Of a DNA stretch of 32,000 nt, positions 1-32,000 are shown one piece after another (position 1 is the first letter of the stretch; every line of letters begins with the position of its first letter). The notes under the pieces were generated by a model that saw nothing but the letters and a program-made list of their open reading frames with translations, was not told where the DNA came from and ran no database searches. The DNA lies in NCBI RefSeq assembly GCF_029504745.1, contig NZ_JAQFIQ010000002.1, positions 30,001 through 62,000 on the forward strand, given 5' to 3'. A program made the translations under genes and the position numbers. This stretch comes from Breznakia sp. PF5-3 (GTDB taxonomy: Bacteria > Bacillota_I > Bacilli_A > Erysipelotrichales > Erysipelotrichaceae).

Positions 1-662
1 TGTTAGTTTTATCAAAAGGTCATGCTGGACCTGGATGGTATAGTACCCTTGCTAATGTAGGGTTTATTGAAAAAGAGATGTTATATACATTAAATGATGG
101 TGGAACAAAACTTCCATCTCACCCAGATAGAACGAAAACTCCTGGTGTCGATATGACAACTGGTTCTTTAGGACAAGGAACTTCTGCAGCTGCAGGCATT
201 GCAACAGGTTTTAGAATGAAAAAATCTGATCAAAATGTGTATTTGATTGTTGGAGATGGTGAACTTAATGAAGGGCAATGTTGGGAAGCATTCCAATATA
301 TTGCACATAATAAATTAAATAATTGTATCGTTTTAATTGATGATAATAAAAAGCAATTAGATGGACCAACATGTGAGATTTGTAATCCATTTAATATTGC
401 TGATAAGATGCGTGCTTTTGGATTCAAAACATATGAAGTTAAAGGTGATGATGAAGAAGCGATTAGCAATGCAATCGATTTGTGTAAAAGTGAGAAAGAT
501 TGTGCAGTATGTATCGTTCTTGATTCAATTAAAGGACAGGGAGTACCATTCTTTGAAGAGATGGATGCAAACCACTCTGTAAAATTTAACACTGATGAAA
601 TCCTTAATGCTACACATGAAGCAATTGAAAAATTAGAAGCATTTGTTAAGGAGGGTGAATAA
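1..662 (+). CDS. Transketolase, N-terminal (TPP-binding) subunit; 5' end outside the window
   Basis: The frame is open from the window edge (from nt 3: LVLSKGHAGPGWYSTLANVGF...) into track ORF 78..662. It carries GDGELNEGQCWEA and LIDDNKKQLDG motifs typical of split transketolase N-subunits. The C-subunit gene starts 2 nt after the stop. Confidence 0.9.
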   Translation, partial: LVLSKGHAGPGWYSTLANVGFIEKEMLYTLNDGGTKLPSHPDRTKTPGVDMTTGSLGQGTSAAAGIATGFRMKKSDQNVYLIVGDGELNEGQCWEAFQYIAHNKLNNCIVLIDDNKKQLDGPTCEICNPFNIADKMRAFGFKTYEVKGDDEEAISNAIDLCKSEKDCAVCIVLDSIKGQGVPFFEEMDANHSVKFNTDEILNATHEAIEKLEAFVKEGE

Positions 663-664
663 TA

Positions 665-1618
665 ATGTTTACATTAGATAGAGAAAATAAAGAGATTAAA
701 GAATTAAAGTTAGCAGTTGTTGAAACCCTTCAAGATATGATGAAAACAAATGATAAAGTTGTTGCTCTTGAAGCCGATTTAGGTGGAGCTAGTGGGTTTT
801 CAAAAATTCAAAAAACAAATCCTGATCGTTTTATAAATGTTGGGATTGCGGAAGCTAATATGGTTGGTGTTGCAGCTGGATTGAGCGTAACTGGCTTTGT
901 TCCATTTATGCATACTTTCGGACCATTTGCATCAAGACGTGTATTTGATCAAGTATTCTTATCAGGTGCTTATGCACACACAACAATGAATATTTATGGA
1001 TCAGATCCTGGATTTACAGTTGGGCCAAATGGTGGAACACATACAACATGGGAAGATGTAGCACTTATGCGTACAATTCCTAATGCAGTTGTTTGTGATG
1101 CTGCTGATTATGTTCAATTGGAATGGATTACTCGTGAATTTGTGAAAATGGAAGGAATCCATTATGTTAGAGCAAACCGTAAAGGTGTAAGAAACGTATA
1201 TAAAGAAGGTTCTACTTTTGAAATCGGAAAAGGAAATATTCTTAAAGAAGGTAAAGATGTATTATTAATTGCAGCTGGACAATTAGTGTCAGATGCATTA
1301 GATGCAGCGGAAGCACTTGAAAAAGAAGGTATTTCTGTAGAGGTTGTTGATATGTTTACTATCAAGCCTATTGATGCTGATTTGATTCTAAAAGAAGTTA
1401 CTGGTAAAAAAGCGGTTGTAACATTTGAAAACCATTCGATTACGGGAGGTTTAGGAAGTGCTGTAGCTGAAGTACTATCAGATAATGCAATTGGAGTAAA
1501 ACTAAAACGTGTAGGTGTAAATGAATTATTTGGACAAGTAGGAACACCAGATTTCCTACAAAAAGAATTTAAACTTACCGCAGATGATTTAGTAAAAGAT
1601 ATCAAAGAAGCTTTATAA
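665..1618 (+). CDS. Transketolase, C-terminal (pyrimidine-binding/C-terminal domain) subunit
   Basis: 317 aa. GIAEANMVGVAAGLS, GPNGGTHTTWEDVALMR and VTFENHSITGGLGSAVAE are characteristic of split transketolase C-subunits. SD AAGGAGGG sits about 8 nt upstream of ATG 665. Confidence 0.92.
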   Translation: MFTLDRENKEIKELKLAVVETLQDMMKTNDKVVALEADLGGASGFSKIQKTNPDRFINVGIAEANMVGVAAGLSVTGFVPFMHTFGPFASRRVFDQVFLSGAYAHTTMNIYGSDPGFTVGPNGGTHTTWEDVALMRTIPNAVVCDAADYVQLEWITREFVKMEGIHYVRANRKGVRNVYKEGSTFEIGKGNILKEGKDVLLIAAGQLVSDALDAAEALEKEGISVEVVDMFTIKPIDADLILKEVTGKKAVVTFENHSITGGLGSAVAEVLSDNAIGVKLKRVGVNELFGQVGTPDFLQKEFKLTADDLVKDIKEAL

Positions 1619-1626
1619 GAGATAAG

Positions 1627-1656
1627 CATTGTAGTGAAAACTACAGTGTTTTTTTT
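1627..1656 (+). terminator. Rho-independent terminator after the transketolase genes
   Basis: Stem CATTGTAGT (1627-1635) pairs with ACTACAGTG (1640-1648): 9 bp including one G-U. The loop is GAAA and a T8 run follows (1649-1656). Confidence 0.8.
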
Positions 1657-1676
1657 GTGGAAAAAGTGATAAAAAA

Positions 1677-1711
1677 CATAGGTTGTTACATAGGTGATGT
1701 AACAACCTATG
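1677..1711. repeat. Perfect 15-bp inverted repeat with a 5-nt spacer (operator or second hairpin/terminator)
   Basis: CATAGGTTGTTACAT (1677-1691), AGGTG, ATGTAACAACCTATG (1697-1711) are exact reverse complements. CTATTTTGT follows. The element lies between the tkt terminator and the WGR operon. Confidence 0.7.
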
Positions 1712-1831
1712 CTATTTTGTATGTAATGTCTATAAGCAAAGAAAAAATGGGAACCAAAAGAAAGTCCACAGCGTCTAAGTTTATAGATGACCTATATATG
1801 ATTATACATACTCTAGAAAGGAAAAATAAAA

Positions 1832-4800
1832 ATGTATTATTATTTAGAATTCAAAGAAGAAGGATCAAATAAGTTTTGGAAGTTAGAGTTAGAAGAGAAT
1901 AGTTATACACTTACTTATGGAAAGATAGGTAGTGCGGGTACTTCGAAAGTGAAGACATTTGAAAGTGCAGAAAAGGCTGAAAAAGATGCCATGAAATTAG
2001 TGGCTGCAAAACGCAAAAAGGGATATGTGGATGCAGAACCTGAAATGACAATGGAATTAAAAAAGAAGCCTAAAGAAACGAAAAAGGTAATTATAGAGAA
2101 ACCTGAAAAGATTCCCTTGCCTTTAAAAGATGATGACAAAATAAAAGCCTGGCATGATGAAGAGTTGGAAGAAGAATTTAAACTATCCAATATGCGTATG
2201 GGAACAAGCAAATCTTCAACAAGTCAAAAAGAAAAGAAAGAAAAAGTAGAAACTGAAGATGGGATGAAAAAGCTGGAAGATTTAATGCTTGCTCATATGA
2301 ATCATAATTTTATAAAGTCTAAAATAGATCGAGAACGGTTGTTTTTAACACTTTGCCAAAAAGGTGAATATGAAGAAGCGAAATTGGTTTATGAAATTGT
2401 AGGGTTTTCAGATAAGGTTTTAAAATCAGCAGTAAAACAGATATTTGAAAATAAAGCATCTTATACACCAACCTTACAATTAGGAAGTTTTATGCTTGTG
2501 GAATGGTTGTATGATTTACTAAATCTGCCATTTGATCAATTTTTGGCACTTATTTCTCAAAAAGATATTCATGTGGATGTTTTAGAAAAATATTATACAT
2601 GTTTAAAAGATACAAAAGCTTTTGGTGAAGCAAAAGAACAGATGTTATCAGTTGTTAAAGAACTTTGTGAAAGTAATGTTTCAATCATTGAAAATACGAT
2701 TAAGGGTGTATGTGATTACGCTAAAAATCATACTGCATTTAATGCGAAAGATATAAATAAACTTGATCAAATAATAAAAGAACAAAAATTTGTTGAAGGA
2801 GCATATGGAATATCTATTGCATTTAAAAAGAATCATTTGTACGTGGGCGTTTTAGGGACATCTTTATCTGGATTTTCAGGTATTTATACAACTTTAAACT
2901 TACATGGTGTTTCAGTGAAGTTTTTTATTGAAATGATAAAAGAAGAACTAACAAAGGCAGTTGAAAAACTGTGGGATGATAACATTTTTGAAGGGCTTTT
3001 CCGCTATACGTGTACGATTGAAGAATGTGAAACAAAAACCGAATTGTTGTACAGAGAAATACCGTCAGAAGAAAGAGATGAATTATTAAAACGCTTAGAA
3101 CATTTAGAAATTAGTGATGATTGGGAAGAAAATATTGAATTGCTTTCTGACGTTGTAGAAGAATGTAAAGCTGGTATTTATATGAAATATGATGAGGACA
3201 GGATTGTAAGTTTAGTATCTCGATATATGAAATCACCAGATTCAAGTGTAAGTGATAGTGCTGAGAATATTATGAGTATGGAAGCGCATAAGCGTACAGC
3301 AAGCGATGCTTGGGTAGAAGCTATGGTTACTTCGTATTGTGATAGAGGACACTTCAAAGAGGCGAGATCAAGATATGTCGATAAAGCAAGGAAAAGAACG
3401 TCACCTGAAGTTACAAACAAGCTTCGTAAGCTTATTAGCTTTAGAGAGAAAAATAATCGTGCATTGATGTCTACGTCAAATAACAATGCAGTAAGTACAG
3501 AGGATATTGATAACGATTATGTTTTATTTGGTAAAGGGTCGCAAATCAAAGATACCTTTTTAGAAACAGAAAATGTTGTTGTTCGTGCAGATGAAGATGG
3601 AAGAATTATGGTTCGCTTTTTGAATGAGGGAGAAGCAGCATATAGTGAAACTTTAGATTTTGTAAATCATTTATTAAGTAAAGGATATGGCAAGATTGGG
3701 CAATATTTTTGTGTACGATTCCTTCATGAACCAATGGCAATTAAACAGGTGGGAACGCTTAAAACTTCATATGGTATAACATATCCATTTAATGATACAC
3801 ATGCCTTTTTCGCAAGAGCAGCACAATATCCTAAATTACGTTCAAAAGTGGAACGTTATGCTTATTTGGCGTTAAAAAAATATGAATGGTATCCAGATCT
3901 TGATGCTGAAGAAAACACGGTACCAGGTACTTTTGCAGCCACAGCATTAGCCTTTTGTGGGGCAGAATATATGCCGGTGGTAATTCATTATGCACATATG
4001 GTAGATGGTGATCATTCAAACCTACATGCAGTGCTTCCTAATGCACTTATTAAACATTATGGACTTATACCAGAAATTGCTCCAGCTATTTTTGCTTTAT
4101 GTATGGCAAATGGGCAAGATTATGATTATAGTATTCCAACAGATCTTTTAGCTAATAAGGAGTTTGCTAAATATATAATGCGTGATATCCACAAATGGGA
4201 GGTTGATGATAGGGAAAAGCAATCTTACTTTACTACAGCTGTAAGAACCATTCTATATAACAGTAGTTATGCAGATGATGGAGTGGAAGCTTTGAACAAG
4301 ATAAAAAAATATATCAATAATAGTGATGATATTCAAACTAGAGGTGGATTAATTGAATTTTATAATTATTATTTGGAGTGTATTAAACAGTATGATGATT
4401 ATGAAGATATAAAACCAATTATTCAACTTAAAGGATATCGTAGAGATGATAATTTGGATGAGGTAGAAAACCATATAGATGCTTCGAAACAAGTGGAATT
4501 AACGTTTGAAGAAAAAGGTGTTGTACTTATGACGATGAGTGAAGCAAAAAAAGCAAAAGTCAATTTTGATGATATGTATGAAAGAAAAGATTTGGATGCT
4601 GTTTTCTATATTAATTCAATTCAAGATGATATTGAAATTCTTGATTACTTTAATAGAACAGCAGTTGAGATAGGATATGAAAACCATACAAGAATGGGAA
4701 AACGTTGTCGTACAGTGTGGACTTGTGGAGCAGATTTTGTATCAAATGGTAAATGGGTAGTTGATACTACGCATATGGGTGCTAATGCTGCAACCATTAT

Positions 4801-5245
4801 ATTCAATGGAAAAAATAAGCCAACTATTTTATATGGATATATGAATTTTGTTGATGCGGTTATAGAGTATAAAACAACAAAACCTACAAGTGAAGAGGAA
4901 ATTGAAACATTACGATTACGGCATCTGAAAAAGCAAGCAACACCTCGAAAATATGATAGCGAATACAAAGAAGCGGAAGAGCTTTTAGATGAGTTGATGT
5001 ATTGCATTATCTATGGGACATTTCCTGCCGCAGACTATAAGATACAACAGTTAGAAGCGAATGATAATTGTTATGTTGAAATGGTGAGGAAGGTTGCTAA
5101 GATTCAAGTGCTGCAACGTGGAGGACGCATTGAAGGCTATGAAGCGTTGTGTGATGAATTATCAAAAATGCAAAGTGATAAGCGTGATTTTTGGCTTGCC
5201 AAGAAAGCTATCGCAAAAACTTTGCAAAAAAATAATATATTATAG
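1832..5245 (+). CDS. Large WGR-domain protein (1137 aa); function unknown beyond the N-terminal WGR domain
   Basis: The first ~68 aa carry the WGR signature (YLEF.EEGSNKFWKLEL...YTLTYGKIGSAGTSKVKTF...KLVAAKRKKGY). A K/E-rich linker follows (aa ~70-160), then a long region that looks mostly helical with no motif I recognise. SD AAAGGA lies 9 nt upstream. The 3.4-kb ORF is uninterrupted. Confidence 0.85.
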   Translation: MYYYLEFKEEGSNKFWKLELEENSYTLTYGKIGSAGTSKVKTFESAEKAEKDAMKLVAAKRKKGYVDAEPEMTMELKKKPKETKKVIIEKPEKIPLPLKDDDKIKAWHDEELEEEFKLSNMRMGTSKSSTSQKEKKEKVETEDGMKKLEDLMLAHMNHNFIKSKIDRERLFLTLCQKGEYEEAKLVYEIVGFSDKVLKSAVKQIFENKASYTPTLQLGSFMLVEWLYDLLNLPFDQFLALISQKDIHVDVLEKYYTCLKDTKAFGEAKEQMLSVVKELCESNVSIIENTIKGVCDYAKNHTAFNAKDINKLDQIIKEQKFVEGAYGISIAFKKNHLYVGVLGTSLSGFSGIYTTLNLHGVSVKFFIEMIKEELTKAVEKLWDDNIFEGLFRYTCTIEECETKTELLYREIPSEERDELLKRLEHLEISDDWEENIELLSDVVEECKAGIYMKYDEDRIVSLVSRYMKSPDSSVSDSAENIMSMEAHKRTASDAWVEAMVTSYCDRGHFKEARSRYVDKARKRTSPEVTNKLRKLISFREKNNRALMSTSNNNAVSTEDIDNDYVLFGKGSQIKDTFLETENVVVRADEDGRIMVRFLNEGEAAYSETLDFVNHLLSKGYGKIGQYFCVRFLHEPMAIKQVGTLKTSYGITYPFNDTHAFFARAAQYPKLRSKVERYAYLALKKYEWYPDLDAEENTVPGTFAATALAFCGAEYMPVVIHYAHMVDGDHSNLHAVLPNALIKHYGLIPEIAPAIFALCMANGQDYDYSIPTDLLANKEFAKYIMRDIHKWEVDDREKQSYFTTAVRTILYNSSYADDGVEALNKIKKYINNSDDIQTRGGLIEFYNYYLECIKQYDDYEDIKPIIQLKGYRRDDNLDEVENHIDASKQVELTFEEKGVVLMTMSEAKKAKVNFDDMYERKDLDAVFYINSIQDDIEILDYFNRTAVEIGYENHTRMGKRCRTVWTCGADFVSNGKWVVDTTHMGANAATIIFNGKNKPTILYGYMNFVDAVIEYKTTKPTSEEEIETLRLRHLKKQATPRKYDSEYKEAEELLDELMYCIIYGTFPAADYKIQQLEANDNCYVEMVRKVAKIQVLQRGGRIEGYEALCDELSKMQSDKRDFWLAKKAIAKTLQKNNIL

Positions 5246-5261
5246 AAAGGACGAGTGAAGG

Positions 5262-8144
5262 ATGAAATATTATTTAGAATCTAGAGAAGAAGGAGCGAAT
5301 AAGTTTTGGAAGTTAGAATTAAAAGGAGATAGCTATACGGTTACTTATGGAAAGTTAGGTAGTGTAGGTACATCTAAGACAAAGGCATTTGATAGTGAAG
5401 AAGCAGCGCAAAAGGCAGCTGAAAAAATGGTAGCAACAAAACGTAAAAATGGATATGAAGATGCTAAAGAATTAAATACAGAGTCACCAACGACAACAAT
5501 AGATGATTTTATGAATGAGTTGATTCCTTTTCTTGAAGAAATGGAAGTGGAATTACAAGAGAAATTTTGGAAGTTTTATGAAGAATCAGGAAAAAGCGAT
5601 TATCATCTTCAATATCATGATGTAACATGGACAGGATTTATTAATAGACTGACAATTACGATTCAGAGCAGTAAAGATAAAAAACGAATACGAAACTATC
5701 TTGAATTTGGTACAGATGAAAAATGGTCATCTTCTATAATGAAGGATTTCTCTGAATTTTATATGCATATTCTAACAGAAGAGAATTTAAAAAACGTCAT
5801 TGGTCCTAAAATTATGGCTTGGTTCCAAGAGCGGATTGATAACGAGAAATTTAATGGTTTCTATAGTGCATATTTGATTGTTACTGTACGTATGTTTGGT
5901 GAAGAAAGCGGATATTATGGAGGGGAAGTTCCTTTAGTAGCAGAAGCAAGAAGAAAGCAAGTTAGAGAGTATGTTGGAAAATGTATTGAAACAAAAGATT
6001 ATAGTGAGTGGAAAAGAATGAAAGATAATCCAGCACACTGGGAATTTTTATGGCTATGGAAAGAAATGGACATAAAGAATCTTAAAGTGTATTTTGAACG
6101 TATTAAAAACTCAGATGGCGGTAGTTCAGGGTTATATTATTCATATCCTAGTCACAAATGGCAATTGGAAGAATTCTATGAATCATTATTAGATGATTCC
6201 ACAATAACATTAGAAGATTGTGAAAAGCTATATTTCTTTAATGAAGAAATAAAAAAGTTTGTTTTTGGATCAAGAGCTACTTGGGATTTTCCATTGGTAA
6301 AGGATGAAGAGTTTATTCCTATTACCAAGCTTTATAAAAAGTTAGGTTTTAATCCTAAAGATGTTATTACTGAAGTAGAGATAAAAGATGTTCCTTTTGC
6401 TGAAGCGGTTTATAATATAATAAGTGAAAATCATGAAATGTATGCAAGTGAATATGTTCGTGAAAGAGAAGATGTCTTTAAAACCAGTCGTCGAACAAAA
6501 GATAAGCCACTTCCAAATTGGAGTAAGGATGGTAAGGCGATAGCATTTATTGAGATTAGCGTATCAGAGAAAAAGGTATACGTGAAAGAAAGGGCATATA
6601 ATTGGTCTTATCATGTAAGTCACCGTGGAGAACAATTTAAGTTTTCTGCAGACTTTGAAAAAGAATATGATCTTGAAGCGGTAAGTGAAGAAGAAAAAAC
6701 AAACTTATTTCATTCGCTTGTAACATATTATCAACCCTTGGTTGAAGAGAATGAAGGAGATTTGTATTTGCCGATTGTAAATATTACACTACTTGTTGGT
6801 GAGCAAGATGAATCTGAAAGTTATTGGGAGAAAGCAAAATACACACAAAACATTCTTAGAGATAACAGTGAAGAGTGGATAGAAACGCTTCAAAAGATGC
6901 ATGATAGTATGATAGAACCTGAGGGGGAAAGAGTACAACCATATTCGAATATGTTAGAGGTGTTCAAATCTATTTATATTAATATCTTTGATTATGATTG
7001 GGCACGTATGTTGTTGTTTATGAAGCAATATGCTACAACCCAATATGGAGTTCATTTTGGTGATTCTATGTTAGGCAGTATGGCACATCATTTAGAAAGA
7101 GAAATGAAAAGATTGTTGGAGCGTAAAGGAATAGCTAATTTAAGGAAAAAAATTACAGCTTCTTTTACACCTGAAGATGTAGATTATATTGCGTTTGCGG
7201 CAGATATGATTAAAAATAATTTAACTGCATCTTATCAAAAGAGCTCTCAGAAATTTGCCGCAATGTTGGAAAAATTGTTGGAGAAAATAGAAGTTGTAGA
7301 AGAGGAAACATACGAAGAAACTACGTATGAAATTGATCAAGAAGAAGAGATGGATGAAGAAGATGTATTCAGCACATACAAAGATGAATTTGTAGAATTA
7401 AAGGCTGCATATAATGAAGATGGTCGTGAAGATTATTTTGAAGAAGGATTTAATAATCGAGGATATGTTAAATGTGTTATTTTAAAAGAAGAAGAACAAG
7501 CTTATAAAACCGCAATTGAATATTTTATTCAAATTATCAAAGATGGATTCCCAGCTCGTTTCAGTTTTGAACTAACTTCTAGTGTTGATGAATATACGCT
7601 TATTTATGAACGTCCTTCTGATGAAAATCCGATATTAAAAGTTGATAGTAATCGCTTCTTTACAGCAGCATTAAAATATCCTGAATTGCGTGATCTTGTT
7701 CGTGAGTATGTAAAGGTTTCAGCTGAAAATATCAATGTTTTAGAGGAATCCGAGATGGAAGATGATGATTCCATTATTGGAAGAAGGCCAGATTTCTTGG
7801 CTATGGCGATACTAGTGTTGAGTGATCCAAGTGGATATGATTTTCTAACAACGTTTGATGACTTTAATGGTTCAGTATATTATGATCAAGGTTATAATGG
7901 TTGTCATGTATTGGTGACTACATTCCTTCGTCAATGTGGAATTAATGATGATAACGTAAAGAATGTGGCAGAATCTATCGACGAAGAAAAAGCAGGATGG
8001 TTTTTAATTGATATGCTTCAGGATTGGGGTTACAAAGATGCGAAATTTGCCAAAGAGAATGCGACTAAATTATTAGCACATGTTGAAGATGATGCAAAAG
8101 AAATGTTAGAGGAAATATTAGAAGACTTAGAAGATGAGGAATAA
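5262..8144 (+). CDS. Large WGR-domain protein (960 aa), paralogue of the upstream gene; function unknown
   Basis: The N-terminal 68 aa are 46/68 identical to the upstream protein by hand count (YLESREEGANKFWKLEL...YTVTYGKLGSVGTSKTKAF...KRKNGY). A second shared module surrounds FFTAALKYPELRDLVREY (compare FFARAAQYPKLRSKVERY upstream). An acidic stretch lies at aa ~672-705 and the C-terminus is acidic. The gap to the upstream gene is 16 nt, with SD AAAGGA. Confidence 0.85.
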   Translation: MKYYLESREEGANKFWKLELKGDSYTVTYGKLGSVGTSKTKAFDSEEAAQKAAEKMVATKRKNGYEDAKELNTESPTTTIDDFMNELIPFLEEMEVELQEKFWKFYEESGKSDYHLQYHDVTWTGFINRLTITIQSSKDKKRIRNYLEFGTDEKWSSSIMKDFSEFYMHILTEENLKNVIGPKIMAWFQERIDNEKFNGFYSAYLIVTVRMFGEESGYYGGEVPLVAEARRKQVREYVGKCIETKDYSEWKRMKDNPAHWEFLWLWKEMDIKNLKVYFERIKNSDGGSSGLYYSYPSHKWQLEEFYESLLDDSTITLEDCEKLYFFNEEIKKFVFGSRATWDFPLVKDEEFIPITKLYKKLGFNPKDVITEVEIKDVPFAEAVYNIISENHEMYASEYVREREDVFKTSRRTKDKPLPNWSKDGKAIAFIEISVSEKKVYVKERAYNWSYHVSHRGEQFKFSADFEKEYDLEAVSEEEKTNLFHSLVTYYQPLVEENEGDLYLPIVNITLLVGEQDESESYWEKAKYTQNILRDNSEEWIETLQKMHDSMIEPEGERVQPYSNMLEVFKSIYINIFDYDWARMLLFMKQYATTQYGVHFGDSMLGSMAHHLEREMKRLLERKGIANLRKKITASFTPEDVDYIAFAADMIKNNLTASYQKSSQKFAAMLEKLLEKIEVVEEETYEETTYEIDQEEEMDEEDVFSTYKDEFVELKAAYNEDGREDYFEEGFNNRGYVKCVILKEEEQAYKTAIEYFIQIIKDGFPARFSFELTSSVDEYTLIYERPSDENPILKVDSNRFFTAALKYPELRDLVREYVKVSAENINVLEESEMEDDDSIIGRRPDFLAMAILVLSDPSGYDFLTTFDDFNGSVYYDQGYNGCHVLVTTFLRQCGINDDNVKNVAESIDEEKAGWFLIDMLQDWGYKDAKFAKENATKLLAHVEDDAKEMLEEILEDLEDEE

Positions 8145-8162
8145 AGTCCTATAATTAGATAA

Positions 8163-8197
8163 GAGTACGATAGTGAAAACTATGGTGCTCTTTTTTT
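8163..8197 (+). terminator. Rho-independent terminator after the WGR pair
   Basis: GAGTACGATAGT (8163-8174) pairs with ACTATGGTGCTC (8179-8190): 12 positions with one mismatch and one G-U. The loop is GAAA and a T7 run follows (8191-8197). Confidence 0.75.
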
Positions 8198-8227
8198 GAA
8201 TGAAAATGATAGATTTATTTTTATTTG

Positions 8228-8236
8228 TGCTATACT
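8228..8236 (+). promoter_or_regulatory. Candidate extended -10 promoter element for the first DeoR gene
   Basis: TGcTATACT matches the TGnTATAAT pattern, 27 nt upstream of ATG 8263. There is no good -35. Confidence 0.35.
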
Positions 8237-8262
8237 GTCAATATATTGAAAAGAGGTATTTT

Positions 8263-9018
8263 ATGCTTGCTAGTGAAAGATTTATATTTATTTTAGATCA
8301 ACTTGATCGTGAAGGGGTGGTTACTTTAAAAACCGTTTGTGAACAATTGAATGCTTCTGAATCAACGATTCGTCGTGATTTTGAAGAATTGGAAAAACAA
8401 AATAAGTTAAAGCGAGTTCATGGAGGGGCTGTTAAGGTTAGCTTGGGAACAACCCTTACGGATAGTAAAGAAATGTCAATGCAACAAAAGAGTCAAATTA
8501 ATATTGAAGGAAAACAAAAGATTTGTCGCTATTGTGCACAAATGGTTCAAGATGGAGAGTGTATTTTTATTGATGGTGGAACGACATTAATGTATTTAAT
8601 AGATTATCTTGAGGGGAAACGTGTGAAAATCGTGACCAATAATCACTTTGTTGTTACCAAACAAGGAAGTACAATCGAGTTGATTAATATTGGTGGTCAT
8701 TATTTACCTAATTTGCATATGACGGTAGGATCTATAGCTTTGCAAACCTTGGAGATGTTTAATTTTGATTATGCTTTTATCGGTTGTGCTGGAATTGATA
8801 TCAGCGAGAATATCGCTTATACTGCCGAGATGGATAGTGCGCAAATTAAAAAAGCTGCAATGAACCAAGCACTGAAGTCTTATTTGTTAGTCGATTCCAC
8901 AAAGATGGATTTAAGAGGGTTTTATAAGTTTAGTGATATTAAACGATTTGATAGTGTGATTATGGATGATTATGATTCGAATCGCAAGAAACCAACATAT
9001 ATTACAGTTGTTGAATAA
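8263..9018 (+). CDS. DeoR-family transcriptional regulator
   Basis: The N-terminal HTH is LKTVCEQLNASESTIRRDFEELEKQNKLKRVHGGA. The C-terminal DeoR sugar-phosphate-sensor-type domain carries IFIDGGTT and FIGCAGID. I moved the start from track 8200 to ATG 8263, which has AAGAGG 6 nt upstream; the longer form would run through the promoter region. Confidence 0.88.
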   Translation: MLASERFIFILDQLDREGVVTLKTVCEQLNASESTIRRDFEELEKQNKLKRVHGGAVKVSLGTTLTDSKEMSMQQKSQINIEGKQKICRYCAQMVQDGECIFIDGGTTLMYLIDYLEGKRVKIVTNNHFVVTKQGSTIELINIGGHYLPNLHMTVGSIALQTLEMFNFDYAFIGCAGIDISENIAYTAEMDSAQIKKAAMNQALKSYLLVDSTKMDLRGFYKFSDIKRFDSVIMDDYDSNRKKPTYITVVE

Positions 9019-9021
9019 GAT

Positions 9022-9055
9022 AGTTTTTGAATGTTAATGAAAGTTTTTGAACGTT
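9022..9055 (+). promoter_or_regulatory. Tandem direct repeat AGTTTTTGAAYGTT x2 (candidate DeoR operator)
   Basis: AGTTTTTGAATGTT (9022-9035) and AGTTTTTGAACGTT (9042-9055) are 20 nt apart start to start. They abut the -35 of the aldolase promoter. Confidence 0.55.
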
Positions 9056-9059
9056 TTTA

Positions 9060-9088
9060 TTGACATTCTTTTTTTGTTTGCTTATACT
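9060..9088 (+). promoter_or_regulatory. Sigma-A-type promoter of the DeoC-like aldolase gene
   Basis: TTGACA (9060-9065), a 17-nt spacer, then TATACT (9083-9088). AGGAGG (9101-9106) lies 8 nt before GTG 9115. Confidence 0.7.
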
Positions 9089-9114
9089 GTAATTAGAAAG
9101 AGGAGGTACGATTT

Positions 9115-9855
9115 GTGAAACCTGCAAAAAAAGCAATTGAAATGAGTCAAAAGGAATTGGCTCGCTATATTGATCAATCAGTATTAAAACCTGAATTTAC
9201 TGTTGAAGAAGCGAAAAAATATATCCAAGAAGGAATTGATTATGGATGTGCAACAGTATGTGTAAATCCTGTAAATGTTGAAACGGCAGCGAAAATGTGT
9301 AAAGGAACGGATACAAAAGTTTGTCCAGTTTGTGACTTCCCATTTGGAACAAGTACTACAGAATCTAAAGTAGCACAAGCAGAACTTATTTTAAGTAAGT
9401 TTGCGGATGATATTTTAGAGTTGGATATTGTATCTAACTTTGGTTGGATTCGCAGTGGAATGTGGGATGAAGTAACAGCAGACATTAAAGCGGTAGCAGA
9501 TGTTTGTCATAAATATAATGTTGAAATGAAAGTTATCTTCGAAACAGATGCGTTGACAATGGATGAAGTTAAAAAAGCTTGTGAATGTGCTGTTGAAGCT
9601 GGGGCTGATTTTGTGAAAACAAGCACAGGGTTCTTGACTGGACATGATGCACAAGGAGCAAGTGTTGAAGTTATCAAAGTAATGTTTGATGCAGTTGATG
9701 GTAAAGCAAAAGTAAAAGGAAGTGGATGTATTCGTACAAGAGAGCATTTCCTTCAACTAATTGATATGGGGATTGACCGTATGGGTATTGGTTATCGTTC
9801 AACACCAGTTGTTTTAGGTGTCGATGGGAGTAAAGAGACAAAAGACGTTTATTAA
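9115..9855 (+). CDS. DeoC/DERA-family class I aldolase (deoxyribose-phosphate aldolase-like)
   Basis: 246 aa with a GTG start behind a strong SD. Motifs are YIDQSVLKP, ATVCVNP, CDFPFGTS, MKVIFET and the Schiff-base lysine context ADFVKTSTGF, all typical of the DeoC family. Confidence 0.85.
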   Translation: MKPAKKAIEMSQKELARYIDQSVLKPEFTVEEAKKYIQEGIDYGCATVCVNPVNVETAAKMCKGTDTKVCPVCDFPFGTSTTESKVAQAELILSKFADDILELDIVSNFGWIRSGMWDEVTADIKAVADVCHKYNVEMKVIFETDALTMDEVKKACECAVEAGADFVKTSTGFLTGHDAQGASVEVIKVMFDAVDGKAKVKGSGCIRTREHFLQLIDMGIDRMGIGYRSTPVVLGVDGSKETKDVY

Positions 9856-9877
9856 AAGTGCAGGTATGCACTTTTTT
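9854..9877 (+). terminator. Rho-independent terminator/attenuator between the aldolase and GRE genes
   Basis: AAAAGTGCA (9854-9862), loop GGTA, TGCACTTTT (9867-9875), with the T-run continuing to 9877. It starts within the stop codon. Confidence 0.65.
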
Positions 9878-9892
9878 AACAAGGCAAATAGA

Positions 9893-9921
9893 TTGCTAGT
9901 TTTAGAATAACTATATAGAAT
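9893..9921 (+). promoter_or_regulatory. Candidate sigma-A promoter of the glycyl-radical enzyme gene
   Basis: TTGCTA (9893-9898), a 17-nt spacer, then TAGAAT (9916-9921). The spacer contains AGTTTTAGAAT (9898-9908), a 10/11 match to the repeats at 9022 and 9042. Confidence 0.55.
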
Positions 9922-9950
9922 TAAGATGAGAGATAGTGGAGATTTGACTT

Positions 9951-12368
9951 ATGAAAAAAATGTTAGAGTACCAAGTTAAAAGTGATTGTATTGATGAAGC
10001 AAGAATTGCTCGGTTGCAACATAAAATGGAAAAGCGAAAAGCGTCTATTTGTAGTGAACGTGCTTTGTTGTATACAGAAAGTTTTCAAAAAAGTGAAACA
10101 GAACCTTATATTATTCGTAAGGCGAAAGCATTTGCACATACATTGGACCTTATGAGTATCTATATAGAAGAAGATAGTTTGATTTTTGGGAATCAAGCTT
10201 CTCGAAACTTTGCAGCACCAATTTTTCCAGAATATTCTATTGATTGGGTAATTGATGAATTGGATGCGTTTGCTTTACGTAAAGGTGATGTCTTTACCAT
10301 TGATGAGCAAACAAAAAAGGATTTACGGAGTATTCATGATTATTGGCATTCTCATACTCATGAAGACGAAGTGAAGAAGAATTTGCCTGAAGAAAATTTC
10401 TTGGCTGAAAAGCAAGGTGTATTACATCGTGGTGGTATCTCGATGAGTGGAGATGGGCATATTGTGCCTAAGCACGAAAAAGTCTTAGAAGTTGGCTTTT
10501 TGGGATTGATTGAAGAAGCTCAAACAAAGCTTGAAGTTTGTAAAGATAAAGAGAAAATAGCATTTTATAATGCTGTAATTATTACTTTGAACGCTTCTTT
10601 ACGTTGGATTAAACGTTATGGATTGTTAGCTGTGGATATGGCGAAAACATGTAATGATGAGAAACGTAAAGCGGAACTCTATAAGATTGCAGATATGTGT
10701 GAACATTTGTTGGAACGAAAAGCTAATGGTTTTTATGAAGCTGTAGAATCTGTATATTTGATACATGTCTTACAAATGATTGAAAGCAACGGGCATTCCT
10801 TTTGTTATGGTAGATTTGACCAATATATTTATCCATTTTATGAAGCTGACGTAGCAAGTGGTAAGTTAAATGATGATAAAGCATTGGAACTTATTACGCA
10901 TATGTTTTTAATGAATAGTTCATTAAATAAAGTTCGTCCATATGGACATACAAAGTTTTCACAAGGGTATCCATTATATTCGAATTTGATGATTGGTGGA
11001 TATCGTCGTGATGGAAAAGATGGAACTAATGCATTATCTTATTTGGCAATAGAAGCTATGAATTTAACTTCTTTAGCAGAACCAAATTTCTCTATGCGTT
11101 ACAATAATGACACACCAGATGACTTGCTTCGTTTAGCAGCGAAATTGATTCGTACGGGGTGTGGAATGCCAAGTATGTTTAATGATGAAGTGATTGTTAA
11201 AGCCAAAGAAGGACTTGGTATACCACATGAAGATGCTTTAGATTATGTAGCAATAGGTTGTGTAGAGACTGGAATTCCTGGTAAATACGGACATCGAGCA
11301 ACGGGTATGACCTATGTAAACTGGGGAAAAGTATTAGAAATTTTATTAAACAATGGCTATGATCCTGATTCAAAGTTGCGTTTAATTACCTTAGGTAATG
11401 AGAAAGAGACAATGGAGTCTTGCTTTGAAACCTATGATGATGTATGGACAGGTTGGAAGAAATTATTAAAATATTACACCGATTTAGCAGTTGCGTGTGA
11501 TCATGTTTGTGATCAATCATTAGCAAAATATGACGCTGATCCGTTTGCCTCTAGCCTAATTGATGATTGCTTAGAAAAAGGAAAAATTCTTAAATTAGGT
11601 GGTGCGAAATATGATATTGTATCACAATCTAATATAGGACCTAGTGTGGTTGGAAATTCTTTAGCAGTTCTTAAAAAGCTGGTCTTTGAAGAAAAGAAAA
11701 TAACATTACAAGCATTGAAAGATGCAATGAAAGATAATTGGGAATCGTTAGAATCAAAACGTATTCACCAAATGGTTACTCAAGTAGCAAAATTTGGTAA
11801 TGATGAGGATTATGTAGATGATATTGTTATTGATGTTTTCAATTCATATTTAGAACTTTTACCTGATTATAAGACGAATTGTTCAGATATGGGACCAGAT
11901 ATTAGTGGATACACTATGTCAACGTCCAATATCACATCTTATGTACCAAATGGTTTAGATGTCGGTGCCACACCAGATGGCAGATTTGCTAGAAGTCCAT
12001 TGAATGAAGGATGTTCACCAACGGAGGGAACAGATATAAAAGGACCTACGGCGGTTATTAATTCAGTGGCTAAATTGCCAAATGAAAGAATTGCAGCAGG
12101 TCAGCTATTGAATATGCGTTTTACACCAGAATCTTTAGAAGGCGCTAATTTAGAAAAGTTTATTGCCTTTTTAAAGGTGAGTAGGAAAAAAGAAATATAT
12201 CATAATCAATTTAATATCATCGATTCAACAACGTTACGCAAAGCGCAACAAAATCCTGAGAAGTATACAGATTTGATTGTACGTGTAGCAGGGTATTGCG
12301 CACAGTTTGTTTCATTGATGAGTGAAACACAAGATGCAATTATTAATCGCAGTGAAAATAGTATTTAG
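9951..12368 (+). CDS. Glycyl-radical enzyme, PFL2/dehydratase (eliminase)-type
   Basis: 805 aa. The C-terminal glycyl-radical fingerprint is LIVRVAGYCAQF (Gly781, nt 12291-12293). The thiyl-loop is IGCVETG with Cys437 and Glu439 (nt 11259-11267). The N-terminus (ICSERALLYTESFQKSETEPYIIRKAKAFAHTL...IFGNQAS) is typical of the PFL2/glycerol-dehydratase-like clade. Confidence 0.92.
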   Translation: MKKMLEYQVKSDCIDEARIARLQHKMEKRKASICSERALLYTESFQKSETEPYIIRKAKAFAHTLDLMSIYIEEDSLIFGNQASRNFAAPIFPEYSIDWVIDELDAFALRKGDVFTIDEQTKKDLRSIHDYWHSHTHEDEVKKNLPEENFLAEKQGVLHRGGISMSGDGHIVPKHEKVLEVGFLGLIEEAQTKLEVCKDKEKIAFYNAVIITLNASLRWIKRYGLLAVDMAKTCNDEKRKAELYKIADMCEHLLERKANGFYEAVESVYLIHVLQMIESNGHSFCYGRFDQYIYPFYEADVASGKLNDDKALELITHMFLMNSSLNKVRPYGHTKFSQGYPLYSNLMIGGYRRDGKDGTNALSYLAIEAMNLTSLAEPNFSMRYNNDTPDDLLRLAAKLIRTGCGMPSMFNDEVIVKAKEGLGIPHEDALDYVAIGCVETGIPGKYGHRATGMTYVNWGKVLEILLNNGYDPDSKLRLITLGNEKETMESCFETYDDVWTGWKKLLKYYTDLAVACDHVCDQSLAKYDADPFASSLIDDCLEKGKILKLGGAKYDIVSQSNIGPSVVGNSLAVLKKLVFEEKKITLQALKDAMKDNWESLESKRIHQMVTQVAKFGNDEDYVDDIVIDVFNSYLELLPDYKTNCSDMGPDISGYTMSTSNITSYVPNGLDVGATPDGRFARSPLNEGCSPTEGTDIKGPTAVINSVAKLPNERIAAGQLLNMRFTPESLEGANLEKFIAFLKVSRKKEIYHNQFNIIDSTTLRKAQQNPEKYTDLIVRVAGYCAQFVSLMSETQDAIINRSENSI

Positions 12369-12392
12369 TGGGAAATAATATAAAAGATTTGA

Positions 12393-12438
12393 AAAAAGTT
12401 GGGAAAAGAAAAGGATAAACTTAAAAAACCAACTTTTT
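12393..12438 (+). terminator. Candidate terminator after the GRE gene (long-loop hairpin)
   Basis: AAAAAGTTGG (12393-12402) pairs with CCAACTTTTT (12429-12438). The loop is 26 nt and A-rich, and the downstream sequence is T-rich (GTGCTTTTGTTT). The large loop makes this atypical. Confidence 0.4.
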
Positions 12439-12519
12439 GTGCTTTTGTTTGGGAAAAATGGTAGAATAAAGTTGAAAAAAGCCAATAAAATCTTATGATA
12501 AGGGAGAAAGGAATGTTGT

Positions 12520-13284
12520 ATGTCACAAAAAACAAGAAAACGTCGTGATGAAATAACTAAAATTGTGATTAGTGAAGGTCAGGTAAAAGTAAAGGAGTTA
12601 GCGAAACAGTTAAATGTTTCAACGGAGACGATTCGTAAAGACTTACATTATCTAGATATGATGGGGGTAATTAGTAAGTCTCATGGAGGAGCTTCAGTCA
12701 TTAATGAATATTTTCAATTACCAATTGATGTGAAATTACAAGAAAATTTGGATGCAAAGAAAAAGATTGCTCGAGCGGCTTTGGATTTGATTGAAGATAA
12801 TTCATTGATTTATTTGGATCCAGGAAGCACATGTATCCAAATTGCTAAGCTTTTACGTGTAAAACGAAATTTAACGGTTCTTACAAACTCTATAACGATT
12901 GCCAATATTGTGGCAGATAGTTCTCATAATGTGATTGTTTGTGGTGGGATGCTTCAAAAACGTGGAAAAGCATTAGTAGGTATCTATGCAATTGATGTTA
13001 TTAAAACGATTCACATTGATACAGCAATTATGGGTAGTGATGGATTTAAGGATATGAATGGGTTTACAACATTTTCTTTGGAAGAAGCAGAAATACGCAA
13101 GACGATTGTTAGTTCTAGTGATGTGAATATCGTAGTGTGTGATGCTTCAAAATTTAATAAAACTTCAACGTATATTTTTGGTAAATTTTCAGATTATGAT
13201 TATTTAGTTACAGATGAAGATGATGCCAAAAAATTAAAACAAGTAAGTGGTATTAAAAAAATTATTAGTGTAAGGAGCGAATAA
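12520..13284 (+). CDS. DeoR-family transcriptional regulator (second copy)
   Basis: The HTH is VKELAKQLNVSTETIRKDLHYLDMMGVISKSHGGA. The C-terminal DeoR effector domain carries IYLDPGSTC and AIMGSDGF. SD AAAGGA lies 8 nt upstream. Confidence 0.88.
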   Translation: MSQKTRKRRDEITKIVISEGQVKVKELAKQLNVSTETIRKDLHYLDMMGVISKSHGGASVINEYFQLPIDVKLQENLDAKKKIARAALDLIEDNSLIYLDPGSTCIQIAKLLRVKRNLTVLTNSITIANIVADSSHNVIVCGGMLQKRGKALVGIYAIDVIKTIHIDTAIMGSDGFKDMNGFTTFSLEEAEIRKTIVSSSDVNIVVCDASKFNKTSTYIFGKFSDYDYLVTDEDDAKKLKQVSGIKKIISVRSE

Positions 13285-13285
13285 G

Positions 13286-13912
13286 ATGAAATTACAAATT
13301 GCATTGGATACACTAACAATTGAAGAATGTATTATGTTGTTAGATGAAGTAAAAGACTATGTAGATATTATTGAGGTAGGAACTCCCTTTTTATTAGAAG
13401 AAGGAAATAAACCAGTTAAAATATTCAAGGAACGTTATCCACAATTGGAAGTATTAGCAGATACGAAGATTATGGATGCTGGTGAATATGAAGCAGAGGG
13501 AGCTTTTAAAGCAGGAGCGGATATTGTTACCGTACTTGGAGTAACAAATGATGCGACAATTGAAGGGGCTTTAAAGGCTGCGAAAAAGTATAATGGAAAA
13601 GTTATGATGGATATGATATGTGTGGCAGATATGGCAAAAAGAACCCAACAAATGGATGCTATGGGAGTTGATTATATTTGTTGTCATACAGCATTTGATA
13701 TACAAGAAACAGGAAAGAACCCACTTGATGAATTGGTGGTTATTAATCAGAATATTACCAATGCGAAATCAGCAGTAGCTGGTGGCGTAAAATTGGAAAC
13801 AATTGATGAAATCGTTGCTGAGGGAGCTGGCGTTATTGTTGTTGGTGGTGCAATTTCAAATGCTAAAGATCGAATTGCAATGGCGAAAGCAATCAAAGAA
13901 CATATGAAATAA
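13286..13912 (+). CDS. hxlA: 3-hexulose-6-phosphate synthase family (OMPDC superfamily; HPS/KGPDC-type)
   Basis: MKLQIALD...DIIEVGTPF...LADTKIMDAGEYEA...GADIVTVLG is the HPS/3-keto-L-gulonate-6-P decarboxylase fold signature. I prefer the HPS call because a PHI gene follows immediately. By eye I cannot exclude KGPDC-like specificity. Confidence 0.75.
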   Translation: MKLQIALDTLTIEECIMLLDEVKDYVDIIEVGTPFLLEEGNKPVKIFKERYPQLEVLADTKIMDAGEYEAEGAFKAGADIVTVLGVTNDATIEGALKAAKKYNGKVMMDMICVADMAKRTQQMDAMGVDYICCHTAFDIQETGKNPLDELVVINQNITNAKSAVAGGVKLETIDEIVAEGAGVIVVGGAISNAKDRIAMAKAIKEHMK

Positions 13913-13923
13913 GGAGATGCTAT

Positions 13924-14484
13924 ATGAATAATCAAGAGTATGGAAAGCTGGTAGTAGACGAATTATCGCAAACACTTGGTAGCATTTCTGTTGCTGCAGC
14001 AGAAAAGTTTGTTTCACTTATAAATGAAGCTGGTGAAGTGTTTTGTGCAGGTGCAGGGAGAAGTGGCTTTCAAGTAAAAGGATTTGCAATGCGTTTAATG
14101 CACATGGGATTTAAAAGTTATGTTGTTGGAGAAACGGTAACCCCAAATATCAAAGCAGATGGATTGCTTGTGATTTGTAGTGGTTCTGGGGAAACAAAAT
14201 CATTGGTAAATCATGCTCAAAAGGCAAAAGAGATGGGAGCAAAAATTGCTTTGATTACCACAAATGTAGATTCTTCTATTGGTAATATTGCTGATGTGGT
14301 AATTGAAATCAATACAGCATCGCCAAAGGTGGCGAAAGAAGATCAAATTATTTCACGTCAACCTATGGCATCATTATTTGAACAATCAGAAGGTATCTTT
14401 TTGGATGTTGCAATTATGATGTTAATGGACCTTCGTGGGATGGATGCCGTTACGATGTATGGCAGACATGCCAATATGGAATAG
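13924..14484 (+). CDS. hxlB: 6-phospho-3-hexuloisomerase (SIS domain)
   Basis: 186 aa. SIS motifs are VFCAGAGRSGF and LLVICSGSGETKS. The PHI-type C-terminus is QPMASLFEQS...RHANME. Confidence 0.82.
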   Translation: MNNQEYGKLVVDELSQTLGSISVAAAEKFVSLINEAGEVFCAGAGRSGFQVKGFAMRLMHMGFKSYVVGETVTPNIKADGLLVICSGSGETKSLVNHAQKAKEMGAKIALITTNVDSSIGNIADVVIEINTASPKVAKEDQIISRQPMASLFEQSEGIFLDVAIMMLMDLRGMDAVTMYGRHANME

Positions 14485-14488
14485 TGTT

Positions 14489-15433
14489 ATGGAAAAGAAA
14501 ATATTGAAAATATTTCCTTTCTTTGAACCTCGAATGTGGGGTGGGAAAAGGATGTTAGAGAATTTCAATTATCAGAGTGATATTTATCCAGTTGGAGAAG
14601 TATACAATGTTGTAGCATTAAAAAATCATGCTGATTGTTTAGTAAAAGATACGTGTATGACGCTTTCAGATTTATATATTACATATCCAGAATGGTTTAA
14701 ATGTGATACAAATGAGTTACCTATTCGAGTTAATATTTTAGATCCAGAAGCAGATTTATCAATTCAGCTTCATCCAGATGATGCCTTTGCACGCTCTTAT
14801 AATGGAGGCCGTGGAAAACCAGAGGCTTGGGTTATTTTGGATGCTCCAGAAGATGGATATATTGCGTTTGGACATACAGCAAAGACACGAGATGAGTTTG
14901 AACAAAAAGTTGGAAATAAAGAATTTGATTCGTTGATTAAGTATATTGATGTAGTTGTAGATGATTATATTGATATTCCTTGTGGTACGATTCATGCAAT
15001 TGGAAAAGATGTATTGACGTATAATATCTCTCGTAATGCAGATTGTACACTACGGGTTTATGATTATGATCGTCTTGACCCAGCAACGGGTAAGACAAGA
15101 GATCTACAAGTAGAAGAAGTTATTAAAAATGTAAACATTCCTGATAAGTCAAAAGGGTTTGTTCATTATCCTGAAATAGAACAAGATGGTTGTCTTGTAA
15201 CATCGTATTGGGATGAACCAGGATTGTATACATTGAAACGTATTCGTGTCAAAGAACATGGATATCATCAACATCAAAGGTTTGCTTTTTATACGATTGT
15301 AGAAGGTGAAGCAAAAATTAATGATGTAGTAGTAAGAAAAGGAGAAACTATATTTGTGCCAGATCAATTTGGGCTTCTTGAAATTACAGGTGATGTAGAT
15401 ATGTTTATGGCAAGTTACGAAAATAGCAAGTAG
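14489..15433 (+). CDS. manA: Class I mannose-6-phosphate isomerase (paralogue 1)
   Basis: The Firmicute ~315-aa PMI pattern is present: FEPRMWGG, LSIQLHP, KPEAWVILDA, GTIHAIG, RVYDYDR. I moved the start from track 8 codons... from track 14435 to ATG 14489 (MEKKILKIFP...), which begins 5 nt after the PHI stop; the longer form overlaps the PHI gene. Confidence 0.85.
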   Translation: MEKKILKIFPFFEPRMWGGKRMLENFNYQSDIYPVGEVYNVVALKNHADCLVKDTCMTLSDLYITYPEWFKCDTNELPIRVNILDPEADLSIQLHPDDAFARSYNGGRGKPEAWVILDAPEDGYIAFGHTAKTRDEFEQKVGNKEFDSLIKYIDVVVDDYIDIPCGTIHAIGKDVLTYNISRNADCTLRVYDYDRLDPATGKTRDLQVEEVIKNVNIPDKSKGFVHYPEIEQDGCLVTSYWDEPGLYTLKRIRVKEHGYHQHQRFAFYTIVEGEAKINDVVVRKGETIFVPDQFGLLEITGDVDMFMASYENSK

Positions 15434-15484
15434 AGGGAATTATGAATCAAAATGAAAGAAGGCAGTATAAGTAATATGAGAAAC

Positions 15485-15507
15485 ACCATATCAATAGATA
15501 TGGTTTT
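15485..15507 (+). terminator. Candidate terminator/attenuator hairpin between PMI-1 and the MFS gene
   Basis: ACCATATC (15485-15492), loop AATA, GATATGGT (15497-15504), then TTTC. The T-run is short and I see no obvious promoter before the MFS gene, so read-through is likely. Confidence 0.4.
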
Positions 15508-15531
15508 CGTGTGTAAGGGAGGCCAAGCTTT

Positions 15532-16680
15532 ATGAAAATCACGAAAAATATGGGAATGATGTTTGTATTGTATTTTATTTCTTTTATCTCGTTTGCAATA
15601 CCATATGCGTATATGCAAACCTTCTTATCCTATGTTGGATATGATGTACTCGAAAGAGGAATTATTTTATCTGGGACAGCAATCGTTGCAATTGTAGCAC
15701 AGTTTTTTATTGGTTACCTTTGTGATAAGTATCAAAGTGATAAAAAGTTTTATAATATTCTGTTGATTATTTTTGTTGTTGTGACCTATGTAATGTACAG
15801 TGTTACAGATAAGATTTTCTTTTTGCATTTAATATTTATTTCCTTAGTTGGAGGGATTGCTAGAACTGTAATGGCAGTACAGGATACGTGGTGTTTAGAA
15901 ACCGATAATCATTGTATGCGAAACTATGGAGCAATTCGTGCTTTTGGAGCCATTGGATGGATGATTGGAAGTCCTCTTGGCGCAATGGCGATTGAGAAGT
16001 GGGGATATGGTTCTTTAGGAATTATTTTTGCAGTTATGACGGTTTTTAATATTGGTCTTACATTCTTTATGCAAGATGCTAAGAAACATGAAAAAAGTGT
16101 AGGTATTACAGCGAGTGATATAAAAACGTTATTAACGGATAAGAAATATGTACTCATTGTTTTGATTTTTTTGGTAATCAATATTATCGCAACAGCAGAT
16201 ATGTATACTGTAGTTGATAAAATGCTTGCCCTTGGTGCTGGTGAGGGAATGATTGGAGCTAGGTGGTCCATTCAGGCATTTACAGAATTACCATTGTTTT
16301 TTGCTGGTGGATATCTACTGAAAAAATTTGGTGACTATCGAATTATGATGTTTGGTACCTTTATGTATATTGTTCGCTTTATTGGGTATGCAATTGTTCA
16401 AACACCAGAACTTATGATAGCCGTAGCACTGCTTCAATGTGTTACATATCCACTCATTATGATTACCTCAAAAACGCTTGTTGATGATGCAAGTCCAGCG
16501 CATATGCGTGCTACTGGTCAAACCATTGCAAGTGCTATATATATTGGTGTTTCTGCACTTATTACACCAATCTTAGCGGGGTTACTGACAACTCTATTTA
16601 GTGTGGATACAACGCTTATGATTATTGGGCTGTCAGGTTTTATTTCAATTGCTTTAGGTATCGTTTATAAAAGGATATAA
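15532..16680 (+). CDS. MFS-type transporter
   Basis: 382 aa and almost entirely hydrophobic helices (roughly 11-12 segments by eye), with short basic loops. SD AAGGGAGG lies ~9 nt upstream. Confidence 0.75.
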   Translation: MKITKNMGMMFVLYFISFISFAIPYAYMQTFLSYVGYDVLERGIILSGTAIVAIVAQFFIGYLCDKYQSDKKFYNILLIIFVVVTYVMYSVTDKIFFLHLIFISLVGGIARTVMAVQDTWCLETDNHCMRNYGAIRAFGAIGWMIGSPLGAMAIEKWGYGSLGIIFAVMTVFNIGLTFFMQDAKKHEKSVGITASDIKTLLTDKKYVLIVLIFLVINIIATADMYTVVDKMLALGAGEGMIGARWSIQAFTELPLFFAGGYLLKKFGDYRIMMFGTFMYIVRFIGYAIVQTPELMIAVALLQCVTYPLIMITSKTLVDDASPAHMRATGQTIASAIYIGVSALITPILAGLLTTLFSVDTTLMIIGLSGFISIALGIVYKRI

Positions 16681-16740
16681 TTTTATAATATTTGCGGTAT
16701 AATATAAGTAAATTGTTTGAATAAAGAAAAGAGGTATTGT

Positions 16741-17268
16741 ATGAATTCAGAAATCATTAGGATGCTTGCGTTGGCTGCAATTGTTGTATATGGAGTGTAT
16801 TTAGTATATGGGAGTATTCGCAAGTTTATTGTGTGTTCAAAAGCACGGAAACAACATTTATTGGAAAAAAGGAAAAACACAGAATTGATTCGTGATTATG
16901 CAATTTGGGTTTTAGCATATGGTATTGTTGTAGCAATTGCGATTTTTGGTATCGTATATGAAGTGAATCACAAACAAGATTTGCTTATGATTGCAGCCTA
17001 TGGATTTTTGATAATGTATATACTTTCTTTCTATATTGAGTTTATTACGAGAAGAATAATTGTTTTTGATGATGATGGTTTCTTTTATGAGGAAACGTAT
17101 TATCGTTATCGTAGTATCAATGGAGTTGATCCAGTCAAAGGTATTATTAAACGTTATGAAATTCGTTTGACAACGAGTGCGGATAAGTTGCAAATTCCCC
17201 ATAAGTTTGGAGAATTAGTAAAGGAACATTTTAATGCATATCGCAAGAAGAGGAAATCACGCAGATGA
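16741..17268 (+). CDS. Membrane protein, ~3 TM helices plus a ~70-aa cytoplasmic C-terminal domain (possibly bacterial PH-like); unknown function
   Basis: I moved the start to ATG 16741 (AGAGG 6 nt upstream); the track start 16717 is TTG and lies upstream of that SD. Hydrophobic segments are LALAAIVVYGVYLVYG, AIWVLAYGIVVAIAIFGIV and LLMIAAYGFLIMYILSFYI. The stop overlaps the next start (ATGA). Confidence 0.6.
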   Translation: MNSEIIRMLALAAIVVYGVYLVYGSIRKFIVCSKARKQHLLEKRKNTELIRDYAIWVLAYGIVVAIAIFGIVYEVNHKQDLLMIAAYGFLIMYILSFYIEFITRRIIVFDDDGFFYEETYYRYRSINGVDPVKGIIKRYEIRLTTSADKLQIPHKFGELVKEHFNAYRKKRKSRR

Positions 17269-18083
17269 TAAAGCTTTTTTTAAGTGATCTTGATGGTACG
17301 TTGATGGATGAAAAGATGCAGATGAAAGATACTGATATTGAAGCAATTCATCGTTTGCATGAAACAACTGTACGTTTTGGAATTGTAACCGGTAGAGATG
17401 TAGGGATCTATCATCACTACATCCATCCAGTATTAGAGTTTGATATGGATTATATTGGAAATAATGGTGGTAGTATTTTGGCTACTGGTAAGAAGATATA
17501 TGAAATGAATATGAATACAGAAGATGTTTATGAAATGATGAAATATGTTGGTGATTACTATTTAGAAGAAACCTACCCTTTCATTGCGGATGATCATTGT
17601 AATTTTTACTTTCATAAGAAAGTGCCAAAAGACAATTTTTGGTGTGATACGAAAAGCTTCATGGCACAGGTGGGTCATGTTAGTGAGATTGATATTTTAG
17701 AATATTTGAAAAATCCACAAGATAAAGTTATCAAAGCCTCTTTTTATACACGTGAAAAGGATCCTACTTTCATGAGTAAGATACTAAGAGAGCGTTATGG
17801 TGATAAGTTTGAAATTACGATGAGTGCAAATCATTTTGCAGAGATGACAACCAAAGGGATTCATAAAGGAACAGCTATTCAGAAACTATTGGAGCATCAT
17901 CGACTAAATGCTGATGAAGTAGCCGTAATTGGAGATGGAGAAAATGATATTCCAATGTTTAAAATGTTTCCTAAACATGCGTTTGTCATGGCAAGTGCAA
18001 AACCTGAAATCAAAGCTTATGGACGTGTTGTAGATAGCGTTTCACAAGCGATTAATATATTATTAGAAGAGGAGAAATCATGA
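17265..18083 (+). CDS. Cof-type HAD-IIB phosphatase (sugar-phosphate phosphatase family)
   Basis: Motif I is FLSDLDGTL and motif IV is IGDGENDIPMF, separated by a cap domain. The gene overlaps both neighbours by 4 nt (ATGA). Confidence 0.85.
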   Translation: MIKLFLSDLDGTLMDEKMQMKDTDIEAIHRLHETTVRFGIVTGRDVGIYHHYIHPVLEFDMDYIGNNGGSILATGKKIYEMNMNTEDVYEMMKYVGDYYLEETYPFIADDHCNFYFHKKVPKDNFWCDTKSFMAQVGHVSEIDILEYLKNPQDKVIKASFYTREKDPTFMSKILRERYGDKFEITMSANHFAEMTTKGIHKGTAIQKLLEHHRLNADEVAVIGDGENDIPMFKMFPKHAFVMASAKPEIKAYGRVVDSVSQAINILLEEEKS

Positions 18084-18871
18084 TTAAATTAGCAGTTTTT
18101 GATGTTGATGGTACCTTGATTCCAGAAGGGAAGCGAGAGCCTAGCAAGAGAATTATAGAAACGTTACATGCTTTACAGAAAAATGGGATAAAAATAGCAA
18201 TTGCAAGTGGTAGACCACCGTTTTTTATTCATGGTGACTTGAATACTTATGCAAAGTTTGACTACTATGTTTGTGTAAATGGAGCTTATGTAGCGGATAG
18301 TGAGTTTCATGAAGTATATCGTAATCCAATGGATTTAAAGGATGTTGAAAGTTTAATTAAAGATTTTATGGCATATGACGATGCGTTGATGTTTCAATTT
18401 GATGATGCAGCATATGGATATCATGGAAATAAACGCATTACTAGTATGATAAGTAAATGGATTGGACGCTTGGATGTATTGGTTGATGAACGTAATACCA
18501 AAAGTCGTCATTTGAAGAGTTTACCGTTTGGTGGGGTTTGTCAAATTAATCCTAATCATATAGAAGAGTATCGTAAAAAATATCCTCACCTAGCCTTTGA
18601 TTCTTTTAGTGAAGAACATTACGATATTCATGCGAAAGACTATAGCAAAGCAGACGGTGTGAAAAAAATCTGTGAAGAACTTGGTTTAAGCGCAGATGAA
18701 GTTATTGCTTTTGGGGATAATTATAATGATTTGCAGATGTTGGAATTTGTTGGTACAGGGGTTGCGATGGGGAACGCTAAACCAGAAGTAAAAACAAATA
18801 GCGATTATGTAACAGAAACATCAGAAGATGATGGTGTATATCATGCATGTAAACATTTCGATTTAATTTGA
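18080..18871 (+). CDS. Cof-type HAD-IIB phosphatase (second copy)
   Basis: Motif I is AVFDVDGTL, with SGRPP, and motif IV is FGDNYNDLQM. Confidence 0.85.
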   Translation: MIKLAVFDVDGTLIPEGKREPSKRIIETLHALQKNGIKIAIASGRPPFFIHGDLNTYAKFDYYVCVNGAYVADSEFHEVYRNPMDLKDVESLIKDFMAYDDALMFQFDDAAYGYHGNKRITSMISKWIGRLDVLVDERNTKSRHLKSLPFGGVCQINPNHIEEYRKKYPHLAFDSFSEEHYDIHAKDYSKADGVKKICEELGLSADEVIAFGDNYNDLQMLEFVGTGVAMGNAKPEVKTNSDYVTETSEDDGVYHACKHFDLI

Positions 18872-18885
18872 GAGGAGTAAAAAAG

Positions 18886-19620
18886 ATGAGTAAATTAGTA
18901 GATCAAACCTTTGATATTGGCTTAGGGGTAGTGAATGAAATTCACAATACACAAGCAGAGCAATTAGAGGCAGCAGGAAAGATGATTGCAGAAGCACATC
19001 ATAATGGAAATACTTTTTATGTAACTGGTAGTGGACATTCACATAGTGTTGCAGAAGAATTTTATGGACGTGCTGGAGGATTGGCTTTTGTTGTTCCAAT
19101 TATGACAACAGAATTAACTTTAAATGAACATCCAACTAAGAGTACATATATTGAAAATCTTAGTGGGTATGCTCATATCTTAGTGGAGTTATATAAAATT
19201 GGAAAAGGTGATGTAGTGTTAATTGCATCAAATTCGGGTCGTAATGCATATCCAGTTGAATTAGCAGTAGAAGCAAAACAATTAGGAGCGAAAGTAATTG
19301 CGATTACAAATACGAAACATTCGTTGAATAGTAAGCCAAGAAATATACATGATAAAAGATTAATGGAAGTAGCAGATATTGTTATTGATAATTGTGGTGA
19401 AATTGGTGATTCAGCAACTTATTTTGATGGAATTAATCTTCCTATGTATCCTACTTCTTCTATTGCAAACGCATTTATTTGTGGCGCCATTAGCGTTATT
19501 TGTGCAAATGCTTTGGCAACTTATGGAGATGAAGTAGAAGTGTTTGTAAGTGCCAATGTAGATGGTGGATTTGAAAAAAATAGTGCATTTATGGAAAAAT
19601 ACGGTAGAATGTATAAATAA
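18886..19620 (+). CDS. SIS-domain protein (UPF0309-like sugar-phosphate isomerase/binding family)
   Basis: I moved the start to ATG 18886 (GAGGAG 8 nt upstream). SIS-type motifs are FYVTGSGHSHSVAEE and VVLIASNSGRNAYPVE. Confidence 0.7.
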   Translation: MSKLVDQTFDIGLGVVNEIHNTQAEQLEAAGKMIAEAHHNGNTFYVTGSGHSHSVAEEFYGRAGGLAFVVPIMTTELTLNEHPTKSTYIENLSGYAHILVELYKIGKGDVVLIASNSGRNAYPVELAVEAKQLGAKVIAITNTKHSLNSKPRNIHDKRLMEVADIVIDNCGEIGDSATYFDGINLPMYPTSSIANAFICGAISVICANALATYGDEVEVFVSANVDGGFEKNSAFMEKYGRMYK

Positions 19621-19635
19621 GAAGAGGTGCTTAAT

Positions 19636-19962
19636 ATGGCAAATAAGAACAGTAATCGTAAAACAGCAGCAAAGATGGTCATGGATGTGTTAAAAAGACA
19701 CGATGCTTTAGATCCAGAATCAGCAATCACTATAGACTATTTTAAAAATTTAAAATTAACAACAGCTGTAATTGGATATACAATTGGAAATTTAATAAAT
19801 GATGGGGTTGTCAACAAGACTGGTGATGATCGTTATTATTTTAATGAAGCAGGATGGAAAAAGCTAGAAAAAAAAGTAAATCGTGGGTATTTAATTTTAA
19901 TAGCTGTGCCCGTTGTATTCATTATAGTGATGTTAGGTTTACGTTATTTTTTCAATCTTTAG
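19636..19962 (+). CDS. Small C-terminally membrane-anchored protein with a possible winged-helix-like N-domain
   Basis: I moved the start to ATG 19636 (GAAGAGG 8 nt upstream). The C-terminal TM helix is YLILIAVPVVFIIVMLGL. The N-terminal ~85 aa are soluble (IGYTIGNLINDGVVNKTGDDRYYFNEAGWKKL). Confidence 0.55.
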   Translation: MANKNSNRKTAAKMVMDVLKRHDALDPESAITIDYFKNLKLTTAVIGYTIGNLINDGVVNKTGDDRYYFNEAGWKKLEKKVNRGYLILIAVPVVFIIVMLGLRYFFNL

Positions 19963-19970
19963 TAAAAATA

Positions 19971-19994
19971 AATATAATGTTATAACATTATATT
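19971..19994. promoter_or_regulatory. 24-nt perfect palindrome; operator candidate, copy 1
   Basis: AATATAATGTTATAACATTATATT is its own reverse complement. It overlaps the -35 of the manA-2 promoter. Its 17-nt core TATAATGTTATAACATT (19973-19989) recurs exactly at 28953-28969. Confidence 0.7.
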
Positions 19995-20020
19995 GACTTT
20001 GGTAGGTTTTTCAGTATAAT
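19993..20020 (+). promoter_or_regulatory. Candidate sigma-A promoter of PMI paralogue 2
   Basis: TTGACT (19993-19998), a 16-nt spacer, then TATAAT (20015-20020). SD GAGGT lies 6 nt before ATG 20043. Confidence 0.55.
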
Positions 20021-20042
20021 AAAATTAAAGTGAGGTAGTTCT

Positions 20043-20984
20043 ATGTATCCTTTAAAATTAAAACCTATTTATGATGAAACGATTTGGGCTGGTGATAAAC
20101 TTACCAAAATTCGTGGTGTTGATGCTACAACTTATGGAACAAGTTGGGAAGTGAGTGCTCATCCATATTGTCAAAATGAAATTTTAAATGGAGAGTATAA
20201 AGGAAAAACATTACAAGACCTACTAGTGGATTATCCAAAAGCGATGCTTGGTAATGTATCCAAAGAAAAAATCTTAAGATGTGCATTTTTAGATGCTCAA
20301 GGAGATTTATCAATTCAAGTACACCCTTATACAGAGTATGCTAAAAAGCATGATAACGATTATGGTAAAACAGAGAGTTGGTATGTTTTAGATGCACAAC
20401 CTGGTGCAACATTGGTTGCAGGTACAAAAACAACGGATGTAGACGTAATTAAGAAAGCGATCAATGATGAAAATTTAGAAGAGTATTTAGTGTATCATGA
20501 TATTAAAGCTGGTGATTTTATTCATATCAATGCTGGTATGTTACATGCACTTGGTGGTGGAATTTTAGCGATTGAAGTTGGGACGAATTCAAATACAACA
20601 TATCGTTTTTATGATTATGGTCGTAAAGATGCTTCTGGTAATGGAAGAGAATTGCATTTAGATAAAAGTTTTGATGTTGTAGATTTAAAACTTCAATCAT
20701 CAGTTATTCATACACCACTTGAAAATAATGAAACTACTAAAACGAAAACGCTTATTGATTGTGATGATTATATAGTTGAAGTAATTGATGTTGTTGGAGA
20801 GATAGATTTACAAACTAATGGTAGCTTCAACACACTTACTTTTGTACATGGTGGTGGAGAAATTGAATATAATAAGCAAAGTATAAAGAATGATTATACA
20901 GATAGTTTATTTATTCCAGCAGCTTGTGATACTTATAAAGTGAAAGGAAATTGTAGAGTTTTAAGGAGCTACGTAAAAGATTGA
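20043..20984 (+). CDS. manA: Class I mannose-6-phosphate isomerase (paralogue 2)
   Basis: 313 aa with IWAGDKL, LSIQVHP, KTESWYVLDA, GMLHALG and YRFYDYGR, covering the PMI zinc-ligand contexts. Confidence 0.88.
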   Translation: MYPLKLKPIYDETIWAGDKLTKIRGVDATTYGTSWEVSAHPYCQNEILNGEYKGKTLQDLLVDYPKAMLGNVSKEKILRCAFLDAQGDLSIQVHPYTEYAKKHDNDYGKTESWYVLDAQPGATLVAGTKTTDVDVIKKAINDENLEEYLVYHDIKAGDFIHINAGMLHALGGGILAIEVGTNSNTTYRFYDYGRKDASGNGRELHLDKSFDVVDLKLQSSVIHTPLENNETTKTKTLIDCDDYIVEVIDVVGEIDLQTNGSFNTLTFVHGGGEIEYNKQSIKNDYTDSLFIPAACDTYKVKGNCRVLRSYVKD

Positions 20985-21011
20985 TATAGGGCTTTATAAA
21001 GCCTTATATTT
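20985..21011 (+). terminator. Candidate terminator hairpin after manA-2
   Basis: TATAGGGCTT (20985-20994) pairs with AAGCCTTATA (20999-21008): 10 bp including one G-U. The loop is TATA, followed by TTT. The T-run is weak. Confidence 0.45.
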
Positions 21012-21021
21012 ACAGTCGCAA

Positions 21022-21035
21022 TGTAAGCGATTACA
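21022..21035. promoter_or_regulatory. cre (CcpA catabolite-responsive element) candidate
   Basis: TGTAAGCGATTACA fits the cre consensus TGWAANCGNTNWCA at every defined position and is palindromic. Confidence 0.65.
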
Positions 21036-21056
21036 TTATGTACGATTTCACCCATG

Positions 21057-21085
21057 ACAAATGTAATTTTTTTGGTTACATTTGT
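21057..21085. repeat. 10-bp perfect inverted repeat in the PTS upstream region
   Basis: ACAAATGTAA (21057-21066), TTTTTTTGG, TTACATTTGT (21076-21085). A T7 run lies 6 nt downstream (21092-21098). The element shares ATGTAA/TTACAT half-sites with the cre at 21022. Confidence 0.6.
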
Positions 21086-21340
21086 AACAAGTTTTTTTGA
21101 GTGAAATATGCTATTGTTTTTATAGGATATTGAAATAATCCTTTATTAATGGGGTTATTATGCAATTTATAAGAATATTTTCATGTCTTAATTATGTGAT
21201 GATTGTGTGATAAATACGAATAATTGTCGTAAACCGGTTGAAAAAAATGTGTAAATATAGTAGGCTTAAGTTAATAATCGAGACCACAAATAGATGGTAC
21301 AAAAAAGAACAAATATAATGAAGAAAGATGAGGCTATTTA

Positions 21341-21769
21341 GTGATGAAATATGTAGTAATGGTAAGCCATGGTGAGTTTGCACCAGGGTTGCATACGGCA
21401 GTGAACATGATGACAGGTGAGAGAGAAGATGTATTGAGTACAAGCCTGAAAGATGGTATGGGTACGCCAGAGTTTATTGAAAATTTTAAAGCTTTGATAG
21501 AACCAATCAAAGCAGAAGATGAAATTATTTTACTTGCAGATATTTTGAGCGGATCTCCATTTACTAGTGCTTTAGGAGTACTTGATGAAAAAGGAATGAT
21601 GGAGAAAACAACTGTATTTGCAGGAATGAATATGCCACTTGCAGTTTCAGCAGTTTTGATGAAAGACAACATGGATGGCGATATTCTTAAAGAAAGTTTA
21701 TTATCTGAAGGTAAAACAGGATTGTGTATTTTTGAAGCTCCTGTTGAAGATTCAGATGATGATATTTAA
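21341..21769 (+). CDS. PTS mannose/fructose/sorbose-family EIIA component
   Basis: KYVVMVSHGEFAPG gives the phospho-His context of EIIA-Man. The C-terminus is acidic. The start is GTG 21341 (GAGG 7 nt upstream) or ATG 21344. Confidence 0.85.
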   Translation: MMKYVVMVSHGEFAPGLHTAVNMMTGEREDVLSTSLKDGMGTPEFIENFKALIEPIKAEDEIILLADILSGSPFTSALGVLDEKGMMEKTTVFAGMNMPLAVSAVLMKDNMDGDILKESLLSEGKTGLCIFEAPVEDSDDDI

Positions 21770-21792
21770 TTATCAATAGGAGGACTTTAAAG

Positions 21793-22284
21793 ATGATTAG
21801 TTTTGTGAGAGTAGATGACCGTATCATCCACGGTCAAATCGTAACCCGTTGGTCAAAGGAATTTCCTTGTGATGGAATTGTTGCAGTGAATGATAAAGCT
21901 GCTAGTACACCAATTTTAAAACAATCGTTCCAAGCATCAACAGATAAAAAAGTATTTATTTGGACATATGAAGAATGGAAGCAAAAAAATCAAAAAGTGT
22001 TGGATAGTGATAAGAAATATTTCTTAATCACGAAAAATCCAGTAGATATGGCAAGAATCTTAGTAGATGATGGATTCAAACCAAGTGATGTGAAAAGAGT
22101 GGTAATTGGACCATGTAACGATCGCCCAGGAGCGGTTAAGTTGGGACAAAACCAATCGATTACAAAAGAAGAAGCAGAAGCATGTGAAAAGATGACAAAT
22201 GCAGGGTATGATGTATACTTCGCATTGTTAGAAGAAACGGCAATTGGATCTTGGCCAAAATTTAGATCTAAATTCGGATACTAA
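21793..22284 (+). CDS. PTS mannose-family EIIB component
   Basis: MISFVRVDDRIIHGQIVTRW is the canonical EIIB-Man/Sor N-terminus with the phospho-His. SD AGGAGG lies upstream. Confidence 0.9.
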   Translation: MISFVRVDDRIIHGQIVTRWSKEFPCDGIVAVNDKAASTPILKQSFQASTDKKVFIWTYEEWKQKNQKVLDSDKKYFLITKNPVDMARILVDDGFKPSDVKRVVIGPCNDRPGAVKLGQNQSITKEEAEACEKMTNAGYDVYFALLEETAIGSWPKFRSKFGY

Positions 22285-22309
22285 AAAGTATCAAACCAAC
22301 ATTGGTCTA

Positions 22310-22348
22310 TATTTGAACTGCTGGTATTTGGGAAATCAGGTTCAAATA
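22310..22348 (+). promoter_or_regulatory. Intra-operon hairpin between the EIIB and EIIC genes
   Basis: TATTTGAAC (22310-22318) pairs with GTTCAAATA (22340-22348), an exact 9 bp. Further pairing is possible inside the 21-nt loop (CTG..ATTT with AAAT..CAG). No T-run follows. Confidence 0.35.
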
Positions 22349-22391
22349 AGGATATATTAAATTTAAAAATTTAAGAAAAGGAGATGAGTTT

Positions 22392-23222
22392 ATGATTAGT
22401 TGGGTACAAGCTGGTCTATTAGCATTAATGGGTGTGCTAGCTGCTTCTACTATTGCAGCATTAGGTACATCAATTGGTAACTATACATTGAATAGACCAT
22501 TAATTGCATCACTGTTCGTAGGATTAATCTTAGGAGACGTTGAAGGATGTATTCAAATTGCAGTTCCAATGCAAATTATCTACATCGCACTTGTTACACC
22601 TGGTGGAACAGTTGCAGCGGACTTACGTGCCGTATCGTATATTGGTATCCCGTTAGCCTGGGCAATGGCTAAGTCTCAAGGATGGGACATGGGAGGATCA
22701 GAGGCATCAGCATTTGCGGGAGCAATTGGGGCTGCCGTAGGTACTGTCGGTACAGTTCAATTCTATGGAACAGCGATGATGAATCTTATTTGGCAACACA
22801 TTGGATGGGCTAGATTGGATAAAGGAGATTTCAAAATTTTAGGTAAAGTAGAAGTTGTGTTACCTTTGATTTCTCACTTCGTTATTTCATTCTTACCAGT
22901 TATGTTTATCGTATATTATGGAGCAGATGCAATTGCAGATTTCAAGGAAGCATTGCCAATGGATAGTTGGTATATGAAATCACTATTTACAGTGGGATCA
23001 TTATTACCAGCGGTGGGAATTGCAATCCTATTGAAATCAGTAGTAACAAAAACTTCAGATTTAGTATACTTTGCAGCAGGATTTGCACTTGCTAAGTCAA
23101 TGGGATTAACACTATTGGCAGCAACAGCTGTTGGTGGAGTGTTCGCACTTATCAACTACCAAATTACAATGGTAAAAGCAAAGGCTGGTACTGTAGCAGT
23201 CGATGACGAGGAGGACATTTAA
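22392..23222 (+). CDS. PTS mannose-family EIIC component
   Basis: 276 aa, polytopic and hydrophobic. Position in the A-B-C-D gene order and size fit EIIC-Man. SD AAGGAG lies upstream. Confidence 0.85.
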   Translation: MISWVQAGLLALMGVLAASTIAALGTSIGNYTLNRPLIASLFVGLILGDVEGCIQIAVPMQIIYIALVTPGGTVAADLRAVSYIGIPLAWAMAKSQGWDMGGSEASAFAGAIGAAVGTVGTVQFYGTAMMNLIWQHIGWARLDKGDFKILGKVEVVLPLISHFVISFLPVMFIVYYGADAIADFKEALPMDSWYMKSLFTVGSLLPAVGIAILLKSVVTKTSDLVYFAAGFALAKSMGLTLLAATAVGGVFALINYQITMVKAKAGTVAVDDEEDI

Positions 23223-23224
23223 TT

Positions 23225-24055
23225 ATGAAAAAGATAAGTAAAAAATCATTAAATAGTTCTTTCTGGCGCTGGTATTATGGAAACTTAACATGTTTCTCAC
23301 ATGAGCATATGCAAACATTTGGATACATGTGGTCAATGTTACCAATCATCCAAGAATTATATGAAACAAAAGAAGAACAACAACAAAAATTACAAACTTA
23401 CTACCCATTCTTTAATACAGAACCTCAAATTGGGGCAATCGTAGTAGGGATTACAGCAGGGTTAGAAGAAGCGAGAGCAAACGGAGCAGAAGAAATTGAT
23501 GACGAAATGATCAATGGTATTCGTGCCGGACTAATGGGACCATTAGCAGGGATTGGGGATTCACTGATCGTAGGAACATACATTCCAGTATTGTTAGGGA
23601 TCGCATTAGGATTTGCAGAAGGTGGTTCAGTATTAGGACCATTATTCTATATCGTAGTATGGAACGTAACAATCTTATGGTTCATGAGATTTATCTACTT
23701 CAAAGGATATGAATTAGGTGGATCAGCAGTAGAAGTAATCGTAGGAGAACAAGCGACAGCATTCCGTGAGTCAGTAATTGTACTAGGACAAGTAATTGTA
23801 GGGGCAATGGCTGCATCATGGGTAAACATTACAACAGCAATCGAATTGACAAAAGATGGAGACGGAAACCCAATCTTATTGCAAGATAAGTTAGATGGAG
23901 CATTCCCAGGAATCTTAACTATGTTATTCGTATTAGGAGCATGGTGGCTAATGGCGAAGAAAGCAGTTAGTCCAATTAAAGTAATGTTGCTAATGGTAAT
24001 CTTGGCATTTATTGGAGTATTCTTTGGATTCTTCGATCCAAAATTAAGTTATTAA
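23225..24055 (+). CDS. PTS mannose-family EIID component
   Basis: The N-terminus LNSSFWRWYYGNLTCFSHEHMQTFGYMWSMLPII matches the conserved EIID opening (FWRS...N.ERMQ..G...S..P). The gene starts 2 nt after EIIC. Confidence 0.88.
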   Translation: MKKISKKSLNSSFWRWYYGNLTCFSHEHMQTFGYMWSMLPIIQELYETKEEQQQKLQTYYPFFNTEPQIGAIVVGITAGLEEARANGAEEIDDEMINGIRAGLMGPLAGIGDSLIVGTYIPVLLGIALGFAEGGSVLGPLFYIVVWNVTILWFMRFIYFKGYELGGSAVEVIVGEQATAFRESVIVLGQVIVGAMAASWVNITTAIELTKDGDGNPILLQDKLDGAFPGILTMLFVLGAWWLMAKKAVSPIKVMLLMVILAFIGVFFGFFDPKLSY

Positions 24056-24069
24056 TAAAAACTGAATGT

Positions 24070-24106
24070 ATCATCCCTATCTCCCAAATGGGGATGATTT
24101 TTATTT
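24070..24106 (+). terminator. Terminator-like hairpin after the EIID gene
   Basis: ATCATCCC (24070-24077) pairs with GGGATGAT (24091-24098). The loop is 13 nt, followed by TTTTATTT. Confidence 0.55.
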
Positions 24107-24124
24107 CATCAAGGAGGTTATTTT

Positions 24125-24433
24125 ATGAATAAGAAAGAACGAGAAATATTAAGGAATGAAATCCAAATGAAAAATGTTATGACGAAAAAAATTGGCGGAT
24201 GGTCAAGAAAAAGTTTTGGTCTATGCATTATTATGGCGATGCTTACATATTGGGGTTTTAGCGGTATGGAGGATAGTTTTCTATCAGTCCCTGATATAGT
24301 TCGTGATATTGTGAAATGGATTGCTTTAATTCTAGCGATTGTATCGGGTATTTTCGCAATTCTAAGTTTTATGAGTTTTCGAAATTCGAAAAAACATGTC
24401 CTTGGTTTAATTGATAAATTAAATAGTAAATGA
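24125..24433 (+). CDS. Small (102 aa) two-TM membrane protein; unknown function
   Basis: A strong SD AAGGAGG lies 7 nt upstream. Hydrophobic segments are FGLCIIMAMLTYWGF and WIALILAIVSGIFAILSFM, with basic termini. Confidence 0.6.
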   Translation: MNKKEREILRNEIQMKNVMTKKIGGWSRKSFGLCIIMAMLTYWGFSGMEDSFLSVPDIVRDIVKWIALILAIVSGIFAILSFMSFRNSKKHVLGLIDKLNSK

Positions 24434-24452
24434 GCGTGAGCTCTTTTTTTTT
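24432..24452 (+). terminator. Weak terminator candidate
   Basis: GAGC, loop GTGA, GCTC give only a 4-bp stem, followed by a T9 run (24444-24452). Confidence 0.35.
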
Positions 24453-24583
24453 ATCTTATAAAAATATTTAATATATTTTGGTGAAATCAATTTCTTATAA
24501 AGTTGGGATATATCTATAATAAATTGGATATCATAGTTTATTTCTTGTAAAAAGTAATAAATATTGGGAAAAATAATTATGTG

Positions 24584-24612
24584 TAGACAATTATTTTGGA
24601 TTTTTGTATATT
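24584..24612 (+). promoter_or_regulatory. Candidate sigma-A promoter of the transaldolase gene
   Basis: TAGACA (24584-24589), a 17-nt spacer, then TATATT (24607-24612). SD GGAGG lies 6 nt before ATG 24641. Confidence 0.5.
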
Positions 24613-24640
24613 GGAACTGTAAGAGACATGGAGGCTATTT

Positions 24641-25702
24641 ATGAATAAAATAAAACAAGTGATTGAAACGTTTCCTAAGACAGATATATGGGTGGATTCA
24701 TTTCATGTAGAAGACCATAAAGCAGCAATTGCTTTAGGCAGTGTAGGGGTTACTACAAGTCCAACATGGGTATCAAGGATGATGCTTAATGAAGATCAAC
24801 AAGCAAATGTTGAAAAGATAATTGCTGATAACCCTAATGATAATGAATTTGAAATTATGTGGAAATGGACATTGGCAATGGGAAAAGAACGTAGTAAGGT
24901 AATGTTGCCAATTTGGGAAGCAGGACAACCTCAAAAAGGACGTTTCTCTATTCAAACATCCATTTTAGAATATCGTAATGCAGAACGTATGATTGAAATG
25001 GCTGAAGAAGTTGATGCTTTAGGTGCAAATATGCAAGTGAAAATACCAGCTACAACTGCCGGTATCAAAGCAATGGAAGAAGCAACGTATAAAGGAATCA
25101 GTGTCATGGCAACAATCTGCTTTAGTGTAGATCAAGCAGTTGCTGTTGCAGAAGCAATTGAGCGAGGGATGAAGCGTAGAGAAGCAGAAGGCAAAGACAA
25201 TACGATGTTGAATCCTGTGTGTGCTGTGTTATTAGGAATGCAGGAAGATTGGTTAAAAGACTACGCAGAGAAAAACAATATCGTTGTTCATCCAAGTGCG
25301 CTTCCTTGGGCAGGGGTTGCAATCTGTAAGAAAGTTGCTGAGGTATACAAAGAACGTGGATTTAAAACACGTATCCTTACTGCATATTATCGTCATCATT
25401 TACACTATTCAGAATTCTTTGGTGGAGATATCATTATGACGATACCGTATAAATGGCAAAAACGTTTTGATAATAGTGATGTAGTTGTGGAAGAAACAAT
25501 GTCGAAGAAAGTAGATTCAAAGATTATGGAAGAATTATTTAAATTGGAACCATTTGTGAAAGCTTATAGTGAGAATAGCTTTGTTATGGATTTATTTGAT
25601 TCCATTCCACCAGTGATTCTAACAATTCGTTACTTTACTCAATGCTATGAGGATGCACTTACAGAAGTAAAGAATATCATGTTGCCAGATCCATTAAAAT
25701 AA
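24641..25702 (+). CDS. Transaldolase-family protein (long, ~350-aa type)
   Basis: FPKTDIWVDSF opens the protein. MQVKIPATTAGIKAMEE supplies the Schiff-base lysine context. GISVMATICFSVDQAVAVAEA is typical of the transaldolase fold. Confidence 0.8.
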   Translation: MNKIKQVIETFPKTDIWVDSFHVEDHKAAIALGSVGVTTSPTWVSRMMLNEDQQANVEKIIADNPNDNEFEIMWKWTLAMGKERSKVMLPIWEAGQPQKGRFSIQTSILEYRNAERMIEMAEEVDALGANMQVKIPATTAGIKAMEEATYKGISVMATICFSVDQAVAVAEAIERGMKRREAEGKDNTMLNPVCAVLLGMQEDWLKDYAEKNNIVVHPSALPWAGVAICKKVAEVYKERGFKTRILTAYYRHHLHYSEFFGGDIIMTIPYKWQKRFDNSDVVVEETMSKKVDSKIMEELFKLEPFVKAYSENSFVMDLFDSIPPVILTIRYFTQCYEDALTEVKNIMLPDPLK

Positions 25703-25706
25703 TCCC

Positions 25707-25747
25707 AAAAACAGTTGACGCTATTTAAAATAAACAACTGTTTTTTT
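25707..25747 (+). terminator. Terminator after the transaldolase gene
   Basis: AAAAACAGTTG (25707-25717) pairs with CAACTGTTTTT (25735-25745). The loop is 17 nt and the T7 run spans 25741-25747. Confidence 0.5.
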
Positions 25748-25774
25748 ATTATCATATATATTATAATAAGAGCA

Positions 25775-26713
25775 ATGGAAGAAAATATAAAATTAGCGAA
25801 TATTACTGTTTATTATAATCAAACAACAGTCCAAGAATTGATAAATAAGGGCTATTCTTTTACGATGAAAGAAGTAGAATATCATCAAGACTCAAAAACT
25901 TTAATGTGTGGTTTTTATAAAGATAATATGTATTATGGAGAATTGGTGTTTTATGATATACCTCATCATTTCACAAGGAAAGATATTTTGAAATATAAAA
26001 TACAACTTATATTATTGGAAGAAAAGCCAAAACAAAAATATACAAAAGTATTAAAAGAAGATATGAGCTTTTTAGGATTTATGGAATTTAAAGGGAAGCA
26101 AGGAAAAAATGATATTAAACTTCTTCTAGTCTTTTATTCAATTGTATTACTTTTAGGTTTTATCTTTGGTGATTCAATTCCCCAAGAATTAAAAATCGTT
26201 ACTTTGATTTTGCCATTCGCATTCTTTGGTTTAGCATTTGTATTTTGGGTTGTGAAATTAATTTTTTGGAAAGTCTTTCAATCGTTTTCTAAAAAAACAG
26301 CTTTTGGAATACTCTTTTTATCTATTTTTTTATGGTTTTTAATATTTGCCAATATTATTGATTATTTGCGAAATCAAAATACAGATTCATGGATACTCGT
26401 TATAGTGATGGCATTAGGTGTATTGGCAGTTCCAACTTTTGGTATCTATCAAGGGATGAAATTTTTATTTCATAAAGTGATATCCATGAAGAAAAAAGAA
26501 ATGATAATGTATGTTATCATACCACATGGCTTGCTATATAGTTTAGTATATCTTTATATTGCTTATTTTCGCGAATCTACTTTGTATCCACAAAATCAAA
26601 CGCTACTACTATTATATGAAATTTCTGTTTTAATTTATTGCATGTTTTCATTAAGAGCTTTTTTGAATTGTATTTTAGCTCTGACACTTTTCAAAAAAAA
26701 GCCTATTAAATAG
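25775..26713 (+). CDS. Polytopic membrane protein with a ~130-aa soluble N-terminal domain; unknown function; start uncertain
   Basis: Several clearly hydrophobic helices lie in the C-terminal two-thirds (LLLVFYSIVLLLGFIF, IVTLILPFAFFGLAFVFWVV, FGILFLSIFLWFLIFANII, ILVIVMALGVLAVPTFGI...). The track start 25715 (TTG) lies inside the upstream terminator, so I chose ATG 25775. That start has no convincing SD. Confidence 0.5.
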   Translation: MEENIKLANITVYYNQTTVQELINKGYSFTMKEVEYHQDSKTLMCGFYKDNMYYGELVFYDIPHHFTRKDILKYKIQLILLEEKPKQKYTKVLKEDMSFLGFMEFKGKQGKNDIKLLLVFYSIVLLLGFIFGDSIPQELKIVTLILPFAFFGLAFVFWVVKLIFWKVFQSFSKKTAFGILFLSIFLWFLIFANIIDYLRNQNTDSWILVIVMALGVLAVPTFGIYQGMKFLFHKVISMKKKEMIMYVIIPHGLLYSLVYLYIAYFRESTLYPQNQTLLLLYEISVLIYCMFSLRAFLNCILALTLFKKKPIK

Positions 26714-26720
26714 GCTTTTT
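26693..26720. terminator. Bidirectional terminator shared by convergent genes
   Basis: The structure is A8, GCCTAT (26701-26706), loop TAA, ATAGGC (26710-26715), T5. It reads as hairpin plus T-run on both strands. It overlaps the last codons and stop (TAG 26711-26713) of the + strand gene and lies 3 nt beyond the - strand PHI stop. Confidence 0.75.
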
Positions 26721-26722
26721 AA

Positions 26723-27286
26723 TTACTCTAAATTGGCATGGTATTGCCACAATGATTTCATATCAATGTTTTGATCTTCAATCAACATCAACGCAATGGT
26801 ATCACCTAATAATAGAAGTGATTGTTCGAAAAGGCTTGTCATTGGTTGTTTTGAAGGTATTTCATCAGGTAAGTACAATTTTGTTCTTACTGGAATACGG
26901 ACAAATAAGTTTGAGTATTCTTTCATTGGACTATCTGGGTTTGCCCCAATATGTGCAACATTGGCTTCAAATTGTTTAGCTTTTTTTGCCATTGCTAGAG
27001 GAAATGCTGTTTGACCACTTCCTGACCCTACAATTAATAAGTCTTTATCAGTAATTGCTGGTTCGGTAATTTGTCCGACAACTACGGTTTGGATTCCTAG
27101 ATGAGCCAAACGCTTAGCAATTGCTTGTAAAGATAATAAGACTCTACCTACTCCAACAAAGAATACCTTCTCCGCAGAACAAATTAAGTTAATCAATTCT
27201 TGTACTTGTTGTTCATCAATAGAATTCATTGTATTGTTTAATTCTTCAATAATAATTTTTTGTGTCTCTTTATAAGATTCTTTCAT
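26723..27286 (-). CDS. 6-phospho-3-hexuloisomerase-like SIS protein (second copy)
   Basis: 187 aa with VFFVGVGRV and LLIVGSGSGQT. The PHI-type C-terminus is KQPMTSLFEQS...YHANLE, parallel to the copy at 13924-14484. Confidence 0.8.
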   Translation of the reverse strand: MKESYKETQKIIIEELNNTMNSIDEQQVQELINLICSAEKVFFVGVGRVLLSLQAIAKRLAHLGIQTVVVGQITEPAITDKDLLIVGSGSGQTAFPLAMAKKAKQFEANVAHIGANPDSPMKEYSNLFVRIPVRTKLYLPDEIPSKQPMTSLFEQSLLLLGDTIALMLIEDQNIDMKSLWQYHANLE

Positions 27287-27287
27287 T

Positions 27288-27974
27288 TTATTTTAATCCT
27301 TTCATAATAGCTTCATCTAGAATTTTTTTATTTTCTGATAATGTATTATTTTTCATGAATAAACTTGTGCTCCCTAATACTAGATTATCAGCTCCTGCTT
27401 TTACGAGCATGGGAACCGTATCTAAAGAAACACGACCATCAACTTGTATTTTGGTAGTTAGTTCTCTTTGTTTGATTAAGTTATGTAAATCTTCTACTTT
27501 TTGTTTTGCGTATGGTACTTGTTTCTCATTTGCATTTGTCGCAAACCCTGGATTGATTAACATCAGCATGATAAGGTCAACCTGTGGAAGAATATAATCA
27601 AGTGTTGATAATGATGTAGCAGGATTTAGTGCTACACCAACGGTTGTTCCACGTTGTTTAATTAAGTTAATATAACGATCAACATGTAAACTAGTTTCAT
27701 AATGGAAGGTGATGTGTTGAACCCCAATATCAAGTAATTCATTGATAAAGTATTCATTGTTTAATGACATGATATGAACATCAAAAGGTAAATCGGTAAT
27801 CCTTCTTAATTTTTTTACCGTATCAATTCCTAACGGCATACTAGGACTGAAAGCACCATCAATAATATCAATATGTAGCGTATCAATACCAATTTTTTCA
27901 ATTTCACGAATGCTTTTCTCAAGATTAGTAAGATCCATACACATTACAGATGGAGATAACGTAATTGTTCTCAT
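27288..27974 (-). CDS. Ribulose-phosphate 3-epimerase family protein (AlsE/allulose-6-P-epimerase-like)
   Basis: LSPSVMCMDL, HIDIIDGAFSPSMPLG, FDVHIM, FHYE, ALNPAT, MLINPGFA, QVDGRV and VLGSTSLF follow the RPE TIM-barrel motif order. Confidence 0.82.
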   Translation of the reverse strand: MRTITLSPSVMCMDLTNLEKSIREIEKIGIDTLHIDIIDGAFSPSMPLGIDTVKKLRRITDLPFDVHIMSLNNEYFINELLDIGVQHITFHYETSLHVDRYINLIKQRGTTVGVALNPATSLSTLDYILPQVDLIMLMLINPGFATNANEKQVPYAKQKVEDLHNLIKQRELTTKIQVDGRVSLDTVPMLVKAGADNLVLGSTSLFMKNNTLSENKKILDEAIMKGLK

Positions 27975-27977
27975 ATA

Positions 27978-28856
27978 TTATTCCTCCTCCTTTGGTGGTA
28001 AGTTTCGATTATAGATATCAAAATATTCTTGATATAGACTAGGGTCTTTATCTGCATGAATCTGAGCAGCAAACAAAGCTTCTGGATATTTTTGAATAGT
28101 CTCTAAATTAACTTCCCGTGGCGCTTGTGATTCAATCCATTTACCATTAGGACCAATAACACGAAGATCGTCATTAATATGATCTTCCATATTGAATTTT
28201 TTAAGCATCATTGGGATATACATTTCTTCTGCATACCATGCTAATTTAAAGGTTTCTGAAACATAGTCGAAATTCTGTGCTAGAACAGCAGCACTCTTGT
28301 GATTTAAGATAAAGTAAGGACTTCCGATAAGGATTTCATCATCTAATTTTCTGCGAATACCAAAGATATTGAAAATCGCTCCACTTCCTTTTGCAACCGC
28401 TCTTGAAATCTTTCCTGTTGGAAAAGATAAAAGGTTTGTTAATGGATAAAACTTTAATGTTTTCTTTCGTAGATTCTCATCTTCTGCCTCGCTACGATCA
28501 ATAGAATAGAAATTTGTTTTTTTAGTTTCTAAATAAGCAACAATATCTTCACGAGTTTTAATCGGCATCATACCATCACTGAGGTTGATAAAGTAATCAA
28601 AACCTCCTAACTCAACTGCCTCTTTTAACTGAAGGATTGTTCCTCTAGCCATTGAAAGGTCTCCTTCTTGGGCATATTCTTGTACGGAAGAAATATGCAC
28701 TTTTGGGCTTTCTGCATATACAAAATGTATTTTTTCACGTAAATCATTATCATTGATCATAATGAAAACATGATCTCCTTGTTTGATTAGTTGATTGATA
28801 GATTCAATCACTTCATCATACTCTCTATAAGAGTGAACTAAATAGGCTATTTTCAT
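27978..28856 (-). CDS. GT14 / core-2-I-branching-enzyme-like glycosyltransferase-family protein (cytoplasmic)
   Basis: I moved the start to MKIAYLVHS (ATG complement 28854-28856, GAGGA 7 nt upstream on the - strand). KIAYL..H, YFINLSDGMMPIKTREDIVAYLE, LIGSPYFILNHKSA and AEEMYIPMML resemble the bacterial Branch-domain (GT14) pattern. I see no signal peptide or TM helix. Confidence 0.55.
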   Translation of the reverse strand: MKIAYLVHSYREYDEVIESINQLIKQGDHVFIMINDNDLREKIHFVYAESPKVHISSVQEYAQEGDLSMARGTILQLKEAVELGGFDYFINLSDGMMPIKTREDIVAYLETKKTNFYSIDRSEAEDENLRKKTLKFYPLTNLLSFPTGKISRAVAKGSGAIFNIFGIRRKLDDEILIGSPYFILNHKSAAVLAQNFDYVSETFKLAWYAEEMYIPMMLKKFNMEDHINDDLRVIGPNGKWIESQAPREVNLETIQKYPEALFAAQIHADKDPSLYQEYFDIYNRNLPPKEEE

Positions 28857-28939
28857 TCGAAAATCCTCACTTTCACCCATTCATTATATCATTATATGAA
28901 GTAAAATATGATGATATTTGTCATTATTTTAAATATTAG

Positions 28940-28966
28940 TTGACACTCAAATTATAATGTTATAAC
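28940..28966 (+). promoter_or_regulatory. Candidate promoter of the cupin-PGI operon (TTGACA plus extended -10)
   Basis: TTGACA (28940-28945) and TGtTATAAC (28958-28966). The spacer is only 15 nt, so the geometry is uncertain. The -10 lies inside the operator palindrome. Confidence 0.35.
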
Positions 28967-28969
28967 ATT
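28953..28969. promoter_or_regulatory. Operator candidate, copy 2 (identical 17-mer TATAATGTTATAACATT)
   Basis: This is an exact 17-nt match to 19973-19989. The palindromic core AATGTTATAACATT spans 28956-28969. It sits in the divergent intergenic region between the GT14-like operon (-) and the cupin-PGI operon (+). Confidence 0.7.
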
Positions 28970-28988
28970 TAGGTGTGGAGGTACGTTT

Positions 28989-29546
28989 ATGGAAATATTT
29001 GATCCTAGAGTTCAACATGATTTTGTGAATGGAATTGTCGAAGGAAAAGATGTGAAAATTAGCAAAAAATATTATCGTGATGCAAAACATTTCTATCTTA
29101 ATCCAGATGCTTCTTTAGCTGATGATACCCTTATGTATCAAGTGTATTCTTATAGTGAGGGAAACAGTGAGCAAGTAGGTAATCTTAATTGGGGATTGAC
29201 TGTATTAAAACCTGTTTCTGTGAATCAAGAATGCAATATGACACGTGGTCATTTTCATGAAAATTTGGATTGTGCAGAGTTTTATTTTGGCTTAGGTGGA
29301 GAAGGATTGTTATTGATGATGAAAGAAGATGGCACTTGTTTTGCGGAAAAAGTGTTTTTAAATTCACTGCATCACATTGATGGTAGTGTAGCTCATCGTT
29401 TAATCAATACAGGAAATGAAGATTTAAAGGTGGGAGCTTGTTGGCCAACGATTGCAGGGCATGATTATGAACGAATTGAAAAACATCCATTTGGTGCCAG
29501 AGTTTTTAAAAAAGATGATGAATTAGTCATAGAGGAGGATAAATAA
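28989..29546 (+). CDS. Cupin-type glucose-6-phosphate isomerase family protein
   Basis: 185 aa. GNLNWGLTVLKP...MTRGHFHE...AEFYFGLGGEGLLLM resembles the metal site and beta-barrel of archaeal/Firmicute cupin PGIs. SD GGAGG lies upstream. Confidence 0.75.
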   Translation: MEIFDPRVQHDFVNGIVEGKDVKISKKYYRDAKHFYLNPDASLADDTLMYQVYSYSEGNSEQVGNLNWGLTVLKPVSVNQECNMTRGHFHENLDCAEFYFGLGGEGLLLMMKEDGTCFAEKVFLNSLHHIDGSVAHRLINTGNEDLKVGACWPTIAGHDYERIEKHPFGARVFKKDDELVIEEDK

Positions 29547-31285
29547 TGGCTTATTTGAATTTTAAATCAAAGTATGATAAATATCCTAGTACAAAAGTAG
29601 AAGGACATCATGCAATACAAGGATATGATGCAATATTAGAAGCATTAAAAACAAAGATAAACAAAGAAGATTTTATTCTTTGTGTGGATACTTATCCTGG
29701 TGTTGATGATACGGAAGTATTGGAACAATTGAAAAAATTAAATCCAGATACCTTGATTGAAACAATTGATATTTTTAAAGATAGTTCTACAATCAATGAG
29801 CAAATTAAATATCAAATGACAGATGATCGCGTATTTGGAAATATGTATAATGGAAAAGTAACCGATTTTATTGATGAAGAAAGATTAAAAGAAGCAACAG
29901 CAAAAGCTTCATCGGCAAAGGGATTAACTATTATTTATGGGTTTGGAGCATTTCTTGTGCAAAACCCAGATTTAGCTGTATATTTGGATATGGCTCGTTG
30001 GGAGATTCAAGCTCGTTTACGTGCAGGTGGTGGAAACTATAAAGCAGGTAATGAGGCAGAAGATGCATTGCGTAAATTTAAACGTGGTTATTTCTTTGAA
30101 TGGCGTATTGCAGATAAGCATAAAATGCAATATATCAAAAAAGTAGATTACTTTATCGATACAAATAAAGCAAATGATCCAAAGATGATCAGTGGAGATG
30201 CATTCCAAAAAGCATTAGATATGATTGTAACAAAACCATTTCGAACAGTTCCTTACTTTGATCCAGGAGTATGGGGTGGTCAATGGATGAAGGAAGTATG
30301 TAACCTTGATACAAGTAAAGCAAATTATGCATGGAGTTTTGATGGCGTTCCAGAAGAGAATAGTGTTTTATTTGATTTTGATGGAACAGTACTAGAATTT
30401 CCAGCGATGGATGTTGTTTTATCAAGACCAAAAGAATTGTTGGGACCTCAAGTATATGCAAGATTTGGAGCCGAATTTCCAATTCGTTTTGACTTCTTAG
30501 ATACAATGGAAGGACAAAATCTTTCATTGCAAGTGCACCCACTAACAGAGTACGCAAAGAAACAATTTGGAATTAGTTATACACAAGATGAAAGCTATTA
30601 TATTTTGGATGCAGTTGAAGGAGCTAAGGTATATCTTGGGCTAAAAGAAAATATTAATCCAGATACGATGATTGACGAATTGCGTCAAGCAAACAAAGGT
30701 GAAATTGTATTTGATGCTGAAAAGTATATTAATACCTTTGAAGTGAAAAAGCACGATCACTATTTAATTCCAGCAGGAACTTGTCATTGTAGTGCTACAG
30801 GAACAATGGTATTAGAAATTAGTGCTACACCATATATTTTCACTTTCAAATTATGGGATTGGGAAAGATTAGGTCTTGATGGATTGCCTAGACCAGTACA
30901 TATTGAACATGGAAAAGAAGTAATTCAGTGGGATCGTACAACCCCATGGGTAGAAAAAAACTTAGTAAACAACTTTTATGATGTTGATGAAGATTGTGGA
31001 TGTCGTGTAGAACATACGGGATTACATGAGTTGGAATTTATTGAAACTAGAAGATATACAATAGATAAAAATTCAAAGCATAGTACCAATAATACAGTAA
31101 ATATGCTAAACTTAATTGACGGAAAAGAAGCAATTGTAGAAAGTGTAAATGGAGAATTTGAACCATTTGTTGTACATTATGCAGAAACATTTATCATTCC
31201 TGCAAATGTAAAAGAATATACGATTCGTCCCTATGGGTTAAGTGAAAACGAGGAAATTAAAGTTATTAAAGCATATGTAAGGTAG
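29546..31285 (+). CDS. Long (579 aa) class I mannose-6-phosphate isomerase-like protein with a ~235-aa N-terminal extension
   Basis: The C-terminal ~340 aa carry PMI motifs (PGVWGGQWM, LSLQVHP, QDESYYILDA, GTCHCSA, FKLWDWER). I do not recognise the N-terminal 235 aa. The start overlaps the PGI stop (TAATG), with AGAGGAGGA upstream. Confidence 0.8.
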   Translation: MAYLNFKSKYDKYPSTKVEGHHAIQGYDAILEALKTKINKEDFILCVDTYPGVDDTEVLEQLKKLNPDTLIETIDIFKDSSTINEQIKYQMTDDRVFGNMYNGKVTDFIDEERLKEATAKASSAKGLTIIYGFGAFLVQNPDLAVYLDMARWEIQARLRAGGGNYKAGNEAEDALRKFKRGYFFEWRIADKHKMQYIKKVDYFIDTNKANDPKMISGDAFQKALDMIVTKPFRTVPYFDPGVWGGQWMKEVCNLDTSKANYAWSFDGVPEENSVLFDFDGTVLEFPAMDVVLSRPKELLGPQVYARFGAEFPIRFDFLDTMEGQNLSLQVHPLTEYAKKQFGISYTQDESYYILDAVEGAKVYLGLKENINPDTMIDELRQANKGEIVFDAEKYINTFEVKKHDHYLIPAGTCHCSATGTMVLEISATPYIFTFKLWDWERLGLDGLPRPVHIEHGKEVIQWDRTTPWVEKNLVNNFYDVDEDCGCRVEHTGLHELEFIETRRYTIDKNSKHSTNNTVNMLNLIDGKEAIVESVNGEFEPFVVHYAETFIIPANVKEYTIRPYGLSENEEIKVIKAYVR

Positions 31286-31293
31286 GTGTAATT

Positions 31294-32000
31294 ATGAAAC
31301 TAAACCATTCGAAAGAGGCAATGCCCTTATATCTTCAAATAAAAAATCATTTGAAACAAAAAATAGAAAATAAAGAATATAAAATGAATGATATAATTCC
31401 TGGAGAATTAGAACTGGAAAAAATTTATAATGTGAGTAGAATTACAGTACGTCAGGCAATTCTCGAACTGGAAAGAGAAGGTTATGTTTCAAGAGCACGA
31501 GGAAAAGGAACAACTGTAATCTATAATGACAAGATTAATGAATTCTTGTTTGAGATTAAATCTTTTACTAAAGAAATGGAAGATCGAGGCATAACACCAT
31601 CGACAAAATCTGTGGAGATGAAAAAAGTAAAAGCAAATGCAGATGTGGCAAAAGTTTTCAATATCAAAGAAGATGATGAAGTATTTTTATTGCATCGTGT
31701 ACGTTGTGGAAATGGCGAACCAGTTGTAATTTTTCATACATATTTAAATAGTAAATATCCATTTCCAATGGATAAAGAGAAATATATGAATTCAATGTAT
31801 GATGTATTTGATGAAATAGGGGTAAAAACACCTGTTCGTGTTTGTGAAACATTTGAAGCAATTTCAGCGTCAGCAGAAGTGGCTAAAGAATTAGAAATTA
31901 AAGAAGGTAGCCCTATTTTCTTTAGAGTCAGAAAATCATACGATATCTATGATGAAATAGTAGAGTATAGTTTATGTTATTACCCAGGTAATAAATATAC
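31294..32000 (+). CDS. GntR-family (HutC/UTRA-type) transcriptional regulator; 3' end outside the window
   Basis: This gene is absent from the ORF track because it has no stop in the window. Translation from ATG 31294 gives MKLNHSKEAMPLYLQIKNHLKQKIENKEYKMNDIIPGELELEKIYNVSRITVRQAILELEREGYVSRARGKGTTV, a GntR wHTH. A UTRA-like effector domain follows (...HRVRCGNGEPVVIFHTYL...), and the frame is open to nt 32000. Confidence 0.85.
   Translation, partial: MKLNHSKEAMPLYLQIKNHLKQKIENKEYKMNDIIPGELELEKIYNVSRITVRQAILELEREGYVSRARGKGTTVIYNDKINEFLFEIKSFTKEMEDRGITPSTKSVEMKKVKANADVAKVFNIKEDDEVFLLHRVRCGNGEPVVIFHTYLNSKYPFPMDKEKYMNSMYDVFDEIGVKTPVRVCETFEAISASAEVAKELEIKEGSPIFFRVRKSYDIYDEIVEYSLCYYPGNKY

Follow-up and report, generated by a model that had tools for sequence, protein, structure and literature searches.

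The stretch analysed here, the window, is 32 kb of DNA from Breznakia sp. PF5-3, and it raises the question of what two giant proteins, encoded side by side among sugar genes, are for and whether they work together. A first-pass annotation read them as a two-component sensor/effector with WGR heads, no characterised function and a position out of context. The WGR heads, the lack of a characterised function (DUF6138, the family to which both proteins belong, is not mentioned in the literature searched) and the unusual position all hold up; the sensor/effector reading does not. P1 and P2, as we call the proteins, are diverged duplicates of a stand-alone gene and not a two-part system, and a conflict-type role for them is plausible.

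A two-gene unit between sugar operons

The genes lie on one strand, 16 nt apart, each preceded by an AAAGGA Shine-Dalgarno sequence 9-10 nt from its ATG; both the ORF coordinates and the AAAGGA elements of the first-pass annotation were confirmed. The features of the locus are as follows.

1615..1665 (+): terminator hairpin 3' of the transketolase C-subunit gene, also the left repeat copy (terminator scan, 1624-1651)
1675..1713 (no single strand): bidirectional hairpin, perfect over 15-17 bp, 3' of the first terminator and 5' of P1 (terminator scan, 1677-1711, both strands)
1817..1822 (+): P1 Shine-Dalgarno AAAGGA, 9 nt 5' of the ATG (read directly from the sequence)
1832..5245 (+): P1, WGR-DUF6138 protein of the 'long' subfamily, 1137 aa (ORF, Pfam, AlphaFold pLDDT 83.2)
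5246..5251 (+): P2 Shine-Dalgarno AAAGGA, in the 16-nt gap past the P1 stop codon (read directly from the sequence)
5262..8144 (+): P2, divergent WGR-DUF6138 paralogue, 960 aa (ORF, Pfam)
8155..8199 (+): terminator 3' of P2 (hairpin and U7), also the right repeat copy (fold and alignment)

P1 is 100% identical to an NCBI entry named 'putative DNA-binding WGR domain protein [Breznakia sp. PF5-3]'. The pair is bracketed by its own terminators, as had been proposed: upstream lie the hairpins at 1615..1665 (fold -15.6 kcal/mol, z -5.05) and 1675..1713 (-20.8 kcal/mol, z -5.76), and downstream a hairpin at ~8155-8199 (-18.7 kcal/mol, z -6.71) is followed by U7. The outer two sites also form an imperfect direct repeat of ~50 nt around P1-P2 (1615..1665 versus 8150-8205, 35 of 51 nt identical), within which the 12-mer TAGTGAAAACTA has its sole occurrences in the window, at 1632 and 8171. 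P1 and P2 look like one transcription unit, resembling a cassette dropped between sugar operons.

Pfam bears out the flanking genes named at first pass (split transketolase, DeoR regulator, DeoC aldolase). PTS and transketolase genes lie on one side and DeoR/aldolase/glycyl-radical operons on the other, the adjacent sugar operons possess their own DeoR regulators, and in this company P1-P2 is functionally out of context. Pfam scans of the larger ORFs found no Imm, toxin, transposase, recombinase or defence gene in the window, and the GC content shows no anomaly. Gene order is the same in every assembly of the species found by exact-protein look-ups, with no presence/absence polymorphism among the assemblies carrying these exact proteins; the look-up for P1 itself yielded no record.

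Both proteins begin with a WGR domain

The two N-termini are WGR domains, small putative nucleic-acid-binding heads, as first described, scoring far above the PF05406 gathering cut-off of 22 bits.

1832..2041 (+): P1 WGR domain, aa 1-70 (PF05406, 65.2 bits, aa 3-69)
5262..5471 (+): P2 WGR domain, aa 1-70 (PF05406, 62.1 bits, aa 1-70)

BLASTP gives 46 identities in 68 positions between them (68%), exactly the number counted by hand at first pass. The model of the P1 domain (strands 2-7, 14-21, 24-31 and 37-42, helix 46-62, pLDDT ~86-94) fits the WGR fold of a four-stranded sheet followed by a helix. Its best match in a PDB sequence search is 2ra8 (E 1.5e-11), and Foldseek aligns it with the 2ra8 WGR at E 4e-4 and 3.1 Å rmsd over 77 columns with 42% identity; in BFVD it also matches phage WGR proteins. 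The W-G-R position reads T-Y-G-K-(I/L)-G in both proteins, with a family consensus of G-K-x-G. The head is optional in the DUF6138 family, being carried by 18 of 29 aligned members and missing from the other 11, and one of the 29 has a SWIM domain within the protein itself.

The bodies are built on DUF6138

Pfam assigns all 29 aligned homologues to DUF6138. In P1 the PF19635 profile matches aa 579-797 (106.9 bits, gathering cut-off 25 bits), and a custom HMM of 556 positions, built from 38 canonical ~550-aa members, covers aa 288-800 with its positions 7-525 (E 8e-50).

2042..2692 (+): P1 K/E-rich disordered linker (aa 71-160), then lineage-specific helical region (aa 161-287) (model and conservation)
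2693..4309 (+): P1 complete DUF6138 module, aa 288-826 (own HMM, Pfam PF19635)
3542..4111 (+): most conserved core, aa 571-760 (alignments, conservation profile 0.45-0.52)
4319..5242 (+): P1 C-terminal extension, aa 830-1137, restricted to the long subfamily (model, alignments)

The K/E-rich linker described at first pass is real (aa ~71-160) and predicted to be disordered (pLDDT <50 at 72-87 and 126-140). Family conservation across the linker and helical region (aa 71-287) is only ~0.15, and P1 aa 151-420 has no homologue among the surveyed homologue loci. The core is predicted to form a beta-beta-beta-alpha-beta unit followed by helical repeats, and modelled by itself it reaches pLDDT 92.1 and pTM 0.90. 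Its invariant residues, in P1 numbering, are E599, Y604, F660, A663, L669, G699, A702 and H728, with R585, E601, D609, E693 and D725 near-invariant; the invariant acidic and His residues hold across 29-60 sequences. The C-terminal extension (~300 aa) is conserved in ~30 long homologues and has no Pfam or PDB match; the predicted structure contains an alpha/beta domain (aa ~899-1034, motif FNGKNKPTILYG) and then TPR-like helices.

P2 is very acidic (net charge -75) and covers the Pfam profile partially, at positions 6-158 and 324-411. Its PF19635 score of 62.6 bits (cut-off 25) comes from aa 736-829 and a second stretch.

5535..5996 (+): P2 N-terminal DUF6138 part, aa ~92-245 (Pfam sub-segment, positions 6-158 of 551, E 2.3e-6; own HMM)
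6129..7391 (+): P2 orphan middle region, aa ~290-710, ~420 aa (no homologue detected)
7467..7961 (+): P2 DUF6138 core, aa ~736-900 (Pfam, alignment columns)

A weak second match links P2 aa 468-821 to HMM positions 79-407, and the orphan middle region may either expand or partly duplicate the N-terminal part of DUF6138. The P2 core retains E743, E745, Y748, F800, A803, Y806, L809, G840, A847 and H882. The counterparts of R585/A586, D725 and D/E727 are gone, N standing in place of D725 and C in place of D/E727, yet the ORF is intact. What P1 and P2 have in common is limited to the WGR domain and the core of DUF6138. The single further shared module of ~200 aa reported at first pass is real and corresponds to DUF6138 (PF19635), but its extent was under-estimated: the HMM covers P1 aa 288-800 and P2 aa 92-245 matches the DUF6138 N-terminal part. 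The tandem genes P1 and P2 are paralogues that have diverged strongly within one rare family, the one defined by DUF6138.

No recognisable enzymatic fold

No catalytic motif was recognised in either protein; in agreement with the first reading, neither a Walker A nor a classical nuclease motif nor a transmembrane segment is present (maximum 19-aa hydropathy 1.45 for P1 and 1.18 for P2). With no signal peptide or secretion domain either, both proteins are predicted to be cytoplasmic. Searches with the full model against PDB and BFVD and with the core against PDB returned only WGR matches and generic alpha-solenoid noise (TM ~0.1-0.28), the core having no neighbour in the PDB (best E 0.066, TM <=0.28 among the best 50 matches listed) and a sequence-profile search with it against PDB sequences giving nothing. 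NCBIfam matches are limited to the WGR region, as is the single weak match in PADLOC-DB v2, beyond which no defence-protein model was found. A recognisable enzymatic fold is absent from P1 and P2 across the Pfam, PDB, NCBIfam, PADLOC and motif searches. The topology of the beta-beta-beta-alpha-beta unit is reminiscent of PD-(D/E)xK enzymes; this reading was dropped because the D...(D/E)xK pattern and Foldseek support are both lacking.

A rare family spread across phyla

An exhaustive HMMER search of 1.84 billion (1.84e9) representative proteins yielded 158 family members at E<=1e-3, of which ~30 are long P1-type proteins and ~100 belong to the canonical form of ~550 aa, which aligns with P1 ~570-800 only. 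Word-index searches, in which P2 has no close homologue except itself and none outside the species, are nearly blind for P1/P2 (1, 13 and 9 matches), and it took the exhaustive search to recover the family.

Carriers include Synergistaceae, Spirochaetia, Bacteroidia, Acidaminococcales, Elusimicrobium, Breznakiella, Dysgonomonas and Frischella, and similarity among the homologues follows no taxonomic order (Acidaminococcales versus Elusimicrobium, for example, 48% identity). Each of the 11 long-subfamily genome loci belongs to a taxon isolated from insect guts or related to such isolates, the habitats of several MAGs among them being deduced from names. Breznakia itself is of insect-gut origin (PMC7671988) and Frischella japonica comes from Apis cerana (PMC8375426); further gut examples of the long form are Breznakiella, Elusimicrobium posterum and Dysgonomonas. 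The long P1-type thus seems restricted to bacteria of arthropod guts, from at least seven phyla and with some habitats taken from names, a pattern that points to niche-bound horizontal exchange. Canonical DUF6138 proteins are present in the free-living genera Chitinophaga and Saccharibacillus.

The patchy cross-phylum distribution, the similarity that disregards taxonomy and the cassette with its ~50-nt bracketing repeats point to horizontal spread of the family. Carriage by phages or plasmids was rejected: phage collections and IMG/VR hold no match, and the plasmid collection only two weak partial ones, one of them in a chromosome-sized record.

Homologues mostly stand alone

We surveyed the neighbourhoods of about 23 distinct homologue loci. 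At ~18 of the 23 the family gene is single (single-gene loci L001-L009, L012, L016-L019 and L021-L026). At L020 two family ORFs lie side by side and correspond to consecutive stretches of the core model, so that they are probably one gene split in two. Tandem copies occur at three loci: two in Frischella (L010/L011), with at least seven copies of 61-78% identity including a split pseudogene, and a metagenome contig (L013) with four DUF6138 genes, a long member together with shorter ones. These arrays are best read as local paralogue expansions.

An all-against-all BLAST of 168 neighbouring ORFs revealed no conserved neighbour family, and among the 181 Pfam families detected in 150 neighbouring ORFs none occurs in more than four. 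The sugar-gene context of P1-P2 was not found at the homologue loci. The sole recurring neighbours are transposases (L004, L013, L016 and L018) and Imm11 immunity genes, which flank the homologue in L004 (four copies), L005 and L012; the Imm11 association amounts to two independent contexts only, because L003, L004 and L005 are near-identical elements. The toxins countered by Imm11 are DNases of the AHH, HNH and SHH classes. L012 also holds SUFU, NERD and McrB_N-NOV_C genes, ATPase_2/AAA_16 genes are neighbours at some loci, and the L013 array adjoins a secreted ALF-like HExxH peptidase. A separate WGR protein, P0003, is itself a fusion to immunity-type domains (WGR-Imm22-Sel1-WGR-DUF1963).

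The neighbourhoods speak directly to the first-pass proposal. Homologues are mostly solo and scattered without conserved context, which is essentially the outcome named at first pass as refuting it, and the MoxR-ATPase, vWA and SWIM genes sought near them are absent, as are reverse transcriptases, from the window scans and from the 25 most frequent neighbour Pfam families of the 23 loci. 'Sensor plus effector' is unsupported because the gene is mostly solo, has no conserved partner and forms arrays best read as paralogue expansions.

Possible functions

We tentatively favour, with low confidence and at rather less than even chances, the reading that each protein is a stand-alone cytoplasmic binder of conflict or immunity type. 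P1 and P2 would each act alone, as cytoplasmic members of an accessory 'conflict' gene pool, most likely as stoichiometric binders or sensors. A protein or nucleic-acid ligand, for example an incoming DNase-type toxin or a foreign element, would be gripped by the large scaffold formed by DUF6138, which bears an invariant Glu/Glu/Tyr/Asp/His patch, and anchoring on DNA ends or nicks would fall to the WGR head. Diverging duplicates would broaden specificity, as in polyimmunity loci, and P2 would not be an 'effector' of P1. The functional part of this reading is put forward cautiously because it is drawn from context only; in its favour are the rarity of the family, the solo genes and paralogue arrays, the Imm11, SUFU and transposase neighbours, the polyimmunity-like layout, the horizontal spread and the lack of any enzyme signal. 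Counting against such a binder are the size of the proteins (~1000 aa), the sugar genes that neighbour them in a window lacking Imm, toxin, transposase and defence genes, the unremarkable GC content, the mere two independent Imm11 contexts, the absence from PADLOC save for the weak WGR match and the constant gene order among assemblies; the invariant acidic and His residues, moreover, could equally mark a cryptic catalytic site.

That last point leads to an alternative that we regard as unlikely: a single-gene defence against phages or mobile elements with a cryptic enzymatic core, in which the WGR domain would sense foreign or broken DNA and the E599/E601/Y604/E693/D725/H728 cluster would be a new metal-dependent active site causing abortive infection. 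The invariance of the acidic and His residues, the topology of the beta-beta-beta-alpha-beta unit, the patchy, HGT-like distribution and neighbours such as NERD, McrB_N-NOV_C and ATPase_2/AAA_16 would all suit this scheme, for which the WGR-like and HEAT/ARM protein of type XIII retrons is a precedent (PMC7736814). However, neither fold nor sequence searches connect the proteins to a nuclease or hydrolase, a classical catalytic motif is lacking, and P2 is without the equivalents of D725 and E727 in an ORF that is nonetheless intact. PADLOC matches the WGR region alone, and weakly; the phage and viral collections searched contain no family member, and defence effectors do not usually form tandem paralogue arrays.

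A further proposal, which we consider decidedly unlikely, is that the DUF6138 core is a new fold and underlies a class of conflict proteins that has so far gone unrecognised, large, cytoplasmic and encoded by single genes, serving anti-DNase-toxin immunity or anti-foreign-DNA defence, whose long form is wired to a WGR DNA-end sensor, exchanged among distant arthropod-gut bacteria and diversified by tandem duplication.

A factor for life in the arthropod gut, acting on host, protist or diet-derived molecules and exchanged among gut residents, would explain why all 11 long-subfamily genome loci trace to insect-gut isolates or relatives, but we think it highly unlikely: neither protein has a signal peptide or secretion domain, canonical members occur in free-living Chitinophaga and Saccharibacillus, the habitats of several MAGs and of all metagenome matches are taken from names or unchecked, and a shared habitat equally explains horizontal transfer of conflict genes.

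That P1 and P2 are obligate partners, sensor and effector, is very doubtful. They lie on one strand, 16 nt apart, in a single promoter-terminator unit; both have a WGR head and they differ outside the core, and at L013 too a long member is found together with shorter DUF6138 genes. Against this, word-index searching finds no P2 homologue outside the species, ~18 of 23 loci have a single gene, array copy number varies (2, 4, >=7) among copies that are the same kind of protein, and an effector-type domain is absent from both.

It is very unlikely that P1 and P2 are MolR-like DNA-binding regulators or housekeeping proteins whose WGR controls the surrounding sugar-phosphate operons, as the assignment of DNA binding to WGR in MolR-like transcription factors (PMC7824862) and the position between PTS/transketolase and DeoR/aldolase/glycyl-radical operons might suggest, since homologues lack the sugar-gene context, the adjacent operons have their own DeoR regulators, 11 of 29 aligned members have no WGR at all and the pair has its own terminators on either side.

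If the conflict or immunity binder is the right reading, it would offer a handle on the role of WGR outside PARPs and a new family among the weapons that insect gut communities turn on other bacteria or on foreign elements. Should that reading fail, DUF6138 is still a clean target for structure determination, with possibly a new fold.

Comparison with known systems

Giant bacterial proteins headed by a WGR domain recur, among them MolR/YehI, the accessory protein of type XIII retrons and WGR-LRR proteins; as a class, to our knowledge, nobody yet understands them. The WGR of PARP1-3 is the same Pfam domain, and that of PARP3 (2eoc) is weakly matched in sequence, but P1 and P2 lack the PARP regulatory and catalytic (ART) domains by Pfam and their W-G-R reads Y-G-K. 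The best WGR match in both sequence and structure, Bacteroides fragilis Q64V53 (PDB 2ra8), is a structural-genomics WGR and repeat protein; its match to P1 is limited to ~77 residues and the remainder is unrelated to DUF6138.

E. coli MolR (YehH)/YehI and other WGR-DUF4132 proteins (e.g. P0004, WGR with DUF4132 and LRR) share the ~70-aa WGR head and a mostly helical, uncharacterised body of ~1000 aa or larger. The DUF6138 family profile matches a WGR-DUF4132 protein with an hhalign probability of 99% over columns 1-88, whereas outside the WGR region the probability is <3%, and Pfam finds no DUF4132 (PF13569) at E<=10 in the whole proteins or in ten sub-segments. Membership of DUF4132, raised at first pass, and kinship with MolR are accordingly rejected; the bodies are unrelated, and the MoxR/vWA/SWIM neighbourhood is absent around P1/P2. 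Kinship with the WGR-DUF6493/7824/7825 family was rejected likewise, hhalign finding the WGR region alone in common.

[quoted passage not shown] P1 and P2 resemble the latter in carrying a WGR-like head on a helical-repeat protein, but neither they nor their homologues have an adjacent reverse transcriptase, ncRNA or SWIM-domain gene (by Pfam over the larger ORFs of the window and the 25 most frequent neighbour families of the homologue loci), and in the 973-position PADLOC model WGR_XIII only positions ~9-91 are matched, weakly (E 1.1e-3 and 3.9e-4).

Known immunity proteins are usually 100-250 aa, and P1 and P2 are 4-10 times larger than the typical ones. The layout of the pair, with a 16-nt gap, one strand and distantly related paralogues, is nonetheless that of polyimmunity loci, in which such paralogues lie in tandem, in the same orientation, with short gaps and no intervening toxin gene (PMC3482391). 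These loci are often near recombinases or transposases; some homologue loci have transposases, and the P1-P2 window is without a recombinase. The likeness extends to the co-occurrence of homologues with Imm11 and SUFU genes and to the fusion of WGR with Imm domains in P0003. Unlike the polyimmunity families, DUF6138 is not a described immunity family and has no identified cognate toxin.

The closest relatives are the canonical DUF6138 proteins (PF19635, ~550 aa), for example Chitinophaga nivalis WP_264732504 and Saccharibacillus alkalitolerans WP_166272570. P1 aa 288-826 spans nearly the whole of their profile and P2 matches its N-terminal and core parts; canonical proteins and P1 have the same invariant residues, and all members are uncharacterised. 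Beyond the shared module, P1 has a WGR head, the linker and helical region and a ~300-aa C-terminal extension, and P2 a WGR head and an orphan insert of ~420 aa. Canonical members come from free-living soil-type genera, whereas the long form was found in arthropod-gut lineages. To the WGR-headed giants DUF6138 adds a further body module, unrelated to the other bodies and with a core that has no solved structural relative.

Gene organisation and domain architecture

Two open reading frames lie on the same strand, 16 nt apart, each with an AAAGGA sequence 9-10 nt 5' of its ATG, and the pair has its own terminators on both sides:

1624-1651 and 1677-1711, terminators upstream of P1
1832-5245, + strand, P1, 1137 aa
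5262-8144, + strand, P2, 960 aa
~8155-8199, terminator downstream of P2 (hairpin of -18.7 kcal/mol, then U7)

The genes, their spacing, the AAAGGA sequences and the presence of terminators on both sides are as the first-pass annotation described them, as is the absence of a Walker A motif, a classical nuclease motif and TM segments from both proteins, to which the absence of a signal peptide can be added. Each protein is 100% identical to an NCBI entry from Breznakia sp. PF5-3 (Erysipelotrichaceae), and both are acidic (net charge -31 for P1 and -75 for P2). The GC content of the window is unremarkable.

Two imperfect direct repeats of ~50 nt (1615-1665 and 8150-8205; 35/51 identical) bracket the pair, each of them a terminator hairpin. 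The 12-mer TAGTGAAAACTA has just two sites in the 32-kb window, one per repeat, against a chance expectation of 0.36. The repeats may mark where a cassette inserted next to the transketolase terminator, or may reflect terminator duplication. For the DeoR gene that follows P2 (8200-9018), two independent assemblies call the start at 8263 (251 aa); this start is more likely than the first ATG at 8200, and leaves the P2 terminator wholly intergenic.

The WGR heads recognised by eye score 65 bits in P1 and 62 bits in P2 (Pfam cut-off 22) and are identical at 46 of 68 positions. The second module seen to be shared by the two proteins is also real, and corresponds to Pfam family DUF6138 (PF19635; 106.9 bits in P1 and 62.6 bits in P2, cut-off 25). 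Positions 7-525 of 556 in our own DUF6138 HMM, built from 38 canonical ~550-aa members, align with P1 aa 288-800 (E 8e-50), and this alignment shows a complete DUF6138 within P1.

Domain architecture of P1 and P2
P1 aa 1-70, WGR domain, followed by a disordered K/E-rich linker
P1 up to aa ~287, lineage-specific helical region
P1 aa 288-826, DUF6138
P1 C-terminal extension of ~300 aa, alpha/beta domain (aa ~899-1034), then TPR-like helices
P2 N-terminus, WGR domain
P2 aa ~92-245, N-terminal part of DUF6138
P2 between this part and the core, orphan region of ~420 aa
P2 aa ~736-900, DUF6138 core
P2 after the core, acidic tail

Past the disordered linker, P1 aa 91-120 (window ~2102-2191) contain a short segment, PLPLKDDDKIKAW, with the family consensus P....DDG....W. 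The segment is both conserved (0.31) and modelled with confidence (pLDDT 82-89), and hhalign alignments with other WGR families run ~15 residues past the Pfam WGR boundary, which together suggest a conserved post-WGR docking element.

A rare family defined by DUF6138

When P1 minus its WGR head was searched exhaustively with HMMER against 1.84 billion representative proteins, only 158 matched at E<=1e-3. Some 30 of them are long (0.9-1.16 kaa), aligning across P1 ~270-1130, and ~100 are canonical ~550-aa proteins that align with P1 ~570-800 only. Because DUF6138 is present in 29/29 aligned members and the WGR head in 18/29 (a SWIM domain in 1/29), DUF6138 defines the family and the WGR head is optional.

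Association with conflict and mobile genes

A Pfam scan of 150 ORFs neighbouring family genes returned 181 families, the commonest being Imm11, in 4 ORFs, and DDE transposases, in 3. At one locus (L004) the homologue is flanked by a DDE transposase and four Imm11 genes, of which three score above the Pfam cut-off; L005 carries an Imm11 fragment; and at L012 an Imm11 gene precedes the homologue, with SUFU, NERD-HRDC and McrB_N-NOV_C genes in the region. Since L003, L004 and L005 are copies of one element, 95-97% identical, the Imm11 association represents two independent contexts. In polymorphic toxin systems Imm11 and SuFu serve as immunity families, Imm11 being the partner of AHH, HNH and SHH DNase toxins (PMC3482391). 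Transposase or IS genes are found near homologues at L004, L013, L016 and L018. We tentatively favour a reading of P1 and P2 as stand-alone cytoplasmic conflict-type proteins, in which the DUF6138 scaffold would bind a ligand, the WGR head would tether the protein to nucleic acid and duplication would broaden specificity. Caveats to this reading, besides the small number of Imm11 contexts, are the purely sugar-metabolic neighbourhood of the pair in the window and the ordinary GC content there.

A separate metagenome protein of 833 aa (P0003) has the architecture WGR-Imm22 (DUF4284)-Sel1 repeats-WGR-DUF1963, and so fuses WGR to a recognised polymorphic-toxin immunity domain; no description of such a fusion was found in the literature searched. 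Three metagenome loci have canonical ~550-aa DUF6138 genes; at two of them a homologous ~440-aa gene lies immediately 5' (L024 5453-6778, L025 7768-9063), with a weak C-terminal match to DUF1963 (YwqG-like; E 0.0019, below the Pfam cut-off).

Predicted structure

The full P1 model has a pLDDT of 83.2. The core, modelled as P1 aa 565-870 from a 60-sequence alignment (pLDDT 92.1, pTM 0.90), adopts a predicted beta-beta-beta-alpha-beta unit followed by ten helices. Foldseek returned no convincing PDB match for this model (best E 0.066, TM at most 0.28 among the 50 best-ranked matches), and the core sequence profile matched no PDB sequence; the DUF6138 core thus lacks any solved structural relative that these searches could detect. 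For the full P1 model, WGR domains were the only matches in either the PDB or BFVD, and the closest solved structure to the WGR head is 2ra8. Most invariant core residues are retained in P2 (E743, E745, Y748, F800, A803, Y806, L809, G840, A847 and H882), and the equivalents of P1 R585/A586, D725 and D/E727 are missing from it. The invariant E/E/Y/D/H patch could belong to a cryptic enzyme or defence effector, which we consider unlikely.

Distribution and probable horizontal spread

Scanning one genome per GTDB species identified 11 loci in 10 genomes: MAGs of two Synergistaceae, two Spirochaetia, one Bacteroidia and one Acidaminococcales, together with Elusimicrobium posterum, Breznakiella homolactica, Dysgonomonas sp. 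521 and Frischella japonica. Wherever the source is documented the carriers are insect-gut organisms, the habitat of MAGs being read from their names only. Apis cerana is the source of Frischella japonica (PMC8375426), insect guts have yielded the Breznakia isolates (PMC7671988), and Breznakiella falls within a cockroach/termite spirochete lineage, as far as the reference list of PMC13067680 indicates. A niche factor for the arthropod gut would fit these hosts and is nevertheless improbable; canonical DUF6138 is present in Chitinophaga and Saccharibacillus.

Homologue similarity is out of step with taxonomy: identity reaches 48% between Acidaminococcales and Elusimicrobium and 57% between Synergistaceae and the Spirochaetia/Bacteroidia group, and is just 24-34% between P1 and any other homologue. 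No family match was found in phage genomes or IMG/VR contigs, and the plasmid collection gave only two, both weak and partial. The near-identical genes noted earlier (L003 2631-5873, L004 3349-6801, L005 1421-4891) occur across Spirochaetia- and Bacteroidia-assigned MAGs and share a 156-aa neighbour (97-99% identical, no Pfam match); the DDE transposase in L004 adjoins the family gene. Either a mobile element carried these genes between phyla very recently, or the contigs were mis-binned.

Solo genes and tandem arrays

Across ~23 distinct loci the family gene is usually solo, and beyond its WGR head P2 has no homologue outside this species. When 168 neighbouring ORFs were compared all-against-all by BLAST, no neighbour proved common to independent loci, and the MoxR, vWA and SWIM genes for which the first-pass annotation had proposed a survey, like reverse transcriptases, did not appear among the 25 most frequent Pfam families of the 150 ORFs scanned. 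Because the genes are mostly solo and share no neighbour, homologues are essentially unpaired, scattered and without conserved context, an outcome that the first-pass annotation had itself named as refuting its sensor/effector idea. P1-P2 is not a two-gene system, and the sensor/effector pair originally proposed is very improbable.

Tandem copies occur at three places: the window (two copies), Frischella japonica (at least seven copies over two contigs, 61-78% identity, one copy split) and metagenome contig L013 (339-11078), where four consecutive DUF6138 genes encode 841, 580, 561 and 1025 aa and all lack a WGR head. The WGR-DUF6138 paralogues of F. japonica Ac13 run head-to-tail (L010 5320-14053, L011 2-10034); the split copy forms two ORFs (L011 4710-6122 and 6422-8017), and among the three full-length copies the N-terminal half is more diverged than the C-terminal third. 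The L013 array lies directly downstream of a sortase gene and a gene for a secreted 378-aa protein (signal peptide, C-terminal ALF-like HExxH peptidase domain, HELTH motif), and is followed by rve_3 and Y1 transposases.

Relation to neighbouring genes and known systems

Within the window, P1-P2 neighbour sugar-metabolism genes only. Control of the adjacent sugar operons by P1 and P2 as MolR-like regulators would suit this setting and is very improbable. DUF4132, the family of MolR and YehI that the first-pass annotation suggested testing, gave no Pfam match in P1 or P2 even at E<=10.

Under the DeoR regulator, 9115-12368 encode a DeoC/LacD-type aldolase and an 805-aa PFL-like glycyl-radical enzyme, adjoining a second DeoR, a HUMPS/OMP-decarboxylase-like gene and SIS genes; the set suggests a sugar-phosphate or deoxy-sugar pathway as yet uncharacterised. 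Amid the sugar genes, three ORFs of 332, 332 and 579 aa (14435-15433, 25715-26713 and 29546-31285) match no Pfam family (E<=1e-4).

This analysis establishes how P1 and P2 are built and that they are paralogues, that their family is rare and patchily spread across phyla, and that it lacks a partner gene. The proteins already carry the catalogue names 'DUF6138 family' and 'WGR domain' but are uncharacterised; no mention of DUF6138 was found in the literature searched. We rate P1 and P2 as belonging with 'WGR-headed giant bacterial proteins' rather than as a demonstrated new system, their interest lying in the family distribution and in the core that lacks a solved relative. With a WGR-DUF4132-LRR protein, and likewise with a WGR-DUF6493/DUF7824/DUF7825 family, only the first ~88 columns, spanning the WGR and a short tail, are common in profile-profile comparison (probability 99% there, <3% elsewhere). 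PADLOC gave a weak match, in the WGR region only, to WGR_XIII of the type XIII retron, which has a 'WGR-like + HEAT/ARM' accessory protein (PMC7736814); a reverse transcriptase is part of that system, whereas none is present at P1/P2. The formal traits of polyimmunity loci, namely tandem, same-orientation, short-gap, distantly related paralogues (PMC3482391), are those of the P1-P2 pair.

Follow-up and report, generated by a model that had tools for sequence, protein, structure and literature searches.

The window analysed here comprises 32,000 nt of Breznakia sp. PF5-3 (assembly GCF_029504745.1, contig NZ_JAQFIQ010000002.1, positions 30,001-62,000, forward strand) and contains a run of three genes, for a DeoR-family regulator, a DeoC/DERA-type aldolase and a glycyl-radical enzyme, hereafter GRE-A (Table 1). 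This arrangement had been described in an earlier note on the same DNA and is borne out by Pfam and NCBIfam. The regulator indeed starts at 8263, with AAGAGG 7 nt upstream, and the aldolase frame opens with GTG behind the ribosome-binding site GAGGAGG. The motifs that the note had read in the 805-aa enzyme are likewise in place, RVAGY at residues 778-782 and the thiyl loop GCVE at residues 436-439. Several neighbours had been overlooked. A second DeoR gene begins 151 bp past the GRE-A gene and is the first gene of an operon encoding HxlA (TIGR03128, 266.6 bits, cut-off 200) and HxlB (TIGR03127, 223.7 bits, cut-off 160). The wider region also carries a ribulose-phosphate-epimerase-family gene, along with those for transketolase, transaldolase and a mannose-type PTS, and a galactitol-family PTS precedes the split transketolase just outside the window, in the upstream extension of the contig (L130).

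Table 1. Features of the window, numbered from its first nucleotide
Feature	Position	Strand	Evidence
Split transketolase: N part (cut by window start) and C part	78..1618	+	Pfam
DeoR-family regulator; HTH_DeoR and DeoRC sugar-phosphate sensor domain	8263..9018	+	Pfam DeoRC 143.7 bits, HTH_DeoR 56.2 bits
Two exact 13-nt direct repeats GTTTTTGAAYGTT (9023-9035, 9043-9055)	9023..9055	+	Sole zero-mismatch copies in window
Sigma-70-like promoter TTGACA-17-TATACT, 5' of aldolase gene	9060..9088	+	Consensus match only
DeoC/DERA-type class I aldolase, distinct subfamily	9115..9855	+	Pfam DeoC; TIGR00126
9-bp hairpin then U-run, between aldolase and GRE-A genes	9854..9875	+	-10.2 kcal/mol, z = -3.1 vs shuffles
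Glycyl-radical enzyme GRE-A, 805 aa, Cys437/Glu439/Gly781	9951..12368	+	Pfam PFL-like 622.6 bits, Gly_radical 97.5 bits
Weak hairpin and T-run, 3' of GRE-A gene	12393..12438	+	-11.1 kcal/mol, z = -1.9
Second DeoR, HxlA (3-hexulose-6-P synthase), HxlB (6-phospho-3-hexuloisomerase), MPI-like cupin, MFS transporter	12520..16680	+	NCBIfam
Mannose-family PTS EIIA/B/C/D	21341..24055	+	Pfam
Transaldolase-family protein, 353 aa	24641..25702	+	Pfam TAL_FSA 125.2 bits

The best explanation of this layout is that the three genes form one DeoR-controlled catabolic module, with the first DeoR protein as its likely local repressor. The promoter in front of the aldolase gene matches the consensus at 11 of 12 positions and is the best site within 8000-13400; the direct repeats upstream of it are a candidate operator, judging from the sequence. 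Counting against a single module, a weak promoter-like site accompanies the hairpin between the aldolase and GRE-A genes, and co-transcription of the two is putative; the hairpin itself may be a weak terminator or a processing site. The hairpin behind the GRE-A gene likely ends the transcription unit and is followed by a promoter-like site at 12472-12499. The second DeoR/HxlA/HxlB group is possibly associated with the module, and the mannose-family PTS may supply a phosphorylated substrate.

GRE-A is an eliminase/isomerase-type (Cys-x-Glu) glycyl-radical enzyme, as had been proposed, and comparison with the characterised clades places it in none of them, since it is only 37.7% identical to YbiW, 35.8% to PflD and 38.3% to glycerol dehydratase (GDH), which are as distant from each other as from GRE-A. 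It passes the broad subfamily model TIGR01774 but no NCBIfam equivalog, falling below the PflD cut-off (542 bits versus 1109). GRE-A and its relatives are monophyletic, with an internal identity of 58-80%, and constitute a new clade, equal in rank to YbiW, PflD and B12-independent glycerol dehydratase. Their active-site segments are near-invariant, which implies one substrate throughout the clade. The GDH positions His164, Ser282 and Tyr339 are conserved, whereas in the post-Cys-loop region (YGHRxTGMTY) Gly takes the place of GDH Asp447 and one residue is inserted; this motif and the longer loops are YbiW-like, unlike those of glycerol dehydratase. The variable position of GGA-K/R-YD is basic in GRE-A, YbiW and PflD and is Glu or Ile in glycerol/propanediol dehydratase. 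In one genome a genuine orthologue of YbiW, sharing 50% identity with the E. coli protein, is encoded 10 kb from the DeoC/GRE-A pair, so that the two enzymes are not redundant.

With 185.6 bits, the aldolase clears the cut-off of the deoC equivalog TIGR00126 (117.3); its best solved-structure matches are DERAs, and it retains the catalytic Asp/Lys/Lys, with the Schiff-base Lys in KTSTGF. It belongs nevertheless to a distinct subfamily, 55-76% identical among GRE-A partners but only about 33-39% identical to canonical DERAs, whose signatures are DFPFG, a 4-residue insert after KTSTGF, SGCIR, and GY(K/R)S replacing the Ser-Ser phosphate motif, with a conserved basic residue in the remodelled loop. 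Since the phosphate site is remodelled and a closely related strain also has a canonical-type DERA paralogue (as do loci L033 and L037), the substrate may differ from deoxyribose-5-phosphate. Viewed from the aldolase, the association with GRE-A is weak: only two of the 80 closest metagenomic relatives adjoin the clade, and the idea of a dedicated partner has to be abandoned. Other neighbours of the subfamily are PfkB-type kinases, transketolase, in one case the phosphopentomutase DeoB, and two other eliminase-type glycyl-radical clades, which suggests that a single class of aldolase substrate is fed by several radical enzymes.

The earlier note had staked its interpretation on recurrence of the deoC adjacency in other genomes, and it does recur. 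We collected 40 loci of the GRE-A clade, 34 of them non-redundant and 24 well-flanked. In 25 of the 34, GRE-A has an aldolase of this subfamily no more than 10 kb away; among the well-flanked loci the aldolase is present in 18 and directly upstream in 12. The pairing spans Erysipelotrichia, Clostridia, Negativicutes, Enterococcus and Klebsiella, with varying gene orders and regulators, and in several loci the two genes are 1-5 bp apart. GRE-A is thus evolutionarily coupled to a DERA-like aldolase, and the persistence of the pairing in distant taxa and under different gene orders gives good support to functional coupling. The clade represents a widespread branch of an oxygen-sensitive enzyme type, not characterised before and paired with a DERA-type aldolase in many gut bacteria. 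The aldolase is missing at C. innocuum and at L013, L019, L022, L037 and L040; C. innocuum-type loci, where GRE-A is found with an activase and a GH1 phospho-beta-glucosidase and no aldolase is nearby, count against the pathway that we favour below.

A six-frame search of stop-to-stop segments of at least 60 aa found no CxxxCxxC motif in the 32 kb; the preceding 8.3 kb of the contig are free of it too, as are about 10 kb that follow the 3' end in a closely related strain (L131). The absence of an activase therefore holds for the window, as had been claimed, but not for the system: a radical-SAM activase adjoins GRE-A in 14 of the 24 well-flanked orthologous loci, and its local absence is a trait of many Erysipelotrichales, which account for nearly all of 19 other loci (of 40) that lack a local activase and still conserve the GRE-A gene. 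All in all, the earlier interpretation is partly supported: it stands as regards enzyme type, separate clade, deoC adjacency and precedent, is tentative as to the dehydration chemistry, and needs correcting in that the missing activase is no system trait and the aldolase no dedicated partner.

The PTS families adjoining GRE-A loci are mannose, glucitol and galactitol, and the regulators are of the RpiR, DeoR and GntR/UTRA types; together with the basic GGA-K/R-YD position, these make it likely that the GRE-A substrate is phosphorylated. The mannose-type PTS of GRE-A loci are 57-72% identical across phyla, and that of the window (IIB, IID) is 57-64% identical to GRE-A-adjacent PTS in Klebsiella, Lachnospiraceae, Hungatella and Enterococcus. 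Also recurring around the module are transketolase, TAL/FSA (8 of 24 loci), RpiB, a TIM paralogue (L020), DhaKL (L010), alcohol dehydrogenases and HAD sugar phosphatases. Of 24 loci, 7 have HxlA/HxlB genes close to the module, and in six loci these stand in one line with it, on its strand (L030, L032, L033, L035, L036, L038; four non-redundant once the duplicates L032 and L038 are merged). Some relatives have a corrinoid methyltransferase set near the module, again on the same strand. Both gene sets are outside what our best model explains.

That model, which rests on homology and gene context and which we put forward tentatively, at slightly below an even chance, has radical 1,2-dehydration turn an alditol phosphate into a 2-deoxyaldose phosphate, which then undergoes DERA-type cleavage. 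A radical-SAM activase encoded elsewhere in the genome would act on GRE-A; Cys437 would then take a hydrogen atom from the carbinol carbon in the terminal 1,2-diol of a PTS-delivered phosphorylated polyol, Glu439 would deprotonate the hydroxyl on that carbon, and the conserved His (GDH His164 position) would protonate the neighbouring leaving hydroxyl, the net reaction being a redox-neutral dehydration. Glycerol dehydratase makes 3-hydroxypropanal by the same chemistry. The aldolase would cleave the product, via its Schiff-base lysine, to acetaldehyde, serving as electron sink, and a shorter aldose phosphate. In the preferred case, pentitol-5-phosphate would yield 2-deoxyribose-5-phosphate and hence acetaldehyde and glyceraldehyde-3-phosphate; in the main alternative, hexitol-6-phosphate would yield 2-deoxyhexose-6-phosphate and hence acetaldehyde and erythrose-4-phosphate, the latter being taken up by transketolase and transaldolase. 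The pairing points to a two-step route, of which we found no published description, by which a phosphorylated sugar alcohol (or a similar compound) would be split to give acetaldehyde plus an intermediate of glycolysis. With acetaldehyde as the sink, fermenters could draw on over-reduced polyols and avoid the extra NADH that comes with the dehydrogenase route.

Alternatively, GRE-A may be a YbiW/PflD-like ring-opening C-O lyase (isomerase) acting on another anhydro- or deoxy-sugar 6-phosphate imported by the mannose-type PTS, with the DeoC-type aldolase replacing FSA in a Firmicute form of 'anhydroglycolysis'. Among solved structures, YbiW gives the best match (561-567 bits), and it shares the post-Cys-loop motif and loop lengths; mannose-family PTS genes lie immediately beside GRE-A in six lineages, and since such systems usually carry pyranose-like sugars, an anhydro- or deoxy-hexose fits better than an open-chain polyol. 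FSA-like genes adjoin DeoC in L012/L128, L020 and Pelosinus, and the HAD sugar phosphatases recall YbiV in E. coli. Yet FSA occurs in 8 of 24 loci as against 18 for DeoC, the dedicated transketolase and transaldolase are left without a role, and a genuine YbiW orthologue exists alongside GRE-A in one genome. Moreover, the product of YbiW-type chemistry is a 1-deoxy-2-ketose bearing a 3-hydroxyl; its cleavage requires a hydroxyacetone donor, and DERA-type aldolases are not known to use one. We regard this ring-opening scheme as rather unlikely.

It is improbable that the two genes are adjacent without sharing a pathway, the aldolase being an ordinary deoxyribose-5-phosphate aldolase of nucleoside or deoxyribose catabolism and GRE-A acting on an unrelated substrate. 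Passage of the deoC equivalog model, the 78 of 80 metagenomic loci without GRE-A, the single case beside deoB and the exceptions listed above would fit; however, the adjacency survives rearrangements in five bacterial classes and with three regulator types, at spacings down to a few bp, canonical-type paralogues coexist with the subfamily, and none of the 40 clade loci contains a nucleoside phosphorylase or phosphopentomutase. A very improbable scheme has GRE-A dehydrating a small unphosphorylated diol (glycerol, or an aglycone released by GH1) to a 3-hydroxyaldehyde, which the aldolase would split into acetaldehyde and formaldehyde for assimilation by HxlA/HxlB or by transketolase/FSA/DHA kinase. 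The 38% identity to glycerol dehydratase with its conserved His/Ser/Tyr/Glu/Cys set, the GH1-GRE-activase operons, DhaKL and the TIM paralogue speak for it, as do the minimal DeoC/GRE pairs of many Erysipelotrichaceae, with neither transporter nor kinase close by, and the window's HxlA/HxlB, transketolase, transaldolase and epimerase-family genes, which make up most of a RuMP-type set. Against it stand the loss of Asp447, pocket-forming loops that are longer, as they are in sugar-phosphate enzymes, phosphosugar-sensing regulators and adjacent PTS, the basic residue in the aldolase's phosphate loop, the absence of a 1,3-propanediol dehydrogenase context at the loci and the cost of formaldehyde release to the cell. 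That GRE-A is a non-functional orphan for want of an activase is exceedingly improbable. About 50 kb around the gene lack a CxxxCxxC ORF, and the best 120 matches to a relative's activase include none labelled Breznakia; but the frame is uninterrupted and encodes every catalytic motif and clade-invariant segment, the gene persists at the 19 loci mentioned, and in one relative an activase lies next to a YbiW-type paralogue at a distance of 10 kb.

The closest known precedent, correctly named in the earlier note, is that of E. coli YbiW and PflD, the 1,5-anhydroglucitol-6-P and 1,5-anhydromannitol-6-P C-O lyases that operate with FsaA/FsaB in 'anhydroglycolysis' (Ma et al. 2024, summarised in PMC13450708). 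Like them, GRE-A is a PFL-like glycyl-radical enzyme with a Cys-x-Glu loop, an aldolase gene next door and, probably, a PTS-derived sugar phosphate as substrate, and many orthologous loci have a HAD sugar phosphatase and dedicated activase; in contrast, its partner is of the DERA and not the FSA type, and transketolase, transaldolase and RpiB often accompany it. With B12-independent glycerol dehydratase (DhaB1 of Clostridium butyricum, PDB 1r8w) and propanediol dehydratase GRE-A shares the Cys, Glu, His, Ser and Tyr equivalents and, as proposed here, 1,2-diol dehydration; it differs in the Asp447 region, the longer loops near the substrate site, the basic instead of acidic residue in GGA-x-Y(D/N), and a context of PTS and sugar-phosphate regulators without 1,3-propanediol dehydrogenase or microcompartment. 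The aldolase is a TIM-barrel class I enzyme with the DERA catalytic residues, but its subfamily has its own signatures, and its partners, instead of nucleoside phosphorylases, are radical enzymes, PfkB kinases and transketolase. Finally, Firmicutes catabolise pentitol and hexitol phosphates with mannose-type PTS for ribitol (Lactobacillus casei) and galactitol-type PTS for D-arabitol/xylitol, through dehydrogenases that oxidise the polyol phosphate with NAD+. GRE-A loci resemble these systems in their mannose, galactitol or glucitol PTS and pentose-phosphate-pathway genes; they lack, however, a consistent polyol-phosphate dehydrogenase and have instead a radical enzyme and an aldolase.

The 805-aa protein encoded beside the DeoC-type aldolase carries both hallmark domains of the glycyl-radical enzymes (GREs; PF02901, 622.6 bits, and PF01228, 97.5 bits), and the residues named in the earlier note could be located in it: the fingerprint RVAGY, with Gly781, at residues 778–782 and the thiyl loop GCVE, with Cys437 and Glu439, at residues 436–439. 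This Cys-x-Glu loop, with a single cysteine unlike the Cys-Cys of pyruvate formate-lyase (PFL), is invariant across the clade of the enzyme, designated GRE-A, and the general-acid His is present in a segment, SGDGH, that aligns to NGVGH164 of the B12-independent glycerol dehydratase (GDH; PDB 1r8w) and to SGDAH of Escherichia coli YbiW. NCBI annotates an identical (100%) protein as 'pyruvate formate-lyase/glycerol dehydratase family glycyl radical enzyme', and NCBIfam places the enzyme solely in the broad TIGR01774 'PFL2-3' subfamily (724 bits; cut-off 678). It failed every NCBIfam equivalog model, the best being NF007437 (PflD-type; 542 bits against a cut-off of 1109), and membership in the characterised PflD-type, HpfG, HpsG, HypD, CutC, indoleacetate/HPA decarboxylase and PFL clades was rejected on that basis. 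No solved structure is nearer than about 38% identity; the ranking runs from YbiW (561–567 bits) through GDH 1r8w (536), propanediol dehydratase (499) and 9rco, an unnamed 'glycyl radical protein' (471), to PflD (445–453).

The GRE-A set, comprising 35 relatives found by scanning the genomes of GTDB species representatives and five further loci obtained by protein look-up, forms a single tight branch of 58–80% identity in a neighbour-joining tree. The window enzyme is 37.7% identical to YbiW, 35.8% to PflD (both from E. coli K-12) and 38.3% to GDH (sequence rebuilt from a printed alignment), and these three are mutually 37–38% identical. The placement among characterised clades that the earlier note had proposed yields a branch of its own: by these distances and its tight internal identity, GRE-A stands apart as an uncharacterised clade, equal in rank to YbiW, PflD and GDH. 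Several active-site segments are near-invariant within it (GGISMSGDGH, ESNGHSFC-GRFDQ, QGYPLY, IGCVEtG-PGKYGHR-TGMTY, SQSNIGP and YTMSTSNITSYvPNG), which argues for one substrate specificity. His164, Ser282 and Tyr339 of GDH are retained; Asp447, part of the glycerol-binding set, is replaced by Gly (in TGMTY) with a one-residue insertion, as in YbiW, and the loop ahead of ATPDGR has the YbiW length. The replacement of Asp447, the low identity and the lack of a DhaT-type context speak against a glycerol dehydratase; the NF007437 score, the low identities, the separate branch and the co-occurrence of a YbiW orthologue in one GRE-A locus (L124) speak against orthology with YbiW or PflD. As a pattern of sequence, a basic residue in GGA-(K/R)-YD is common to GRE-A, YbiW (Lys) and PflD (Arg), the position being Glu in GDH and Ile in propanediol dehydratase; for YbiW and PflD, a June 2026 review of the GRE superfamily (PMC13450708) reports Cys/Glu contacts only, with regard to phosphate-binding residues.

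GRE-A is abundant, several 90%-identity clusters holding hundreds of member sequences, and its carriers include Clostridium innocuum, Holdemanella, Faecalibaculum, Hungatella, Enterococcus and Klebsiella. The Klebsiella copy has no DNA-level homologue among 5,426 E. coli genomes.

Within the window, which is low in G+C (about 33%) and holds almost all its genes on the + strand, Pfam confirmed the DeoR and DeoC-type genes upstream of the enzyme, in the order previously described (see the table). The paired direct repeats lack further exact copies in the window and are a plausible operator for the DeoR regulator. Between the aldolase and radical-enzyme genes, whose co-transcription is likely but not certain, come a 9-bp hairpin with a U-run and then a weak promoter-like site. 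The window also encodes transketolase, transaldolase, HxlA, HxlB, a member of the RPE family and a second PHI-like SIS protein. Two large paralogues, in which an N-terminal WGR domain is combined with a DUF6138 region, separate the module from the PTS-Gat/transketolase genes and give the impression of having been inserted into a sugar-utilisation cluster.

Features of the window and of compared loci (L-numbers)
Feature	Location	Strand	Remarks
WGR/DUF6138 paralogue	1832–5245		1137 aa
WGR/DUF6138 paralogue	5262–8144		960 aa
DeoR regulator	8263–9018	+	True start 8263, AAGAGG upstream; HTH_DeoR (N-terminal), DeoRC sensor (C-terminal)
Two exact 13-nt direct repeats, GTTTTTGAAYGTT	9023–9055		7 nt apart; directly 5′ of −35 box of aldolase promoter; candidate operator
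Sigma-70-like promoter, TTGACA-17-TATACT	9060–9088		Ahead of aldolase gene; strong consensus match
DeoC-type aldolase	9115–9855	+	Pfam DeoC
Radical enzyme	9951–12368	+	805 aa; Pfam PFL-like and Gly_radical
Second protein with HTH_DeoR and DeoRC	12520–13284		N- and C-terminal, respectively (Pfam)
Mannose-family PTS	21341–24055		
Second PHI-like SIS protein, ribulose-phosphate-3-epimerase-family protein, 'Branch' (core-2/I-branching) glycosyltransferase-family protein	26723–28880	−	Sole minus-strand block
Cupin-type glucose-6-phosphate isomerase	28989–29546	+	After minus-strand block; also 3′ of PTS in Alkalibaculum
579-aa protein	29546–31285		No Pfam match
Canonical-type DERA, related Breznakia strain	L131 12132–12830		232 aa
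Region of YbiW orthologue	L124 7422–10882		
L030-type loci	L030, L032, L033, L035, L036, L038		About 1000–16700 each; Erysipelotrichaceae
DUF218 genes	L002 17569–18348; L009 6434–7315; L012 6318–7109; L127 7803–8564		Also L047, L050, L052, L055
PfkB kinases, PF25270 'prokaryotic ketohexokinase'	L097 6708–7808; L072 1109–2248; L065 10345–11349		Also L121, L045/L046
YjjI and YjjW, E. coli K-12	4,615,000–4,618,102 (L043 1–3103)		Divergent, beside deoC

The association of the two enzymes is not peculiar to Breznakia, a genus of Erysipelotrichaceae. A set of reference proteins drawn from Pfam-annotated loci was used to map the neighbours of GRE-A in each of the 40 loci; removal of near-duplicates left 34, of which 24 were well flanked (at least 2.5 kb on both sides). 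A DeoC of the same subfamily, 55–76% identical to that of the window, lies within 10 kb of GRE-A in 25 of the 34 loci and in 18 of the well-flanked ones; 12 of these 24 have it immediately 5′ of the radical-enzyme gene, co-oriented and within 300 bp, with gaps of only 1–5 bp in several. The adjacency, which the earlier note had made a test of its proposal in advance, is kept through varied gene orders. In Klebsiella huaxiensis the order is PTS-Man ABCD, activase, GRE, GntR, DeoC, transaldolase (TAL), transketolase (TKT), DUF218; in Lacrimispora and Hungatella, GntR, DeoC, FSA, DUF218, PTS-Man, GRE, activase, DeoR, TKT; in Alkalibaculum, RpiR, DUF218, DeoC, GRE, activase, DeoR, PTS-Man; and in Enterococcus, RpiR, GRE, activase, DeoR, HAD, PTS-Man, DeoC, FSA, TIM. 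The Pelosinus locus reads glucitol PTS, Fe-ADH, two HAD genes, DeoC (opposite strand), RpiR, GRE, activase, FSA, RpiB, Zn-ADH, FSA, TKT, and Faecalibaculum and many other Erysipelotrichaceae have bare DeoC–GRE pairs amid unrelated genes (RNase R and EF-G, for example). The DUF218 (YdcF/SanA-like) gene recurs in modules of GRE-A, and of the second eliminase-type clade GRE-B, in unrelated taxa, and may encode an unrecognised pathway component.

The aldolase passes the TIGR00126 deoC equivalog (185.6 bits; cut-off 117.3), its nearest solved relatives are deoxyribose-5-phosphate aldolases (DERAs; 146 bits for that of Lactobacillus brevis), and it keeps the catalytic Asp and both Lys (ELDIV, FVKTSTGF, KVKGSG). 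Compared with canonical DERAs (E. coli, L. brevis and paralogues in L033, L037 and L131), its subfamily has DFPFG for GFPLG, N(Y/F)GxIRSG, SGCIR for SGGIR, RMG(V/I)GY(K/R)S for the Gly-x-Ser-Ser segment and a four-residue insertion directly after the Schiff-base segment KTSTGF. The canonical phosphate loops, which in E. coli DERA are the GG of beta7 and the Gly-x-Ser-Ser of beta8, are thus replaced in all subfamily members. Since the three altered loops (the insertion after STGF, SGCIR and GY(K/R)S) form the phosphate site in the E. coli structure, the acceptor or phosphate pocket looks remodelled. In the related Breznakia strain, a canonical-type DERA, 33% identical (DHTLL, GFPLG, KAAGGIR, RIGTRSS), is encoded about 1 kb past the point corresponding to the 3′ end of the window, after the 579-aa protein and between a GntR regulator and an NAD-dependent epimerase. 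Given this second gene, the aldolase beside the radical enzyme is a specialised paralogue.

A reciprocal search, in which metagenome contigs were scanned with the window aldolase and the 80 closest relatives (62–84% identity) were taken, found GRE-A beside only two of them (L069, L118). Several others adjoin different radical enzymes with activases: GRE-B (GCGE, RV(S/G)GF) in L050, L055, L059 and L062, often accompanied by a NanE-like epimerase, DUF218 and transketolase, and a third clade, GRE-C (GCIE), in L065. These five enzymes are 25–29% identical to the window enzyme, with the glycine motif RVSGF, and, among solved structures, the function-unknown Archaeoglobus PFL2 (2f3o) comes closest to them. 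Further neighbours are a Khk-like PfkB kinase in five lineages, which matched no NCBIfam equivalog, sugar ABC transporters, GH2, TKT–RpiB and, in one locus only, the phosphopentomutase DeoB (L054; 579 bits), the last hinting indirectly at 2-deoxyribose-5-phosphate cleavage by the subfamily. The aldolase signature could not serve as a mark of radical-enzyme partners, its motifs being identical beside deoB, kinases or nothing relevant. Accordingly, the subfamily is a shared downstream enzyme, fed by at least three eliminase-type radical clades and by kinases, and not dedicated to GRE-A. Exclusivity of the pairing is thereby weakened, and the general idea of radical enzymes making a substrate for a DERA-like aldolase is strengthened. 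In E. coli K-12, the DUF3029 protein YjjI and the putative glycyl-radical activase YjjW are encoded beside deoC, which may be coincidence or another pairing of this kind.

The earlier note had also found no CxxxCxxC motif in the 32 kb, and a six-frame scan of open segments of at least 60 aa bears this out. When the contig was walked outward by looking up flanking proteins, no such ORF appeared in the 8.3 kb 5′ of the window on the same contig or in about 10 kb past its 3′ end in the closely related strain (L131). An activase of this radical-SAM type adjoins the enzyme in 14 of the 24 well-flanked orthologous loci and is missing within 10 kb in 19 of the 40, nearly all of them from Erysipelotrichales, a pattern that includes the window; the lack of a local activase is a lineage habit. 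L124 comes from the nearest relative represented by a long contig. Here, 10 kb upstream of the DeoC/GRE-A pair, an activase gene adjoins that of another radical enzyme, a YbiW orthologue with 50% identity to the E. coli protein and with the YbiW motif GKWGYRCTGMS. A HAD phosphatase accompanies it, and a GatZ/KbaZ-like gene, a lactose-type PTS, GH1 and LacA/LacB fill the interval. As GRE-A and YbiW occur together, neither duplicates the function of the other. Where GRE-A has no local activase, another radical enzyme probably shares or lends its own; a protein search querying the closest relative's activase returned no Breznakia-labelled match among the best 120.

Several neighbours bear on the substrate. 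A mannose-family PTS directly adjoins the enzyme in six lineages, these systems being 57–72% identical to one another and to that of the window, and a glucitol PTS is found in Pelosinus. A galactitol-family PTS directly follows the enzyme in one locus (L010), is nearby in C. innocuum and, in the 8.3 kb by which the contig extends 5′ of the window, directly precedes the split transketolase. GH1 phospho-beta-glycosidases occur in 5 of the 24 well-flanked loci. The module regulators are of DeoR, GntR/UTRA or RpiR types, which usually sense phosphosugars, and recurrent downstream genes encode transketolase, transaldolase/FSA, RpiB, a TIM paralogue and DhaKL; alcohol dehydrogenases, an aldo-keto reductase and Cof-type HAD phosphatases also recur around the module. 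In the six L030-type loci a single strand holds, in order, DeoR, HxlA, HxlB, a URO-D-family methyltransferase, CobW, DUF1638, a corrinoid protein, a second URO-D protein, a RACo activator, DeoC, GRE-A and its activase. Where the locus reaches far enough, a further radical enzyme follows, with its own activase in four loci; its GCGE and RVGGF motifs make it GRE-B-type (47–59% identity among GRE-B members and to it), another eliminase-type clade, and its identification as PFL was rejected. In Alkalibaculum, too, a URO-D gene is found after the PTS. Such neighbourhoods hint at O-methylated substrates or one-carbon handling, and none of the models discussed below accounts for HxlA/HxlB together with the corrinoid methyltransferase genes.

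Building on the observed domain content, catalytic motifs, clade separation and gene coupling, one may propose that a PTS delivers a polyol phosphate, from C1 of which the thiyl radical would abstract hydrogen; Glu439 would deprotonate the C1 hydroxyl, the conserved His would protonate the leaving C2 hydroxyl, and return of the hydrogen atom would give a 2-deoxyaldose phosphate, just as GDH makes 3-hydroxypropanal ('2-deoxyglyceraldehyde'). The DERA-like aldolase would then split this product into acetaldehyde and a shorter aldose phosphate. Conversion of a pentitol-5-phosphate via 2-deoxyribose-5-phosphate to acetaldehyde and glyceraldehyde-3-phosphate would be most economical, given the deoC-level score, the deoB gene beside one member and the sufficiency of a two-gene module; it is also favoured by the transporters, as PTS systems of the mannose and galactitol types are known to carry pentitols. 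A hexitol version, from hexitol-6-phosphate via 2-deoxyhexose-6-phosphate to acetaldehyde and erythrose-4-phosphate, would better explain the DeoC–TAL–TKT and RpiB/TIM neighbours, the remodelled phosphate site and the glucitol PTS. We consider the general logic of the module probable, and put forward the specific chemistry, polyol-phosphate dehydration followed by DERA-type cleavage, tentatively. It is more doubtful that GRE-A is the first alditol-phosphate dehydratase among GREs, making free 2-deoxyribose-5-phosphate or 2-deoxyhexose-6-phosphate directly from polyol phosphate, and that with at least two other radical clades it feeds one dedicated DERA-like subfamily, in deoxy-sugar fermentation routes that would be widespread in gut Firmicutes and would bypass NADH-producing polyol dehydrogenase.

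Alternatively, GRE-A may open the ring of another anhydro- or deoxy-sugar phosphate in the manner of YbiW, with DeoC taking the place of FSA; YbiW and PflD are anhydrohexitol-6-phosphate lyases, which turn AG6P or AM6P into 1-deoxyfructose-6-P by ring opening. The YbiW-like loops and the mannose-type PTS beside the enzyme would suit such a reaction, but it does not match the donor chemistry of DERA, the TKT/TAL neighbours do not fit, and we regard it as rather unlikely. The dehydration of a small unphosphorylated diol, with released formaldehyde captured by HxlA/HxlB, would give a role to genes present in the window; phosphosugar-type regulators stand beside the module, and this course appears quite improbable. 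Improbable, too, is a chance juxtaposition of unrelated genes, the adjacency persisting in so many arrangements. That the window enzyme is an orphan, inactive gene can scarcely be credited: an activase is lacking nearby, as it is in many Erysipelotrichales relatives, and the catalytic motifs are intact.

Few enzyme families of unknown function are as abundant in anaerobic gut microbiomes as the GREs, and every clade assigned so far (choline, hydroxyproline, isethionate, anhydroglucitol) has opened a host-relevant nutrient route. The GRE-A/DeoC module is a well-supported and experimentally tractable lead, the chemistry of which we infer; its conserved two-enzyme logic could be tested with a handful of substrates. 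If polyol phosphates are indeed dehydrated, this would explain how fermenters handle the over-reduced sugar alcohols of plants and of dietary sweeteners, add a radical route to deoxy-sugars other than that of RNR and give a distinct DERA subfamily a function, with possible biocatalytic use. If GRE-A is instead an anhydro-sugar lyase, the 'anhydroglycolysis' pathway of 2024 would be extended to Firmicutes with a different aldolase class. The open full-text literature, to which our search was confined, yielded no description of a pathway combining a GRE with a DERA. The June 2026 review (PMC13450708) lists only YbiW, PflD and HplG as 'isomerase' members of the superfamily and makes no mention of deoxyribose, pentitols or DERA. 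Like the E. coli pairing of YbiW/PflD with FSA, the module proposed here would couple radical C–O chemistry on a sugar phosphate to an aldolase; unlike it, the radical enzyme lies outside the YbiW and PflD families and the aldolase is of a different class.
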